Shown piece by piece: positions 1 to 64,000 of a stretch of DNA of 64,000 bases (position 1 is the first letter of the stretch; each line of letters starts with the position of its first letter). The stretch is from Ignavibacteriota bacterium (GTDB lineage Bacteria > Bacteroidota > Ignavibacteria > UBA10030), in contig CAVSHO010000001.1 of NCBI GenBank assembly GCA_963727825.1, positions 1-64,000 on the forward strand. The letters are read 5' to 3'. The translations under genes and the position numbers were made by a program. The notes beneath the pieces are model-generated. The model saw only the letters and a program-made list of their open reading frames with translations, searched no databases and had not been told where the DNA came from.

Positions 1-256
1 AACCATTGGACAAGCTAACGAAATGAACCCACTGCAAAATTCATGGCGAGCATAGGTTTAGTGTTAAATTGAAAGTTGGTATTATGAACTTGTTTCGTTG
101 GTTGCATTACGAAACTTTTCAGCGCCGCAGTGTAGCAAAGCGCCATGTTCCACTTAACGCCGGTCGTTGCGGATGAGGTTTTGACTATGCACAAGATTGT
201 ATTATAAAATATAATACTTATAACTTTGTTGAACCTTATATATATTTATAAAAGTA

Positions 257-285
257 TTGACAATTGAATGCGATACTTGTACTTT
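257..285 (+). promoter_or_regulatory. Putative sigma70 promoter for the 424-2717 gene pair
   Basis: TTGACA (257-262), 17 bp spacer, TACTTT (280-285). Confidence 0.45.
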
Positions 286-423
286 CAATCTATATCCATC
301 CTGAGCTTGCAACCGGGAAATTCATTCAACAAAATCCGAGACCCTTGCAGCAAGTATTTTAATCTCTTCTTCCAATTATCAAATATTCAGTAATTATTTT
401 ATAAACCTTATCGGAGGTTTAGC

Positions 424-1071
424 ATGAAAATAAAATTACTGGTTTTATTGATCCTCATTGTCTTCACTTCCTCCTTCTGTGAATTGTTAGCTCAAAATTA
501 CGCGGCATCCTTAAAAGTAAGTACCATGGGAGTCAATCTTGAAGCACTAAGATCGTTCTCTTCAAGTTTTAATGCGCGATTGGGTGTTGCGGTTTTGTCC
601 TATAATGCAAATAATGTCGCCAGCAATGACCAGCTTACAGTTGACGGAGAACTGAAACTATTATCTCTTACAGCTTTGGCGGATTGGTTTCCGTTTCGAG
701 GCAGTTTTAGATTGAGCGGAGGACTTATAATAAATCTGAATAAAATTTCCATGACTATGACCCCTGTAAAAACATATAACGACGGAAACATACAATATAC
801 ACCAGATAAATTAGGTCAGGTACTTGCGGATGTTACTTTTGATAAAGTTGCCCCGTACCTGGGAATCGGGTTCGGTAACCCGACCGCAGGCAGGAGCGGA
901 TTCGGTTTTACTTTCGATCTGGGTACTTACTATCAGGGGAGTCCTCTAGCTTCATTGAGTGCTACCAAACTGCTCCAACCGATGGAGAGTCAAAGCGGCC
1001 AATTACAGGACAATCTCAAGTGGTTTAAATTCTACCCCGTCCTTTCATTCGGTTTAACATATAAATTTTAA
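424..1071 (+). CDS. Outer-membrane beta-barrel protein, unknown function
   Basis: GGAGG RBS, signal peptide, amphipathic strands, APYLGIGFG motif, C-terminal LTYKF BAM-type signal. Confidence 0.7.
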   Translation: MKIKLLVLLILIVFTSSFCELLAQNYAASLKVSTMGVNLEALRSFSSSFNARLGVAVLSYNANNVASNDQLTVDGELKLLSLTALADWFPFRGSFRLSGGLIINLNKISMTMTPVKTYNDGNIQYTPDKLGQVLADVTFDKVAPYLGIGFGNPTAGRSGFGFTFDLGTYYQGSPLASLSATKLLQPMESQSGQLQDNLKWFKFYPVLSFGLTYKF

Positions 1072-1094
1072 CACAGGAAAGGAGAGATTGCAAC

Positions 1095-2717
1095 ATGATT
1101 ATAAATATTACGAAAGCCCTAAAAGGCTTGTTGGGGATAGTTATTATTCTATCTTTTGTATTTTTTTATTTAAGCTGCGACATAACTTCACCTGAGAAAA
1201 ACATCAACGTAGTTTTTAATACACTTTCAATAAATACAAGTGTGACTGTCAGTTTTACGAATGCCGCTACTAATCAGGCAATCGGTTTAAGCGGTCAAAG
1301 TGTACCTGTGAATTTAAACTTTACAGGTCCCAATGCCGATAAGATCGTTACTCAAAACGATAAACCATTAACATCTACCTCAACTGCTTACGGAATTGTA
1401 ACCTTTTGTGTAACGAACAGCATTACCCCAACAACCGCTAATCCTGTTATGGTAACTCTGGTTGCTAGTTCCAATGGATATCAAACAACAAGTTTGCCGA
1501 TTAAAATTTACTCAACTGGCAGTACTGCTTATGCTCTAAAAATGGTAAAAATTTCATCCCCACCGCAAGGCTCGAGTACGGCGCCTTCTACACCTGTTCA
1601 AACAAATTCAGGAGGACAAACCACTGCATCTGTCACGGTTAAAACCGATGCCGAGCTTACAACGGGAGGTTCGGCAGGTATTATAATTAATTCCGGCACC
1701 GGAATTAATGATGCGGGTGGAAATCCTCTTACCGGGACATTAACCGCCAATGTAACCTATACATCCGGCACAAACGGATTGGCAAGTGGAAGCATACAGA
1801 CAGGATGGAGTGTAAGTGCCAACCAGGGTGGATCAACAACCCAGGGATGTCTGCAGACGGCTGCCATTGCATTATTCACAATTACAAATCAAAATGGTCA
1901 GCTCGCTAAAAACTTTACTTCTCCTATTACATTGACGATGTCAATTCCCGGAAGCACGGTTAATCCCCTTACAAACGTGCAGGTCAAAAACGGCGATACT
2001 ATGCCGGTTTACAGCTTTGATGAATCATCGCAGACCTGGAAGTTTGAGACTAATTCAACGGCTGCCGGCCCCGACAGCAAGGGAAACTTCACTGTTACTT
2101 TTCAAACGACGCATCTTTCATACTATAGTTTAAGCTGGCTTATGAGCTATTGTACCACAAATATCCCCCTGAATATTGTTGGAAGCTATAGCGCTTTGGA
2201 ATTTGTATTTACAACGCCGGGGGGCGGATTCTTTTTAGAGGCAGATGTAAATTACAGTCAAAATCCTACCATAAATAACCTCACGTTTCCTAGTGGGCTT
2301 ACGATAATATGGACTGCTTATGTGGCCGGCGCACCTGTCGGTACCGGAACAATGGCAGATCCTTGCTCTGGCACTATAAATCTAAATCTTCCTCCCGGTC
2401 CCGAACTAGTAGATGTCGATGTGGATATAATCGCGGTTTGCCCAAATTTAAATCCTGTCATTGAAGTCCGACCGAGCGGATATGAGCTTCTTGAAATAAA
2501 TCAAAGTAATAACGGTCTACTAGGCGGAGTAATTGATCTGGGAACAATAATGAACGGTAAGATAACTGTGAAGGGCTTGAAATTACACGCTACGTATACT
2601 TTCGCAATAATTTCTATGGAAGGAGAAATGTATACGAACGATTATGTGATCGAGGGGAAATCATACACATTTACATACATCATCCCCGACGCCACATGCA
2701 ATGCGAATTTCAAATAG
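1095..2717 (+). CDS. Ser/Thr/Gly-rich beta-rich lipoprotein, unknown function
   Basis: 540 aa ORF with RBS; hydrophobic signal ending YLSC (lipobox-like); YSFDESSQTWKFE...TTHLSYY repeat-domain motif. Confidence 0.65.
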   Translation: MIINITKALKGLLGIVIILSFVFFYLSCDITSPEKNINVVFNTLSINTSVTVSFTNAATNQAIGLSGQSVPVNLNFTGPNADKIVTQNDKPLTSTSTAYGIVTFCVTNSITPTTANPVMVTLVASSNGYQTTSLPIKIYSTGSTAYALKMVKISSPPQGSSTAPSTPVQTNSGGQTTASVTVKTDAELTTGGSAGIIINSGTGINDAGGNPLTGTLTANVTYTSGTNGLASGSIQTGWSVSANQGGSTTQGCLQTAAIALFTITNQNGQLAKNFTSPITLTMSIPGSTVNPLTNVQVKNGDTMPVYSFDESSQTWKFETNSTAAGPDSKGNFTVTFQTTHLSYYSLSWLMSYCTTNIPLNIVGSYSALEFVFTTPGGGFFLEADVNYSQNPTINNLTFPSGLTIIWTAYVAGAPVGTGTMADPCSGTINLNLPPGPELVDVDVDIIAVCPNLNPVIEVRPSGYELLEINQSNNGLLGGVIDLGTIMNGKITVKGLKLHATYTFAIISMEGEMYTNDYVIEGKSYTFTYIIPDATCNANFK

Positions 2718-2760
2718 GTTATTCTTTCAAGTCTAAGGCTTAATTAATGTAGATATTTCG

Positions 2761-2795
2761 AAAGCCAGATGATCATCTTCATCTGGCTTTTTGTT
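2761..2795 (+). terminator. Intrinsic terminator
   Basis: AAAGCCAGATGA-6nt-TCATCTGGCTTT hairpin followed by T-rich tail, 44 bp after the stop. Confidence 0.8.
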
Positions 2796-3060
2796 TATAT
2801 AATTTTTTCAGTACACAAAGTTAACGACATAAAACACAGAATTATAAAACTCCGTTGATATAAAACCCCAGTCCATATTTAAAATCACATCAAGATTTAA
2901 AGTTGTGATTTTATTGAGCAAGGTAGAGGAGTGAGAGTCGAAAGACGCGAATAATTGAAAAGCACATCAAAGTTTTTCCCCATAAACTAAAAAATTCTCA
3001 CCGATTTTCATCAATGAGAATTCTTCTTTGGACTAAGTAGCGGGGGAAAGCACTCGAATA

Positions 3061-3934
3061 ATGAAGTTACAGCATCTAAAGGAAAAGATTCTCCAGTATG
3101 CAAATCTTAACAACAAAAAGGGGACATTCGAATCTTTTTAAAATCTCATTTACGAGATTCATTGCCTGCGTAGGTAATAAACCAACTCGAGTATTAACAG
3201 CCTTGGAAATTGAACAATTCAAGGAACATCTCATCAGAGAAGTCAGTAAGGTAACAGCAAACGACTATCTCAGGTCACTTAAAACGGCATTCAACATTGG
3301 ACTTCGCCTGAATCTGGTAAAAGCAAATCCTTTTAAGGAGTGCAAAATGTTCCGAATTCCTCTAGTCCAACCCACCTACTTGCGCAAAGATGAATTTGTT
3401 CTTTTCTTGCGAACGATCACTGACCGTAGGTTCGGTATTCTTGTTTTGTTTGCCGCCTTGAAGGGTATGCGAAGAGGAGAAATTGTGAATGCTCGGTGGG
3501 GGGATATCGACATGAATGCTCGGTTCATTTATATTCAGAACAGCGAGAATTTTACTGTCAAAGCGATGCGTTCTAGAACAATACCGATGAATCGAGACGT
3601 GTACAATCTGCTGCAAAACATTCCCAAAGAATCCGAATATATATTCATTGATGCAGAGGAAGTGCCCTACAAAGCTGAAACTGTAACAAAAAAATTCAAA
3701 CGAATGGCAAGAGAATTTGGTCTACCTGAAAAGATACACCTTCATTCATTACGCCATTCGTATGCCTCTTGGCTCATACAGTCTGAAATATCGCTGGTAG
3801 AAATTCAAAAACTCTTGGGGCATTCATCTGTAACGACAACACAGATTTACGCACATCTTGACCATGAACATCTCTGAAATGCTGTCGAGAAAATTCAATT
3901 GTCTGAATACAATCAGAATGCAACTACTAACTAG
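3061..3934 (+). pseudogene. Tyrosine recombinase/integrase, apparently disrupted
   Basis: Catalytic motifs GMRRGE, HSLRH, LLGH, TQIY in ORF 3098-3877. A plausible N-terminus from ATG 3061 joins via a +1 shift in the T/A run near 3138. TGA at 3875 interrupts a natural-looking tail (HL*NAVEKI...) ending at TAG 3934. Confidence 0.75.
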
Positions 3935-4087
3935 CCCCGCTACTTGTTTACGAGTCAGTAGTTTTGTAAATTATGATCACAATTGATCATTCAAAACGCT
4001 GACAATTAGGAATTGAAAAACACGTTTCTCATGTATTGCAACCCGGCGTGCTGAATGAGCATGAGGAACTTACCATTGGCAGAAAGA

Positions 4088-4122
4088 AAATTGCTAATAA
4101 ATTGCTAATGAGAATTGGCAAT
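4088..4122. repeat. Tandem 11-bp direct repeat, possible integrase arm-type sites
   Basis: AAATTGCTAAT x2 (4088-4109) plus degenerate GAATTGGCAAT (4112-4122) between the integrase and the tRNA. Confidence 0.5.
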
Positions 4123-4161
4123 TAAAGTGGTTGCCGGACCTAAAAACTGGCGATTTTAATT

Positions 4162-4236
4162 CGGGACGTGGCGCAGCCCGGCTAGCGCACTTGCTTGGGG
4201 TGCAAGGGGTCGCGGGTTCAAATCCCGCCGTCCCGA
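4162..4236 (+). tRNA. tRNA-Pro(GGG)
   Basis: Acceptor CGGGACG/CGTCCCG, anticodon arm CTTGC-TTGGGGT-GCAAG, T-loop GGTTCAAATCC; CCA not encoded. Confidence 0.96.
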
Positions 4237-4248
4237 CAAAATCAGGAT

Positions 4249-4523
4249 ATGAAATTCATCATCTATATTCTTGAAGGTCTGAAAGATGGATAGTATTATA
4301 CGGACAGACTTCCAATCTTGACAGAAGATTGGAAGAACATAATCAAGGACGTGTTAGATGGACGAAATCTCATTGTCCTTTGAAAGTAATCCACATTGAA
4401 AAATGTGCTTCACGCACTGAAGCAATAATGGATGAACATTTTTTCAAATCTCCTCAAGGATGGATAGAGTATAGAAATATCGAGAATGAAGGTCGCGGGT
4501 TTCCCGAAGGGATCACTTCGTGA
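4249..4523 (+). pseudogene. GIY-YIG nuclease family remnant
   Basis: MKFIIYILEGLKDG*YYT/GQTSNLDRRLEEHNQG...TK...RTEA...E.FFKS; in-frame TAG and a 1-nt deletion. Confidence 0.8.
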
Positions 4524-4546
4524 CAAATCCCGCCGTCCCGACAAAA
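4491..4546 (+). repeat. Duplicated tRNA-Pro 3' end with a 22-nt double-hairpin insert
   Basis: GGTCGCGGGTT + TCCCGAAGGGATCACTTCGTGA + CAAATCCCGCCGTCCCGACAAAA; the flanks are identical to 4208-4241. Confidence 0.9.
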
Positions 4547-4616
4547 ATAAGGTAGCACAGTATGAAAAGATATTATTCATCTGTGCTCTCTTTGTCTATA
4601 CAGATATGGTAAACCA

Positions 4617-5018
4617 ATGGAATTAAAGACCCGCAAAAAGATAATCCTTGTTGGTGATAAAGTACTCGTTTCACCGGATAAGGAAAATGAACGAACCGCT
4701 CACGGATTATATCTGCCTCCGGGAGTGAAGGAAAAAGACAAGGTTCAGAGCGGTTATGTGGTACGCGTTGGTCCTGGATATGCAGTTCCTAATCCACAGT
4801 TCATCGATCAGGAATCATGGTCAACAACCCCAAAAGATCCTGTTAAGTACATACCCCTGCAAGCCGAAGAAGGCGACTACGCGATATTTCTTCGCGATGC
4901 TGCTATTGAAGTGGAGTACGAGGCAGAAAAATATCTCATTGTTTCGCACTCTTCTATTTTAATACTTCTGCGTTCAGGCGGTATTGACGAACTGATCCGT
5001 TCATCAGAACAGTCATAG
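4617..5018 (+). CDS. GroES-family co-chaperone-like protein (no adjacent groEL)
   Basis: GDKVLV...ERTAHGLYLP...SGYVVRVGPG...EYEAEKYLIV. Confidence 0.85.
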   Translation: MELKTRKKIILVGDKVLVSPDKENERTAHGLYLPPGVKEKDKVQSGYVVRVGPGYAVPNPQFIDQESWSTTPKDPVKYIPLQAEEGDYAIFLRDAAIEVEYEAEKYLIVSHSSILILLRSGGIDELIRSSEQS

Positions 5019-5071
5019 TATGTTCTATTCTTTCCGATCGAACTCACTTTTTTCTTGTTAATCAAATTCTT

Positions 5072-5710
5072 ATGGAAGCGTCACCCTTCTACAAAATCGC
5101 ACCGCTGAACTGTAATGAAGCTGGTCCTCATCCAACACTTATTCTTCTGCACGGCCGCGGTACAGATGAGAACGATCTTCTCAGTTTGGCATCGTCATTC
5201 GATCCTCGACTGCTTATTGTTAGTATTCGAGCGCCTTTCAAATTTCCTTATGGCGGATATACTTGGTTTGATCTTGATGAACAAAACAGAGTAAACACAG
5301 ATCAGCTTATCGAAGGGTGTGATGCACTAATTCACTGCTTGGATGATATTCAACAGAAATATTTAGTCGATTTAAGGCGCATCTTTTTATTTGGCTTTAG
5401 CATGGGTGCGATAATGTCGTTGACCGTATCGCTCTGTAATCCTAAGCGTTTCAAGGGTGTCGTTGCGCACAGCGGTCTGTTGCCGCAAATTGATAAGTTA
5501 AATTATCGATGGAATGATCTGAATGAAATATCATTTTTCATTGCGCACGGAACGTACGACCCAATTGTTCCAGTTGAAATGAGCAGGCAAGCGCATCAGC
5601 GGTTAATGGATGTTAAGGCGAATGTTTTATATCGTGAGTATCCTATTCAGCACACGATTAGCGAAGAGAGTTTGGCTGATGCAGCCACTTGGCTGCAAAC
5701 GAAAATCTAA
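5072..5710 (+). CDS. Phospholipase/carboxylesterase (alpha/beta hydrolase)
   Basis: LLHGRG, GFSMG nucleophile elbow, HGTYDPIVP, C-terminal His. Confidence 0.9.
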   Translation: MEASPFYKIAPLNCNEAGPHPTLILLHGRGTDENDLLSLASSFDPRLLIVSIRAPFKFPYGGYTWFDLDEQNRVNTDQLIEGCDALIHCLDDIQQKYLVDLRRIFLFGFSMGAIMSLTVSLCNPKRFKGVVAHSGLLPQIDKLNYRWNDLNEISFFIAHGTYDPIVPVEMSRQAHQRLMDVKANVLYREYPIQHTISEESLADAATWLQTKI

Positions 5711-5793
5711 ATCATTTGGTTAACATAGGTTGATCGAGGCAAAGAATTCCTGTATATTTCTAAAAATTTTTCTTTTCCCCCAAGGATCATACC

Positions 5794-6981
5794 TTGATGA
5801 CTTTCTCTTTCGGAAGATATTTCACTGTTGTTCTTTTTTTGCTATTCATAGGAGGAGCAAAAGTTACTCCATATCAACAGCAAATGGGCAGCATTAATAA
5901 CGACAGTCAGACAAAAAAAATCAGACACGTTCTTCAATCAGTTCAACAGCGCTATGCGCCAGATTTGCAGCTCGCAGTTTTTAACGTTTCGTATACACAG
6001 ACTGAAGCAGGAATTGTCGTACGCGGAGAAGTTGATGATCTTAACGCAAAAAGTGCGGTGATAAGTAAAATGCGCAAAATTGTAAAAGGGAAAGTGATAG
6101 ACAGTATCCGCGTGCTGCCTGACTTTTCACTCGGAAACGCGACAAAGGGAATTATAATTTGTGAGGTGGCTAATGTTCGACGAAAACCAGGAGAGAAGGA
6201 AGAGCTTCTTACGCAAGCATTGATGGGGACTGTCGTAAAATTGCTGAAGAAAGAATGCGGATACTTTTTTATCCAAACTCCAGATCATTATCTTGGCTGG
6301 CTTGATACAGCTTCATTATTTGTTTCAGATCAAGCAGGAGTAAACACCTGGAATACCGCCTCTAAAGTGATTGTCACAAAGTTTATTGGCGCAGTTTATG
6401 TGCGGTCAGATACATCCTCTGCAATTGTATGTGAAATAGTTGATGGATGTATTTTAAAAAGCACAGGCAAGAAAAGCGGCTGGATAGCGGTAGAACTTGC
6501 GGACGGAAGAAACGGATTTGTGCCAGATACACTTGTTCAAGATATTAGCGAATGGAATAAAAGCCGTATATTGACAGGTGATAATCTCGAGAAAACCGCG
6601 AGATCATTTTTAGGTATTCGTTATTTATGGGGCGGCATGTCCGTGAAGGGGATGGATTGTTCAGGATTTGTGAAAACCGTATACCATTTGAACGGCGTAG
6701 AATTAAACCGCGACGCCAGACAACAAGCGCAACAGGGAGAGCCTATTGACCCCGGAGAAAATTTTCAAAATTTGAAAAAGGGAGATTTATTATTCTTCGG
6801 TCGAAAAGCTACAGCGAAACGACGGGAACATATTACGCATGTTGCTTTATACTTGGAAAACGGATTGTACATTCACAGTTCAAAACGAGTACGGTTCAGT
6901 AGTTTTAATCCGTCATCAGACTATTATGAAAAGCCACTCCTGAAGCGATTCGTGTGCGCTCGGAGAATTTTTCAGAACTGA
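5794..6981 (+). CDS. SH3b + NlpC/P60 (C40) peptidoglycan peptidase, YkfC-like
   Basis: YLWGG, MDCSGF, GDLLFFG, HVALY, IHSS; SH3b-like TQALMG...GW. Confidence 0.9.
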   Translation: MMTFSFGRYFTVVLFLLFIGGAKVTPYQQQMGSINNDSQTKKIRHVLQSVQQRYAPDLQLAVFNVSYTQTEAGIVVRGEVDDLNAKSAVISKMRKIVKGKVIDSIRVLPDFSLGNATKGIIICEVANVRRKPGEKEELLTQALMGTVVKLLKKECGYFFIQTPDHYLGWLDTASLFVSDQAGVNTWNTASKVIVTKFIGAVYVRSDTSSAIVCEIVDGCILKSTGKKSGWIAVELADGRNGFVPDTLVQDISEWNKSRILTGDNLEKTARSFLGIRYLWGGMSVKGMDCSGFVKTVYHLNGVELNRDARQQAQQGEPIDPGENFQNLKKGDLLFFGRKATAKRREHITHVALYLENGLYIHSSKRVRFSSFNPSSDYYEKPLLKRFVCARRIFQN

Positions 6982-7018
6982 CCGGCATTGTTCTATATAA
7001 TTCTTAAAAGGAGATTCT

Positions 7019-7459
7019 ATGGTACAAACAGAAAAAACGCGATTACTTGCAAAACAGGTAACTTATTTGATCTCAGCACATACGGTGATCTTAGTTCTAT
7101 ATAATTATACGCACGGAAAGATAGACCAGCTTTTTGCGTTGACGGATTACACACCGATTCTTTTGATCTTCTGTCTTGCACCTCTTGCAGGAGCTCTCTT
7201 TTTATTCACGCAATCGGCACGACAGGGGGCAATTGTTTTGCTTGGCATATTACCAGCTGAGTTGATCTACAACATTTATACACGATTCACCGCTTCGGCA
7301 CCAAATAACATTTTAGAGCCAGCGTTAATCTGGAAGATTCTTTATGAAGGATCATTTGGGATTGTAATGGTTTTAGAAGTGATTGCCTTTTCGTTGACAT
7401 TCATATTGCTGCGGGAAATTCACAGGCAATTGAATTCATCATCAGAGACTCCATTGTAG
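7019..7459 (+). CDS. Hypothetical membrane protein (about 4 TM)
   Basis: GGAG RBS, hydrophobic segments. Confidence 0.6.
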   Translation: MVQTEKTRLLAKQVTYLISAHTVILVLYNYTHGKIDQLFALTDYTPILLIFCLAPLAGALFLFTQSARQGAIVLLGILPAELIYNIYTRFTASAPNNILEPALIWKILYEGSFGIVMVLEVIAFSLTFILLREIHRQLNSSSETPL

Positions 7460-7481
7460 AGACTGCTTCCCATTCACGTAA

Positions 7482-7802
7482 ATGAAAAAATGTATTGGAA
7501 ATAGGTTCGAAATACCAAGTGCCTCGAATAATAATATATGTAAAGAAAAAGCAATTCAGGAACTACGCACTATTCCCGGTGTTGGTAAAAGCATTTCGGT
7601 TGATCTTTGGAACCTCGGCATTCGCTCCGTTCGTGCATTGAAGAATAAAAATCCAGAAATGCTTTACCGGAAACATTGCATTATAGTCGGGCGACCGATC
7701 GATCGATGTCTGTTGTATGTTTTTCGATGCGCGGTGTATTATGCTTCGCACAAGCGGCACGATCCTGAATTGCTTCTCTGGTGGAATTGGAAAGATCAGT
7801 AA
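7482..7802 (+). CDS. Helix-hairpin-helix protein, Cdd1/'pathogenicity locus' family
   Basis: LRTIPGVGKS...DLWNLGI...DRCLLYVFRCAVYYA...WWNWKD. Confidence 0.85.
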   Translation: MKKCIGNRFEIPSASNNNICKEKAIQELRTIPGVGKSISVDLWNLGIRSVRALKNKNPEMLYRKHCIIVGRPIDRCLLYVFRCAVYYASHKRHDPELLLWWNWKDQ

Positions 7803-8058
7803 GTATTGACTTTCCCGTAACCCCCTGAGCAGGTTTTGCCTTGTCAACGATTGTTCTTCATTGGCTTGATTCACGCGTATTATTTCGCGATAACGATTGA
7901 GGTTATTATAGAAGACTTGCGTTTCTTATTGTTAAGGTCTTCACTTATTGATTCTTATAAAAAAAAGGTCTAATGTTCATCGGTTTGTTCGGAATAGTTG
8001 TGCGCCAGCTCCTCAAAGGGGAGACATAGCAAAGCAGAGTCTTATGAGAGGAATAATC

Positions 8059-9222
8059 ATGAGAATAACGATATTTATTATTTTATTCTTTGGCTTAGCG
8101 CAGCCGTTTTTTGCACAACAGCAAGAGAAAGAAAAGTTTGTAAAAATCATGAATCGGCTGGTCGAGGAAATGAACAATCAGGATTATGATGGAATCGTTC
8201 GAGAGTACAACAAAAGTATGTCGGTTGCTTTCCCTCTTTTTAAAACGACTTATTTTTTCAAAAATAATTTTAATACTTATGGAAAAGTTATTAGAATCGA
8301 TTCACTACAAGTAAGAGCAATTGATCAAGCCATTTGTGTAATGTATTCCGAGCGCGGCATACAGGATTTAACGCTTTACATTGATGATCAAGAAAAAATA
8401 AAGGGTTTTCTCTTTACAACTCACACCGCCTCAGAACCTCAACTGAATCCGCAAAATACAACAGAACCAAACAAGGTGGCAGCCCAGGCTTCAATTACAC
8501 TATCCACCAAGCCCGCAACATCAAAATCTAATTCAGATTCTTTAACTTATTCAGAAACATTAAAAAATACTGCACAGAGTTCTGCACTATCATCTAATCC
8601 GGAGAAGCAACCCGCGGCCCCGGTCGTTTCTAACAAACAACAGACAGAATTGTATCTACCATTTACAGGCACCTGGACTGTTATAGGGAGCGGTGGATCT
8701 CGTGAAGGTGCACAGCGCAACTTGTTGCAACAGCAATATGCGTTCGATTTTTCCGGAACAGATGCATCTGGGCTTCGCTTTAAAAATGATGGAAAAGCAC
8801 GCGAAGATTATATTGGGTACGGGAAGGAAATTTTAGCCCCAGCCGATGGAACAATTGTGGAAGTTATTGATGGCATTTTTGAGAATTCTCCCGGTACGCA
8901 TAATCCGTATGCACAAATTGGAAACACAATTATCATCCAGCATTCCAACAAAGAATATTCAGTTCTTGCCTTCTTGAAACAAGGCAGCATTCGTGTAAAA
9001 GTGGGGGACAGAATAACACGTGGGCAAGTGCTTGCACAGTGCGGCAGTTCCGGAAATGCAACTGAGCCATTACTGCACTATCATCTTCAGGACTCGCCTT
9101 ACCTGCAGACTGCCAAAGGAATGAAATTCTATTTTGAGCGCGCAATGGTGAGTAAAGAAGGAAAAAAGGAACTTAAGCTGATACATTTACCTGAGATTGG
9201 CGAAGTTATTAGTTCTGAGTAA
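8059..9222 (+). CDS. DUF3887-like domain + M23 family peptidase
   Basis: Likely start ATG 8059 with signal peptide; YAFD, ILAPADG, GN.III.H, V..GD.I.RGQ..A.CGSSG, LHYHL. Confidence 0.8.
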   Translation: MRITIFIILFFGLAQPFFAQQQEKEKFVKIMNRLVEEMNNQDYDGIVREYNKSMSVAFPLFKTTYFFKNNFNTYGKVIRIDSLQVRAIDQAICVMYSERGIQDLTLYIDDQEKIKGFLFTTHTASEPQLNPQNTTEPNKVAAQASITLSTKPATSKSNSDSLTYSETLKNTAQSSALSSNPEKQPAAPVVSNKQQTELYLPFTGTWTVIGSGGSREGAQRNLLQQQYAFDFSGTDASGLRFKNDGKAREDYIGYGKEILAPADGTIVEVIDGIFENSPGTHNPYAQIGNTIIIQHSNKEYSVLAFLKQGSIRVKVGDRITRGQVLAQCGSSGNATEPLLHYHLQDSPYLQTAKGMKFYFERAMVSKEGKKELKLIHLPEIGEVISSE

Positions 9223-9327
9223 ATTTGCGTAAGGTTATTACAGAATTCGCATCTACATTTATTCTTCAATCTGGCATCGCATTTTCTTGGTATACTATCA
9301 TCTCAGCATTACTTTGAAATCCTTAAA

Positions 9328-10518
9328 TTAAATTGACGGCCAAAGTTTTCCTTCAATTATTGCGAGCAATAAGTCTATGTTGACCGGTTTTGTAATAAAA
9401 TGATCAACACCAAGACGTAAGCCTGCCTGAATAATTTTCCTGTCAGTTAAGGAGCTGACGAAAAAGAACGGTACATGTTTTAATATTGAATGTTCTTTTA
9501 ACTTTTTGAAAAATGCCACACCATCAATCTGTGAATTAGTAAAAAATAGTTCTGATAGTATTATGTTAGGAGTTTGCGAGACAAGAATTTGATAAGCATC
9601 TTCCACCTTCTGTGCCATGAAGATTGTATAACCCCGCTGTTTAAGCGCGTTGCCAAGTGATACGAGTGTTTCTCTGTCAGTGTCAACGATAAGGATAGTG
9701 CCTCGCAATTTCGATGAACGCTTTATCTCGTTGTACATTGATTCCGCCACTGCTTGTTCTTCCGGTGAAATACCATATTTTGTGCGCATCATCTGCAATG
9801 TCTTTTGTTCCGTGTCTGTAATGATATTGTCGCGTCCTGCAATGCGCAACGCTTCAAGATATGCCTCAATTTTAATTTCACGTTCAAGCTGTTTATGATT
9901 TTCTGGAGTAATGCCAAACAACTCACGCATGGCAGCAAGTTCCATTGCTTCCTTTTCCGAGACACTTCCATCAAACCATGCTTGTTTGAGAAGTTCACGA
10001 TACATAGGTGTACTGCCTCGTTCAGGTGAGGGTGGTTGTGGCACGTCTGGTGCTTTGGGTTGTATCTCGGGTACAACAACCTTATTTTTTTCGACAGTTT
10101 CCTCTAATATCAATAAATCGATACGTTCGGAATAAGTTTGCGCATAATAATTTGTTGGGTCAATTTTATAAACACGGGCCACTTCTTCTAATGCATGCTT
10201 ATAGTCTTTTTTGTTGATGAAATCTTCTGCTATGGAAAGATGATGTGAGATAACAGCCATTCGCTCTTCCAGCGACATTTCAACCGGTCCTGCTTGTTGT
10301 GTCTCTTGTTGTTTAGCTCGCTTGTGCATCATCTTAACACGCTCAAGAAACGAACGTGCGTAGTTATTCTTTGGATCGATCTCCAATACATGTTCAATTT
10401 CTATAATTGCTTCTTCGTAGCGCCGGACGCGTGTGAATTCATCTGCGGTTCGAAGATGCTTGCCGATCCATTCTTTTAATACCTGCGGATTAATTTTCTT
10501 TTCTTCTGTCATAAACAA
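9328..10518 (-). CDS. TPR-repeat protein with C-terminal atypical receiver domain
   Basis: Two TPR-like repeats, two helical DG/DN...GI.PE repeats, REC fold (ILIVD...GVDHFITKP). Confidence 0.8.
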   Translation of the reverse strand: MFMTEEKKINPQVLKEWIGKHLRTADEFTRVRRYEEAIIEIEHVLEIDPKNNYARSFLERVKMMHKRAKQQETQQAGPVEMSLEERMAVISHHLSIAEDFINKKDYKHALEEVARVYKIDPTNYYAQTYSERIDLLILEETVEKNKVVVPEIQPKAPDVPQPPSPERGSTPMYRELLKQAWFDGSVSEKEAMELAAMRELFGITPENHKQLEREIKIEAYLEALRIAGRDNIITDTEQKTLQMMRTKYGISPEEQAVAESMYNEIKRSSKLRGTILIVDTDRETLVSLGNALKQRGYTIFMAQKVEDAYQILVSQTPNIILSELFFTNSQIDGVAFFKKLKEHSILKHVPFFFVSSLTDRKIIQAGLRLGVDHFITKPVNIDLLLAIIEGKLWPSI

Positions 10519-10633
10519 TTCCTGATTGATTCAAGATGCGAATAATATTTTTAATGCAACTTCTAGAAGTGAAATATTAAATGTCCACATATTACTGTCT
10601 ATATTTCAGAAAAATTAATTGATAAATGAAATC

Positions 10634-11473
10634 TCAATGATTTTGTTGCCTCAACAATCCGAACTGCGCGATAACCAGTGTCCCCAATTCCGTTTCCAGT
10701 GATCGGGACGAGAACAATTGGATAGATGTATTTGCTGAGTACCATATTCTTGAAGTTGTACTCTTGGCGAATTCAAGCGATGGAACCTCGGCAAACAAAT
10801 TTGTCGTGCGAATGTTTTCATCTGTCGGCATATTTCCTGCAACAATAGTAAGTTGATCGGTTGTATCAGGATTCATGGCGGCAATCAATTTTAAGCATTG
10901 TGCCTTCTCATTTTCCGTTGCTTTTAAAGGCAATTGTGTGCTTACAACGATAAGTGGACGTGCTCCAACATCAACTATGGCCTGTAAAGCAGCATCGAAG
11001 TATGTTGATTTCACCCGATCCCATGAAATATTCCGATGGGAAAGAATAGGATACTCACTGAAGATTGCATTTCCAGTTTGCCTGCCTGAGATGTTCAACA
11101 TTTCACCGAAGGCATTGCGCCACTCGGTTTTTGCAGAAAGTTCATTCATAAAATCTATACGTGTTGCGACGCCGGGATAACGCGATATTCCCTGTACTGC
11201 AAGAATATCAACTTGTTCGCTTTTAAGAATTTTTACTAGTTCGATTATATTTTTTCGTTCAATTCGCTTTTTTAAATTCGCAAGATTAATGCTTGCGACC
11301 TGAATTGTTATCTCGGGTTTTTGGGGTAATACTTCTTTCTCTACTTTCGGTGGCGTTGCGCAGCCGTACAAGAACAAAATTGCTAACGTAAGTACAAATG
11401 CCTGTAAGCTGTTTGTCTTCTTCCGGTTAATTAGAAAAGAATTTAGTGAAATGTAAATGGTTTGCTCCATCAA
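10634..11473 (-). CDS. Endonuclease/exonuclease/phosphatase-fold lipoprotein, probably inactive
   Basis: LYGC lipobox; VASINL, DILAVQG, GNAIFSEYPI; true start may be further downstream. Confidence 0.7.
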   Translation of the reverse strand: MMEQTIYISLNSFLINRKKTNSLQAFVLTLAILFLYGCATPPKVEKEVLPQKPEITIQVASINLANLKKRIERKNIIELVKILKSEQVDILAVQGISRYPGVATRIDFMNELSAKTEWRNAFGEMLNISGRQTGNAIFSEYPILSHRNISWDRVKSTYFDAALQAIVDVGARPLIVVSTQLPLKATENEKAQCLKLIAAMNPDTTDQLTIVAGNMPTDENIRTTNLFAEVPSLEFAKSTTSRIWYSANTSIQLFSSRSLETELGTLVIAQFGLLRQQNH

Positions 11474-11497
11474 TTCAAAGTATATACGTGTATAGCT

Positions 11498-11926
11498 TTA
11501 TTTTTGCTTTGATGTAAGATACATTTTCAACGGGTCGAATACAAATTCCTTCCAGCCAACCTTATGACTTTGTAATTCACTGTCATTCGGAAAACCCGAG
11601 TGTTTCAAAATGAGCTTCGTTCCAGTCTTTATCGGCTTAAAGTGAAATGTTACAATGGATGCTTGTTTTTCCTTCGCCCATTCCGATGGTTTCCATGTGA
11701 AAGAAAGCCGTTTGCCTGATTCGTACGCAAGTACTATTCCTTTTACCCAGCCGTCGAACAATTCAATCTTTCCACCTATGGTTGGTTGTACTTTTCCGCT
11801 CTGACCACTCCATGCAGCTATTTGGCGTGTATTTGTGAGAGCCGTAAATACGGTTTCAGAAGAGAATGGAAATGATGTAGAAATAATGAACAATTTTGTT
11901 TTCATAGCCCGTCCTTTAATGTTCAT
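11498..11926 (-). CDS. SRPBCC/AHSA1-domain protein
   Basis: VFTALT...W...GGKIELFDG...LSFTW...TKLILKHSGF...GW. Confidence 0.85.
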   Translation of the reverse strand: MNIKGRAMKTKLFIISTSFPFSSETVFTALTNTRQIAAWSGQSGKVQPTIGGKIELFDGWVKGIVLAYESGKRLSFTWKPSEWAKEKQASIVTFHFKPIKTGTKLILKHSGFPNDSELQSHKVGWKEFVFDPLKMYLTSKQK

Positions 11927-11955
11927 TTTTGTCTATTGCAAGAACGATCCGTCGA

Positions 11956-12456
11956 TTAGTGCTTTTGTTTTATCATTTCTATTTGTTTGGATGCACAATC
12001 CGGACAAATACCATGTGTAACCGCTGGTGCACCGCTATCGTGGAGATATTCTTCGATAGGTTTCCACTCACCATTTTCTGAGCGATATTTTTTGCACCAT
12101 GCACAAAGTGGAAGCAAAGTCTCCAAATCTTGAATATGCTTTTCTTCCTTTTTCTGAAATTCAATTGTTTTAATAAATCCGTAAATAAGAAACAATATTC
12201 CTATAACATCACAAATATTGCCAGCATTAGTCATAATTAAATCGAAACTTTCGCGTTTCCAGCCAAGCGGAGTCGTTGCGTAGCGAGATATCGATAATTC
12301 AAGGATAACATCCGCAATTCTGCCGAAAGACAAGCAAACGGTAGCAATTAAAACTGGAATTAGAGATTGAAAGTGTTTACGCTCTCTAAATAGTAAAATA
12401 AATGTCCAGCAAAGCAGGAAAAAACTAACGACATCAGGTAAATAAGTATAATTCAT
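11956..12456 (-). CDS. Membrane protein with C-terminal Cys4 Zn-ribbon
   Basis: Three TM segments, then LLPLCAWCKK...THGICPDC. Confidence 0.75.
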   Translation of the reverse strand: MNYTYLPDVVSFFLLCWTFILLFRERKHFQSLIPVLIATVCLSFGRIADVILELSISRYATTPLGWKRESFDLIMTNAGNICDVIGILFLIYGFIKTIEFQKKEEKHIQDLETLLPLCAWCKKYRSENGEWKPIEEYLHDSGAPAVTHGICPDCASKQIEMIKQKH

Positions 12457-12492
12457 ATAATTTCCAATTAAACGCTAATAAAATAATGTTCG

Positions 12493-13545
12493 TCACACCC
12501 ATCTGCCTGCGATTTTTGTATTGCATTTTAAGCACGTTCCATTCGAGATCCGATTCCGCAATACCTGGAATCCTCGACGTTCGATTAGCAATTCATTGCA
12601 GGAATAACAGTATGTATTCTCGTAGTTGCGCGTCTTTCCTGGACGATTGCCCGTATAGACAAAGTGCAATCCTTCTTTGTATCCAAGTTCTACTGCACGA
12701 ATCAGCGTGGAGATGGGAGTGAACTCTTCTCCTGTCATCTTATATTCTTGGTGATATGCCGTCACGTGCCATGGAATATCAGGAGAGATGGAATGAATAA
12801 ACTTGGCAATGTCCGTCAATTCTTCGTTTGAATCATTAATTCCAGGAACAACAAGTGTAACGATTTCTATCCACTTGCCGCGCTTGTGCAGAGATTTGAT
12901 TGTATCAAGCACGTTCTGCAACACGCCGCCCATTTGTGCATATGCCTTTTGGCGGAACGATTTCAAATCGACTTTATACAAATCAATCCATGGCTGAAGA
13001 TAGTCTAGTACTTCCGGCGTGGCGTTGCCGTTTGAAACATACGAAGTAATAAGCCCGGCATTCTTTGCAAGCTTGAATACTTCCACAGCCCATTCAGTTG
13101 TAATGAGCGGTTCGTTGTAAGTGCTTGTAATGATTGGCGTTTTATGCTGAATAGCAAGGTCAACGATTTCTTCAGCATGGGTTTCTTCGATAGAAGAAAC
13201 GGCGTGAGGATCGCGTAAAGCTTGTGAGGTTATCCAGTTCTGACAAAATGAGCAATGAAAATCACAGCCAAGCATACCGAAACTTAAAGTATTAGATCCA
13301 GGATATGCATGAAAAAACGGTTTCTTTTCTATTGGATCAATTGCAATACCGGAGACATAACCATGTGGAACAAACAGCGTCCCTTGTCGATTGAATCGAA
13401 TTCTACAAATTCCGTCTTTATCCGGTGGAATTTTGCATCGATGTCCGCAAGCAAAACATTGTACCCAGTTATTCGGCAGCTTTGTATATAATTCGCCCTC
13501 TTTTGTACGTTCAGCAAGAATATCTTTCAAAATAACTTCGGGCAT
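12493..13545 (-). CDS. amrS: AmmeMemoRadiSam system radical SAM enzyme
   Basis: CFACGHRC, DPIEKKPFFH, GCDFHCSFCQNW radical SAM motif, TYNEP. Confidence 0.9.
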   Translation of the reverse strand: MPEVILKDILAERTKEGELYTKLPNNWVQCFACGHRCKIPPDKDGICRIRFNRQGTLFVPHGYVSGIAIDPIEKKPFFHAYPGSNTLSFGMLGCDFHCSFCQNWITSQALRDPHAVSSIEETHAEEIVDLAIQHKTPIITSTYNEPLITTEWAVEVFKLAKNAGLITSYVSNGNATPEVLDYLQPWIDLYKVDLKSFRQKAYAQMGGVLQNVLDTIKSLHKRGKWIEIVTLVVPGINDSNEELTDIAKFIHSISPDIPWHVTAYHQEYKMTGEEFTPISTLIRAVELGYKEGLHFVYTGNRPGKTRNYENTYCYSCNELLIERRGFQVLRNRISNGTCLKCNTKIAGRWV

Positions 13546-13733
13546 TACTCACCTCACCAGTAAGGTACGGTGAATGGTATGTGTTGTCAAGCGAGACGCT
13601 TGTAACTATGAATATATCGTTTGATTATTTTGCGTTGATGTTAAAGCAATGAAACGAAGCAGAAAGCGCGCCAGTGAATGTTACTTTGATATAATTAATA
13701 CTTATGGAGCAGCAGTTGCTGATTGGGCGGCAT

Positions 13734-14867
13734 TCATTGATTCATGTGAATAATCTTTGCCCCATCAAATCCATTGAACTTGGTGGACGAAGCAGGACCG
13801 TATGCGCCGATGTTCTCTGTAAAGAGAAAATCTCCGACTTCCAGATTTGCCGGCAACTCTGCAGACAAAGTGATTTTATCAAAACTATCACAAGTAGGCC
13901 CAACTACTGCACAGATTTCTTTTTCACCTTCTTTAATTGCGCTGAAGTTGGGGATCCAATGATCGTACACAACTCCAGAAAAAGTATGGTATACTCCGTC
14001 ATTAATATGATAAAATACTTTGCCGTCTCTCCGGGCTTTACCAATGATCTCCGAAATTAGCGTGGCGGCGGTCGCCACAATGAATCTTCCGGGTTCAGCA
14101 AGAATTTCAATATCGTCTGGGAATAGCCGCTTAAATTCTGAATTTAATAAAGAGGAAAGAACTTTAAACTCCGGCACTTGCGAATCATAAGGAACCGGAA
14201 ATCCACCGCCAATGTCTATTAGATTCAGGTTAAATCCCTTTTTACGTGCGTCGTTGAAAATTTCTGAAGTGATAGCAAGCGCCGCTGTAAAGTTATCGAA
14301 ATTTGTGCATTGACTGCCTACGTGAAAGCTGATGCCTTCAACTTTTAATCCTATATCGAATGCCTGTTGGATTAGTTTTTGTGCATCGGTAGGTTCGGCG
14401 CCAAATTTCGAACTCATTTCAACTTGTGAACCACTGTCAGGAACCTTCAGCCGCACGACCAATCCTGCGGTTTCGCAATGGTCCTTTAATTTTTTCAGTT
14501 CATCGCTATTGTCATATGTGACCAGCGGTTTGTATTGTTTGATCTTGCTCAGCGTCGCTTTGTCTTTGATCGTGTTGGAAAAAATTATCTTGTCCCAGAC
14601 AAAATGTTTTTTATCTTTTTTGTCGAAATGCTTTATATACTGGTACACCTGCATGAATTCGTTGTAGGATGCAACATCAAAACTTGATCCTTCTTTGAAC
14701 AAAGTCTCGATAATCTGCTGAGTGGAATTTGCTTTGACCGCGTAATAGCACTGAACCCGTGGCAAGTGCTTTTTAAATGTCCGATAGTTTTCCCTAATTT
14801 TATCGTGGTCGAGTATGAACAGCGGAGTGCCATGCTGTTCTACTAATTTTAGAAACTCATCTTTCAT
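13734..14867 (-). CDS. Type III PLP-dependent ornithine/lysine decarboxylase
   Basis: YAVKAN, SKFG, FHVGSQ, DIGGGFP, EPGR, GPTCDSFD, GAY. Confidence 0.92.
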   Translation of the reverse strand: MKDEFLKLVEQHGTPLFILDHDKIRENYRTFKKHLPRVQCYYAVKANSTQQIIETLFKEGSSFDVASYNEFMQVYQYIKHFDKKDKKHFVWDKIIFSNTIKDKATLSKIKQYKPLVTYDNSDELKKLKDHCETAGLVVRLKVPDSGSQVEMSSKFGAEPTDAQKLIQQAFDIGLKVEGISFHVGSQCTNFDNFTAALAITSEIFNDARKKGFNLNLIDIGGGFPVPYDSQVPEFKVLSSLLNSEFKRLFPDDIEILAEPGRFIVATAATLISEIIGKARRDGKVFYHINDGVYHTFSGVVYDHWIPNFSAIKEGEKEICAVVGPTCDSFDKITLSAELPANLEVGDFLFTENIGAYGPASSTKFNGFDGAKIIHMNQ

Positions 14868-14920
14868 TTACACAATATTCCTGACTAAATTTATTGGAAT
14901 CTTTTCTTCGATAATTCAAA

Positions 14921-16103
14921 TTAAATAGAAAGCTTTTTGATAAAGGATCTGAGTTCTTCCACTTCTTTATTATTTTCAAGATACGATTTGATTAACTTCT
15001 TCCGCAACTCCTCTCCGCGATCATATAGCCGTTTTAACTTCTTTGGCTTTGTTGTTTGTATTACATAAGCGGCCATTAATGGAAAAGCGACAGTTGAGTC
15101 TAAATAGGCAGTTACCGTTTCGTCAAGTTTGGTGGGATCAATTTTACCCCAGCTTGCTGCCTCGCTCGGAGGTGCACCGGAAAGGCCGCCAGTATCCGGA
15201 CGTGCATCGGTGATATTTATATCATAATCCTGACCTGCTTCAGGAATCATCAAGTACTTCCTGAATCTGCGGTTCGGTTTGGAGCATAAAATTCTTTGGG
15301 CTGCCGCCTCCAATGAGAATAACGCCGGTTTTTCCGTTCTCATATTTCTTTGCATTGAGAATAATTGCCGTTGAATCATTCACGTCTATACTTGGATTGA
15401 TCTTGAGTTTGAGTCTATCGAGCATTCCAGAAGCTTCAGCAAGCAATTCCAATCCAGCAACGTTCATACCAATTGTAGAATCGCCGGGTGAGGAGGTGAA
15501 GACCGGAATACCATTTCGATATGCAGCCGCGAGTATGCTTACTTGACCGATATTGCTTTTCTGTTCGTACTCATTAATTACTTTGCCAAGATGATAATAG
15601 TATTCTCTGGTTCCCATTTCCTTTTGGAATTCAGGACGCAGCATAATTTTGCGAAGAATCTTATCTGTCTCCATCAACACATCCTGATAATCAAAAAGGA
15701 TATCGTAAATTCTTGTAACTCCTTTATCCCGAAGATCTGCATCATCAACATTGTGGCTGCCACGGAACAGCGGCATGTTGAAAGCAAAATGCAAATCGTG
15801 GTACATATTAGCGCCAGTCGCGGTTATCCAGTCAACAAATCCATGATTCATTAATGGGATGATGGTCGATGGTCCCAATCCTGCGGGAGTCAATGCACCG
15901 GCTAAGCTTAATCCAATAGTCACATCTTTCTGCGAATATTTATCGCGCAGTAATTGACAAGCCGCTCTTAATCTTCCACCGTTGTATGCATCCATATTAT
16001 CAATGACTGATGCAAGAGTACTGTTTTTTGAAATCGGCTTAGGAAGAACCCGCTTTCCTTTTAAATACTTATCTTTGCCCGGACATTCTTTTTTATGGTT
16101 CAT
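14921..16103 (-). CDS. speY: Deoxyhypusine synthase-like (homospermidine biosynthesis) protein, +1 frameshift near 15251
   Basis: GALTPAG, TGANMYHD, SPGDSTIG, GGGSPKNF (ORF 15240-16103) continue into DARPDTGGLSGA...SWGKI (ORF ending 14921). Confidence 0.85.
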
Positions 16104-16132
16104 AATTATTCCTCTATTTGTATCATATCTAA

Positions 16133-16933
16133 TTACTTATCTTTGATCTTATCCAGCAACTCCAAAGCTTCTTTTCTGAAAACATCATCATCTTCGTCTT
16201 CTTTGGGCAAAGTCGCAATTTTTGTTAAGTGTTCGCGTGCTTTTCCATATTCATCCATCTCAACGTAGGCTCGTGCACAATCGAGCCGGTACATAATGAA
16301 ATTTGGGCGCAATTCAATCGACTTTTCATAATTCTTTATTGCATCATCCATATTTGCCCAGCCGAGCCCGAGCGGCCAGCGAACAAATTTCGGTTTCTCG
16401 CACACTTTTGCATTTGTCCGTCCAAGAACATAATATGCTGCTGCTTCTGCTGCGTCTAATGAAATAGCTTTTTCACAATCGGCCTTTGTTTGCTTAACAA
16501 GGTCTAAAGCATCCCAGATGCCGCGAAAAAGGGCAATACGTCCGTTTGCAATTGCCTCGCGTGTATAGCCCATTGCCCCCTTTGGATTAGCTATTACAGC
16601 TTTCTTGGCAAAGTCTAGCGACTTCTCGTAGAATTCCAGCTGCTTTTGTTTTTCTGCATCAGTTTTAGTGGGAAGATGTTCGCCAATGTCAACGTATGTG
16701 CGGCTGAGTCGCCAGAGGATTTCATAATCATTTGGTGAAAGAGAAAGTGCTTCATTATACATATCGAGTGCTTTCTGGTTCTCGAATGTTTTCTCTGAGA
16801 AGTTGTCACCTTTCGCAATTAATTGGCTGACTTTGGTTGAATCGTCAGAGAGGGTTGCCGCACTTACTTTAACCGCAGATATACATAGACAAACGACAAG
16901 AACGAGTAACATTAAACTGAAAACCTGTTTCAA
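16133..16933 (-). CDS. Secreted TPR protein (RMD1-like)
   Basis: AAGGAGG before TTG 16933; signal peptide; ILWRLSR and several TPR helices. Confidence 0.75.
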   Translation of the reverse strand: MKQVFSLMLLVLVVCLCISAVKVSAATLSDDSTKVSQLIAKGDNFSEKTFENQKALDMYNEALSLSPNDYEILWRLSRTYVDIGEHLPTKTDAEKQKQLEFYEKSLDFAKKAVIANPKGAMGYTREAIANGRIALFRGIWDALDLVKQTKADCEKAISLDAAEAAAYYVLGRTNAKVCEKPKFVRWPLGLGWANMDDAIKNYEKSIELRPNFIMYRLDCARAYVEMDEYGKAREHLTKIATLPKEDEDDDVFRKEALELLDKIKDK

Positions 16934-17005
16934 GGTATGACCCTCCTTGATATTTGAATGAAAATCAATGCTGATTGAATTGTTGAGCAACAGTGAAGAA
17001 TAATG

Positions 17006-17596
17006 TTATGAATTTCGCGCTTGAAGCTTTTTAAGTTCATCACGCAGTTGTGCTGCTTTTTCATAATCTTCTTTGGCGATAGCATCCTCGAGTCGTTTTG
17101 CTAATTGTTCGACCTGGGAAAGTTGAGGATTGGGTGACTCTTCCTGTTCAGGTTTCGCATTCGATGGAATTGCTTTCTCTTCTTCTCCGCCTTCAGACAC
17201 GAATGATGCTTCAGCCATTACTTTTTCGGCAACATAAATTGGGGCACCGTACCTAACTGCAATCGCAATCGCATCGCTGGGACGTGAATCGATTTCTTGT
17301 GTGTCAAGATTGATTCGAGCAAAAAAAGTGCCATCACGCAACTCGCTGATCAAGACATCAATTAGCTCACCGCCAAGCAAGTCAATGAGATTTTTCATGA
17401 GATCATGTGTCAATGGCCGCGGGGGTTTGATGCCTTCCATTTCTAGTGCAATGGATTGTGCCTCGAACGCTCCGATAATAATAGGCAATCGGCGTGTTCC
17501 GTTGGTCTCTTTTAGAATCAACGCGTATGCACCGCCACTGGCTTGACTGCTGGACAGTCCTAAAATCTCAACTTGAACTTTGTCCTCTGCGGGCAT
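17006..17596 (-). CDS. Bifunctional nuclease (DUF151) family with UVR domain
   Basis: LPIIIGAFEAQSI, PRPLTHDL, DSRPSDAIA, EDYEKAAQLRDE. Confidence 0.92.
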   Translation of the reverse strand: MPAEDKVQVEILGLSSSQASGGAYALILKETNGTRRLPIIIGAFEAQSIALEMEGIKPPRPLTHDLMKNLIDLLGGELIDVLISELRDGTFFARINLDTQEIDSRPSDAIAIAVRYGAPIYVAEKVMAEASFVSEGGEEEKAIPSNAKPEQEESPNPQLSQVEQLAKRLEDAIAKEDYEKAAQLRDELKKLQARNS

Positions 17597-17597
17597 A

Positions 17598-18572
17598 TTA
17601 TTTCCCAAGAAGTTTTTTTGTTTCCAGCGTTATTGCGGGAACAATATCAAACGCATCAGCTACGATACCATAGTCTGCAATCTGAAAAATTGGTGCGTCT
17701 TTGTCTTTATTAATAGCAACAATGTACTTTGAGGATGACATTCCGGCAAGATGTTGAATGGACCCCGAGATTGCTACAGCAATGTAAAGTGAAGGAGAAA
17801 CAGTTTTTCCGGTTTGTCCAACTTGCTCGCTATGCGGACGCCAGCCAGCATCGACAACTGCGCGTGAAGCTCCAACTGCTCCACCAAGAACAGCAGCAAG
17901 GTCTTCGATCATTTTAAAATTCTCTGGGCCTTTCATTCCGCGCCCGCCAGAAACGACAATATCTGCTTCTGTAACATCTACTTTGCCAGATGCCTGTGTA
18001 ATTTCAATTGCGAGCGATGCAAAATCTGATTCGGAAATAGGAATATCCACAACTTCAACCTTTGCCGCAGTGCAGGTGCTTATTCCGGCAGGAAAAACAT
18101 TAGGACGAAGTGTAAAAACTTTTACGGCAGAATTGATTCTTATCTCTACCAAAACTTTACCGGCATACACAGGACGCGTTGCGATTATATCGCCGCTATC
18201 TACTTTTAATGACGTACAATCGGAAGCAAGACCGGCATCAAGTTTCACGGCAACACGCGGCGCAGAATCCTTTCCAATTGCTGTTGCGGGAAGGAGAATG
18301 ATGTCTGCCTGTTCCTTCTTTGCTATCTCCGCAATAACTTTGGCATACGCGATAGAGGAATATTTACCAAGTTTCGGCTGTTGAACGGCAAGAACCTTTG
18401 TTGCACCGTATCCGCCAAGCTCGCCGGCAGTGGCTTGCACTTGGTCGCCGATAACTAAAGCAATTACTTCTCCACCCGTTTGATCTGCGATTGTCCGAGC
18501 AGTTCGTACAACTTCAAATGCCGATTTTTTTAGTTTATTATCTCTTTGTTCAGCAAATACAAGTATTTTCAT
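17598..18572 (-). CDS. etfA: Electron transfer flavoprotein alpha subunit
   Basis: SGGRG, GASRAVVDAGW, QVGQTGK, ISGSIQHLAG, INKD. Confidence 0.95.
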   Translation of the reverse strand: MKILVFAEQRDNKLKKSAFEVVRTARTIADQTGGEVIALVIGDQVQATAGELGGYGATKVLAVQQPKLGKYSSIAYAKVIAEIAKKEQADIILLPATAIGKDSAPRVAVKLDAGLASDCTSLKVDSGDIIATRPVYAGKVLVEIRINSAVKVFTLRPNVFPAGISTCTAAKVEVVDIPISESDFASLAIEITQASGKVDVTEADIVVSGGRGMKGPENFKMIEDLAAVLGGAVGASRAVVDAGWRPHSEQVGQTGKTVSPSLYIAVAISGSIQHLAGMSSSKYIVAINKDKDAPIFQIADYGIVADAFDIVPAITLETKKLLGK

Positions 18573-18644
18573 TTCAAGTCAAAAGTAAAAAATAAAAAGG
18601 GAAAAGTGTTCTATTCTAAATCTCAAATTATACAACGATTATAA

Positions 18645-19392
18645 TCAGATAACCTTAGCTTCTTCGTGAAGTAAGCGAACCAACTCTGGTACTGCATTAA
18701 CATCTGTTCCAATGATTTTCCCGGCATTTTTTGTAGGAGGTTTACGCATCGCAAAAACCTCCGATTTAATCTGTAGATGGCGTGGGCACTCTCTCTTCTA
18801 TAGGCTTGCTCTTGGCCGACATAATTCCTTTGAGCGAAGGATAACGCGGTTCATTCATTCCCTTTTGCGCTGTAATCACAGCAGGAAGTGTTGTCTGGAC
18901 TTTTTCTTTGCCGCCTTCGATTTCTCGATCGGCAATAACTATACCTTTGGCAATTTCTAATTTTACTGCGACAGAAACAGAAGGCAGTCCCAGCATTTCT
19001 GCAACCATTATTCCAACTGCCGCATTATCTGAATCGACAGACTGCTTGCCGAAGAAAATAACATCGGCAGAAATCTCTTTAAGGTAATCGGCAAGTGCAC
19101 GCGCAACTGCGAAAGAGTCACGCGGCGAATCATCTTTTAAAAGAACCGCTTTATCAACGCCCATTGCTAATGCTTTGCGTAATGTTTCTTTGTGCGAATC
19201 GCCGCCAAGTGAAATGGCGATTACTTCACCGGTATTCTTTTCTTTTAGACGAAGACATTCTTCAATAGCATATTCATCATAAGGATTGAGAACAAAAGTA
19301 ATACCAGTCTTGTCAATGTTCTTTCCATCTGATGCAATATTGATTTTTGCCGCTGTGTCAGGTACGTGATTAATACAAACTGCAAGCTTCAT
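18645..19392 (-). CDS. etfB: Electron transfer flavoprotein beta subunit, +1 frameshift near 18770
   Basis: VPDT, NPYDEYAIEE, GKQSVD, NEPRYPSL; the C-terminus ...VPELVRLLHEEAKVI continues in another frame to TGA at 18645. Confidence 0.9.
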
Positions 19393-19490
19393 GTCGGTAA
19401 TTCGTAATTAGTAATTGATAATTGCTTATTTATAAAATATGAAAGTTTTCGTAAACGAACAAGTCTCATCAAAGATAGACTCGTTGTTAT

Positions 19491-20438
19491 CTATAACCAC
19501 TGTTTGAGCAGAGAAGGTTCCATGTTTCCGCCACTGAGGATAGCACAAATCTTCTTGCCAGATAAGTTGAGAACATTGTGGAAGACAGCAGCTGGAGCGA
19601 CCGCTCCTGTGGGTTCGACAATAATTTTCATGCGCTGCATGAAATAACGCATCATCTCAATTACCTGCATATCAGTTACAGTGATAATATCATCGACATA
19701 ATTCAGAATAATTTCAAAATTACGTTTGCCGACGGACTGAGTTCGCATACCGTCGGCAATTGTATTTGGCGGAGCGATGCGTACAATTTCTTTTTTACGA
19801 AACGATTGCTGACAGTCGTTTGCCGGTTCAGTTTCCACACCGATAATCTTGATCTTAGGGAAGAAATGCTTAGCAGCAATGGCACAGCCACTTATAAGAC
19901 CGCCGCCGCCGATAGGAACAAGAAGATAATCTATTGAAGCAAGTTCCTGTACAACTTCCAGCATAACTGTTCCTTGTCCGGCAATAATTTTATCGTCATC
20001 GAATGGAGGCACGATTGCATAGCCAAATTCACTTTGTAAAAATTTAGCTGCACGTTCTCTATCATCAGAAGAATCTTCACAAAATATAACCTCAGCACCG
20101 TACGATTGAGTTGCTTCGACTTTAATGTGGGTAGAATTTTTCGGCATAACAACTACGGCTTTTACATTTAATAGCTTTGCAGCAAGCGCCACTCCTTGTG
20201 CATGATTGCCAGAAGAATATGCTACAATACCCAGATCTTTTTCATCCTGTGTGAGCGAAATTATCTTGTTATATGCACCACGAATCTTGAATGCTCCAAC
20301 TCGCTGGAAGTTCTCTGCCTTAAGAAAGACTTCGTTGCCGCATCTTTCGTTCAGACTACGAGAAGTAATAATAGGGGTTTTATGTACTACATCCTTAATA
20401 ACAGTATATGCTAATTCAATATCTGTGAATGAAATCAT
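19491..20438 (-). CDS. PLP-dependent threonine/serine dehydratase family (no ACT domain)
   Basis: KAENFQRVGAFKIRGA, SSGNHAQG, GGGGL, EPTGA, SGGN. Confidence 0.9.
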   Translation of the reverse strand: MISFTDIELAYTVIKDVVHKTPIITSRSLNERCGNEVFLKAENFQRVGAFKIRGAYNKIISLTQDEKDLGIVAYSSGNHAQGVALAAKLLNVKAVVVMPKNSTHIKVEATQSYGAEVIFCEDSSDDRERAAKFLQSEFGYAIVPPFDDDKIIAGQGTVMLEVVQELASIDYLLVPIGGGGLISGCAIAAKHFFPKIKIIGVETEPANDCQQSFRKKEIVRIAPPNTIADGMRTQSVGKRNFEIILNYVDDIITVTDMQVIEMMRYFMQRMKIIVEPTGAVAPAAVFHNVLNLSGKKICAILSGGNMEPSLLKQWL

Positions 20439-20507
20439 AGAAATTTCGTCATTTTATGCGATTGTAAATTAGAGAAAATGATTTTCTTTGACAAGAGAAA
20501 AAAATAC

Positions 20508-20553
20508 TTGACACTCTGGGAAAAATTCTTTAATCTTTTATCAGAGTAAAGTA
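20508..20553 (+). promoter_or_regulatory. his operon promoter with HisR-like box 1
   Basis: TTGACA 20508-20513, 17 bp, TAATCT 20531-20536; TCTTTTATCAGAGTAAAGTA 20534-20553. Confidence 0.7.
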
Positions 20554-20837
20554 TGAAAAAGCCAAGTATAAAAGAAGTCGACGATCTGTATAATGCCATT
20601 CTCCAGTTAAATTCGCTGGATGAATGCAGGCGATTCTTCCGCGATCTGCTGACAGAATACGAAATCAAGGAATTTGTAGAACGATGGAAGGCAGCGAAGA
20701 TGCTGGCAAATGGCATTCCGTATACACAAATTGAAGCAGGAACAGGGTTAAGTACACGTACAATCGCACGTGTCGGAAGGTGGCTCAAGAAGGGCAAAGG
20801 CGGATATTCGATGATGTTGAAACGAACGACAAAATAA
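20553..20837 (+). CDS. YerC/YecD TrpR-related repressor (HisR-type)
   Basis: LYNAILQL...ECRRFFRDLLT..E...RW...GIPY..I...TGLSTRTIARV...GGY; first gene of the his operon. Confidence 0.9.
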   Translation: MKKPSIKEVDDLYNAILQLNSLDECRRFFRDLLTEYEIKEFVERWKAAKMLANGIPYTQIEAGTGLSTRTIARVGRWLKKGKGGYSMMLKRTTK

Positions 20838-20860
20838 CAAATCATTTTTTTTGGACTATT

Positions 20861-20880
20861 CACTTTATCAGGATAAAGTA
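20861..20880. promoter_or_regulatory. HisR-like operator box 2
   Basis: CACTTTATCAGGATAAAGTA, perfect 8-bp arms ACTTTATC/GATAAAGT, abutting the hisG ATG. Confidence 0.75.
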
Positions 20881-21755
20881 TGCTGGCGACAAATGGAAGA
20901 ATGAAAATAGCAATTCAGCGCAACGGCCGTCTAACGGAAGATTCAGTCTCATTGCTGCGCGCATGCGGACTAAGTTTTGAATTTCAAAAGCAAAGCCTCT
21001 ATTCACCTTGTACTAACTTTGACTTGGACGTGCTGGCGATTCGGGATGATGATATTCCCGAATATGTGCAAGATGGCGTAGCGGATCTCGGTATCATCGG
21101 AGAAAATGTACTGCAGGAACGAAACGCACATGTGCACCTACTTGCGCACCTGGGATTTGGGGGATGCAAACTTATGATCAGTGTGCCGCAAAGGTCAGCT
21201 GTACGAAAAGTATCAGACCTTAATGGTCAACGCATCGGAACAACGTATCCTACAATTCTTAAATCATTTTTAAGAGATAACAAGATACGGGCGGAAATTA
21301 TCGAATTGAGCGGGTCCGTCGAGTTGGCTCCGAGTCTTAATGTTGCCGACGTCATCTGCGATATAGTATCAACTGGAACGACGGCAAAGATGTATGGATT
21401 GCGCACATTCTGCACCGTGTTAGAATCACAAGCTGTGTTGGTGGCAAATCTGGAATCGATGCACGATAAGAAAAAACGTGCAATTATAGATCGATTAATG
21501 ATTCGCGTGCATGGTTCGCTAGAGGCAGGAGGCAAGCGTTATCTCATGATGAATGCGCCGGCTAATTCTGTCGCGAGGTTGAAGCGTGTTATTCCAAGCT
21601 TGAAAAGTCCGACAGTAGTACCGCTCGCAGAAACGGGCATGGTCGCAATTCACTCTGTAGTGGCAGAAGATGTATTCTGGGATGTAATGGAAAAACTCAA
21701 AAAAGCCGGTGCCAGTGATATTATTGTAGTGCCTATTGAAACAATTATCCGATGA
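20880..21755 (+). CDS. hisG: ATP phosphoribosyltransferase (long form)
   Basis: RDDDIPEYVQDG, GSVELAP, DIVSTGTT, C-terminal regulatory domain. Confidence 0.97.
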   Translation: MLATNGRMKIAIQRNGRLTEDSVSLLRACGLSFEFQKQSLYSPCTNFDLDVLAIRDDDIPEYVQDGVADLGIIGENVLQERNAHVHLLAHLGFGGCKLMISVPQRSAVRKVSDLNGQRIGTTYPTILKSFLRDNKIRAEIIELSGSVELAPSLNVADVICDIVSTGTTAKMYGLRTFCTVLESQAVLVANLESMHDKKKRAIIDRLMIRVHGSLEAGGKRYLMMNAPANSVARLKRVIPSLKSPTVVPLAETGMVAIHSVVAEDVFWDVMEKLKKAGASDIIVVPIETIIR

Positions 21756-23043
21756 AAATTTATTCTGAAAATAAGCTGACAAAGGAAGAACGCCTTAAAC
21801 TTCTTCGGCGTCCAAGCACACTGCGAAGCGATACCGGGCATATTGTCCAGGAAGTGTGCCTCACAATTAAACAGCGCGGCGACGAAGCTGTGCGTGAGTA
21901 TAATAGAAAGTTTGATAAAGCAGAAGTGCAAGAGCTTCGCGTGTCAGCAGAAGAATTTGAATTGGCAAATAAATCGATCACGTCAAAATTTTTAACTGCT
22001 CTAAATATTGCAATAAAGAATATTCGCATATTCCATGAATCTCAGTTAAATAAAACACAACGCATCACAACGATGGAAGGTATTGTTTGCTGGCGTGAGG
22101 TGCGTCCTATCGAACGGGTTGGTTTGTACGTGCCAGCAGGTTCGGCGCCGCTGCCATCAACAGTATTAATGCTTGGAATTCCAGCGGTACTTGCCGGATG
22201 CTCGCAGCATTGTTTTATGTTCACCACCAAAAGTAAATGGTTCAATTGATCCGCTCGTGCTTGCAACCGCCGCAATGATTGGAATTGATGAAGGTGTATA
22301 AAGTCGGCGGTGCACAGGCAATTGCCGCAATGGCGTACGGAACAGAGACTATTCCAAAGGTTGACAAGATATTTGGCCCCGGTAATCGTTACGTGACCGC
22401 TGCGAAACAGTTTGTTTCAACCGATCCTGAAGGTGCAGCAATTGATTTGCTTGCCGGGCCGTCTGAGGTTTTAATTCTTTCAGATGAAACAGCGAATCCA
22501 GAGGTTGTAGCGTATGATTTGCTATCCCAAGCGGAACACGATGCGGATGCACAAGCCGTCTTGGTGACAACGAGCGAATTGTTGGCGAAGAAAGTGCTGC
22601 GTATTTTACCGCAGCGGGCATCAGAATTTTCACGAAATACAATCGTCGAGTCATCATTGGAACACAGTTATATTTTTGTTGCCAATTCACTTGAGTCCGC
22701 TGTAAGGTTTTCTAATGATTACGCACCAGAGCATCTTATTATCAATATGCAAAATGCAGAAGCAATTGTTCCATTAATTATTAATGCAGGATCTGTGTTT
22801 GTAGGACAATTTGCTCCTGTAACAGCTGGGGATTATGCATCGGGCACAAACCATACATTGCCGACCAGCGGCACTGCTCGTTGGGCAAGTGGTGTTTCGA
22901 TCGATAGCTTTCTGAAAACAATTACATTTCAATCTATTACGAAATCTGGTCTTGAAAGTCTGGCATCGACATTGACCACGTTTGCATCTGTTGAGGGTTT
23001 GCAGGCACATGCAAGCGCCGTAACATCCCGACTTTCAAAATAA
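21752..23043 (+). CDS. hisD: Histidinol dehydrogenase, two +1 frameshifts (near 22208 and 22292)
   Basis: GLYVPAG, GGAQAIAAMAYGT, FGPGN, AGPSE, SQAEHD, YAPEHL, GDYASGTNH. Confidence 0.92.
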
Positions 23044-23055
23044 CAGGTTAATCAT

Positions 23056-24103
23056 ATGAATATAGAATCATTTATTCGAACAAATATCCGCACATTAAAA
23101 CCGTACCACAGTGCGCGTCAAGATTTTCTTATCGGGGATTCTACTTGATGCTAACGAGAATTCTTTTGGAAGCACTCTGGCAAATGACGGTCTATCTCTC
23201 AACCGTTATCCTGATCCGTACCAGTGTGAATTGCGATCTTTCCTTGCCAATATAAATAGCGTTGCAGTGGAAAATATTTTTGTTGGCGTGGGATCAGACG
23301 AAGTGATTGATCTGCTAGTGCGCGTATTTTGTGAACCGAAGCGTGATTCGGTTATTCTTTTGGAGCCTACGTATGGAATGTACCGCGTAGCCGCATCGAT
23401 TCAGGATGTTCAAATCCGTTCATGCTTGCTGACTGATAAATTTCAAATCAATCTTGATGCGGTGAAAAAGACAATCGATGCAACGACAAAACTTATCTTC
23501 TGTTGTTCGCCAAATAATCCAACTGCTAATTTATTATCTTCAGAAAGTATTCTTGCATTGTGCCAACTTGAAGCCATGGTCATTGTTGATGAAGCATACG
23601 TGGATTTTGCACACTCAACATCAATGGGAAAACAAGTGCTCAAGCATTCTAATCTCATTGTAATGCGTACGCTTTCAAAAGCTTGGGGATTGGCAGGAAT
23701 TCGTCTCGGCTACTGCATAGCTGATCCGCTTGTTATATCTTACATGTTGAAAGTAAAAGCGCCATATAATATTAATGCGCTAACAAGCCGTGCAGCGCTT
23801 CAAGCGCTTCGTAAAAAGGAAAAAGTACGCCGCACGGTCAACTCAATTATAAAAGAACGCGCTTGGCTTTCTGCTAACCTGACGGCTATACCATGTATTG
23901 AAAATGTTTTTCCGTCCGCTGCGAACTTCATTCTCGTTCGATGTAAAAATGCAACAGCGCTTTATCAATATTTAGCAGCGAGAGAAATTATTGTTCGTAA
24001 TCGCTCTACAGAACCACTTCTGCAGAATTGTTTGCGTATCACCGTCGGTACAAGGATGGAAAATAAACAGTTGATTCGAGCAATGAAGGAGTATCGCGCA
24101 TGA
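23056..24103 (+). CDS. hisC: Histidinol-phosphate aminotransferase, +1 frameshift near 23127
   Basis: MNIESFIRTNIRTLKPYHSARQDF / LSGILLDANEN, NRYPDP, SPNNPT, DEAY, RTLSKAWGLAGIRLG. Confidence 0.93.
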
Positions 24104-25191
24104 AAGTTATTTTTCTTGATCGTGACGGCACCATCATTGCGGAACCCCCTGATAAGCAGATAGATTCTTTGGAGAAGCTGGAATTAATTCCCGGCGTAAT
24201 TCAAGGACTACGTCTTCTACAAAACCGCGGATATGTTTTAGTGATGGTATCAAATCAAGATAATCTTGGATCACCAGCTTATCCTAAAAAGAAGTACGAA
24301 ATGGTTCAGAAAAAATTAATGCGCTTACTGAATGGTGAAGGAATTCAATTCAACGCTGTCTTAATTTGCCCGCATAGTGCAAAAGAAAAATGTGCGTGTC
24401 GAAAACCAAAGACTGGTTTAGTAGATAAGTTTATTCGCATCAATAAAGTCGATATTTCGCGTTCGTTTGTGTTTGGAGATCGTAAAACGGACGTCCAGCT
24501 CGCGCGCAATATCGGTTGTAAGGCTGTTTGCTTAACATCCGAAAAATCAACACGCGCTGATTTTAAAACAGAAAGCTTTATTGAAGGATGCCGTTATATT
24601 GTTAGATTAGATCGCTCGGCAACTCTTAAGCGAGATACAACAGAGACAAAGATTTCCGTGGAAGTGTATTTAGATGGTACGGGGAGTTATGAGATAAATT
24701 CCGGTATAGGTTTCTTCGATCACATGCTTTCTTTGCTGTCGAAACATTCCGGTATCGATATGAAAATTAAAGTTAAGGGCGATCTTCAGGTGGATGAACA
24801 CCACAGCGCCGAAGACACGGGACTGGCTCTTGGCGATGCGATTCGGCAAGCACTTGGCGATAAGCGTGGTATTGAGCGGTACGGATTTCTTTTACCAATG
24901 GACGAATCGCTTGCACAGGTAGCGCTGGATTTAGGTGGACGGCCTTTCTGTTCATTCAATGCATCGTTTGAGCGTGAAAAGGTCGGCGAGTTTCCAACGG
25001 AATTAGTGGAAGATTTCTTCCGCGCATTTGCTGATGGCTTGCGGGCAAACCTTCACATTACTGTTACAGGCAGAAATGATCATCACAAAATTGAAGCGAT
25101 CTTCAAGGCAGTGGCGCGTGCGCTTCGGCAAGCCGTAACACAGAATGAACAAAATGCCGATGTGCTTCCTTCAACGAAAGGTGTATTGTGA
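24100..25191 (+). CDS. hisB: Bifunctional histidinol-phosphatase / imidazoleglycerol-phosphate dehydratase
   Basis: FLDRDGT, CRKP, DEHHSAED, NDHHKIEA, PSTKG. Confidence 0.96.
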   Translation: MKVIFLDRDGTIIAEPPDKQIDSLEKLELIPGVIQGLRLLQNRGYVLVMVSNQDNLGSPAYPKKKYEMVQKKLMRLLNGEGIQFNAVLICPHSAKEKCACRKPKTGLVDKFIRINKVDISRSFVFGDRKTDVQLARNIGCKAVCLTSEKSTRADFKTESFIEGCRYIVRLDRSATLKRDTTETKISVEVYLDGTGSYEINSGIGFFDHMLSLLSKHSGIDMKIKVKGDLQVDEHHSAEDTGLALGDAIRQALGDKRGIERYGFLLPMDESLAQVALDLGGRPFCSFNASFEREKVGEFPTELVEDFFRAFADGLRANLHITVTGRNDHHKIEAIFKAVARALRQAVTQNEQNADVLPSTKGVL

Positions 25192-25781
25192 TTGGGATTA
25201 TCAATTATGGCGCCGGAAATATTCGGTCGGTAAGCAATGCGCTTAATCGGCTCAATGTGCAGCATTTTGTCTCCAATGATCGCAATGAACTTAATAAAGC
25301 TGATAAATTTATTTTTCCGGGTGTGGGCGAAGCACGAAGTGCAATGGATGCACTTATGCGTACCGGGCTTACAGATTGGTTGAAAGAAGTGACTGTTCCA
25401 TTTCTTGGTATCTGCCTGGGAATGCAATTGCTATTTGAACATACGACAGAACGCGCAACCGATTGTCTCGGTATTATTTATGGTACAAATAAACGATTCA
25501 ATAGCGAGCAGTCTCAACTAAAAGTACCACATATAGGATGGAACCAGGTTCAACAGAATGGAGAAGACCCATTGTTTTCCAGAATTAATACAGGCGAGTA
25601 CTTCTATTTCGTCCATTCTTATTATGCACCGATCGTGTCGGCAACTATCGGCACAACAGAATATGGTGTACAATTCACATCGGCTATGCACCATAAAAAT
25701 CATTACGGTGTTCAGTTCCATCCCGAAAAATCCGGTAAAGTTGGATTACAAGTTTTAAAAAATTTTGTCGAACTGTGTTAA
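25188..25781 (+). CDS. hisH: IGP synthase glutaminase subunit
   Basis: PGVG, GICLGMQ, YFVHSY, QFHPEKS. Confidence 0.96.
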   Translation: MIGIINYGAGNIRSVSNALNRLNVQHFVSNDRNELNKADKFIFPGVGEARSAMDALMRTGLTDWLKEVTVPFLGICLGMQLLFEHTTERATDCLGIIYGTNKRFNSEQSQLKVPHIGWNQVQQNGEDPLFSRINTGEYFYFVHSYYAPIVSATIGTTEYGVQFTSAMHHKNHYGVQFHPEKSGKVGLQVLKNFVELC

Positions 25782-26503
25782 TAATTCCAGCAATTGATAT
25801 TATAGATGGTAAATGCGTTCGCCTGCGTCAAGGTGATTACGAACAGAAAACTGTTTATGTCGCATCGCCTGCAGAAGTAGCAAAACAATTTGCAGACGCC
25901 GGATTTACATTTCTGCATGTTGTGGATTTGCAAGGAGCAAAGGAGAAGAAGATTGTAAATTGGGATTCCATCGCATCCGTCATCGCGGTACCGGGATTAC
26001 AGGTGGAAGTCGGAGGCGGCATTCGCACAACGGACGACATAAAGAAATTGATTGAAATTGGAGTGTTACGTGTTGTCATCGGCAGTGTGGCAGCAAAGTC
26101 ACCTGAGTTAGTGGAATATTGGATTAAGCAGTTTGGCGCTGAAAGGATTGTTATTGGAATGGATGTAAAAGATAATTCGGTTGCCATCAGCGGATGGTTA
26201 GAAGACAGTCATCGCGCACCGATGGGTTTTGTACTGGATCTGACGAGACGCGGAGCAAAAATATTCATTTGCACAGATATTTCGCGCGATGGTATGCTGG
26301 GGGGAGTAAATATTGATTTTTATCAAAACCTCAAATCAGCTTTCCCAGATCTATCTATTATCGCTTCAGGAGGCATATCAACACTTGAAGATATACAAGT
26401 GTTAAGGAAAGCAGAACTTACTGGAGTGATCGTCGGCAAAGCCATCTACGAGAATAAGCTACCAATCGAAGAACTCGCAAAGATAAACGGTGCCGAATGT
26501 TAA
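25775..26503 (+). CDS. hisA: ProFAR isomerase
   Basis: IPAID..GKCVRLRQG, HVVDL, GGGIR, TDISRDG. Confidence 0.96.
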   Translation: MLIIPAIDIIDGKCVRLRQGDYEQKTVYVASPAEVAKQFADAGFTFLHVVDLQGAKEKKIVNWDSIASVIAVPGLQVEVGGGIRTTDDIKKLIEIGVLRVVIGSVAAKSPELVEYWIKQFGAERIVIGMDVKDNSVAISGWLEDSHRAPMGFVLDLTRRGAKIFICTDISRDGMLGGVNIDFYQNLKSAFPDLSIIASGGISTLEDIQVLRKAELTGVIVGKAIYENKLPIEELAKINGAEC

Positions 26504-27252
26504 CGAAACGGATTATTCCATGCCTTGATGTGAAAGATGGCAGGACAGTAAAAGGCACAAACTTTTTACAACTGCGCGATGCAGGTGATCCGGTTGAATT
26601 AGCCGCCCGTTACTCCGAAGAAGGCGCTGATGAACTGGTTTTTCTAGACATTAGTGCGACTCTAGAAGGGCGAAAAACCTTTCTGCAAATGGTCGAGCGT
26701 GTGGCAGAAGCTATTCAGATTCCGTTTACTGTCGGCGGCGGCATTAGCACTATGGATGATGCCGTACGCGCTCTTGATGCCGGCGCAGATAAAGTTTCGC
26801 TCAACTCTGCAGTGCTTGCACGCCCATCATTTATTGATGAAGCAAGCAAACGCGTTGGCTCGCAATCCGTTGTGGTTGCGATTGATGTTAAAAAAAGTAA
26901 TGGAAGCTGGACGGTCTGGACGAAAGCCGGCACGGAAGCTACGAGAAAAGATGCACTTTTATGGGCGGACGAAGTAGTTCAACGCGGTGCCGGCGAGTTA
27001 CTCGTTACGTCGATGGATCGTGACGGAACGACGTCAGGTTATGATGTTGAGTTGCTGAGAGCAATATCGAATCGCGTCTCCGTTCCATTGATTGCATCAG
27101 GCGGTGCTGGCAGTAAAGAACATTTGCGGGACGCAATTCTGCTTGGTCATGCCGATGCAGTGTTAGCGGCAAGCATTTTTCACTATAACAAAATTTCAAT
27201 TTCCGAACTGAAATCATTTCTTCATAACAATAATATTCCGGTGCGAATGTAA
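26497..27252 (+). CDS. hisF: IGP synthase cyclase subunit
   Basis: RIIPCLDV, ADELVFLDI, TSMDRDGT, ASGGAG, AASIFH. Confidence 0.97.
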   Translation: MLTKRIIPCLDVKDGRTVKGTNFLQLRDAGDPVELAARYSEEGADELVFLDISATLEGRKTFLQMVERVAEAIQIPFTVGGGISTMDDAVRALDAGADKVSLNSAVLARPSFIDEASKRVGSQSVVVAIDVKKSNGSWTVWTKAGTEATRKDALLWADEVVQRGAGELLVTSMDRDGTTSGYDVELLRAISNRVSVPLIASGGAGSKEHLRDAILLGHADAVLAASIFHYNKISISELKSFLHNNNIPVRM

Positions 27253-27851
27253 TGGATAAATTAAACTTTGAAAAATTAGGCGGGCTTGTTCCAGCCGTTA
27301 TTCAAGATGCGCGAACGAACCAAGTGCTTATGGTTGGATTTATGAATCCTGAAGCGTTTGAAAAAACGCTTGCCGATAGAAAAGTAACTTTCTGGAGCCG
27401 TACAAAAAAGCGTTTATGGCAAAAAGGTGAAACTTCCGGAAACTATCTTGAATATGTTTCTGTACAAAAAGATTGCGATAATGATTCGCTCCTTATCAAA
27501 GCAATTCCGCATGGGCCCGTGTGCCATACAAATCAGTTTACTTGCTTTGGTGAAGATGAAACGATAGATGTGGGCAGTGTGCTGTGTAGGTTGGAGGGAA
27601 CCATTCGCAGCCGTAAGCAAATAATGCCGGAAGGATCTTACACATCGAAACTATTCAAAGAAGGAACACCGCGCATAGCACAAAAAGTTGGAGAAGAGGG
27701 CGTGGAAGTTGCGCTTGCGTCAGTTCTTGGAGATAAAAAACGTTTCACGGAAGAATCCGCCGATCTTCTCTATCATCTTCTCGTGCTTTTGTGTCAACAG
27801 GGTTTGACGCTTGCTGATGTGACAAAAGAATTACGAAGCCGGATGAAATAA
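27252..27851 (+). CDS. hisIE: Bifunctional PRAMP cyclohydrolase / PRATP pyrophosphatase
   Basis: WQKGETSG, DCDND, GPVCH, SYT..L, KVGEE, DLLYHL. Confidence 0.96.
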   Translation: MDKLNFEKLGGLVPAVIQDARTNQVLMVGFMNPEAFEKTLADRKVTFWSRTKKRLWQKGETSGNYLEYVSVQKDCDNDSLLIKAIPHGPVCHTNQFTCFGEDETIDVGSVLCRLEGTIRSRKQIMPEGSYTSKLFKEGTPRIAQKVGEEGVEVALASVLGDKKRFTEESADLLYHLLVLLCQQGLTLADVTKELRSRMK

Positions 27852-27855
27852 CTTC

Positions 27856-27975
27856 TTAAAATTCAAAAAAACAAATCTTAAATATCAAATAAATTCAAAA
27901 TAACAATTGCCAAAAACTGTTTGATATTTGAATTTTGGAACTTGTTTGTGTTTTATGATCTGAGGTCTAGAATTT
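27856..27975. repeat. AT-rich imperfect inverted repeat built of about 7-nt units between convergent genes
   Basis: A-rich left half (AAATATCAAA, AAATTCAAAA) mirrored by T-rich right half (TTTGATATTT, GAATTTTGGA). Confidence 0.55.
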
Positions 27976-27980
27976 AGTAA

Positions 27981-28373
27981 TTACTCTTCATGAACAAACT
28001 CGTGTCCCGCATGCTGGAGCGCTTGCGTTGCCTTTACGAGATGTTCTTCCATCAAGAATATGTAATCGGAGCTGAAGGTAGAAACCGCAAAAATACTGAT
28101 TCCTGCCTCAGTTAATGGCTTTACAAGAGAGATAAGAATACCAGTTGTATTGGATGGAGTTTGCCCCGCGATGCGTATACAGCGATATCCGATTTCTTGT
28201 TGGCCATTATCCGGTGCCATAAACTCTGGGCTAATAATGGTAAGCTCTTCATCTGTTCGCATTACGAAACACATCTCTCCTTTGGCAAAAACAGAGGGCA
28301 GTTCAGCAAACTGCGGCATTTTGCTGATAGCAAACTTTTCATCTAATAACTGTAGTTTCAACTTGTGGTCCAT
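27981..28373 (-). CDS. ACT-domain protein (ACT_7/CASTOR-like)
   Basis: RTDEELTII, GIL..LV.PL.EAGISIFAVSTFSSDYIF; own promoter TTGCGA-17-TATCTT on the minus strand near 28427-28455. Confidence 0.88.
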   Translation of the reverse strand: MDHKLKLQLLDEKFAISKMPQFAELPSVFAKGEMCFVMRTDEELTIISPEFMAPDNGQQEIGYRCIRIAGQTPSNTTGILISLVKPLTEAGISIFAVSTFSSDYIFLMEEHLVKATQALQHAGHEFVHEE

Positions 28374-28478
28374 AAGCGTTATTCCTGTTGAAGGCAGGAC
28401 GAATCTTCATTGTTTATGTTAACGGGAAGATACGATTTCTCTATCAATCTCGCAAGGACATTTCGCACACGACTTTAT

Positions 28479-30797
28479 TTAAATCTCAATTCTAAATAAC
28501 GGCAGGTCCTGATTTTTCAGACATCCAAGCAGCCGTTTTCGCTTTGGCTGGTTAATGTCGAAGTGCGCTTTTAGACGGTCTATGTCATATCCAAACGGTA
28601 GCAGCAGCGTTTCCATTGCCCGCAAAGCAAGCTCGGTGTATTGCTCGATATCGTAGCCGTCTTCGAACGCATAAAGCGCGATGGGCTTGGCTTTTTCCGG
28701 CTTTTTCTTTCCGGATTGATCTATAATAATGAATTCTATCGACTCACCCGCTGAGAGATGCACTCCCATCTCTTCCACCATCTTTGAAACAACTGCACTG
28801 ATGCTGTTGTTGACGTATTCATCAGCCTCGTGCGTGATGTGACGTTTGAGAACAAGCTCCATCGGATTTGCACGTCCGCTCTGGAGAAGAGAAATGTAAC
28901 TTCGGCCTACTTCCAGCAGTTCTGGCACCAACGCGGAAACTTCCTCAACATTTTTTGCAGTCGACATCTTATCCAGCATCGCTTTTTGCATATTCTTGAT
29001 GAACCTAGGTGTGTCGCGGCGTCGTGCCTCGATGCCGCGCATTTTTAAATCGCGGTGTTTGTACCAGCCGACATAATGATTCGCTGTAGTAATCATCGGA
29101 TCTGTTTTGGAAGCCGGGAAAAGAATCCAGTTGTAAATGCCTTCCAGCGAAATGTTGATGCCAACGCGTGCAGAGATTTCGCGGGCGAGTTCTTCGTAAT
29201 CATTTTGTGTCGCGCCAGGTTTTTTTAGCCATACGCAATCTATAATTCCGTGGAGAAGCCGATAGCCGCGGCTCTCGGCAATTTCTTTTGCAGTGAGAAT
29301 GATGTCGCGCGAGAAAGCATTCACCGATTCATGCGCTTCAATGCGCCCGAACCGCGCGTTCTTGTAGCCGAGGTACCCAAAACAGCTCACGAGCATCCAC
29401 TTGAGCGCGCTTTGCCGGCAATCGTACCGTTTGAAAAGCACCTCATCCTTTCCATTGAATTCTTTTTTCTTTTGTTTGTAGTACGCGCGCTTGGCAACGA
29501 CGGCACGTAATGTCTCCGGCACAACTCCTTTTCGTTTTTCACAGATTGTGTAACCAAGCTCTGGTACTGCTTCGTTGTGACAACATCGACAGTTAATTGT
29601 TTCCGGTGAGATATTGTTGTTGACCATAATGCTCGGATACATCGATGCAAAATCGAGTTCAGCAACATCCTCATGGTAACCAAGCGGTGGATTAAAGATA
29701 AGTCCGCCGCGGTCGGCGAGCAGAAGTGTTGCGGCAGATTTGAATCCCTCCGGCTCGCGCTTCTTTGATGGAATAAGAACGTTGTTGCGATATGCCCACG
29801 AAAGCTGCATAGACGACATAGACGTGCCGATGCTCGCACGCCCCTGACGCTGTCCGCACATTTGCGTGAGGCGTGTCATTTCGAATAGGCCGTCAAGATC
29901 AGCCTCTGCAACAGTAAAAGAATTATGCGCATCCACGTGCCAGCGGCCTGCGAGGGTGAACGCGCCATCCTTATGAACAATCTTGCCGTACTGAAAGAAA
30001 CTGGATTCCTTCGTTGTGCCGAACTTCGCGTTTGCATCTCTGTTAAGGTGCAGTGGAATCTTGAATTGCCTGGAAAGAGCAAAAAGTTTTGGCAGAAGAA
30101 TAGCGTCGCCGTAGTCGGTTACTAAAATGTCAGGATCACAGCGGTAGAGATGACAGTTGAGTGCTTCGAGCAATTCTTTTGGAGAATCCTGCTCCAGCGC
30201 ATAAGTGCGGTTATCGTAGCTGATTTCTAATTGCAGAAACTTTTGGTACTTCGGCGGAACAAAATCATTACTATTGCGAATCTGCATTATGGAAAATGGC
30301 GGTAATTCATATTCAAAAGCTTCACGATTGTCTGTCAAATTCCAGTTGAGCAATTCGCCCTGCGCACTGATCTCGTACTCACCAAATCCAAGCGGGAACA
30401 ATTGCGTTTCGTACAGAAACTGTTGTTCGACCGATACATCAGAGTTGAAAAATGTAAAGTGGGGAAAGAATTTTTCAAAGTACCACACTACTTCTCTAAA
30501 TTTCATCGGATCATGGACGAACACTTGTAAAACATTAATGGAATCACCGGAGTAAATCTCCGTGCGTGTTGTTTGTGTGAATGAGACATGAATCGGACAT
30601 CGTGCTCCAAGTGCAACTGCGCGCTTTGTGTCGGATGCACTTAAATGAAGAAAAAAGTATGGCGTGAATTGCCGGGAAAAGTGCAGACGATTGCCATTGC
30701 GATCAATGAACCACAATGTCACTCCACGTTCAAATGGATAGACATCGAACAACCAGGCGGAGATTTTGTAATTCGGATTTCGGATTGTGAATTGCAA
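28479..30797 (-). CDS. Family B DNA polymerase, archaeal PolB2-like
   Basis: Motif A LDFASMYPSIM, NISPET, motif B RQSALKWMLVSCFGYLG, motif C variant HGIIDC, KMRGIEARRRD; no recognisable 3'-5' exonuclease motifs; start codon uncertain. Confidence 0.9.
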   Translation of the reverse strand: MQFTIRNPNYKISAWLFDVYPFERGVTLWFIDRNGNRLHFSRQFTPYFFLHLSASDTKRAVALGARCPIHVSFTQTTRTEIYSGDSINVLQVFVHDPMKFREVVWYFEKFFPHFTFFNSDVSVEQQFLYETQLFPLGFGEYEISAQGELLNWNLTDNREAFEYELPPFSIMQIRNSNDFVPPKYQKFLQLEISYDNRTYALEQDSPKELLEALNCHLYRCDPDILVTDYGDAILLPKLFALSRQFKIPLHLNRDANAKFGTTKESSFFQYGKIVHKDGAFTLAGRWHVDAHNSFTVAEADLDGLFEMTRLTQMCGQRQGRASIGTSMSSMQLSWAYRNNVLIPSKKREPEGFKSAATLLLADRGGLIFNPPLGYHEDVAELDFASMYPSIMVNNNISPETINCRCCHNEAVPELGYTICEKRKGVVPETLRAVVAKRAYYKQKKKEFNGKDEVLFKRYDCRQSALKWMLVSCFGYLGYKNARFGRIEAHESVNAFSRDIILTAKEIAESRGYRLLHGIIDCVWLKKPGATQNDYEELAREISARVGINISLEGIYNWILFPASKTDPMITTANHYVGWYKHRDLKMRGIEARRRDTPRFIKNMQKAMLDKMSTAKNVEEVSALVPELLEVGRSYISLLQSGRANPMELVLKRHITHEADEYVNNSISAVVSKMVEEMGVHLSAGESIEFIIIDQSGKKKPEKAKPIALYAFEDGYDIEQYTELALRAMETLLLPFGYDIDRLKAHFDINQPKRKRLLGCLKNQDLPLFRIEI

Positions 30798-30863
30798 ATT
30801 GCGCGTTATCAGTTTCGAATTTGTTTTTATCAGACTACCTACTTAAAGACTCAACTACTCAAC

Positions 30864-31115
30864 TTATCTTAATTTCTTAGCCTCTTCCTCCAATCTCCGT
30901 ATCGCCTTCTGTTGTTCCACAAGAATCGACATCGTAATACTTTCAAATGGAACAGCGCGCATGGCGTAGAAATTTTCTGCTAAGTGCAATTTTGCTGCAC
31001 GAAATATTTCATCAAACGTTTCCTGATCTTCTTTGCGCAGCCCGCGGCGGAACTTTGACCAGCTTGACAATTCCGCGTCGATCAGATTGGTGAAGGTTGG
31101 TACCGTCCGTCCCAT
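30864..31115 (-). CDS. Small helical PolB2-associated protein (PPB2/arCOG07300-like)
   Basis: MGRTVPTF...W..FRRGLRKEDQ..FD.IF...P.E...MSIL.EQ; GGAG RBS; immediately upstream of polB. Confidence 0.75.
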   Translation of the reverse strand: MGRTVPTFTNLIDAELSSWSKFRRGLRKEDQETFDEIFRAAKLHLAENFYAMRAVPFESITMSILVEQQKAIRRLEEEAKKLR

Positions 31116-31821
31116 AATTTGTTTCTCCTCTGGCTATAAGCTTAACAACTGGTGTTGTCTGCTGTGGTTCTAAAAATAGTTGAAGCTTGCCTTGTTCGTT
31201 GGTATCGAGTTTATACACGCGGTCCACGCCCTTCTTCAGCGTGGCAAATAATCGATTGCGTTCCGGCGGAGCGACAGTTCGTTCTAAGCACACCAGTAAA
31301 AGCGAAGCGCCGGATGCTTTCATTTTTTGAAATGATACCAAAAGTCTCTGAAGAATCTGCTGCACCTCCCGCAAGGAAGCTTGTTCGTCGTAGAATGTGT
31401 CGAGCAGTCCAAAGATCAATGCTGTATTTGAGTGGACGGTTGAAAGAAACGAAGGCAGTTTGTGCGCAATTGCCTGTTCCATCTGGTAGCAGGTGAAACC
31501 GCGCGAGATGAAGATACGATTGAGAAATTTGTTTGGGTCGATTTTCCGCGTGCGGGCAAATCGTGAAAGAGCGTGTACGTCGAACCGGTTACAGCCGTCT
31601 ACAACAGCAATAGAATTTCCGCCAGCCATCGCGTGTGCCGCCATCTGAAGCGAGATATGGAATACAGAGCGGTCGCCGTAGAGCAGGAAAACCTTGCCGG
31701 GCTTTTCTGCAAATGCTTGGATGATGCTGCTTGAACCGGATGCTGTAGCATTGTCATGTATTTCTGATATAGCAGTTGCGCTTGAAGGCTGACGATATTT
31801 GGCATGAAATGATACAGGCAT
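31012..31821 (-). CDS. Inactivated RadA/RecA-fold protein (iRadA-like)
   Basis: RadA-like blocks IAVVDGCNRFD and RIFISRGFTCYQM; the Walker A position (LLYGDRSV) lacks GKT. Confidence 0.75.
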   Translation of the reverse strand: MPVSFHAKYRQPSSATAISEIHDNATASGSSSIIQAFAEKPGKVFLLYGDRSVFHISLQMAAHAMAGGNSIAVVDGCNRFDVHALSRFARTRKIDPNKFLNRIFISRGFTCYQMEQAIAHKLPSFLSTVHSNTALIFGLLDTFYDEQASLREVQQILQRLLVSFQKMKASGASLLLVCLERTVAPPERNRLFATLKKGVDRVYKLDTNEQGKLQLFLEPQQTTPVVKLIARGETNYGTDGTNLHQSDRRGIVKLVKVPPRAAQRRSGNV

Positions 31822-31839
31822 AAGCGTAATCTGATAATA

Positions 31840-32229
31840 TCACCTATCCCCCTCATAGGGGGACAATAGGGGGTTCTGCAATGCGCCATAAATTACATCA
31901 ACTATTCCATCGACATTTGTCGAGATTTCAGAATTATTAAACCTTAACACATGATATCCTTCCGAGCTCAAATATTTATCACGTTGCCGATCTTTTTCTA
32001 AACCCTTCATTGTTGAATGTTGAACTCCATCGATTTCAATAACAAGTTTTTTCTGTCGGCACACAAAGTCAACGATGTATTTTCCAATAGGAACTTGTCG
32101 TCTAAAGTAATGACCTAACTGATTCCTTCGCAATCGTGACCAAAGTTTCTGCTCAGTATCTGTCATATTCCTGCGAAATGATCTCGCCTGGCCGATTGAA
32201 GCATGCCGATATTTAAGCGCATCGTTCAT
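31840..32229 (-). CDS. DUF559 (Vsr-like) endonuclease domain protein
   Basis: AR..RRNMT..E.KLW..LR..QL...FRRQ.PIG.YIVDF...KLVIEIDG.QH...D..RD.YL...G..VLRF.N. Confidence 0.93.
   Translation of the reverse strand: MNDALKYRHASIGQARSFRRNMTDTEQKLWSRLRRNQLGHYFRRQVPIGKYIVDFVCRQKKLVIEIDGVQHSTMKGLEKDRQRDKYLSSEGYHVLRFNNSEISTNVDGIVDVIYGALQNPLLSPYEGDR
31847..31875 (-). repeat. REP/BoxC-like hairpin at the 3' end of DUF559
   Basis: TCCCCCT-CAT-AGGGGGA plus adjacent TAGGGGGTT; minus strand reads AACCCCCTA...hairpin. Confidence 0.65.
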
Positions 32230-32232
32230 AAG

Positions 32233-32268
32233 AACCTCTCCCTAACCCTCTCCTAGTAGGAGAGGGAA
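32233..32268 (+). repeat. REP/BoxC-like hairpin at the 5' side of DUF559
   Basis: AACCTCTCCCTAA-CCCTCTCCT-AGT-AGGAGAGGG. Confidence 0.7.
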
Positions 32269-32291
32269 ATGTTTTTAGCTTAATCTTCTAA

Positions 32292-32322
32292 TGACAATAC
32301 GACATTTTTGTCGTCTTGTCAA
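32292..32322 (-). promoter_or_regulatory. Leftward promoter of the PolB2 cassette, overlapped by an operator palindrome
   Basis: Minus strand TTGACA (32322-32317), 17 bp, TATTGT (32299-32294); TGACAATACGACA-TTTT-TGTCGTCTTGTCA has 13-bp arms with 1 mismatch. Confidence 0.8.
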
Positions 32323-32362
32323 GTGGATTACACAAAGCGCGTAGCGGCAGATGAAAAAGAGC

Positions 32363-32412
32363 TTGACAATACAGGGTAAAATGCGGTATCTTGGTAATGA
32401 CATTTATGTCGT
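32363..32412 (+). promoter_or_regulatory. Rightward repressor promoter with second operator
   Basis: TTGACA 32363-32368, 18 bp, TATCTT 32387-32392; ATGACA-TTTA-TGTCGT 32397-32412; GGAGG RBS follows. Confidence 0.75.
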
Positions 32413-32426
32413 ATACGGAGGATTAA

Positions 32427-33077
32427 ATGAAATCTACAATTGCACAACGCATTCGGGAAGCGCGCTCTTTCAAACAATTAGATCAGGGAACACTTGCTGC
32501 AAAGATTGATATTGCTACACGCACTATTCAGCGGTGGGAAAAAGGCGAGCAAGTTCCCGACAGCAATTACCTTATGCGCATCGCTAAAACAACCGGCGTG
32601 ATGGCTCGTTGGCTGCTCACCGGAGATGGAGAAATGATTCCAACCGAACAGCACAAATCGAAAGTGCTGCCGTTACCGACAAGCCGCTATAAAAAGGTAA
32701 CACTCGTTTCATTACCATTGCTTGCCTCTGTGCCGGCTGGAGCAATGAGTCAGCGGTTTCATTCCGATCAAGCAGAGCGTCACATTACAGTGGATGATGT
32801 TCGGGACCCAAATGCATTCGCGCTTGAAGTAAAAGGAAACAGCATGGCGCCTCGCATCGAAAACGGAGACATCATTGTTGTCAGCCCAACGCATGAAGTA
32901 AAAAGCGGCGACATCTGCGTGGTGCGCGTGGACGATGAAGACACCGTCAAGCTCATTAAAATTGACGAGCAATTTGTGCATCTTATTCCGCTCAATCCCG
33001 AGTACGAACCGATGGTTGTTCGCAAACGCGATGTCAGTTTTATGTGGCGTGTAATCAAGGTGATTAAGAGTGTTTAG
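32427..33077 (+). CDS. XRE/CI-type HTH + S24 autopeptidase repressor (LexA/CI-like)
   Basis: HTH (QGTLAAKIDIATRTIQRWEKG, WLLTGDG), Ala-Gly cleavage site VPAG, catalytic Ser GNSM and Lys TVK. Confidence 0.93.
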   Translation: MKSTIAQRIREARSFKQLDQGTLAAKIDIATRTIQRWEKGEQVPDSNYLMRIAKTTGVMARWLLTGDGEMIPTEQHKSKVLPLPTSRYKKVTLVSLPLLASVPAGAMSQRFHSDQAERHITVDDVRDPNAFALEVKGNSMAPRIENGDIIVVSPTHEVKSGDICVVRVDDEDTVKLIKIDEQFVHLIPLNPEYEPMVVRKRDVSFMWRVIKVIKSV

Positions 33078-33175
33078 TAAGAATAAAGAATTATAAATTA
33101 TAATTATCCAGTGCCTTTAATTTTTAGTTTCATTCGATTAAGAAATACATAAACAAAAAGTAAGGAGAATATCAA

Positions 33176-33535
33176 ATGGATAACATGACAGCATATTGCG
33201 GAATCGATTGTTCTAAATGCGAGGGGTATATTGCCACACAGTCAAACAACCGCGAAGCCATAGAGAGCATTGCCGAGAAATGGCGAAAGCAGTACAATTC
33301 TCAAGAGATAACAGCAGGATCTGTTATGTGTGATGGTTGCACAAAAAATGGCAGGAAGAGTGGTTACTGCAACTTTATGTGCAAAATTCGTCAGTGTGCA
33401 ATAGCTAAAGCAATTCAAAATTGCGCTTACTGCTCTGAATATGATTCATGCAATGAGCTCAAAACTTTTTTTGCTTATCCGGGTACAGCAGAAGCAAAAG
33501 CAAAACTGGACAGCATTCGCCTGAGAAATAATTGA
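33176..33535 (+). CDS. DUF3795 Cys-rich protein
   Basis: AYCGIDCSKC...CDGC...C..RQCA...NCAYCSEY..C. Confidence 0.85.
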   Translation: MDNMTAYCGIDCSKCEGYIATQSNNREAIESIAEKWRKQYNSQEITAGSVMCDGCTKNGRKSGYCNFMCKIRQCAIAKAIQNCAYCSEYDSCNELKTFFAYPGTAEAKAKLDSIRLRNN

Positions 33536-33575
33536 AAGTATATCGCATATTAACTTTTTACGAGGAGTATTTATC

Positions 33576-33957
33576 ATGAAAAAATATCTCAAAATTGCTT
33601 TCTATGGTTTTTTAGCATGGCTCATACCCTTTATTGCATCTTTCTTTTTTTTACACAAGAGAAGGAAAGTTGTCCATTGATATTTTTTTATTTAAAACAA
33701 TTATGATTATCGTTGGCTCCATTACTGGCGCTATCCTCTTGGTTTCATATTTTAAAAAAATTACGGTGGACTATATAAAAGAGGGAATCATTGTTGGATC
33801 TATATGGTTCATCATAAATATTCTGTTGGATTGGCTGATTTTGATTCCAATGTCGGGAATGTCAATTTCGAATTACTTTACGCAGATAGGATTGAGATAT
33901 CTTATGATCCCGGCAATGAGCATTGCTGTTGGAGCGGCATTGGCAAATAAAAAATAA
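33576..33957 (+). CDS. Hypothetical 4-TM membrane protein, +1 frameshift in the T run near 33650
   Basis: GAGGAG RBS, MKKYLKIAFYGFLAWLIPFIASFF joins ORF 33634-33957. Confidence 0.7.
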
Positions 33958-33966
33958 TAGTTGGTT

Positions 33967-34383
33967 ATGGAATCCTTGAATAAATATTCTCTTATCGCTC
34001 CCTGCGGAATGAACTGCGGCATTTGTATGGCTTATTTGAGAGAAAAGAATAAATGTCCTGGTTGTAGAGGAGCTAACGCCGATAAACCAATTACCCGTGT
34101 GAGATGTAAAATTAAGAATTGTAATATTTTTCGAAGCGACAGGGCGAAGTTTTGTTTTCAATGTGAAAATTTCCCTTGCAACAATTTAAAACATCTGGAT
34201 AAAAGATACCGGACCAAATACAATATGAGCATGATCGAAAATCTTTATAATATTAAGAATTTCGGCATTAGAAAATTTTTAGAGAATGAAAAAGTAAGAT
34301 GGACTTGTTCCCGATGTGGAGGTACGATTTGTGTCCATAAAGGGTATTGTAATGGTTGTGGAAAAAAGAAAGAAAGAGGATGA
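33967..34383 (+). CDS. DUF3795 Cys-rich protein
   Basis: IAPCGMNCGIC...CPGC...CKIKNC...FCFQC..FPC...LDKRYR.KY.MS..ENL...W.CSRCGG. Confidence 0.85.
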   Translation: MESLNKYSLIAPCGMNCGICMAYLREKNKCPGCRGANADKPITRVRCKIKNCNIFRSDRAKFCFQCENFPCNNLKHLDKRYRTKYNMSMIENLYNIKNFGIRKFLENEKVRWTCSRCGGTICVHKGYCNGCGKKKERG

Positions 34384-34497
34384 TGGACGTTCTATAGGCC
34401 ATATGAGTCGCATAGTAAACGTGAGGAAGAGTATGTGATATGTGAAGAAAAATGGATAATATTCATTCAATCTCGCAATAATAACAAAGGCTAAAAA

Positions 34498-35481
34498 ATG
34501 GAATACCGCAAACTTGGGAAAACAGGCTGGAACGTATCGGCAATCAGCTTCGGCACATGGGCTATCGGAAGTGCGTGGGGTTCGGTAAATGACAAGGACT
34601 CTCTCGCTGCTCTTCACCATGCTTTGGATTTAGGTGTAAACTTTTTTGATACAGCCGACGTGTACGGCGACGGGCGAAGCGAACGTCTTCTTGCTCAATT
34701 AAAACTTGAGCGTAAAGAAACATTTTATATAGCCACAAAAGCGGGCAGGCGTTTGGATCCCCATACCGCTGCAGGATATAATAAGAAAAATATCACGGCG
34801 TTTATTGAACGAAGCCTGAGGAACCTGAATACCGATACAATCGATTTGCTTCAACTGCATTGCCCTCCCACTGAAGTGTACTATATGCCGGAAGTTTTCG
34901 GAATCCTGGATGATCTCGTTCAAGCCGGAAAATTACGCCATTATGGAGTGAGCGTTGAAAAGGTCGAAGAAGCGCTCAAAGCTATAGAGTATCCGGGTGT
35001 CCAAACCGTTCAAATTATCTATAATATTTTTCGTCAGAGGCCTTCGGATTTATTTTTCGTTGAAGCAAACAAACGCAGCATTGGAATCCTTGCCAGACTG
35101 CCGCTTTCATCCGGTATGCTCACGGGAAAGTTTTCGAGACAGTCATTGTTCGAAAAGGACGATCACCGTTCTTTTAACCGTCACGGCGAAGCTTTCGACC
35201 GTGGCGAAACATTTTCCGGTATCGATTATGAGCTGAGTCTTGACATTGTTGACCGGCTTCGCCCGCTTGTCCCTGCCGGAATGACAATGACGCAGTTCGC
35301 GCTCAAATGGATTTTAATGAATCCGGCCGTCACATGCGCTATTCCGGGAGCAAAGAACCCGCAGCAAGTTGAAGAGAACATCAAAGCCGTCGGCAAACCG
35401 CCTCTTTCTGATTCCGTCATGAAAAAGATCAAGGAGATTTACGATTCGAGTGTACGTCCACTTGTTCATCAATACTGGTGA
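34498..35481 (+). CDS. Aldo/keto reductase
   Basis: GTWAIG, FFDTADVYG, IATK, IDLLQLH, IPGAKN. Confidence 0.95.
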   Translation: MEYRKLGKTGWNVSAISFGTWAIGSAWGSVNDKDSLAALHHALDLGVNFFDTADVYGDGRSERLLAQLKLERKETFYIATKAGRRLDPHTAAGYNKKNITAFIERSLRNLNTDTIDLLQLHCPPTEVYYMPEVFGILDDLVQAGKLRHYGVSVEKVEEALKAIEYPGVQTVQIIYNIFRQRPSDLFFVEANKRSIGILARLPLSSGMLTGKFSRQSLFEKDDHRSFNRHGEAFDRGETFSGIDYELSLDIVDRLRPLVPAGMTMTQFALKWILMNPAVTCAIPGAKNPQQVEENIKAVGKPPLSDSVMKKIKEIYDSSVRPLVHQYW

Positions 35482-35622
35482 TTATGCTGCGATGGAATGG
35501 AATACGGGTACTGTTTTTCGCGGACGATTTTCTTCTTCAAAGGTATGTTATCAAAGTGATGAAGAGCTTATGAAGAATGTAGTGAAAACATTAATATTTG
35601 TATTGATATCATCTAAACTCAT

Positions 35623-36207
35623 ATGAAAATCGGCAAAACTTTATACGCTGCAAACAGAAAACAATGGCGGTCGTGGCTGGCAAAGAACCACGGGTCGGAA
35701 CCTGAAATCTGGCTCATCTACTATAAAAAGAACAGCGGCAAGCCACGCATTCCGTACAACGACGCTGTAGAAGAAGCGCTTTGTTACGGCTGGATAGACA
35801 GCACATTGAAACCCAAAGATAAAATATCCTACTTGCAGCGATTTAGTCCGAGAAGAAAAGGGAGTAAACTTTCGGAGATGAACAAGGAACGGGTGCGTCG
35901 GTTGATCAAGGCAAAAAAGATGACTCGCTTCGGACTCGAAATTATCAAGCATCACATGGAAAATGAATCGAAAAACTCGAAACAATCAACTTCATTGAAG
36001 AAATTTATTATGCCTGAGGATATTCTTAATGAATTGAAAGCACATCCGCTTGCGTGGAAGAATTTCAAAAAATTTCCAGAATCATATAAACGTATTCGCA
36101 TTGGGTGGATTGATGCATCACGAAATCGTCACGATTTTTTTACAAAACGCCTTCAGTATTTTTTAAGGATAACAGCAAAAAACAAAATGTTCGGGATGGT
36201 TCGGTAA
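35623..36207 (+). CDS. YdeI/OmpD-associated family protein
   Basis: WRSWL..NH...AVEEALCYGWIDS...RFSPRR..S. Confidence 0.92.
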   Translation: MKIGKTLYAANRKQWRSWLAKNHGSEPEIWLIYYKKNSGKPRIPYNDAVEEALCYGWIDSTLKPKDKISYLQRFSPRRKGSKLSEMNKERVRRLIKAKKMTRFGLEIIKHHMENESKNSKQSTSLKKFIMPEDILNELKAHPLAWKNFKKFPESYKRIRIGWIDASRNRHDFFTKRLQYFLRITAKNKMFGMVR

Positions 36208-36304
36208 GTCAGGTTTTAATAAATTCAAGCATGATTCTTGCTAACCATTTTTCTATTCTTTTTTGACATTCCACTAGAATCAGAGTACATTAGCACAATT
36301 ATTT

Positions 36305-37573
36305 ATGCAAAAGTTTTTACTCATTACATATTTCTGGCCCCCGTCAGGTAAGGCCACGCTTCACTGGCCGCTTAAGATAATAAAACACCTCCCGGGATAT
36401 GGCTGGCAGCCGATTGTTCTAACAGCCGATGAAGATACATTTTCTCAAAAAGACGAATCACTGCTAAAAGAAGTTGATCCTAATCTAAAAGTCTTCAAAG
36501 CAAAGGCGATAGAACCATTCGGCATTTACCGCCGCCTGTTGGGAAAAGAAAAAGATACGCCTTTAACTGCATCGGAGACAATATCAACAACGAACCGTGG
36601 ATTGCGACATCGGCTTGCTGTCTGGATACGAATGAATTTATTCATTCCGGATGCGCGCATTGGATGGTACTGGAACGCCATCCGAAAAGGGAAACAAATT
36701 ATTAAATCAGAGAATATCAAAGCGATCGTTTCCATTGGACCACCGCATTCGACATTGTTGGTGGGTAAGAAATTGAGTGAGATAGCAGGCATTCCACATA
36801 TTCCCGTATTTATCGATCCATGGGTTGATATCTCTTATTACAAAGATTTTAAAAGAAACATGTTTACTCTTGCAATAGATCGGCACCTTGAACGTTCTGT
36901 CCTGGAAAAAGCTTCACGCATTGTTTTTGTCACAAAAAGTATGAAAGAAGATTACGAACGTCGATATCCGAATATCCAAAGCAAGTCGCATGTTCTTTAT
37001 TGGGGATATGATGAAGAAGCATTTAGCACTTACATTTCAAAAAAGCTTAAGGGACCTGAAATACTTTTGCATGCAGGAAATATCTATGACCATCAGAACC
37101 CGAAAACGCTATGGATAACCCTTCGAAAGGAAATCGATAAAGGAAGAAATCTTAAAATCGTTTTTGTTGGAACAGTTGGGCCGGGTATTCGGCAGTCAAT
37201 ACAAGACGTTGGACTTAGTGACAGAACAGAATACAAAGGATTTCTGCCCTATAAACAAATGATTGAAGAAATAGGTACTGCATCGTACCTGCTGGTCTGT
37301 GCTTCAGAGAAACGCCATGTGCCCGGAAAGCTTTTTGAATATCTTCGTTCAGGCAAGCCCATTCTTGCTTTTGGTGATAGCAATGAAGAGGTTCAAAGGA
37401 TATTGGAAGAAACACGGGCAGGGATGATTTTTCCTTTGACGTCAGATGGCGGAGAATTTTTTAAGCAGCTGCCGCGCTTCCAGACCAATCTAAGTAGCTT
37501 GCGGCGATTCGACAGAAAAGAAATTTCGGGTGGTCTGGCTAAAGTTCTGAATGAAATAATTTCTGCGCACTAA
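36305..37573 (+). CDS. Glycosyltransferase family 4
   Basis: TYFWPP, IPDARIGW, GPPHS, DPW, PGKLFEYL. Confidence 0.85.
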   Translation: MQKFLLITYFWPPSGKATLHWPLKIIKHLPGYGWQPIVLTADEDTFSQKDESLLKEVDPNLKVFKAKAIEPFGIYRRLLGKEKDTPLTASETISTTNRGLRHRLAVWIRMNLFIPDARIGWYWNAIRKGKQIIKSENIKAIVSIGPPHSTLLVGKKLSEIAGIPHIPVFIDPWVDISYYKDFKRNMFTLAIDRHLERSVLEKASRIVFVTKSMKEDYERRYPNIQSKSHVLYWGYDEEAFSTYISKKLKGPEILLHAGNIYDHQNPKTLWITLRKEIDKGRNLKIVFVGTVGPGIRQSIQDVGLSDRTEYKGFLPYKQMIEEIGTASYLLVCASEKRHVPGKLFEYLRSGKPILAFGDSNEEVQRILEETRAGMIFPLTSDGGEFFKQLPRFQTNLSSLRRFDRKEISGGLAKVLNEIISAH

Positions 37574-37595
37574 CCTTTTCGTTTAAACGCATCTA

Positions 37596-38513
37596 TTATT
37601 TTCTTAGATACGGATTTTTTGGTAGTTGGATAGTAATAAAGTCGCGTTCTTTCATACCCCTTGTTACCCTTTCATCAGGTTGTTCCTTGAATATGATGCA
37701 GCACAATGAGCCATGGGGAATGATTCCTAATAAACTTATAAAGCTCCTTAACGCCAATTTCATTTTTATTTTCTTGTACAATCTTTGGTTAATCGGAACG
37801 TCATATAGTCCCTCAATTTTCTCATGACTTTTAAAATTATCATACCGTTTAAATGCAATGCAGGGCAGCCCCATTCCCATAGCAATCTTTTCGATCTCAC
37901 GCTCTGAAATTTTAAAGACATAGTTACCAACAGATTCCCATGAAAACCGATTCTTCCAGATTTTGTTAATGAATAAAGGATTGATCTTGTCGCATATATT
38001 TTTAATCCAAATGAGAAGTGACATTTTAGAAAGGATATCGATTGGTTCCGTGACAAGTACCGTAGCAATTTTGCTGGCACGTATCATTTCATATACGCCT
38101 AAGTACGCACGCGGGAAATGATGAAATGCTTCTTTGCAAATGACAAAATCAAATGAATTGTCGCTGTAAGTCAATCTTTCAACATTTTGTTTACTGAATT
38201 CCTTAATGAGTCCATCAGATTTTGCCTCTTTGAGTATAGCGTCAGACAGATCGGAAGCTATAACATTTTGATTTCTCTGCAACAGGTAATTTGCCTCCAA
38301 ACCATTATAGTCTCCAACAGTTAACCATGTTTTGGTCGTATCAAAAAAAGGTGTGAGGAATTCCAGCGGCTCTGAAATCAACTTGTAGGCAGCACAATTC
38401 TGATTCTTTATATGGAATAGCACTTGCTCTTTTTCGTTTGCCATTTTTATAATATTCATTTCTTGAGCCTGATAATTTGAATTGATCTGACTTGTGCTTT
38501 TTCCCTTTTCCAT
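37596..38513 (-). CDS. Class I SAM-dependent methyltransferase
   Basis: TVGD..GLEA, ASDLS, DNSFDFVICKEAFHH; start uncertain (38567/38513/38459). Confidence 0.8.
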   Translation of the reverse strand: MEKGKSTSQINSNYQAQEMNIIKMANEKEQVLFHIKNQNCAAYKLISEPLEFLTPFFDTTKTWLTVGDYNGLEANYLLQRNQNVIASDLSDAILKEAKSDGLIKEFSKQNVERLTYSDNSFDFVICKEAFHHFPRAYLGVYEMIRASKIATVLVTEPIDILSKMSLLIWIKNICDKINPLFINKIWKNRFSWESVGNYVFKISEREIEKIAMGMGLPCIAFKRYDNFKSHEKIEGLYDVPINQRLYKKIKMKLALRSFISLLGIIPHGSLCCIIFKEQPDERVTRGMKERDFITIQLPKNPYLRK

Positions 38514-38595
38514 AGGATCCCTTAGTTGTTGAAACAATATATAATAAAGACAAAGACCACACCACAAGTTAATCGATCAATTACTTAATATCGTC

Positions 38596-39787
38596 TCAAC
38601 TAAGTGATTTCTCAATAATATCTATCACTGCTTGAACAGAGATGGTCTTAATGTCAAGTCGAGAACCATATTGATATAGTTCTACCAATTCTTCAAAGTT
38701 GAGATGTGAGGCTGTAATCGCGGGAGGATATGCATAATAGATCTTATCATATATGTTTTTGGGGTATTCTGTAAATCTTCCGTAATGTTCTCCATTAGAA
38801 ATAACGATGACTGGCTTTTTTGCTGCAACCCCAATATGGCTGACGCTCGTATCATTTGATACAACCAGCCTACATAGTTGAATAGTCTCTACTGTTTCAG
38901 CTAAGGTAAGTTTATTGATGTGATTTGTGATATATGGACGTTGCGATAAAATATATGTATCCTCTTTTGAAGGAATATCCCAACGATCTCCGACAATTAC
39001 ACTTGACATTCCATGTGCAGTATAGAGAAAATCCATTACCTGAATAAAACATTTCAATGGCCATCGTTTCTTTGCAAGAAGAGAACCGGGGCAAATGACA
39101 GCATAACGAGCAGCCTCGGTTTTATTGATCAGCGATGGAAGTGTTGGTGTATATTGATATGAATCAGTCGTCGTTATTTTTTCAATGAACTCTTTGTTCT
39201 TATTAAATTCAAATATTGTGGATGAGGGGATATCAATTAATTCAGTATAGCAATGATTGAAGATGTGCTTTTCCCACTGCTTCTACATGTACGCAATCTC
39301 CTACACAACCAATTTTTTCCTTTGCACCAGAAATTCGAACGATTGAATCGTCACATATAGGATTACGGGAGTATGTTGGATTTAAAACAACTTCGATTCC
39401 CTTTGTCCTTATTTCCCGAAATATCTTCCACCGATAGAAGGCATGGCGTTTCATTTTGTTAGTGTTAATCCAAATGAATTCTGATACTATTTTAGAGTCA
39501 TATGCCAAAGCGAGCTCTTTATAAGCCTGATTACCGCAAAGAGTATATTTGTAGTCCTTAAATCGTGGACTATTCTTTAGCGCCTCTAAAAAATTCCGAA
39601 ACAATATATAATCGCCAATACCATCTATGCGAATAATTAACAGTGTCTTTGGGTTAGGTATCGGCTTCTTCGTCAGGAGTAAAGAATCTAGGATAAAAAA
39701 ACGCACTAATCGTTGCAGGTCAATAATTCGTCGAACAATATTTCTTATGCAGTTAAAAAAAAGGGTCTGCACTTTTTTTTTATCCAT
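38596..39787 (-). CDS. Glycosyltransferase family 9, +1 frameshift near 39290
   Basis: IRIDGIGDYILF (ORF 39242-39787); ICPG...KRWP and VSNDTSVSHI in the downstream frame. Confidence 0.82.
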
Positions 39788-40568
39788 TTATTCGTCTCTG
39801 CTTTGCAATATGAATATCGGATTCTGTTTTACTTCCTAAGTGTAAAGACGTAATCGCCGGAATACCAAACAGAGAGAGTTTCAAGAGAAAGTTATAAACT
39901 GTATTATTGAGTCGTTTGTCGGTCAATATATGGAAGCTTTTCTTGTTCGAATAAAAATTTAACTTGTATTTCTTTGCTATTGCACGAAGAGAATCTAATG
40001 AATAAAAGGCAATATGTTGTCCATGTGTAAATCCATAATAATCCCATGTGTCTGGATTTGGCGTACCAGAAGGAAATGGTACGGTTGAGAATATAAGAGA
40101 ACGGGAAACAGAAAGCATCCGTTCAATCTCTTGCAATGGATCGGCTAAATGCTCGAAACATTCAAAAGCCGTTACCAGCTCGATAGTATGATTTTTCGAT
40201 TTATCGTATTCGAATCCTCGAGCGAAAATATTTTCTGCGTAAGGATCGTTCCAAAAAAAATCAAAACCATAATCGCGCATAAGCCGTACAAACAATCCAG
40301 ATCCGCCTCCCCAATCGACAAATTGTCCGTTTTTCTCAAAAAGAAAATAAATCAATGCACTTGTTCGTTTCGCCGACAAAATATTTCTTCGGACAATCCC
40401 GGTATCTTCGGCATTAATAGCTTTTTGATATGCTTCTGAGAGCCAATAAGGTTCTTCGGTCTGAATGAATCCACAGGTGTGACATTGGTAGTATTCAACT
40501 TCGTACTTCAGAAGAATCTGTCGCTTAAATATTTTTGAGGAAATATTTCCGCAAATTTTACAATTCAA
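39780..40568 (-). CDS. Class I SAM methyltransferase with N-terminal Zn motif
   Basis: CKIC...CHTCG, DWGGGSG, FECFEH, GQHIAFY. Confidence 0.85.
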   Translation of the reverse strand: MNCKICGNISSKIFKRQILLKYEVEYYQCHTCGFIQTEEPYWLSEAYQKAINAEDTGIVRRNILSAKRTSALIYFLFEKNGQFVDWGGGSGLFVRLMRDYGFDFFWNDPYAENIFARGFEYDKSKNHTIELVTAFECFEHLADPLQEIERMLSVSRSLIFSTVPFPSGTPNPDTWDYYGFTHGQHIAFYSLDSLRAIAKKYKLNFYSNKKSFHILTDKRLNNTVYNFLLKLSLFGIPAITSLHLGSKTESDIHIAKQRRING

Positions 40569-40632
40569 TTTGCAATCCTTATTGAAAGCACTATAATAAT
40601 ATCTATCAAAACATATGATTGAGCATTAGTTT

Positions 40633-41550
40633 CTATCGATGCATGTTTCGTCGAATCAATTGCCAACCTTTGATAAGCTTAGGTGGATTCAGATATTTTT
40701 TTAGTGTGTATTCATCTGCGACAGAATCGGGAACGACGAAAAGTGGATGCTGAATTTGGTCTATTATTCCCGTTGGACGATTGGCAAATGAACTGAATGA
40801 GTCGATCGTATGAGTAGCGTCACCATCAAAGCCGATGTTAGAAATCAAATTTATATTTGGAAGAACCACTAGTCCATTGTTTATTAGCAATGTATATTGC
40901 CATTGCAAATCCCATGTATCTTTCATTTTTCTGTATACTAAATTAAGATTTCTTTTCCAGTATTTTTGCGTATATAAGGTTGGAAAAAGTAAATGCAGTA
41001 TGTTTTGCTCGAGAAACTGTGGATAAGTGGACATATGAACGTCATATTTCTCCCACGCTTTTTTCCATGTTGCCCAACCCCATATATGGCTGATTCTCGA
41101 AAAATAATAGGAACCATCACCGCGCACCATGCCATCCTGAAGATTTATACCTCCTATATGCATGACCCGGTTATCGTTTCTATAATATTCAAGCAAAGTC
41201 CCACAGAAATGAAAAAAGGACATGTCCGGAAGACAATCATCTTCAAGAATAATTCCTTCGGTTACATGATGGAAGAACCAATCAATGCCGGAACTGACAC
41301 CTATTCGGCATCCTAAGTTCTTTTCAGCAAAGTTTGTCTGGAGTTCGCATTTCCAATCTACTCTTTCAACAATCTTTCGTGCCTCAGCACATAGCTGATC
41401 TTCACCTTTTTTATGTTCACGTGGCCCATCTGCCGATATGAAGAGCTGACGTGGTTGAATATCTCGAATCCTTTGAAACACTTTTTCGGTTGTATCTGGA
41501 CGATTAAAGATGAGGAAAAGAATTGGCGTGTCGAATGTTTTATTTGCCAT
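40633..41550 (-). CDS. Nucleotide-diphospho-sugar transferase (GT-A)
   Basis: IFNRPD, ADGPR, NLGC, IILEDD, WGWATW, DTWDLQW. Confidence 0.88.
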   Translation of the reverse strand: MANKTFDTPILFLIFNRPDTTEKVFQRIRDIQPRQLFISADGPREHKKGEDQLCAEARKIVERVDWKCELQTNFAEKNLGCRIGVSSGIDWFFHHVTEGIILEDDCLPDMSFFHFCGTLLEYYRNDNRVMHIGGINLQDGMVRGDGSYYFSRISHIWGWATWKKAWEKYDVHMSTYPQFLEQNILHLLFPTLYTQKYWKRNLNLVYRKMKDTWDLQWQYTLLINNGLVVLPNINLISNIGFDGDATHTIDSFSSFANRPTGIIDQIQHPLFVVPDSVADEYTLKKYLNPPKLIKGWQLIRRNMHR

Positions 41551-41554
41551 AATA

Positions 41555-42415
41555 TTACCGATTTCTAAGGACGACGATAAGGAAAAAATATTTTATGATT
41601 TTCCATAAACAACTTGACCCAAAAATCAATATATGAAAAATTTTCCAAGGCCAGGGACAGGCAAGCAAAATAAAATTAGAATAGTAAACGGGATGAAGAG
41701 TATATTTTTTTGAAAATAAATGCTTTAGAAAGCCGCTGTACGTTTTCTCATTCTTAAAATTGCTTATTCCGGTTGCAGATTCATCGGCGTAAAGCTTAAG
41801 ATGTTCATCGGCTACTAATGCATATCCCTTATTATGCGCACGGACAGTGAATTCATAGTCGGAAGCATAGTGAGGCAATAGATGTGGGTAAAAACCTCCA
41901 ATAATTAAGAAATCCGAGACGTATAAAAATAATCCGCGGGTGGACGCACAATTAATTTTATTCGGATTCGTCTCGAGCGAAAATCTTAATCTTTTCCAAT
42001 CGGCATGAACTCCACCGTCAAAAAGTCGTTGGCTCACTTCTCCATAAGCATTTGAAATCAATAGAATATTCTGCCGCTCGTTTAAAATAGATACTGCTGT
42101 TTGAAGATAATTTGCGTCAAAGACAGCATCATCATTTATTATCAATACCATAGATGACGCTGGAACGTTTTTTGACTTTATCCAGAGATATCCTTGATGT
42201 AATGAGCCACCCCACCACCAATCTCCGTGTCCTTGAATAATAGTTAAAGATGAAATGCGCTCTTTGACCATTTCCGCCGTTCCATCGGTTGAACCATCAT
42301 CGATCAACAGCAAATGATAATCCTGGAAGGTTTGCTGCTGAAGACATGTAATGATTCGTTGAGTGATCTGTTTCCGATTATGAACCGGAAGTAAAATGTA
42401 AAGTTTTGGAATCAC
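41555..42415 (-). CDS. Glycosyltransferase family 2
   Basis: LPVHNR, DDGSTDGT, GDWWWGG, INDD. Confidence 0.88.
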   Translation of the reverse strand: MIPKLYILLPVHNRKQITQRIITCLQQQTFQDYHLLLIDDGSTDGTAEMVKERISSLTIIQGHGDWWWGGSLHQGYLWIKSKNVPASSMVLIINDDAVFDANYLQTAVSILNERQNILLISNAYGEVSQRLFDGGVHADWKRLRFSLETNPNKINCASTRGLFLYVSDFLIIGGFYPHLLPHYASDYEFTVRAHNKGYALVADEHLKLYADESATGISNFKNEKTYSGFLKHLFSKKYTLHPVYYSNFILLACPWPWKIFHILIFGSSCLWKIIKYFFLIVVLRNR

Positions 42416-42506
42416 TTCTTCCTCAATACATTAGCCTTATGCAAGAATCTTCTATCGCACAGTTCTTCAATAGTCATTGATTGTAAATTACTCATAGAAC
42501 GGGCTG

Positions 42507-43673
42507 TTATTTGACAATGCTCTTATATACTTGTTTCGTTTCCTTTGCAGTTCGCTCCCAGGAAAAGTAATTCAATCGTTCCTTTCCTTTTTTACATAAT
42601 TCTTTCCTGAGTGATTTGTCTAATAATACCTGATTCACAGCACCGGCAATTGATGTTTTATCTTTAGGATCAAAGCACAAGCAAGCGTTTCCTGCTATTT
42701 CTGGCAATGAACTTGTATTGCTTATGAGAACCGGGCAATTACAGGCGAATGCTTCCAGAATAGGAATTCCGAAACCTTCATAGAGAGACGGAAAAACAAA
42801 TGCTAAAGCGTATGTGTAGAGGGAAATTAATATTGCGTCATTCACAGGAAAGTAATAAAGTTTATGCTCTACACCCCATTTATGGAGCAACAATTTCTCT
42901 GCTTGAGTAAAATCTTTCCCACCTGCACATACCACGGAAAGAGTTTTATCCTGTGATAAGAGCGGAACGATTGATTCAATAAAGAAAAGAAAGTTTTTGT
43001 ATAACGCTCTGTTGCCGACATATAGCAAGTAATGCTCTGGAAGATTTAACTTCTGAATTACATTGTTTTGTTTAACTATTTCAGCATTTAATGAATTTGC
43101 TAAATATACTACCTCGATTTTATCGCTCGGCAATTTATACAATTCCATCAAATCCTTTTTAGTGTTTTCCGAAATAGCTATAATTTTCGCAGCCTCTTTT
43201 GCAAGAAGTGATTTCCAGTTCAGAAATTGCTGGGACGATGGATAAAATTCTGGAAAAAGCTCATAAATCATATCGAACACCGTTAAGATAAAGGGCTTAT
43301 CGTGAAGATAGTCCAAGAAGTACGGATCAAAGTAAGTGGGATGAAAAATATCATATTCTCCGCGTGCAATGATTTCTTTAGAATATCTTTTGTTTTCGTT
43401 TTCCCGATAATTGTTAATCTGTTTAACGACAACATTTCTTGCTATATGCACAGGAAATCCGAGTCCTGCTTTATAAGAAATTCTTTTCAAATATGGATGA
43501 ACATCAATATTCCATTTTGCATTTTTCAAATATTCATTATCAGTATATTTAAGCGAAAGATTGAACATGATCTCGGGATCTTTAGAATAAGCATTCATAA
43601 GTTCAAAGAAAATACGAGATACTCCGCCAAAAGCAAAAGAGGAGAAGGCCTGATGATCATAGAGAATTTTCAT
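42507..43673 (-). CDS. Glycosyltransferase family 4
   Basis: GGVSR, HPTY, YVGNR..YKN, FPSLYEGFGIPILEA. Confidence 0.92.
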   Translation of the reverse strand: MKILYDHQAFSSFAFGGVSRIFFELMNAYSKDPEIMFNLSLKYTDNEYLKNAKWNIDVHPYLKRISYKAGLGFPVHIARNVVVKQINNYRENENKRYSKEIIARGEYDIFHPTYFDPYFLDYLHDKPFILTVFDMIYELFPEFYPSSQQFLNWKSLLAKEAAKIIAISENTKKDLMELYKLPSDKIEVVYLANSLNAEIVKQNNVIQKLNLPEHYLLYVGNRALYKNFLFFIESIVPLLSQDKTLSVVCAGGKDFTQAEKLLLHKWGVEHKLYYFPVNDAILISLYTYALAFVFPSLYEGFGIPILEAFACNCPVLISNTSSLPEIAGNACLCFDPKDKTSIAGAVNQVLLDKSLRKELCKKGKERLNYFSWERTAKETKQVYKSIVK

Positions 43674-44446
43674 GGTTTCGTTGATTTCTGCATAATTAGA
43701 AAATCACCTATCATTTTACTCTTCATTCTCCGGCGCACATAATGATGCAATCCTAGTTTCTGAATTCGAAATATCCAACGGATCACCGAATCCGGAAAAT
43801 TCTTCTTAGTGAAAAGATGCAAGGATCCATGCGTATAATAATTTAAGCCATTCTCGTTTGCTATGTATTGAAAACTTTCTTTTGAATAAAACGAAACATG
43901 CTGCCCATGTTCAAATTGATAGTACCACCAATCTGAGGTTGGCACAGAAGAGGGCAGTAAAAAGGTTGAAAACAAAATATTGCTTGAAATGGATAACATC
44001 TTTCTAATTTCAATTAAAGGATCCGTAAAATGCTCGAAACTTTCAAAGCTGGTCAGCAATTCGCAGTTAGACAAAGAGTCAGTATATTCGAATCCTCGTG
44101 CAAGTAAATTCTGTGTCATTGGGTCATGCCAGAGGAAATTAAATCCAATATCTCTCATTAATCGTGTGAAGACACCAAAGCCGCCGGCATAATCAAGGAA
44201 CTTTCCGTTTTTGTCAAACAAAAAGAAAATAAGAAGTGATGTTGTTTTGCTGAAATAAATATTGCGCGAAAGAAGCCCGGTATCTTCTACATTTATTGGA
44301 TCATCGTACGCTTCGTTAAGCCAATAAGGATCTTCCGTCTGAAGAAAGCCACATTGCGGACAATGGTAATAGCATACTTGATATTTACCAAGCACCATGG
44401 CTTTGAACGCAAGTTCCATTTTTTGTTGGCAAATTTTACAGGTCAT
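43670..44446 (-). CDS. Class I SAM methyltransferase, paralog of 39780-40568
   Basis: CKIC...CPQCGFLQTEDPYWL, DYAGGFG, FESFEH, GQHVSFY. Confidence 0.85.
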   Translation of the reverse strand: MTCKICQQKMELAFKAMVLGKYQVCYYHCPQCGFLQTEDPYWLNEAYDDPINVEDTGLLSRNIYFSKTTSLLIFFLFDKNGKFLDYAGGFGVFTRLMRDIGFNFLWHDPMTQNLLARGFEYTDSLSNCELLTSFESFEHFTDPLIEIRKMLSISSNILFSTFLLPSSVPTSDWWYYQFEHGQHVSFYSKESFQYIANENGLNYYTHGSLHLFTKKNFPDSVIRWIFRIQKLGLHHYVRRRMKSKMIGDFLIMQKSTKP

Positions 44447-45852
44447 TGTTTAGCCCAAATTCCCGTTGCTGTGTTATTAATGAGCTTGATGTATTGAATC
44501 GGCGACCAGATAGATCCGACAAAAAGGCAAATAGAAGTTGCGGCAACCACTCCAGCACTTCCCCAATGCAGATATTTTACAAGGACGTACGCAAGCGGGA
44601 TGTTTACAACACCAATAATGATTGAGCTGTAGAGCTGCAATCGAATTCTCCCCGTTCCATTTAAAAAGCTGACGAAGATACTGTTCCAATTGTTAATTGT
44701 CACATAAAATACCATTGCGAGAGAAAGAGTAAATGGGACCGATACCTTATTTCCAACCCAAAGTTGATAAATAGGTTGTGATACCGTTAGCATAAATATG
44801 GTTGTAATAGTTGCCAGAATCCAAATGCCAACTAATTTTCGTGTCGAACTTTTGATCCAGCCAAATTCCTTTTTATGAAACGCTTCCGTGAATGCTGACC
44901 AGAAGGGAGCTATTGCAATGCCGAATAACATAGAAATAACACCAAAGTATTTAAAGGCGATATTATATGCTGTTACCTCGGCTGGACCTAAAAAATTTGC
45001 GATTAAAACATTGCTAGTAGAGAAAATTATCAAAGCGGTAATTTGTATGATAAAGAATTGGACACCGATATTCGCAAGCGTCTTTGCATATTTCAATTGG
45101 ATGAGATGAACTGAAGGTGCAACATATCGGTACCTTTTTGAGTAAAACCACACCGATGCAACTGCCGGAACGAGTACTACGATAGAGCTAAAAACTATAC
45201 CAAAAGTTAAAAGTGAACTTGTAGTCAGCTTTGTTAAACCATAGACTGCGACTAGTGTAACGATATTGATAGATACTTCTATCATACCAGCGCGGCCCGG
45301 TTCTTGATCCGCGGTAAGAACTGTGCCGATCAAACTGAAAACAAAACGCAAGCAAAAAGAGACGATGACAATCAGAACGAGAAGATCTAAATCATGTAAA
45401 GGAATAGAATATGCGCGAAGAATCTTTTGCCAATTCAGGAAATGGTTTATTCCACAAAAAATGACAAGCCCACAACTGACAATAAGTAAAATAAGAAAAT
45501 ACGTTGTGCTTACATATATTCTGGCAAGATTTTTATTGCCAACAGCTAATGCTTCAGCAAATCTATTGCGCAGTCCATTGCCCAAACCAACATCAAAGTA
45601 TACTATCCATGCGACAATAGAGCTCAGGGTAAGCCAAACACCATATTCTGTAGGATTCAAATAGTTAAGAGTAATAGGAACAATAAGAAGTCCGGAAAGA
45701 ATACTGATTACTTTCATAATTCCAAGAAGAACGACGTTCTTTTTCACTTTGATTGATCGTTCATCTCCTGAATGTAGAAAGGAAATACCTTGTCGCCGAA
45801 GTTTGCGAACAAAAGCAAGATTATCGGCGAGGATAGGTGAAGTAAATTTCAT
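44443..45852 (-). CDS. Wzx-like oligosaccharide flippase (MOP family)
   Basis: About 12 TM; YGVWLTLSS, FDVGLGNGLRN, PFWSAFT. Confidence 0.88.
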   Translation of the reverse strand: MKFTSPILADNLAFVRKLRRQGISFLHSGDERSIKVKKNVVLLGIMKVISILSGLLIVPITLNYLNPTEYGVWLTLSSIVAWIVYFDVGLGNGLRNRFAEALAVGNKNLARIYVSTTYFLILLIVSCGLVIFCGINHFLNWQKILRAYSIPLHDLDLLVLIVIVSFCLRFVFSLIGTVLTADQEPGRAGMIEVSINIVTLVAVYGLTKLTTSSLLTFGIVFSSIVVLVPAVASVWFYSKRYRYVAPSVHLIQLKYAKTLANIGVQFFIIQITALIIFSTSNVLIANFLGPAEVTAYNIAFKYFGVISMLFGIAIAPFWSAFTEAFHKKEFGWIKSSTRKLVGIWILATITTIFMLTVSQPIYQLWVGNKVSVPFTLSLAMVFYVTINNWNSIFVSFLNGTGRIRLQLYSSIIIGVVNIPLAYVLVKYLHWGSAGVVAATSICLFVGSIWSPIQYIKLINNTATGIWAKQ

Positions 45853-45922
45853 TAGATAGAAGTTAAAATTAGTATTGAAAAGATCTTGGCCTTAAAAACT
45901 AATACAACAATAATCTCTACAA

Positions 45923-45950
45923 TATTCAACTTTTAATTCAAAGTTGAATA
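45923..45950. repeat. 11-bp inverted repeat (terminator or operator) between yfhO-like gene and wzx
   Basis: TATTCAACTTT-TAATTC-AAAGTTGAATA. Confidence 0.5.
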
Positions 45951-46029
45951 AGTTACACTGATCAATTATCTAGATTATTATGGAGTCAATTGTACAATCA
46001 AAGTTTTATTGGTTCGGATTATTGTAAAA

Positions 46030-48582
46030 TTAATTTATGATTGTACTTTTTTCTCGTTTGACCAGAAACCGGCGAAGCAGGAACAATATAAGTCCACTCC
46101 AAACTATAAGGTTAGTAATAAGGCTTATGGTCTTTCCAAGTGCGAAAGATGCGGGCTCAAATTTCATAAAAAGCGTATGTGTGCCTTGTGGAATTATCAC
46201 GCCACGGAACATATAATCTACTTTTCGTATTTCCGTCTCTTTTCCATCGACATACGCTTTCCATCCTTTGGGATAGTATGCATCGCTGAGAAATAGCAGG
46301 TTGTTTCCTGTAGCCGTAGCTCGTATTTCTAAATCCTGTGTTCCATATCGAACAAGGGTTGCTTCTGCCCCTTTTTGCGGAGGATCGATAGCGACGGAGA
46401 GTTGATCCGGTACATAGGCAATATCACGGGGATCGAATGACATCGCTGCCATTTGCTTTAATGTCGTGATGCCATCCGCAACTTCACATCGACGAATAAA
46501 AAATGCATGGGGAAGCCAATAACGGAAAGCATAGACATTCATATCGTTACCCCGATAAACAGGAATCAACATATTACTTGAGTCCGGTCTATTAGTGAAA
46601 ATGTATTTTACATTCATCAATTGCCAGACCAATGGATTGCCTAATCCGGCAACATCAACCAAATCCTGATAAGTACGCATCTTTGCGCCATGATATCCAT
46701 ACGCGCTGTACAAGCCCCAATAGGCAAGAGAATTTTCATAAATAGGCTGACCATTCACAAGTTTTAAGACACGATACTGCGTTGTATCCTGTTGAAGTAT
46801 TTTTACATATTCAGGTGTTGCAAAATATTGATTAGTTTCTTGTTTACTGACCGGTTCTGAGGTTTTTCCATCAATTCGCCAAAGGTCAGCAATAACTAAT
46901 ATTAAAATTATTCCATACAAAGAAGATTCTTTTAGCTTTCCTTTTTGATAATACCAGATTGCTCCAAACAAAATGAACATATAAATGAAGAAAACGAGAA
47001 TGTCCGTATGTACTTCTGAGAATACAAAATCAAACAACATACTGATGACTGTTGAATCTTTGCTGATCTTATGAGCCCAAACATTTCCGACTTCTTGTAA
47101 AGGAAAGAAGTAAGAATATAAATCTTTTATTACATCTTTGAAAATTAGAGTAAAAAATATCCCTGCTGCAAGGCCGACTAAAGTATATTTCCAGAATTTA
47201 TCTTTTTTAGGGTCAATTCCTTTTTTGTTCACTGGAAGGAGGGAAACAATTCCAAAACCAGCAAGAATTGGCGTAAAGAATTGTACTAACATCAAAATAA
47301 TTACTGGAACACGGAATTTATTGAACATCGGGAAATAACGATACATCAAATCATATACGAACGGAAAATTTTTCCCAAATGAAATGAACAAAGCAAGAAG
47401 AATCATAATTGTCATGTATTGCACAAAAGGTTCTTTCCTGAGCTTATAGAACCCGATCAAAGCTAAAACGATGACAACAACTCCCATATATTGAGGGCCA
47501 TCAATTAGTGGCATCGAACCCCAATACAAATCGAGACGTGTACTTTGGTTTTGTGTAAGAGGGCCTTGGTATTGAAGCGGTCCAAATCCATACCAGGAAG
47601 GGAAAAAGAATGTCATCACCTCTCCGGGGCTGAACGACCATTGAGTTGCGTAGTCGTAATCAAGTCCGCCAGTAACTGTTTTGTCTTGAGTATCTATCGT
47701 AGTGTTTTGGATTGGATTTGCACCACGGGTTGAATACGCATTATATTCCAAAGTGGACAAATGTAAATCTGCTCCCATAAGAAATGCGAGGCCGGTCGCC
47801 AAAACAAGCGTTGCGCAACTGATAACAACCCCATGCCATGCTTCTTTCTTAATTAGTGCCCTTATGAAGAAAAAGAGGAAATAAATTCCCAATGAGAGAT
47901 ACACATAAAAAATAAATTGCACATGTCCAGGCTCAATTAAAAGTCGGATGATAATCGGAAGAATGATAGCAAGCAACAATTCAAATTTATGGCGTAACCG
48001 ATCAACAATAAGAAAGACAAACGGAAACAATGCTAGTACACCGAGCTTCGTTACATGCCACATCATAATAAGCAATGTAACATATGTTGCGTACACAGCC
48101 ATATGAGCAACAATCAATGCAACCATCTTATTTTTTAAAAGATGATATACGAAAAGGTAAACGCCTGTTCCGAAAACGAAATAATAAATAAGCCAAGATC
48201 CGGCAGATCTTTCGTCAAAAAATAAATATGATACTGTCGGCCTAACTCCAAGTTCCCACATAGTTATTGATAAGTCATATATGCGAGATATTGGATATGT
48301 CATGCTTGCAAAGCCAGGCATTCCGCCGAAAATATAAGGATTCCACAGAGGGATAATATCTTTGGCATCAGAATTATTTCGAAAAGTGTCCCAGCTATGT
48401 GCAGCAATTGAATCGACAGATTGATATGTTTTGTCGTCAAACACAATAGCGTGAAAGAACACGAGTAAACTCAGATAAAAAAATGCTATGGCAGCAAGGT
48501 GCTGATACTTTGGCGGGATAATAGGATGTTCTGTGCGCGCGTTTTTTGGAGCGCGGACTTGTTCTTTTACATTCTTTGCCAT
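46030..48582 (-). CDS. YfhO-family GT-C membrane glycosyltransferase
   Basis: PLWNPYIFGGMP, H.Q..FY, GLDYDYATQWS, YHGAKM, SDAYYPKGWKAYVDG. Confidence 0.88.
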   Translation of the reverse strand: MAKNVKEQVRAPKNARTEHPIIPPKYQHLAAIAFFYLSLLVFFHAIVFDDKTYQSVDSIAAHSWDTFRNNSDAKDIIPLWNPYIFGGMPGFASMTYPISRIYDLSITMWELGVRPTVSYLFFDERSAGSWLIYYFVFGTGVYLFVYHLLKNKMVALIVAHMAVYATYVTLLIMMWHVTKLGVLALFPFVFLIVDRLRHKFELLLAIILPIIIRLLIEPGHVQFIFYVYLSLGIYFLFFFIRALIKKEAWHGVVISCATLVLATGLAFLMGADLHLSTLEYNAYSTRGANPIQNTTIDTQDKTVTGGLDYDYATQWSFSPGEVMTFFFPSWYGFGPLQYQGPLTQNQSTRLDLYWGSMPLIDGPQYMGVVVIVLALIGFYKLRKEPFVQYMTIMILLALFISFGKNFPFVYDLMYRYFPMFNKFRVPVIILMLVQFFTPILAGFGIVSLLPVNKKGIDPKKDKFWKYTLVGLAAGIFFTLIFKDVIKDLYSYFFPLQEVGNVWAHKISKDSTVISMLFDFVFSEVHTDILVFFIYMFILFGAIWYYQKGKLKESSLYGIILILVIADLWRIDGKTSEPVSKQETNQYFATPEYVKILQQDTTQYRVLKLVNGQPIYENSLAYWGLYSAYGYHGAKMRTYQDLVDVAGLGNPLVWQLMNVKYIFTNRPDSSNMLIPVYRGNDMNVYAFRYWLPHAFFIRRCEVADGITTLKQMAAMSFDPRDIAYVPDQLSVAIDPPQKGAEATLVRYGTQDLEIRATATGNNLLFLSDAYYPKGWKAYVDGKETEIRKVDYMFRGVIIPQGTHTLFMKFEPASFALGKTISLITNLIVWSGLILFLLRRFLVKREKSTIIN

Positions 48583-48710
48583 AAATATTTTTGATTCCTA
48601 ACGAATATTGAGAATAATATAACCGATAATCAGCGTTTTTTGATTTAGTGTAAAAGATATAATAAAGAGAAAAGGAATGACATTCAATAAATTCGTCGTG
48701 CTATACAATG

Positions 48711-49520
48711 TCACATTTTCTTCGCCAGCACATTCAAACCAGTGCCTGCTTGATTCTCGGCATTATAATCCAGCCACATTATCGGCAGAATGAAAGGTAA
48801 AGTGATTAAGTAGTAGAATGGAAGCACGATAAATAAAATCTTAGAAATATTTAGCATTTGCATCGGATACTTTATACCAAGTTTCCAATACCGATTACCC
48901 CATGTGCCATAAGTATATCGAATTAATTCAACCTTAAATTCTACCGATTCCAACTTTTTCTGAATCTCCTCAACACCATATCCATTGCGGGCATGCTCGC
49001 CGATGAAACTTTCCTCTTTATCAGAATGTACGTCCGATCCACCGAGGTTTGACGGCGTGTTAATGAGCAGTGTTCCACCATGCTTTAGTGCGCAGAAAAA
49101 ATTGCGGAAAACGACTATATCATCAGGAATATGCTCCATTACATCGACAGAAAGGATGAAATCGAATTTATCCGAATGCTGGATCTGTGTCAGATCCTCA
49201 ACGGCAAACGAACATTGAGTTAGTCCAACGGAGTGAAAGAAATTATTACAATCGGTAACTTGCTCTTCTTTCAAGTCAATACCATAAATTGTTGCGAGCG
49301 GAAAATGTTTAGCAATGTAATATGAATATTGTCCGAAGCCACAACCGGCGTCATAAACTGTGAACGGTTTATTGCGGTTGCCAAGCTGATGGCGGAGTTC
49401 ACGTTTTACGTGCCATTCACGGAGAAACATAAGGCCGAGCAATTTATAGAATAGGATTCTCAGCCGAGTATTTTTGCGAATGACATTACCAAAGACTTTT
49501 TTAATGGGATCGTAGTGCAT
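48711..49520 (-). CDS. Class I SAM methyltransferase
   Basis: DAGCGFG, SVDVMEHI, EHARNGY. Confidence 0.9.
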   Translation of the reverse strand: MHYDPIKKVFGNVIRKNTRLRILFYKLLGLMFLREWHVKRELRHQLGNRNKPFTVYDAGCGFGQYSYYIAKHFPLATIYGIDLKEEQVTDCNNFFHSVGLTQCSFAVEDLTQIQHSDKFDFILSVDVMEHIPDDIVVFRNFFCALKHGGTLLINTPSNLGGSDVHSDKEESFIGEHARNGYGVEEIQKKLESVEFKVELIRYTYGTWGNRYWKLGIKYPMQMLNISKILFIVLPFYYLITLPFILPIMWLDYNAENQAGTGLNVLAKKM

Positions 49521-49596
49521 TCAAGTCAAAATTAAAAAGTAAAAATGAAAAAGTATATATGATTAAAATGGAACCATTGTAGAATAAACTAAATAC

Positions 49597-50715
49597 TTAA
49601 GGTAAGTTGACCTTAATAAGTGAAAAAATCTGCTCTGGCGTGATGGAGTTCATGCAATTCGGATTGAAATCGCAACGCGGTTTGTAGCAAACAAGACAGT
49701 CTAAATTCGCCTGCACTTTAACAATCTGGCCATTGTATGAATCAATCTCTGCCGCTGAAGTAGGACCAAAGAGAGCTATGACCTTTTTCTTCAACGCCGT
49801 TGCTACGTGGAGTGCAAGTGTATCACCAGTAAGGAATACATCGCTTAATGTTACCAGAGCAAAAAACTGTCGTAGCGAATTGTCTGCACCTGTATTCACA
49901 ACTCGAGTCGGATGAAATTTGGAGAAATACTCATTACGCTCTTTTTCTAACGGACCACCGTAAAGAAGAATCGTTGCATTTGTTTGTTCAAGAATCATTT
50001 TGATTAGTTTCTCGAATCCTTCTATCGTCCATTGTTTAAACTGCCATCTGCCGCTGGCGCCGGTGTTCATACCGATCTTCAATGTTTGGAGATCTAAACC
50101 AGATCGCTCCGCAAAGGAATTCGCAAATTTTAATTCCTCTTCAGAAAGCTCGATGACGATATCTTTCTTCGTTGTTTTCAAGCGGCAAATCTCAAGCATT
50201 AAGTCTTGGAATGATCGTGTATTTTTCTTCTTTAAGTCATCGAAAGCGCCCATTTCTAACCACGTGACCGATTCGGTGTTGAATGGAAATACATTTCCTT
50301 TCGCATCAAAACCGTACCCAATTTTCTCTTTCCCCTTTGCCGTCGACGCCAGCACCGCGCTATCTGATGCGGAATCAAGATTGATAATTATATCAAATTC
50401 CTCAACTATAACGTGCAGAATGGTTTCTGTCGAATCATAAGCAAAAACGCGATCTACCAATTTATTGTTTTCGAAAAGCGGCACTGAACTTCTACATGTA
50501 ATCCATGTGATTTCACTCTTCGGATATTTTTCTTTCAATCCATGAAGTATGCACGTTGTCCGCAGCACATCGCCGACAGCTTCTAATTTGACGATCAGAA
50601 TACGTGTCTGTTCGGTTTCGTAGTAAGGACAAGCATCGCACTTCACGCCTTCGCGTTTATTGAATGAACATGGACGGTCGCCTGGGAAATATTTACAGTC
50701 AGTTTTGAGAATCAT
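49597..50715 (-). CDS. Glycosyltransferase family 9 (heptosyltransferase-like)
   Basis: KLEAVGDVLRTT, TGDTLALH, LFGPT, C..C...C...CM. Confidence 0.9.
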   Translation of the reverse strand: MILKTDCKYFPGDRPCSFNKREGVKCDACPYYETEQTRILIVKLEAVGDVLRTTCILHGLKEKYPKSEITWITCRSSVPLFENNKLVDRVFAYDSTETILHVIVEEFDIIINLDSASDSAVLASTAKGKEKIGYGFDAKGNVFPFNTESVTWLEMGAFDDLKKKNTRSFQDLMLEICRLKTTKKDIVIELSEEELKFANSFAERSGLDLQTLKIGMNTGASGRWQFKQWTIEGFEKLIKMILEQTNATILLYGGPLEKERNEYFSKFHPTRVVNTGADNSLRQFFALVTLSDVFLTGDTLALHVATALKKKVIALFGPTSAAEIDSYNGQIVKVQANLDCLVCYKPRCDFNPNCMNSITPEQIFSLIKVNLP

Positions 50716-50720
50716 AAAAG

Positions 50721-51881
50721 TTAGCGTTTAGTGTCTCGTTCGTTTTTTAGATCGGTTTCTATTTCTTCAAACACAATTCGGATTTTGTTGAAACTGTTTT
50801 CTTGTCGCTTCACTTCTATATTGTTAGAAAAGTCTTGTTCACGATTTTCTTTGAAATATCGAACTATAGACTCGGCAAGTTTCGGAATATCATGTGGCGG
50901 CACGATGAAACCGGTTTTGCCATCATCTACTAATTCTGCCAGACCGCCGACATCCGTTACCACGACAGGTTTCGCAAAGCCGTATGCAATACTGAGAATA
51001 CCGCTTTGAGTTGCTTCGTTATACGGAAGAACCACAACATTTGCCGCTGTAAAATAGAGATGCACTGCTTCATTTGCAACAAACTTATTAATGATGGTGA
51101 TATCGTTACCAAGACCGAGTCGCCTGATCGTGTCGAGATATGGTTGTGGATTGTCATAGAATTCACCAACCACCAGAAGATATGCATTGCTTATTTGTTT
51201 GTGAATCAACGGTAACGCCTCTATTATATTCATCAATCCTTTGTATTGCCGAATGTAGCCAAAAAAAAGAAGCACATTCTTACCTTCTAATCTAAGTTGT
51301 TGTTGAGCTTGTAATTGTGTCAGCTGGTCAGGCGTTTGATAGCAGTCATAGATCGGCAGTGAAGAACGAAAGATTATTTTTTGCGGATATAATTTCTTGA
51401 TTTCCTCTTCCACAACTTTTGACAGAACAAGAAATCTGTCCGCAGTCTGCAATGCGGTCTTTGTAAGGAATACATCTATCCATCTGCCTTCGTGTGATAT
51501 GACATTCTCGGCTATGATAACAACAGGTTTTTTTGTCCGTTGCTTGAATGTTGATGCGATTGTTCTAACGATGAAGCCGAAAAATGGATTCCACCAAGTG
51601 AAGACAAGCAAGTCGGGATTAATCGAAGCGGCGAGATGCGCAGCTTTCCACCATGTGAATGGATTTAAACAATCAATAATTTGTATGGAAGGATGTTTTT
51701 TTATTGCGACGCTACTGATGTCGGTCTGACGAATTCCGGGGAATAAAAATCTTGGATATAAACGGGAATAAGAAATTACCTGCACGTCGTTTGTCGCTGC
51801 TAATGATTCGTAAAGGTGTGCGACAAAGAGCGCATTACCCCCTCGGATTGGATATGCCGGACCGATGAGGACGATTTTCAT
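50721..51881 (-). CDS. Glycosyltransferase family 4
   Basis: GPAYPIRGG, FFGYIRQYKG, ATQSG, TDVGGLAE. Confidence 0.92.
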   Translation of the reverse strand: MKIVLIGPAYPIRGGNALFVAHLYESLAATNDVQVISYSRLYPRFLFPGIRQTDISSVAIKKHPSIQIIDCLNPFTWWKAAHLAASINPDLLVFTWWNPFFGFIVRTIASTFKQRTKKPVVIIAENVISHEGRWIDVFLTKTALQTADRFLVLSKVVEEEIKKLYPQKIIFRSSLPIYDCYQTPDQLTQLQAQQQLRLEGKNVLLFFGYIRQYKGLMNIIEALPLIHKQISNAYLLVVGEFYDNPQPYLDTIRRLGLGNDITIINKFVANEAVHLYFTAANVVVLPYNEATQSGILSIAYGFAKPVVVTDVGGLAELVDDGKTGFIVPPHDIPKLAESIVRYFKENREQDFSNNIEVKRQENSFNKIRIVFEEIETDLKNERDTKR

Positions 51882-53581
51882 CGGTGCGGTTCTTTCTGTA
51901 ATTTGTTTATGTCTGTTATTGCATTGTAGTTGAGGCGAAAGACATAACTTGGATACGGCGAACCTTCCTGATGCAACATTTCAAACATTTGTGGGTATTT
52001 TTCTGCGACAGGCTGAATGTACCGACGTAACGTGGATGTCCACTGGAAGTTGTCGTAAAGAAGATGCGTCATGTTGAGTGATTTCCACTTTGCAATAATT
52101 GAATCTGGATTTGTCTGATCAATTTTATAAGTGCCATAGACATTGTAATTTCCGGCGTAGAGCAGAAACAGCTCCGGCTTCCTGCAAATGATCCCAGTAG
52201 ATTGAATCGGTAACTGTGATTTGATCCAGACAGATGCACGCAAGTAATTTGTCCAGTCCTCGGTGAATCCGGCGAACTCGTTGCCGCCAAGATTAGCTTT
52301 AAGAATCGGAAGGTTCTCATCAATTGATTGTTTCGCTCCAACTATGTTTGCAAGCATCAATCCAACGATTGCAATAACTATAAGTGTCTTGGCGCGAGTC
52401 GAGACCACTTCTGCATTCGTTACTTTTACCCAGCGATTACCGAGAGTGCGGAATCCTTCAAACGTTCCAATAATAAGATAGGGTATTATTGGAATAAGCA
52501 TCCGGGGCGTGGCAAAAATATTTTGCAGGGCAATCGAAATAAAAGCTATATACGTAACAGTAAAAAGACCGAGAAATGCCGTTATCGATTTAGGTTTTCT
52601 CATAATTGGCGCGATACATCCCGTTAACAAAATCGCGGAAATGAGTACGCCAAAAAATGCTGGCGTGCTTGGTATAAACTGACCATCGGCAACACCTAAT
52701 TCTTGAGGCATCGGCACTCCGAGTGCTGAAGGAATCTGATAGTTCGCATGATTTATAAAATTATTTATGAAACGATCGATAAAACCACTTATAGTTTCCA
52801 TTCCCTCAGTTGTGTTATAGGGATTTTTCAACATGAGAATAGATGCCTGCTCGAATGCAGCAGAGCCCGATGTCCACTCATATATTTTCATAGGACTGTA
52901 GAGTACAGCACACGTAACAATAAATATAGCAAGTTGTTTCCAACGCTGTTGTAATAATAAAAAGAGCGCTGTGACACTTATAATCACAATACCTGTTGCA
53001 CGCACGTAAAATGCTACCATGACTAATATGGCTGCAATAATTATAGATCTTTTTGATTCTATCTCAATTGCACGATAAATAAAATAAATTGTCCAAACCA
53101 GAATGAATGTGAAAAGAAGTTCACTATATGTTTGGTGCGAATATTGTTGAACAATAGGGTTTATAGCGATTAACAGTAATAATGAAAACAGCGTGATCGG
53201 TTGAAGGCGATTACGAAACACAAAGAAAAGAGAAACAATCGTTCCGAGAAAACACATCAATGATGTCGCTTTCAATAGAATCAATTTCATACCAAATATC
53301 CAGATGAATAATGATAATACCAATGGATAACCGGGTGCTTTAAATCCAACAGGCATTTTGCCATTCGAAACAAAATCCATCGCTTGTAGTATATATGTAG
53401 TGTCGTCGCCTCCAGTACTTGGTTTAATATCAAACATCAACACACCGACTATAAATCCTATAGCAAGCACGCTAAGAATACATGCTTTTGTCCTTTTCAA
53501 TAACCAATGATTTACACTATCATAAATCGTTGATCTATTAATATCTTTTTGTTTTATTTTTGTACGGTTTGACTTTTCCAT
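51878..53581 (-). CDS. GT-C / ArnT-PMT-like multi-TM glycosyltransferase
   Basis: GGDD..YI, PGYP, YSE after TM; about 11 TM. Confidence 0.7.
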   Translation of the reverse strand: MEKSNRTKIKQKDINRSTIYDSVNHWLLKRTKACILSVLAIGFIVGVLMFDIKPSTGGDDTTYILQAMDFVSNGKMPVGFKAPGYPLVLSLFIWIFGMKLILLKATSLMCFLGTIVSLFFVFRNRLQPITLFSLLLLIAINPIVQQYSHQTYSELLFTFILVWTIYFIYRAIEIESKRSIIIAAILVMVAFYVRATGIVIISVTALFLLLQQRWKQLAIFIVTCAVLYSPMKIYEWTSGSAAFEQASILMLKNPYNTTEGMETISGFIDRFINNFINHANYQIPSALGVPMPQELGVADGQFIPSTPAFFGVLISAILLTGCIAPIMRKPKSITAFLGLFTVTYIAFISIALQNIFATPRMLIPIIPYLIIGTFEGFRTLGNRWVKVTNAEVVSTRAKTLIVIAIVGLMLANIVGAKQSIDENLPILKANLGGNEFAGFTEDWTNYLRASVWIKSQLPIQSTGIICRKPELFLLYAGNYNVYGTYKIDQTNPDSIIAKWKSLNMTHLLYDNFQWTSTLRRYIQPVAEKYPQMFEMLHQEGSPYPSYVFRLNYNAITDINKLQKEPHR

Positions 53582-53596
53582 AGACTCAAATGATTC

Positions 53597-55024
53597 TTAA
53601 ATAAATTTCAATCTGCGTGCGGCTACAAAAACCATGCGCAATAATAATAAACCGTGCTGCCAACGATGAATATTTGTCTCACCATAAATTCGTTCTGCGT
53701 AACGTATAGGCAATTCGATAATTTTCAAATTCTGCTTTGACGCGCCGAAAATAAGATCAAAATCGCCAAATGGATCAAATTCGCCTAAGTATGAACGATT
53801 TTTCACAAGTTTTTCATAGTCTGATTTAAAGAGCACTTTAGTTCCGCAGAGTGTATCTTTGAATTTTTGATCGAGCAAATATGTAAACATCATACTAAAG
53901 AATTTATTTCCCAGCAGATTGAGAAAGCGCATCGCCTGCTTTTCCATTGGATAGACAAGCCGACTGCCGTTCACAAACTCTCCGTGGTTTTCAGCAAGTG
54001 CGTTATAAAATTTTGGCAGGTCTTCCGGCGCGACCGTCAGGTCTGCGTCTAAGATCATTAGAATATCACCGGTAGCGTTCGCAAAACCTTCACGCACGGC
54101 ATTCGCTTTGCCAGTACCGCTTTGGACACAGAAGCTTATAGCACGTTTTTTCTTATAAGTTTTTACGACGCGTTTGATCTCATCGAGTGTTCCGTCATTT
54201 GAGCCGCCTTCAACAAAAATGATTTCTGTTTTATTGCCCATTTTGGGGATGCGTTGCACAGCTGTTTCAATGTTATCGCGTTCGTTTCGTGCTGGAATAA
54301 TAATGGAGACGGAAAAACGTTCAGGATGCATATCTTGGACCCGAGGCCTTGCTACGATGAAGCGGACGACGCAGAATTTTCGCAGCAAAGGAAACTGTGA
54401 AAGATATTTGTTGAAGAGCCAAGAGAGAATCGGAATGTTCTTGGGCAGTAATAGACGATAGCCACTTCGGATGATTTCAAAATTTGCAAGATCAAGCAGA
54501 TTATGCAAATCATGTGCGTTGACCCAGTTTTGATGGGGCTGTGGAGTTTTTAATCTAAATTTTTCCGCCAGAAACAGAATCGGTTCCCATATAAAATTGT
54601 AGTATGTAATGATGAGACGCGAACGCGGCGTCATCACTCTGTGCGTTTTTTCTAATGCCTGTTGAATGTCATACAAATGGCCGACAAGATCTGACATTAC
54701 TACATAATCAAACTTTTGTTTAAGCGATAACTGTTCAGCACTCATTGGATAAAATGAGAGGTTGTGATATTTATTTTGGGCTATGGAAACCATATTTGAA
54801 CTAATGTCGACACCGACACCTATGAAAGGTTGTACGGCATTAAGTAAATCACCAGTGGCACAGCCGAGCTCAAGAACAGAAGAATGTTGTGGAATAAGAA
54901 ATCGTAGCAACTTTTCTATATTATCATGATAATAACGATTACGCGCTTGCCATTTATCCCAATAATTTGCAATTGAATCAAAATATTCTGTTAATCGGTT
55001 ATGTAAATAAGAAGTTTTATTCAT
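53597..55024 (-). CDS. Fused SAM methyltransferase / GT2 glycosyltransferase
   Basis: LELGCATG; IIPARNE, LDADL, DTLCGTK, DPFGDFDL. Confidence 0.9.
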   Translation of the reverse strand: MNKTSYLHNRLTEYFDSIANYWDKWQARNRYYHDNIEKLLRFLIPQHSSVLELGCATGDLLNAVQPFIGVGVDISSNMVSIAQNKYHNLSFYPMSAEQLSLKQKFDYVVMSDLVGHLYDIQQALEKTHRVMTPRSRLIITYYNFIWEPILFLAEKFRLKTPQPHQNWVNAHDLHNLLDLANFEIIRSGYRLLLPKNIPILSWLFNKYLSQFPLLRKFCVVRFIVARPRVQDMHPERFSVSIIIPARNERDNIETAVQRIPKMGNKTEIIFVEGGSNDGTLDEIKRVVKTYKKKRAISFCVQSGTGKANAVREGFANATGDILMILDADLTVAPEDLPKFYNALAENHGEFVNGSRLVYPMEKQAMRFLNLLGNKFFSMMFTYLLDQKFKDTLCGTKVLFKSDYEKLVKNRSYLGEFDPFGDFDLIFGASKQNLKIIELPIRYAERIYGETNIHRWQHGLLLLRMVFVAARRLKFI

Positions 55025-55115
55025 CTCTTGAGGAATTATTATACAAGCGTAAAATAGAAATTGTACTATATAATAGCATTATATCTTTATTTGTGCCAAT
55101 GATGACAAATTGTTT

Positions 55116-55859
55116 TTATTTTTCTGATTTACGTGCAGACAATATAATGGAACCAGCAATTTCACGAATCAGCGGTGTGATTTCCAAGATGTGTGATAAC
55201 TTTTGCGCCAAAGGAATGAATGTTGGTGGTATTGCGGGATGTAAAAAGTCGTAGGGTTCAACGAGTACTTCTGAAAAACCAATCTGCTTCAGCAATTTAG
55301 CCATAGGCCAACGGAAGAAGGCGGTCTCGTCCGGCGAATCTCCCATTTTACGTTTGATGTACGGTATGTTTTTCTGCAGAGCTATTTGCGGATTCATCAT
55401 ATTTGGTTCAGCAAAAGTGATATGGCCGCCTCGTCTAAGAACACGAAATGCCTCTTTAAGTGCTTTTTCAACATTTACGTGATGTAGAATAGAACTTCCA
55501 ACAACCGCATCAAATGATTCTTCTTCAAATTTGAGAGATTCAATATCGCCGATCTGGAAGGAAATATTTGGATGCGAATCTCTTTGTGCTTCAGTAATAA
55601 GATCGGGCGAGAGATCAACTGCAGTAACCTTTGCCCCGCTCGATGCAAACCGCCTGGAAAACATGCCGGTTCCACAACCAAACTCCAGCAATATTGTTCC
55701 CGATTGAATTCCGGCTCGTTCAATTAACAGCTCTGTTCGCCTACGAGCACGTTCTATTCCTGCAGGAGTTCCCCATCCCCAAATCTCTATAGCGTTAGGA
55801 ACAAGGAATTTTCCATGAGCACGTTCATTCTCTTTTCGTAAATCAATTTGTGTATTCAT
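55116..55859 (-). CDS. Class I SAM methyltransferase
   Basis: LEFGCGTG, AVDLS, SILHH. Confidence 0.9.
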   Translation of the reverse strand: MNTQIDLRKENERAHGKFLVPNAIEIWGWGTPAGIERARRRTELLIERAGIQSGTILLEFGCGTGMFSRRFASSGAKVTAVDLSPDLITEAQRDSHPNISFQIGDIESLKFEEESFDAVVGSSILHHVNVEKALKEAFRVLRRGGHITFAEPNMMNPQIALQKNIPYIKRKMGDSPDETAFFRWPMAKLLKQIGFSEVLVEPYDFLHPAIPPTFIPLAQKLSHILEITPLIREIAGSIILSARKSEK

Positions 55860-55952
55860 TTAGTATATTAAAGTTAGAACAATATCTAACTAAGTACAAT
55901 AAATTGCATCGTTTAGTTATTTTTGATTGAAATAAACGTACAGCACAGAACC

Positions 55953-56936
55953 CTACTTCAAACTTTCGTGGATGGAGTACGTTTCTTCGTTTCGATCATT
56001 CCGTGAAATCATCTCGCCTAATAAACCTAGAGAAATGAATTGGACGCCGATGATAATAAAGAGAAATCCAACGAGGAAGAGTGGACGATTGCTGATGGCT
56101 GTTAAGCCCAAGAACCATTCAATCGAGAGATATCCATCAATTGCAGCACCAATTACGAATGAAATAATTCCCCAGACACCAAAGAGATGCAGGGGGCGAC
56201 GGATATATTTTGCTGTGAAGAGAATCGTCAGTAAATCAAGAAAGCCGCGATAAAATTTTCCAACCGTATATTTTGAATGGCCGTACTTTCGTGGATGATG
56301 CTGAACAATTTTTTCACTTACTCGAAATCCAGCCTGATGCGATAAAATTGGAATATAGCGATACAAATCGCCGTAAAGTTTCAATTCCTTAGCTACAATT
56401 TTACGATATACTTTCAGTCCACAATTCAAATCATGGATGCGCAGCCCCGTCATTTTGCTTGTAATGGTGTTGGCGATCTGTGATGGCAATGTGAAGATGA
56501 TGGAATCGTGTCTTTTCTTTTTCCAGCCCGACACTAAGTCGTATGAATCTCCAAGAGCTTCGATTAACGATGGAATTTCGTTCGGGTCGTCTTGCAAGTC
56601 GGCATCCATTGTGATAATGAATTCGCCTTGCGCTTCTTTGAATCCTGCGGAAAGCGCTGCAGATTTTCCATAGTTCCGCCGAAAACGAATGACTTTAATA
56701 ATTTTTGGATATTCAGCATGCAATGCAGTTAAAATTTCAAACGATTTATCGGTGCTACCGTCATCCACAAAGATGGTTTCATAAGACATCTTAGTCCGTT
56801 GCATCGTCTCATTGATGAGCGAGAACAATTCGTGCAGAGATTCTTCTTCATTAAGGAGAGGAATAACGATAGAAATACACGGAATATGGGTTAGGCCAGA
56901 TTGTTTTGTGTTTAGCTTTGCCATCGGTAAGATCAC
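55953..56936 (-). CDS. Polyprenol-phosphate glycosyltransferase (GT2, ArnC/GtrB-like)
   Basis: IPLLNEEESL, DDGSTD, RRNYGKS, DADLQDDP, DLNCGLK, two C-terminal TM. Confidence 0.9.
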   Translation of the reverse strand: MILPMAKLNTKQSGLTHIPCISIVIPLLNEEESLHELFSLINETMQRTKMSYETIFVDDGSTDKSFEILTALHAEYPKIIKVIRFRRNYGKSAALSAGFKEAQGEFIITMDADLQDDPNEIPSLIEALGDSYDLVSGWKKKRHDSIIFTLPSQIANTITSKMTGLRIHDLNCGLKVYRKIVAKELKLYGDLYRYIPILSHQAGFRVSEKIVQHHPRKYGHSKYTVGKFYRGFLDLLTILFTAKYIRRPLHLFGVWGIISFVIGAAIDGYLSIEWFLGLTAISNRPLFLVGFLFIIIGVQFISLGLLGEMISRNDRNEETYSIHESLK

Positions 56937-57020
56937 CGGTGTTCGTTTTTAATTTTCGAAATTAAAGTAACGTAAAAACGAGCAATATGCAAGGTGGAGA
57001 AAGGGGAAGCATAGGGAGAA

Positions 57021-57860
57021 TTATTTTCCGACTTGTGGACCAGTTCGCTGTTCGAGTTCGACCCGCTCTTTATCCTGGGTATAAGCCATCACAAACACAG
57101 TTTCTAATTTCACAAAGTCAACGCCAGGTTCAATTGTGATGGATTTGAAAAGCGAACCCGGTTGTTCGCGTACATCGCTGACCAGACCGATACGAATATC
57201 CGGTGGGAAAGCATTGCTATATTCAGATGTTGTGACAACGTCACCCACTTTGACATCGCGCATTTTCGGAACATTCTTTAAACTGAGCGTCTTTCCATCC
57301 CAAATAACAATTCCGTCTACACGACTGCGCTGCACCTTGCCGCTTGCCCGAAAGTCTGTGTTTAGAAGAATATTTATGGTAGAGTAATGCTTAGTCACAG
57401 CTGTGACGATGCCAATCAATCCACCGTCGCTCACCACCGGCATATATTGCTGTATGCTATCACTTGAGCCAACGTTAATTGCGATTGTGTTACGCAAAAG
57501 TGTAAGATTCTTGTTGACGACGCGAGCTGCAATCAGCTCATATGGCAGTTGAGCTTTTAATCCAAGCAATTGCCGCAGACGGAGGTTCTCGAGTTTTGCT
57601 TCACGGAGCCGCTGTGTTTCATCAGCCAGTTCAATGTTGATATGATGAAGAAGCTCGTTCTCTGCCTTTAGTCCAAAGTACGTGGGAATAAAACTAAGCT
57701 GTTCCTGCATTTCGCCAAAGATAACAGTCGAAATAGCTCGGATCTGTTTGATCTGCGAATTGTCGTTCATTGCCATTAGAACGAAGGAAATAACAATTAA
57801 GACAGCAAGGATTGCATACTCTCGGAATTCGTACAGAATGTCGTATAGTCGCTCAAGCAT
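57021..57860 (-). CDS. mreC: Rod shape-determining protein MreC
   Basis: TM + coiled coil ENLRLRQLL, GLIG.V, GDVVTTS, FPPDI.IG; downstream of mreB. Confidence 0.93.
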   Translation of the reverse strand: MLERLYDILYEFREYAILAVLIVISFVLMAMNDNSQIKQIRAISTVIFGEMQEQLSFIPTYFGLKAENELLHHINIELADETQRLREAKLENLRLRQLLGLKAQLPYELIAARVVNKNLTLLRNTIAINVGSSDSIQQYMPVVSDGGLIGIVTAVTKHYSTINILLNTDFRASGKVQRSRVDGIVIWDGKTLSLKNVPKMRDVKVGDVVTTSEYSNAFPPDIRIGLVSDVREQPGSLFKSITIEPGVDFVKLETVFVMAYTQDKERVELEQRTGPQVGK

Positions 57861-57947
57861 CTTTTAATTGTGAATTTCGAATCGTCAATTGCAAATTAAT
57901 AATTTCATATTAACTGCTGATTTCGGATTGTGAATTTTTGATTAATA

Positions 57948-58067
57948 TTATTTACGTTTTGCAGTTTTTCTTGTTGAAGTAAAGACTGCTGTCAGCTCTC
58001 CTGCTTCCTTTAACAATACTTTAGTTGCCTCAGAATTAGATTTTCCTAACTCAGATAACAATTCGAA
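57948..58067 (-). pseudogene. C-terminal remnant of a four-helix-bundle (23S IVS-like) protein
   Basis: Start-less frame FELLSELG...LLKEAGELTAVFTSTRKTAKRK*, followed by heptad-like repeats at 57864-57943. Confidence 0.65.
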
Positions 58068-58071
58068 ATTA

Positions 58072-59097
58072 TCAATACCTCTTTCCCTTCAACAATACCT
58101 TGGAGTATTTGTCCATGTTTTCCATAACTTTACCTGTACCACGCACAACGGCGAGTAACGGTTCTTCGGCAACGTGAACGGGAAGATTTGTCTCAAGACG
58201 AAGCCGCTCGTCAAGGCCCTTTAACAAAGCACCGCCACCTGTAAGCATAATACCGCGATCAAGAATATCAGCAGACAGTTCTGGCGGAGTTCGTTCTAAT
58301 GTGACTTTAACTCCTTCTACAATTTGAGCAATAGGTTCGTTCAAAGCTTCTCGAATTTCCACTGAGCTGACCTCCGTTGTCTTCGGTACACCATTCACAA
58401 GGTCGCGCCCTTTTACTTGAATCGTAATTTCTTCTTTCAATGGCATTGCAGAGCCAACTTCACACTTAATCGCTTCCGCTGTCCGTTCGCCAATTAGGAT
58501 ATTGTGATTGCGTTTAAAGAATTGAATGATGGCGTTATTCATCTCGTCACCCGCCACGCGCCGCGATTCTTCGTTCACAATGCCGGACAGTGCGATGACG
58601 GCGATTTCTGTTGTGCCACCGCCGATATCAACAACCATATTTCCTACAGGTGCATCAACATCGAGTCCAATGCCGATTGCCGCTGCCATTGGCTCGGCAA
58701 GTAAGTGAACTTCTTTTGCGCCGGCATGTTCGGCGGAATCACGGACAGCGCGTTTTTCCACCTCTGTAATTCCTGAAGGTACCGAAACAATAATGCGTCT
58801 GCTTGGCACCCAGCCTGCGCTGATTTTTTTAATAAATTCGCGTAGCATACCTTCCGCGATTTCAAAATCCGCAATCACACCATCTTTCATCGGACGGATG
58901 GTTCGGATGTCTTTATGCGTGCGGCCGAGCATTGCACGCGCTTCATTGCCTATGGCGATGATGCGCTTCGTGTTCCGATCAAACGCAACAATGGATGGTT
59001 CGTTAAGGATGATACCTTTGCCCTTCATCCAGATAACAGTATTTGCCGTGCCAAGGTCGATGGCAAGGTCGGCTGAAAACATTGAGAAGAGTCCCAT
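58072..59097 (-). CDS. mreB: Rod shape-determining protein MreB
   Basis: DLGTANT, RPMKDGVIADF, DIGGGTTE, TPPELSADI, TGGGALL. Confidence 0.98.
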   Translation of the reverse strand: MGLFSMFSADLAIDLGTANTVIWMKGKGIILNEPSIVAFDRNTKRIIAIGNEARAMLGRTHKDIRTIRPMKDGVIADFEIAEGMLREFIKKISAGWVPSRRIIVSVPSGITEVEKRAVRDSAEHAGAKEVHLLAEPMAAAIGIGLDVDAPVGNMVVDIGGGTTEIAVIALSGIVNEESRRVAGDEMNNAIIQFFKRNHNILIGERTAEAIKCEVGSAMPLKEEITIQVKGRDLVNGVPKTTEVSSVEIREALNEPIAQIVEGVKVTLERTPPELSADILDRGIMLTGGGALLKGLDERLRLETNLPVHVAEEPLLAVVRGTGKVMENMDKYSKVLLKGKRY

Positions 59098-59146
59098 GAG
59101 AATCCAATTGCAAAATTATGAATGAAAAATTAATAAATGAATTATC

Positions 59147-60748
59147 TTAATGCCTAAAATGTCTGATACCGGTAAAGACCATTGCGATGTTGTGCTCGTC
59201 AGCCGCCTTGATAACTTCATCATCATGAATAGATCCACCGGGTTGAATTACTGCAGTTGCACCAACTTTTATCGCTTCCAACAATCCATCTGCAAATGGG
59301 AAAAATGCATCGGAGGAAACTGCGCAGCCATGCAAATCAAATCCAGCTTCTGTTGCTTTCATAGCCGCAATTTTAGAGGAATCAACACGCGACATTTGTC
59401 CGGCGCCGATGCCGAGCGTCCGGTCGCCCAGTGTGTACACAATCGCATTCGATTTCACATGTTTAGCAATATGCCAAGCAAATAACAAAGCCTGCATCTC
59501 TTCATCAGTTGGTTGACGTTTTGTGACAATTCGTAAGTCACTTTGATGAATTCTGTGTTGATCCGGTTCCTGCACTAGAACGCCACCAACAACTTTCCGT
59601 AAATCTAACTCCCAAAATTTTCGCAAGTTTGATACCTGCTTCATCAAACGGCGATCCCGTTTCTTTGTTAGAAATTCCAGCACGCCTTTTTCATATTCTG
59701 GTGCAATAATTACTTCGGTGAAAATTTCGTTGATGGCTTCTGCTGTCGTCCTATTAAGCGGGCGATTCACACAGACGATTCCGCCATACGCAGATTTTGT
59801 ATCCGTTGCAAATGCTTTTCGATATGCCTCAGCAAGGTTTGCGTCAGTACCAACGCCGCATGGATTGTTGTGTTTAACAATAACGACGGCGGGATCGTTA
59901 AACTCTGTGCAAAGCAATGCTGCTGCGTTGATGTCGAGAATGTTATTGAAAGATAGTTCTTTACCATGCAGTTTCTGAAAATGGCTGCCGAACGTCCCAT
60001 ATAGCGCAGCTGCTTGATGCGGATTTTCACCGTAGCGCATCGGCAGTTCTTTTTTCAGCGAAATGGTGATGGAATCTGGCAGAGTTTTTTGCGGGGTTAG
60101 TCCGGCAAGATATGATGCTATGATTGAATCATAATGCGCAGTGTGTTGAAATGCCCGACACGCAAGATTGAATCGTGTCTGCAATGTAAGTGCGCCGTTA
60201 TGCTCGCGCATTTCTTCTAACACGATGCCATAAAGATCGGGGTTGACAACAACAGCCGTATGCCTGAAATTCTTTGATGATGAACGCACCATGGCTGGCC
60301 CGCCAATATCAATTTGCTCAATAGCTTCATTTAACTTCACATTTTCAACTGCTATAGTTTGTTCAAAAGGATAGAGGTTGACGACTACAAGATCGATTGG
60401 TTCTATATTATGTTTTTGTAACTGCTCACGATGTGAAGGATTATCCATCACGGCAAGGATGCCGGCGTGAATAGCTGGATGCAGAGTCTTAACGCGGCCA
60501 TCAAGAATCTCAGGAAAGCCGGTAACATCCGAGACTTGTTTTACTTCGATGCCGGCGTTTTTCAGAGCTGTAAATGTTCCGCCAGTTGAAATAATCTCTA
60601 CACCGAATTCTCGCAGTGCTTTTGCAAATTCGACTATTCCTTTTTTATCCGATACACTAATTAAAGCGCGCTTAATTGTGAGCGGTGGTATATCATCATC
60701 CGATGAAATTGATTTTGAGAACGGATCTAGAACTATTACGTTATCCAA
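59147..60748 (-). CDS. purH: Bifunctional AICAR transformylase / IMP cyclohydrolase
   Basis: RALISVSDK, GRVKTLHP, RYGENPHQ, KHNNPCG, SDAFFPF, RHFRH. Confidence 0.98.
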   Translation of the reverse strand: MDNVIVLDPFSKSISSDDDIPPLTIKRALISVSDKKGIVEFAKALREFGVEIISTGGTFTALKNAGIEVKQVSDVTGFPEILDGRVKTLHPAIHAGILAVMDNPSHREQLQKHNIEPIDLVVVNLYPFEQTIAVENVKLNEAIEQIDIGGPAMVRSSSKNFRHTAVVVNPDLYGIVLEEMREHNGALTLQTRFNLACRAFQHTAHYDSIIASYLAGLTPQKTLPDSITISLKKELPMRYGENPHQAAALYGTFGSHFQKLHGKELSFNNILDINAAALLCTEFNDPAVVIVKHNNPCGVGTDANLAEAYRKAFATDTKSAYGGIVCVNRPLNRTTAEAINEIFTEVIIAPEYEKGVLEFLTKKRDRRLMKQVSNLRKFWELDLRKVVGGVLVQEPDQHRIHQSDLRIVTKRQPTDEEMQALLFAWHIAKHVKSNAIVYTLGDRTLGIGAGQMSRVDSSKIAAMKATEAGFDLHGCAVSSDAFFPFADGLLEAIKVGATAVIQPGGSIHDDEVIKAADEHNIAMVFTGIRHFRH

Positions 60749-61350
60749 GCTTTTGTTCCTTCTACTTTTACCCGCCCTTCGGCAAATGCTTTCAATGCGA
60801 GCGGGAAAATTTCATGTTCAATTTTCAATACTTTTACTGCAAGTGAATCCGCTGTGTCATCTTGAGCAATGGCGACAGTCTTTTGCAGAACTATTGGGCC
60901 GCGATCATACTCTTCATCCACCAAATGAATCGTTGCGCCGGAGACTTTTTCACCGCTTGCAATTACAGCTTCATGGACGCGATGACCGTACATTCCTTCG
61001 CCACCAAACGATGGCAGCAACGCTGGATGAATATTAACGATCCGGTTACGATATTGCCGGATCACCTGCGCAGGAATTTTTTTTAAATATCCGGCAAGCG
61101 CAATGAATTCTGTGTGATTCTTATCCAACGCTTCTAACATAGCATCCGATAACGCCTCTTCCGACGGAAACATTCTTTGCGAAAGATGTTGTGTCGGAAT
61201 ATTATGTGCGCGTGCAATCTCCATCACGCCTGCATCAGACTTGTTGCTGATGAGTACAACGATTCGCGCCGGAAGAAGTCCAGCGTCAATTGCATTGAGA
61301 ATTGCTTGAAAATTTGAGCCGCGCCCTGAGGCGAAAACCGCGATGTTCAT
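60736..61350 (-). CDS. purN: Phosphoribosylglycinamide formyltransferase
   Basis: ASGRGSNFQA, NIHPALLP, HLVDEEYDRG; likely start ATG 61350. Confidence 0.96.
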   Translation of the reverse strand: MNIAVFASGRGSNFQAILNAIDAGLLPARIVVLISNKSDAGVMEIARAHNIPTQHLSQRMFPSEEALSDAMLEALDKNHTEFIALAGYLKKIPAQVIRQYRNRIVNIHPALLPSFGGEGMYGHRVHEAVIASGEKVSGATIHLVDEEYDRGPIVLQKTVAIAQDDTADSLAVKVLKIEHEIFPLALKAFAEGRVKVEGTKAWIT

Positions 61351-61541
61351 TCCACTGTTGCCAGAGTATTTACCCCAAGATGACGTGGAAATGTAATGAG
61401 AAGTTGAAGGATAATCAATGAAAAGAGTGTATTTTTCAAGATAATATTCAAACATGCCAGGATGCCATCCCATCTTGCGAAAGAGAAGGATATTTCCACT
61501 GTTAATAACTCCTTTATAGAGTTGAATTTTAGTTTCGATAT

Positions 61542-62498
61542 CTACGGTGCAAGAATTCGCTGTTCGCCGATGTGGAGAATAAGAACGCGATCCTCCAAAT
61601 GGCGTTCTGCAATAAGCCGTTTCAATTGGTCTTGTGCTGTCGTCAGCGAAGAATCTAATCCTTGTACAAATGTTCGGTGATGAATCGGAATCATGATCTT
61701 CGCATGCACGTCAGCAAAAATTTGCAGGGCTTCTTCTGGGTCGGCATGTACACGTTTCATGAAGTCGTGCGGCTCAATTGGTGCAATTGGGATTAATGCA
61801 ACGTCAATGGCAAACTTTCTTCCAATCTCTATGAACTTTTCCGGGTCATATCCCGTATCGCCAGCGAAGAAAATTGTTTTACCTTTATATTCGATCACAT
61901 AGCCGGTGTAGGTATTATGGTTCGACCAAGCGCCATCAAATCCGTATCTTCCATTAAAATGTTTGACAGGCACAGCAGTAATGCGCACGCCATCTGCTTC
62001 AAATGTAGTCCACGGATTCATCTCTCGGTAATCTGAAAAACCAAACTCCGGCATATACTCTGCACTGCCAATCGGCATAAGTATTACCGCAGATTTGGGT
62101 AACATTGATAAACTTCCGTAACTCAAGTGATCAAAATGAATATGGGAAATGAGAATATAATCCAGCTTATCAATGGATGATGGCAAAATTCCAGGTTCAA
62201 TTCTGCGTTTGGATATCATTCCTGCCGTTTCTGTAAAAATTGGATCAGTAAGAAATATTTTATTTTCGATTTGGATAAGACATGTCGCATGCCCGACCCA
62301 CAAGACTGATAATCCAACGTTCTGCAAAATCGGATGTGTTAGTTTTGATGCAACAGTGTCAGGCGAGCTCGGAAGATTCTTAAAAGAGTTTGTAATGAAG
62401 CGGGTGAAGAAAGAACTACAGCCGGTAATATTCAATGAACAGTAAAAAATAATGAGTGAAAATAAAAGGAAATGCAACAGATGATTTTTATTGTTCAT
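61542..62498 (-). CDS. MBL-fold metallo-hydrolase (NAPE-PLD/RomA-like), possibly a lipoprotein
   Basis: WVGHAT, TDP, SHIHFDH, FAGDTG, IPIHH. Confidence 0.9.
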   Translation of the reverse strand: MNNKNHLLHFLLFSLIIFYCSLNITGCSSFFTRFITNSFKNLPSSPDTVASKLTHPILQNVGLSVLWVGHATCLIQIENKIFLTDPIFTETAGMISKRRIEPGILPSSIDKLDYILISHIHFDHLSYGSLSMLPKSAVILMPIGSAEYMPEFGFSDYREMNPWTTFEADGVRITAVPVKHFNGRYGFDGAWSNHNTYTGYVIEYKGKTIFFAGDTGYDPEKFIEIGRKFAIDVALIPIAPIEPHDFMKRVHADPEEALQIFADVHAKIMIPIHHRTFVQGLDSSLTTAQDQLKRLIAERHLEDRVLILHIGEQRILAP

Positions 62499-62504
62499 AG
62501 CAGA

Positions 62505-63065
62505 TTAGAAGAAACGGAATTCAATTGAATGCATCCAAATTTCATCAACAGGGCTATACTTGATATTATAATGAAGAAAACCAAAGAGTGTTGAAAATCC
62601 TACAACAATATAATTTGACGACACACCTGCAATGTTGTATCGTGCAACGCCAAGATTTAGTCCGGCATATTCACCATTTTCCACTAACGGTAAGTGCGCC
62701 AACAGTTGTCCGGAAAAGCCCCAATGGCTTGACCCGATCGGGCTCGTGTAAAGCTGTGTGGAGATGTTGAACTCGACTGAACCTGCAAACCGTTCAGGCT
62801 GAGTAACGAAGAAGAAGTGTAAAGGCGGATCAAGCTTCGTCATTCCCCATGAATACAATACAGGTGTTGCTTCCCACTCAAAAGAAAAGTGAGTTTTTGC
62901 CGGATAACATGTCCATGAAACACTGGGGACAGCTTGCATTATTAACCATAAATCAGAAATCCCGCTGCGTTGTTCTTGTGCTGCCGCCTTCTGCCAACTT
63001 ACAAGAAACATCGTTCCTATCAAAAGAATGGAACCTATGCGACATAGTGTTCGTTTTATTGACAT
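62505..63065 (-). CDS. Hypothetical secreted or outer-membrane protein
   Basis: Signal peptide, beta-rich, C-terminal Phe. Confidence 0.6.
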   Translation of the reverse strand: MSIKRTLCRIGSILLIGTMFLVSWQKAAAQEQRSGISDLWLIMQAVPSVSWTCYPAKTHFSFEWEATPVLYSWGMTKLDPPLHFFFVTQPERFAGSVEFNISTQLYTSPIGSSHWGFSGQLLAHLPLVENGEYAGLNLGVARYNIAGVSSNYIVVGFSTLFGFLHYNIKYSPVDEIWMHSIEFRFF

Positions 63066-63197
63066 TGTTAATGAATTTACGGAATAATATTAATTGAAAA
63101 AAGTGTGTTCCAGCCTTTCAAATGAATTTATTGCATTGGTAGATTGTTCTTCATACATTCCAAACATAAAACAATAGATTAACTAAACGAGGTTTCT

Positions 63198-64000
63198 ATG
63201 AAGCAATTTCTCTTAAAGTGTAGTTTCGCGTCTATTGCTGCGGTATTGCTTTTAATGGGTTGTTCGACTCAACAGGTAACCAGAAGTGATACGCCGCGTT
63301 ACACCAATCTTGAAAGAATTCAAGCCGGACAGTTTGATACAGGCAAAATGTGGACATTCGATTTTCCACCGATGGATTATTTCGCGAAGACATATAATTT
63401 CACTCCATCAAAAGAATGGTTCGATAAGGCGCGTTTATCTGCATTACGGTTGCCAAATTGCACAGCATCGTTTGTTTCGGAAGATGGTTTAGTAATGACG
63501 AATCATCATTGTGCCCGCGCTGCATTGGATAGTGTGAATAGAGAAGGCGAACGGTTAGCGGAAGCCGGGTTCTATGCAGCTACATTAAATGATGAGCGCA
63601 AAGCATCCAACATTTTTATTGACCAGTTGCTTGTGATGGAGGATGTTACGAAGGAAGTACAACAAGCATTTGATAGCGGTACGACAGACAACACTAAGGT
63701 TGCAAATCGCATGGCGAAGATGCGGGAAATCCAGAAACGCTATACAGTAAAATATAAAACTAGTTCGCCGCAAGACTCGATGGTGTTTAATGTTGTTTCA
63801 TTTTACAATGGCGGACGCTATTCACTTTACGGATACAAACGTTACATAGACGTACGCCTTGTGTACGCACCGGAAGATGCGATGGCATTCTTTGGCGGCG
63901 ATCCGGATAATTTCACATATCCCAGGTACGATTTTGATTGCGCTTTCTTCCGCGTTTATGATAATGGTAAGCCCCTGAAGACTACAAACTTCTTCAGATT
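63198..64000 (+). CDS. S46 family dipeptidyl-peptidase (partial, runs off window)
   Basis: Open from ATG 63198: LMGC lipobox, GKMWTFD, CTASFVSEDGLVMTNHHC, FGGDPDNFTYPRY; missing from the ORF track because it has no stop in the window. Confidence 0.92.
   Translation, partial: MKQFLLKCSFASIAAVLLLMGCSTQQVTRSDTPRYTNLERIQAGQFDTGKMWTFDFPPMDYFAKTYNFTPSKEWFDKARLSALRLPNCTASFVSEDGLVMTNHHCARAALDSVNREGERLAEAGFYAATLNDERKASNIFIDQLLVMEDVTKEVQQAFDSGTTDNTKVANRMAKMREIQKRYTVKYKTSSPQDSMVFNVVSFYNGGRYSLYGYKRYIDVRLVYAPEDAMAFFGGDPDNFTYPRYDFDCAFFRVYDNGKPLKTTNFFR

What the first reader, a model, noticed from the sequence alone, without database searches (positions are those of the whole stretch)
28479..33077. Archaeal-type PolB2-PPB2-iRadA cassette wired to a dedicated autocleavable repressor: candidate bacterial mutasome
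Seen: a co-directional trio of a Walker-A-less RadA-fold gene, an 83-aa helical protein and an exonuclease-less PolB with variant motif C. It is transcribed divergently from an XRE-S24 repressor with intact Ala-Gly, Ser and Lys, and both promoters carry the same palindrome. There are no phage or transposase genes nearby. Established: PolB2 with a small partner and an inactivated RadA is a conserved archaeal operon, and Sulfolobales Dpo2 is damage-inducible and mutagenic. S24 repressors self-cleave on RecA*. Bacterial imuA-imuB-dnaE2 cassettes also pair an inactive RecA-like protein with an error-prone polymerase. Inference: a self-contained SOS-like translesion/mutagenesis module that uses a B-family polymerase in place of DnaE2 or PolV, controlled by its own CI-type switch instead of archaeal Orc1-2 or canonical LexA. 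I know of no experimental description of this arrangement in bacteria, but cannot check the literature here.
Basis: partly seen in the sequence, partly recalled or inferred. Interest (0 to 1): 0.9.

Follow-up and report, generated by a model that had tools for sequence, protein, structure and literature searches.

The report
Bacterial PolB2 mutasome operon with LexA-like repressor
This is a bacterial copy of the archaeal damage-tolerance DNA polymerase complex (PolB2, PPB2 and an inactive RadA), apparently switched on by a self-cleaving repressor after DNA damage; the arrangement is real and well conserved but has already been described by computer analysis in other bacteria.

Summary
On the minus strand lie iRadA (31012-31821), PPB2 (30864-31115) and an exonuclease-dead family-B polymerase with an IID motif C (28479-30797). 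They are divergent from an XRE/CI-type HTH plus S24 repressor (32427-33077). Two copies of ACGACA-N4-TGTCGT sit on the two promoters.

All defining PolB2-mutasome features from Timinskas et al. 2025 that I could test are met. This is not new in kind. Makarova 2014 and Timinskas 2025 already describe bacterial iRadA-PPB2-PolB2 operons next to lexA.

"Dedicated" is only half right. The repressor is the genome's only S24 protein, and only this locus carries operators here. However, its orthologues are single-copy across the order, and by my hand tally they lie within 4 kb of PolB2 in only 20 of 97 genomes. They occur without PolB2 in 7-8 genomes. In relatives the same operator also precedes DUF72/SRAP, radical-SAM and DUF5131 genes. 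It is therefore the lineage's non-canonical LexA.

PolB2 occurs in 129 of 151 genomes of the order.

I found nothing in print on three points: the CI-type regulator in this lineage, its operator, and the apparently minimal regulon. There is no expression or biochemical evidence.

The parts
28479..30797 (-). PolB2: family-B DNA polymerase, proofreading-dead, motif C 'IID'
   Evidence: PF00136 2.7e-36 and no exonuclease family. NF004416 scores 1.3e-119 against 2.6e-18 for Pol II models. Motifs come from the PDB alignment. D382, K466, I518 and D520 are invariant in 29 of 29 orthologues.
29238..29246 (-). Motif C residues I518-I519-D520 (the first catalytic Asp is replaced)
   Evidence: Of the 149 aligned rows with residues here (window plus best representatives), 0 have Asp at the first position and 149 keep the last Asp.
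29709..29744 (-). FKSA (352-355) Rad51-oligomerisation-like motif and D362-R363 'D(K/R)' motif of PolB2
   Evidence: F352, K353, D362 and R363 are invariant. Across 151 rows the second motif reads DK in 72 and DR in 70. The modelled iRadA contacts fall on residues 345-359.
28494..28511 (-). C-terminal QDLPLF (763-768), candidate beta-clamp-binding motif
   Evidence: Q[ED]LPLF, QLSLF and QADLF-like endings recur in the orthologues. Reading them as a clamp motif is my inference from the QLxLF consensus quoted in PMC11791011.
30864..31115 (-). PPB2, 83-aa helical subunit with an N-terminal MGRT arm
   Evidence: M1, G2 and R3 are invariant and T4 is kept in at least 90% of 20 orthologues. The model has helices 8-18, 20-25, 28-44 and 57-82. 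All 30 ESM Atlas hits are DUF8156, mostly archaeal (a lead only).
31012..31821 (-). iRadA: Rad51/RadA-fold protein without Walker A; its last 35 codons overlap PPB2 out of frame
   Evidence: Mean pLDDT is 81, and the 10-residue blocks covering residues 41-210 average 93 or more. The top Foldseek hits are all Rad51, RadA or Dmc1. The tail 226-254 has pLDDT below 50.
31840..32229 (-). DUF559 (Vsr-like endonuclease fold) gene, first gene of the transcription unit, variably present in relatives
   Evidence: PF04480 1.8e-37. It is present at different positions, or absent, in relatives. G000 has 8 PF04480 matches.
32246..32266 (.). Perfect 10-bp hairpin CCCTCTCCTA-G-TAGGAGAGGG next to the DUF559 start
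   Evidence: It is shared with L032 and L033, which also carry the DUF559 insert.
32294..32322 (-). Operon promoter-like site TTGACA-17-TATTGT
   Evidence: It matches 10 of 12 consensus positions, one of the two best of 11 sites in the 5 kb scanned. The -35 block is invariant in the genus.
32299..32314 (.). Operator O1, ACGACATTTTTGTCGT, in the spacer and -10 of the operon promoter
   Evidence: Orthologous sites with at most 1 mismatch lie upstream of the PolB2 operon in 31 of 40 loci.
32363..32392 (+). Repressor promoter-like site TTGACA-18-TATCTT
   Evidence: It matches 10 of 12 consensus positions and is conserved in the genus.
32397..32412 (.). Operator O2, ATGACATTTATGTCGT, just downstream of the repressor -10
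32427..33077 (+). CI/XRE-type HTH plus S24 self-cleaving repressor (non-canonical LexA); A104-G105, S139, K175
   Evidence: It is the only PF00717 match in the genome.

Best explanation
This is a chromosomal, vertically inherited PolB2 mutasome operon (DUF559-iRadA-PPB2-PolB2) of an Ignavibacteriales-type bacterium. It is controlled by the lineage's non-canonical LexA, a protein with a CI/XRE-type HTH and an S24 domain.

Inferred mechanism:
1. The repressor binds the two ACGACA-N4-TGTCGT operators. O1 lies in the spacer and -10 of the operon promoter. O2 lies just after the -10 of the repressor's own promoter. Both promoters are thereby shut.
2. DNA damage produces RecA-ssDNA filaments. These trigger self-cleavage at Ala104-Gly105 by Ser139 and Lys175, and both promoters open.
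3. PolB2 assembles with iRadA, through the FKSA motif at 352-355, and with a PPB2 trimer, through its MGRT arm. The complex is brought to the beta clamp by the C-terminal QDLPLF.
4. Having no proofreading, it extends distorted or mismatched primer ends past lesions. This gives damage tolerance at the cost of mutations. The single DinB-like Y-family polymerase is the likely inserter.

Shown here: the genes, motifs, folds, operators, their conservation and their distribution. Inferred: repressor binding, RecA-dependent cleavage, induction, complex formation and polymerase activity.
For: Identity of the cassette:
- Gene order is iRadA-PPB2-PolB2 in 39 of 40 loci from the order.
- PolB2 has IID at motif C, D362-R363 and FKSA, invariant in 29 of 29 orthologues. 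The best 150 representatives of 1.84 billion share these features: 0 of 149 have Asp at the first motif C position, and the D(K/R) site reads DK in 72 and DR in 70.
- The family includes proteins named Bathyarchaeia.
- PPB2 has an invariant MGRT start and is helical.
- iRadA has a Rad51/RadA fold and no P-loop.
- The complex model gives ipSAE 0.77 in three runs (0.77, 0.77, 0.76) against a best control of 0.16. That mark was reached by 58 of 80 solved complexes and 2 of 110 mismatched pairs. The runs agree in at least 94% of contacts and the partner pLDDT is at least 80. Contacts fall on PolB2 345-359. The model supports binding but does not show it, and my own alignments were used.

Regulation:
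- Operators overlap both 10-of-12 promoter matches and form phylogenetic footprints.
- The operator lies upstream of the PolB2 operon in 31 of 40 loci, including loci where the repressor is unlinked. It is absent at 1 mismatch or fewer in the 7 loci L047-L053, whose genomes showed only a partial S24-domain match to the query or no match at all (G118, the source of L052). Two of these proteins were tested and are canonical LexA.
- The S24 catalytic residues are kept in 14 of 14 sequences. recA is present.

Function by homology:
- S. islandicus Dpo2, with the same IID (PMC11791011 section 3.2), is damage-inducible and is responsible for targeted mutagenesis (PMC7390963 abstract). It is an exonuclease-free extender polymerase (PMC8764526 abstract).
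Against: - There are no expression data. No RNA run could be listed, so induction is untested.
- Repressor binding to the operators and RecA-dependent cleavage rest on homology and position only.
- Six of 13 orthologues have Gly-Gly instead of Ala-Gly at the cleavage site.
- Motif B also departs from the consensus (N to V, Y to F). No bacterial PolB2 has been assayed, so activity is extrapolated from an archaeal enzyme of about 35-40% or lower identity.
- I built no rooted tree with PolB1, PolB3 and Pol II outgroups. Clade membership rests on shared motifs, operon partners and score gaps.
- In this genome the operator was found at no repair gene outside the locus. recA and dinB upstream regions have at least 4-5 mismatches of 12. 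The label 'SOS regulator' therefore rests on relatives.
- G104 has PolB2 with its own operator but no iRadA or PPB2 in the 11 kb fetched.
Confidence: 0.75

Rival explanations
1. One reading: the repressor is a private, cassette-dedicated CI-type switch. Together with the trio it forms a self-contained module separate from any genome-wide SOS network.
For: - In G000 only this intergenic region carries operators with at most 1 mismatch outside genes.
- Genes beside the seven weaker intergenic sites are not recognisable repair genes.
- recA, dinB and the DUF72/helicase locus lack operators.
- The repressor is adjacent and divergent in the window and in 7 of 7 other genus members fetched.
Against: - It is the only S24 protein of the genome and there is no canonical LexA.
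- By my hand tally, 105 of 151 genomes of the order hold one full-length orthologue. Of the 97 that also have PolB2, only 20 have the two within 4 kb. Six more have them 7-554 kb apart on one contig, and 71 have them on different contigs.
- Eight genomes have the repressor but no PolB2 match (7 are at least 96% complete).
- In relatives the same operator precedes DUF72+SRAP, radical-SAM and DUF5131 genes.
Confidence: 0.15
2. The polymerase is catalytically dead, as was long predicted for PolB2. On this view the conserved complex has a non-synthetic role, for example sensing or remodelling stalled forks or regulating replication, and is not a translesion synthesis enzyme.
For: - The first Asp of motif C is lost and motif B is altered.
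- Makarova 2014 (passages) regarded these proteins as probably inactivated and suggested roles at stalled forks or origins.
Against: - S. islandicus Dpo2 with the same IID has robust polymerase activity (PMC8764526 abstract).
- The motif A Asp, the motif B Lys and the remaining motif C Asp are invariant in 29 of 29 orthologues, and the motif C Asp in 149 of 149 rows. That fits a working active site.
- A clamp-type C-terminal motif is conserved.
Confidence: 0.08
3. The locus is a remnant of a prophage or other mobile element that carries a CI repressor and a phage-type PolB.
For: - The repressor's HTH matches Phage_CI_repr (7.1e-08).
- GC is slightly raised, 0.474 at 28-30 kb against 0.40-0.44 around it.
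- A multi-copy DUF559 gene is inserted in the operon.
Against: - No phage or transposase family was found in the flanks.
- PolB2 is in 129 of 151 genomes and 64 of 80 genera of the order, at 47-92% identity for full-length matches. In the phylum sample it is essentially confined to that order, 28 of 29 hits. This indicates old vertical inheritance.
- Its partners are the archaeal-type PPB2 and iRadA, not phage replication genes.
Confidence: 0.02

Closest known systems
Bacterial PolB2 operons with neighbouring lexA (Makarova et al. 2014, e.g. Leptospirillum ferriphilum LFML04_0990-0993; Timinskas, Timinskas and Venclovas 2025)
   Same: The same three genes occur in the only order reported for bacteria, iRadA-PPB2-PolB2. 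An S24 SOS-type repressor lies beside them. The same signature motifs are present (xxD motif C, D(K/R), MGRT arm, and a clamp motif on PolB2 or iRadA).
   Different: The repressor here has a CI/XRE-type HTH and not the LexA winged helix. It is divergent, not co-operonic. A DUF559 gene heads the operon. I could not see the papers' supplementary tables, so I cannot tell whether this lineage is already among their operons.
Archaeal PolB2 (Dpo2)-PPB2(arCOG07300)-iRadA operon, Sulfolobus islandicus
   Same: The subunit set is homologous. Motif C reads IID and the exonuclease is inactive. By inference the complex is a damage-inducible extender translesion polymerase.
   Different: The host is bacterial. 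The clamp motif is of the beta-clamp type, not the PCNA type. Control is by an S24 autocleaving repressor and not by Orc1-2.
Non-canonical LexA of Bacteroidetes (Sanchez-Osuna et al. 2021)
   Same: A CI-type N-terminal HTH is fused to an S24 domain. It stands in for LexA in a genome that lacks LexA, is autoregulated, and recognises a palindromic operator.
   Different: The operator here is ACGACA-N4-TGTCGT, not GGA-N5-TCC or CTAA-N5-TTAG. Full-length matches outside the order reach only about 27-35% identity, so orthology is unsettled. The regulon is very small and, in this genome, shows no recA or uvr targets. That paper mentions neither polB nor Ignavibacteria.
Pol V (UmuD'2C-RecA) and ImuA-ImuB-DnaE2 mutasomes
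   Same: Each is a damage-induced, repressor-controlled, multi-subunit error-prone polymerase that includes a RecA-family protein and uses the clamp.
   Different: The catalytic subunit here is family B, not Y or C. The RecA-like partner is an inactive RadA. The small subunit is a helical trimer, not UmuD'. There is no homology of parts, so it works like them without being a member.
E. coli Pol II (PolB)
   Same: It is a family-B, SOS-inducible polymerase that binds the clamp.
   Different: Pol II is a single subunit with an active exonuclease and DTD at motif C. NCBIfam Pol II models score only 65.7 bits against 400.6 bits for the archaeal type-B model.

Membership tests
PolB2 (catalytic subunit of the PolB2 mutasome) | Family-B polymerase domain with intact motif A Asp and motif B Lys | tested here: met
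   PF00136 2.7e-36. DFASMYPS and K466 align to the Pyrococcus PolB motifs and are invariant in 29 of 29 orthologues.
PolB2 (catalytic subunit of the PolB2 mutasome) | First Asp of the motif C DxD replaced (e.g. IID in S. islandicus) | tested here: met
   HGIID at 516-520. None of 149 aligned family rows has Asp at the first position.
PolB2 (catalytic subunit of the PolB2 mutasome) | Proofreading exonuclease active site lost | tested here: met
   No exonuclease Pfam family at E 0.01 or better. The Exo II Asp aligns to Leu. Exo I could not be aligned with confidence.
PolB2 (catalytic subunit of the PolB2 mutasome) | Conserved D(K/R) motif preceded by a Rad51-oligomerisation-like motif that binds iRadA | tested here: met
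   D362-R363 and F352-K-S-A355 are invariant or nearly so. Across 151 rows the motif reads DK in 72 and DR in 70. The modelled iRadA contacts lie at 345-359 (a model only).
PolB2 (catalytic subunit of the PolB2 mutasome) | Falls in the PolB2 clade in a tree rooted with PolB3 | not tested
   I obtained no named PolB1, PolB3 or Pol II sequences. Proxies only: the 150th-best family representative still scores 380 bits, against 155 bits or less for canonical archaeal PolB in the PDB. Relatives of one representative are named Bathyarchaeia.
PolB2 (catalytic subunit of the PolB2 mutasome) | Damage-inducible expression and mutagenic or extender translesion activity | not testable with these tools
   No RNA run was listed and there is no biochemistry.
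PPB2 (arCOG07300 / DUF8156) | Helical protein of about 80-90 aa encoded between iRadA and PolB2, with a conserved N-terminal MGRT arm | tested here: met
   It starts MGRTVPTF. M1, G2 and R3 are invariant in 20 of 20 orthologues. The model has four helices and a free arm at 1-7. The local Pfam copy gave no hit, while the ESM Atlas points to PF26485.
PPB2 (arCOG07300 / DUF8156) | Homotrimer | not tested
   Three copies were included, but only iRadA was scored. All three copies touch iRadA at residues 54-57.
iRadA | Rad51/RadA ATPase-core fold without the N-terminal helical domain | tested here: met
   The Foldseek top hits are Dmc1, RadA and Rad51 (E 1e-10, TM 0.5-0.7). Residues 1-25 have no secondary structure and low pLDDT, and no helical domain is present.
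iRadA | ATP-binding residues (Walker A) lost | tested here: met
   The sequence LLYGDRSVFHISL has no GK[ST], and the orthologues likewise. The sequence match to RadA is only E 1.2e-3.
Canonical LexA | N-terminal LexA_DNA_bind winged-helix domain | tested here: not met
   The N-terminus matches HTH_19, Phage_CI_repr and HTH_3. TIGR00498 covers only residues 95-215, at 67 bits against a cut-off of 111. There is no PF01726 match anywhere in G000.
Canonical LexA | S24 domain with cleavage site and Ser/Lys dyad | tested here: met
   A104-G105, S139 and K175 align to E. coli LexA. Ser and Lys are kept in 14 of 14 sequences. The cleavage site is AG in 8 (the window and 7 of 13 orthologues) and GG in 6.
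Non-canonical LexA (functional class of Sanchez-Osuna et al. 2021) | CI-type HTH plus S24 repressor that replaces LexA and controls damage-response genes through its own palindromic motif | tested here: inconclusive
   The architecture is met, it is the sole S24 protein, and there are operators at its own gene and at the PolB2 operon. In relatives the operator also lies at SRAP, DUF72, radical-SAM and DUF5131 genes. Binding, cleavage and induction are untested. Orthology with the Bacteroidetes family is unresolved.
ImuA-ImuB-DnaE2 / Pol V mutasomes | Y-family (UmuC/ImuB) or DnaE2 catalytic or scaffold subunit | tested here: not met
   The locus encodes a family-B polymerase. The only PF00817 gene of the genome lies elsewhere (C9:118702) and has no operator. 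The relation is a functional analogy only.

The most novel reading that the evidence does not exclude
In this order of Ignavibacteria-type bacteria the canonical LexA, still present beside PolB2 in one family of the order, was replaced by a CI-type S24 repressor. The conserved core target of that repressor is the archaeal-derived PolB2 mutasome. In this genus the whole 'SOS response' has shrunk to one autoregulated repressor plus one mutasome operon, with recA and excision repair outside its control. A DUF559 nuclease gene has repeatedly been captured into the same damage-inducible transcription unit.
Probability: 0.4. Interest if true: 0.6.

Novelty: new member of a known kind. Interest (0 to 1): 0.4.

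Why it matters
No bacterial PolB2 mutasome has been studied at the bench. Its existence and its link to lexA are known only from comparative genomics and AlphaFold models.

This locus gives a compact and fully specified test system. It has two defined operators, two sigma-70-like promoters, a repressor with identifiable cleavage and catalytic residues, and a three-subunit polymerase with mapped interface motifs (the MGRT arm, FKSA and QDLPLF).

The order-wide survey adds three points:
- The cassette is an old, vertically kept core feature of one bacterial order.
- It stays under S24-repressor control even when the repressor family is swapped between canonical LexA and the CI type.
- The regulon of this CI-type repressor is unusually small.

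These points bear on how SOS networks are rewired and on how an archaeal translesion machine was fitted to the bacterial clamp and damage signal.

Tried and rejected
- looked for the operator with the wrong spacing (N6 instead of N4) and found nothing. This was my error, corrected.
- A strict pattern search of the genome found a second perfect site at C7:171866. It lies inside a 339-aa ORF with no Pfam family, has a G in the spacer, and was set aside as probably not an operator.
- I looked for operators upstream of recA, dinB and the DUF72/helicase locus of G000 and found none. uvrA, uvrB, ruvAB and ssb were not examined one by one. They are covered only by the genome-wide scan: 102 sites with at most 2 mismatches, of which 9 lie outside long ORFs.
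- tblastn of G000 with relatives' SRAP, radical-SAM, DUF5131 and TcmP-like proteins gave no hit at 1e-5. I did not run a family-level search for these.
- The look-up of sequencing runs (kind rna) listed no RNA holder.
- A rooted PolB tree was not built, because no named PolB1, PolB3 or Pol II sequences could be obtained.
- A prophage or mobile-island reading was considered and rejected on distribution and flanks.
- NF004416 was checked for whether it marks PolB2 specifically. It rings in 5 control genomes, none over the cut-off, so it says only 'archaeal-type PolB'.
- Supplementary files of PMC11791011 (operon lists, neighbourhood table) are closed. They may already list this lineage or count CI-type S24 proteins as lexA.

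Full report
**What is there.** The minus strand of 28479-32229 carries four close-packed genes.
- DUF559, 31840-32229 (PF04480 1.8e-37).
- A 269-aa protein, 31012-31821.
- An 83-aa protein, 30864-31115.
- A 772-aa family-B polymerase, 28479-30797 (PF00136 2.7e-36).

Across a 197-bp gap, on the plus strand, lies a 216-aa protein (32427-33077). It has an N-terminal HTH (HTH_19 1.2e-08, Phage_CI_repr 7.1e-08) and a C-terminal Peptidase_S24 domain (5e-26). The flanks are the his operon on one side. On the other side are DUF3795, aldo/keto reductase and OmdA genes. No phage or transposase family was found.

**The polymerase.** NCBIfam places it with archaeal type-B polymerases (NF004416, 1.3e-119, 400.6 bits, below that model's cut-off of 516). 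It is far from Pol II models (best 2.6e-18, 65.7 bits).

The best solved relatives are Pyrococcus and Thermococcus PolB (1.5e-44). E. coli Pol II is not among the 60 listed. In that alignment:
- Motif A is intact (DFASMYPS).
- The motif B Lys is kept.
- Motif C YIDTD reads HGIID.
- The Exo II Asp aligns to Leu.

In 29 orthologues from the order, D382, K466, I518, D520, F352, K353, D362 and R363 are invariant.

An exhaustive HMMER search of 1.84 billion representatives found 792 clusters at E 1e-30 or better. I aligned the window with the best 150.
- 0 of 149 rows with residues have Asp at the first motif C position, and 149 of 149 keep the last Asp.
- The D(K/R) site reads DK in 72, DR in 70, DQ in 7 and DM in 1, with 1 gapped.
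- The commonest forms of the preceding motif are FKTA (27) and FKSA (22).

These are the features that Timinskas et al. 2025 give for PolB2. In sections 3.1-3.3, which I read, they report IID at 401-403 and DK at 253-254 in S. islandicus, preceded by a Rad51-oligomerisation-like motif. Relatives of one representative (P0172) are named Candidatus Bathyarchaeia, so the family spans archaea. I did not build a rooted tree.

**The partners.** The 83-aa protein starts MGRTVPTF. M1, G2 and R3 are invariant and T4 nearly so in 20 orthologues. MGRT is the motif that the 2025 paper identifies as the key N-terminal arm of PPB2. Its model is helical with a free arm. The ESM Atlas points to DUF8156, mostly archaeal (a lead only).

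The 269-aa protein has no Pfam hit and only a faint RadA match (E 1.2e-3). Its AlphaFold model has mean pLDDT 81, and the 10-residue blocks covering residues 41-210 average 93 or more. It matches Dmc1, RadA and Rad51 cores (Foldseek E 1e-10, prob 1.00). Where the P-loop should be it reads GDRSVFHIS.

I modelled a complex of PolB2 1-550, iRadA 36-225 and three PPB2 copies.
- ipSAE was 0.77 in three runs (0.77, 0.77, 0.76), against a best control of 0.16.
- The mark was reached by 58 of 80 solved complexes and 2 of 110 mismatched pairs.
- The runs agree in at least 94% of contacts, and the partner pLDDT is at least 80.
- My own alignments were used, so those counts hold only roughly.

iRadA sits on PolB2 residues 345-359, that is on FKSA, as the paper describes. 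This supports binding but does not show it.

PolB2 ends in QDLPLF. Orthologues end in Q[ED]LPLF, QLSLF, QADLF and similar. I read this as the beta-clamp motif that the paper finds on either PolB2 or iRadA.

**The repressor and its operators.** Ala104-Gly105, Ser139 and Lys175 align with LexA A84-G85, S119 and K156. Ser and Lys are kept in 14 of 14 sequences. The cleavage site is AG or GG.

The intergenic region holds ACGACATTTTTGTCGT (32299-32314) and ATGACATTTATGTCGT (32397-32412). The two best sigma-70-like matches in the 5 kb scanned (10 of 12 each) are these:
- TTGACA-17-TATTGT on the minus strand, with O1 in its spacer and -10.
- TTGACA-18-TATCTT on the plus strand, with O2 just downstream.

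In six genus members the operators and the promoter hexamers are invariant blocks within otherwise variable DNA.

**Is the repressor dedicated?** In this genome it is the only S24 protein and no LexA DNA-binding domain exists.

A scan for the 12 fixed operator bases gave 2 perfect sites, 5 with one mismatch and 95 with two. A reversed-pattern control gave 0, 12 and 229. Only 9 of the 102 sites lie outside long ORFs. Of those, only the two at this locus have at most 1 mismatch. Genes beside the others are not recognisable repair genes. recA, the single Y-family polymerase and a DUF72/helicase locus have no operator. So here the regulon appears to be this locus alone.

Across the order the picture differs.
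- PolB2 is present in 129 of 151 genomes and 64 of 80 genera.
- A full-length orthologue of the repressor (50-89% identity) is present once in 105 genomes. This and the next three counts are my hand tally.
- Of the 97 genomes with both genes, 20 have them within 4 kb.
- Six have them 7-554 kb apart on one contig, and 71 have them on different contigs.
- Eight genomes have the repressor but no PolB2 match.

The operator (at most 1 mismatch) nevertheless lies upstream of the PolB2 operon in 31 of 40 loci fetched, including unlinked ones.

In 32 genomes of the family there are 0-6 sites per genome against 0-2 for the control. The additional sites that I fetched lie next to the following:
- DUF72 with or without SRAP, and an SF1-helicase-like gene
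- a radical-SAM gene
- DUF5131 with a partner gene
- an IS1-type transposase
- the repressor itself

In one family of the order (f7) the orthologue is missing. Instead a canonical LexA (LexA_DNA_bind plus S24, 2 of 2 tested) lies 1-6 kb from PolB2, and the operator is absent there.

The repressor is thus best seen as the lineage's LexA substitute, of the kind Sanchez-Osuna et al. 2021 named non-canonical LexA in Bacteroidetes (abstract and passages seen). Its operator differs from theirs. That paper mentions neither polB nor Ignavibacteria. Outside the order, similarity falls to 39% or less, mostly over the S24 domain only.

**Origin.** Names of close homologues point to Ignavibacteriales/Ignavibacteria. 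In a sample of 301 genomes of the phylum, PolB2 was found in 29. Of these, 28 are in this order and one is in another order of the same class. Together with identities of 47-92% for full-length matches across the order, this indicates one old acquisition and vertical descent, not a recent island.

**Comparison with print.** Makarova et al. 2014 (passages) state that PolB2, arCOG07300 and inactivated RadA are also linked in several bacteria. They add that in some bacteria lexA is in the same predicted operon, citing Leptospirillum ferriphilum. Timinskas et al. 2025 make four relevant points:
- They infer a single archaea-to-bacteria transfer.
- They report iRadA-PPB2-PolB2 as the only bacterial gene order.
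- They find lexA, SRAP and DUF72 enriched in the neighbourhood.
- They model the heteropentamer and call it a mutasome.

The archaeal enzyme is damage-inducible, mutagenic and an extender (PMC7390963 and PMC8764526, abstracts). The finding is therefore a further member of a described kind.

I found no bench study of a bacterial PolB2 (searches; one search listed 15 of 279 papers). I found nothing on LexA-type regulation in Ignavibacteria (3 papers, none on this by title). The supplements that might list this lineage were closed.

**Verdict.** It is wrong on 'dedicated' as a general property and on novelty. Points I did not find in print are the CI-type regulator for a PolB2 operon, its operator, the small regulon, the swap between two repressor families within one order, and the recurrent DUF559 insertions. 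All functional steps remain inferences.

Noticed in passing
window 31840-32229; L032, L033, L035, L037; L093 = G128:C44: A DUF559 (Vsr-like) gene sits inside this damage-regulated unit at three different places in different species. It is upstream of iRadA in the window, L032 and L033. It is upstream of the repressor in L035 and L037. It is between iRadA and PPB2 in G128. It is absent in L034, L036 and L038. G000 has 8 PF04480 matches, some decayed. Either a mobile gene repeatedly lands here, or it is a recurrent accessory of the operon.
   Followed up: partly
window 31012-31115: The iRadA ORF runs 104 nt into the PPB2 ORF in another frame. The PPB2 ATG starts at the second base of an iRadA codon. 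The same overlap, ending at the same stop, is seen in many genera. The overlapping iRadA tail is modelled as disordered. It may be only a by-product of the conserved PPB2 N-terminus. It may also reflect translational coupling or a route to the iRadA-PPB2 fusions reported in PMC11791011.
   Followed up: partly
window 32246-32266; L035 and L037 upstream of the repressor: G+C-rich perfect hairpins (CCCTCTCCTA-G-TAGGAGAGGG here, and CCCCTCCTC...GAGGAGGGG-like ones in L035 and L037) lie beside the DUF559 genes. They may mark the ends of the inserted unit.
   Followed up: no
G000:C7:171866-171881, outside the window; G043:C4:520414: A perfect match to the 12 fixed operator bases (spacer TGAA) lies inside a 339-aa ORF with no Pfam family. 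The identical 16-mer is present in another genome of the genus. It is probably conserved as coding sequence, but a real internal site is not excluded.
   Followed up: partly
L047-L052 (family f7 of the order); L049:323-982, L050:7068-7721: One family of the same order keeps a canonical LexA (LexA_DNA_bind plus S24) 1-6 kb from PolB2 and lacks the CI-type orthologue and its operator. This is a within-order swap of SOS repressor type around the same target operon.
   Followed up: partly
L093 (G128), L094 (G157), L045 (G104): The operon is sometimes split. In G128 and G157, repressor, iRadA, (DUF559) and PPB2 are co-directional at one place. In G128 and G104, PolB2 lies elsewhere behind its own TTGACA/operator/TATCCT-type promoter. 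The PolB2 of G157 was not located.
   Followed up: partly
proteins P0125, P0157, P0167, P0172, P0179, P0180, P0189, P0193: Many PolB2-family representatives are 1200-1300 aa long and match the query in two stretches that break at residue 473. They carry intein/LAGLIDADG families (PF14528, PF14890). This indicates an intein inserted at motif B.
   Followed up: no
L072 = G043:C3:208348-208394: In a genome of the same genus a pair of operators 31 bp apart lies between a 180-aa ORF of no family and an IS1-type transposase gene. This may be a transposase under the damage repressor.
   Followed up: no
window 38001-50000: GC drops to 0.36-0.38, against 0.39-0.47 elsewhere in the window. I did not examine this further.
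   Followed up: no
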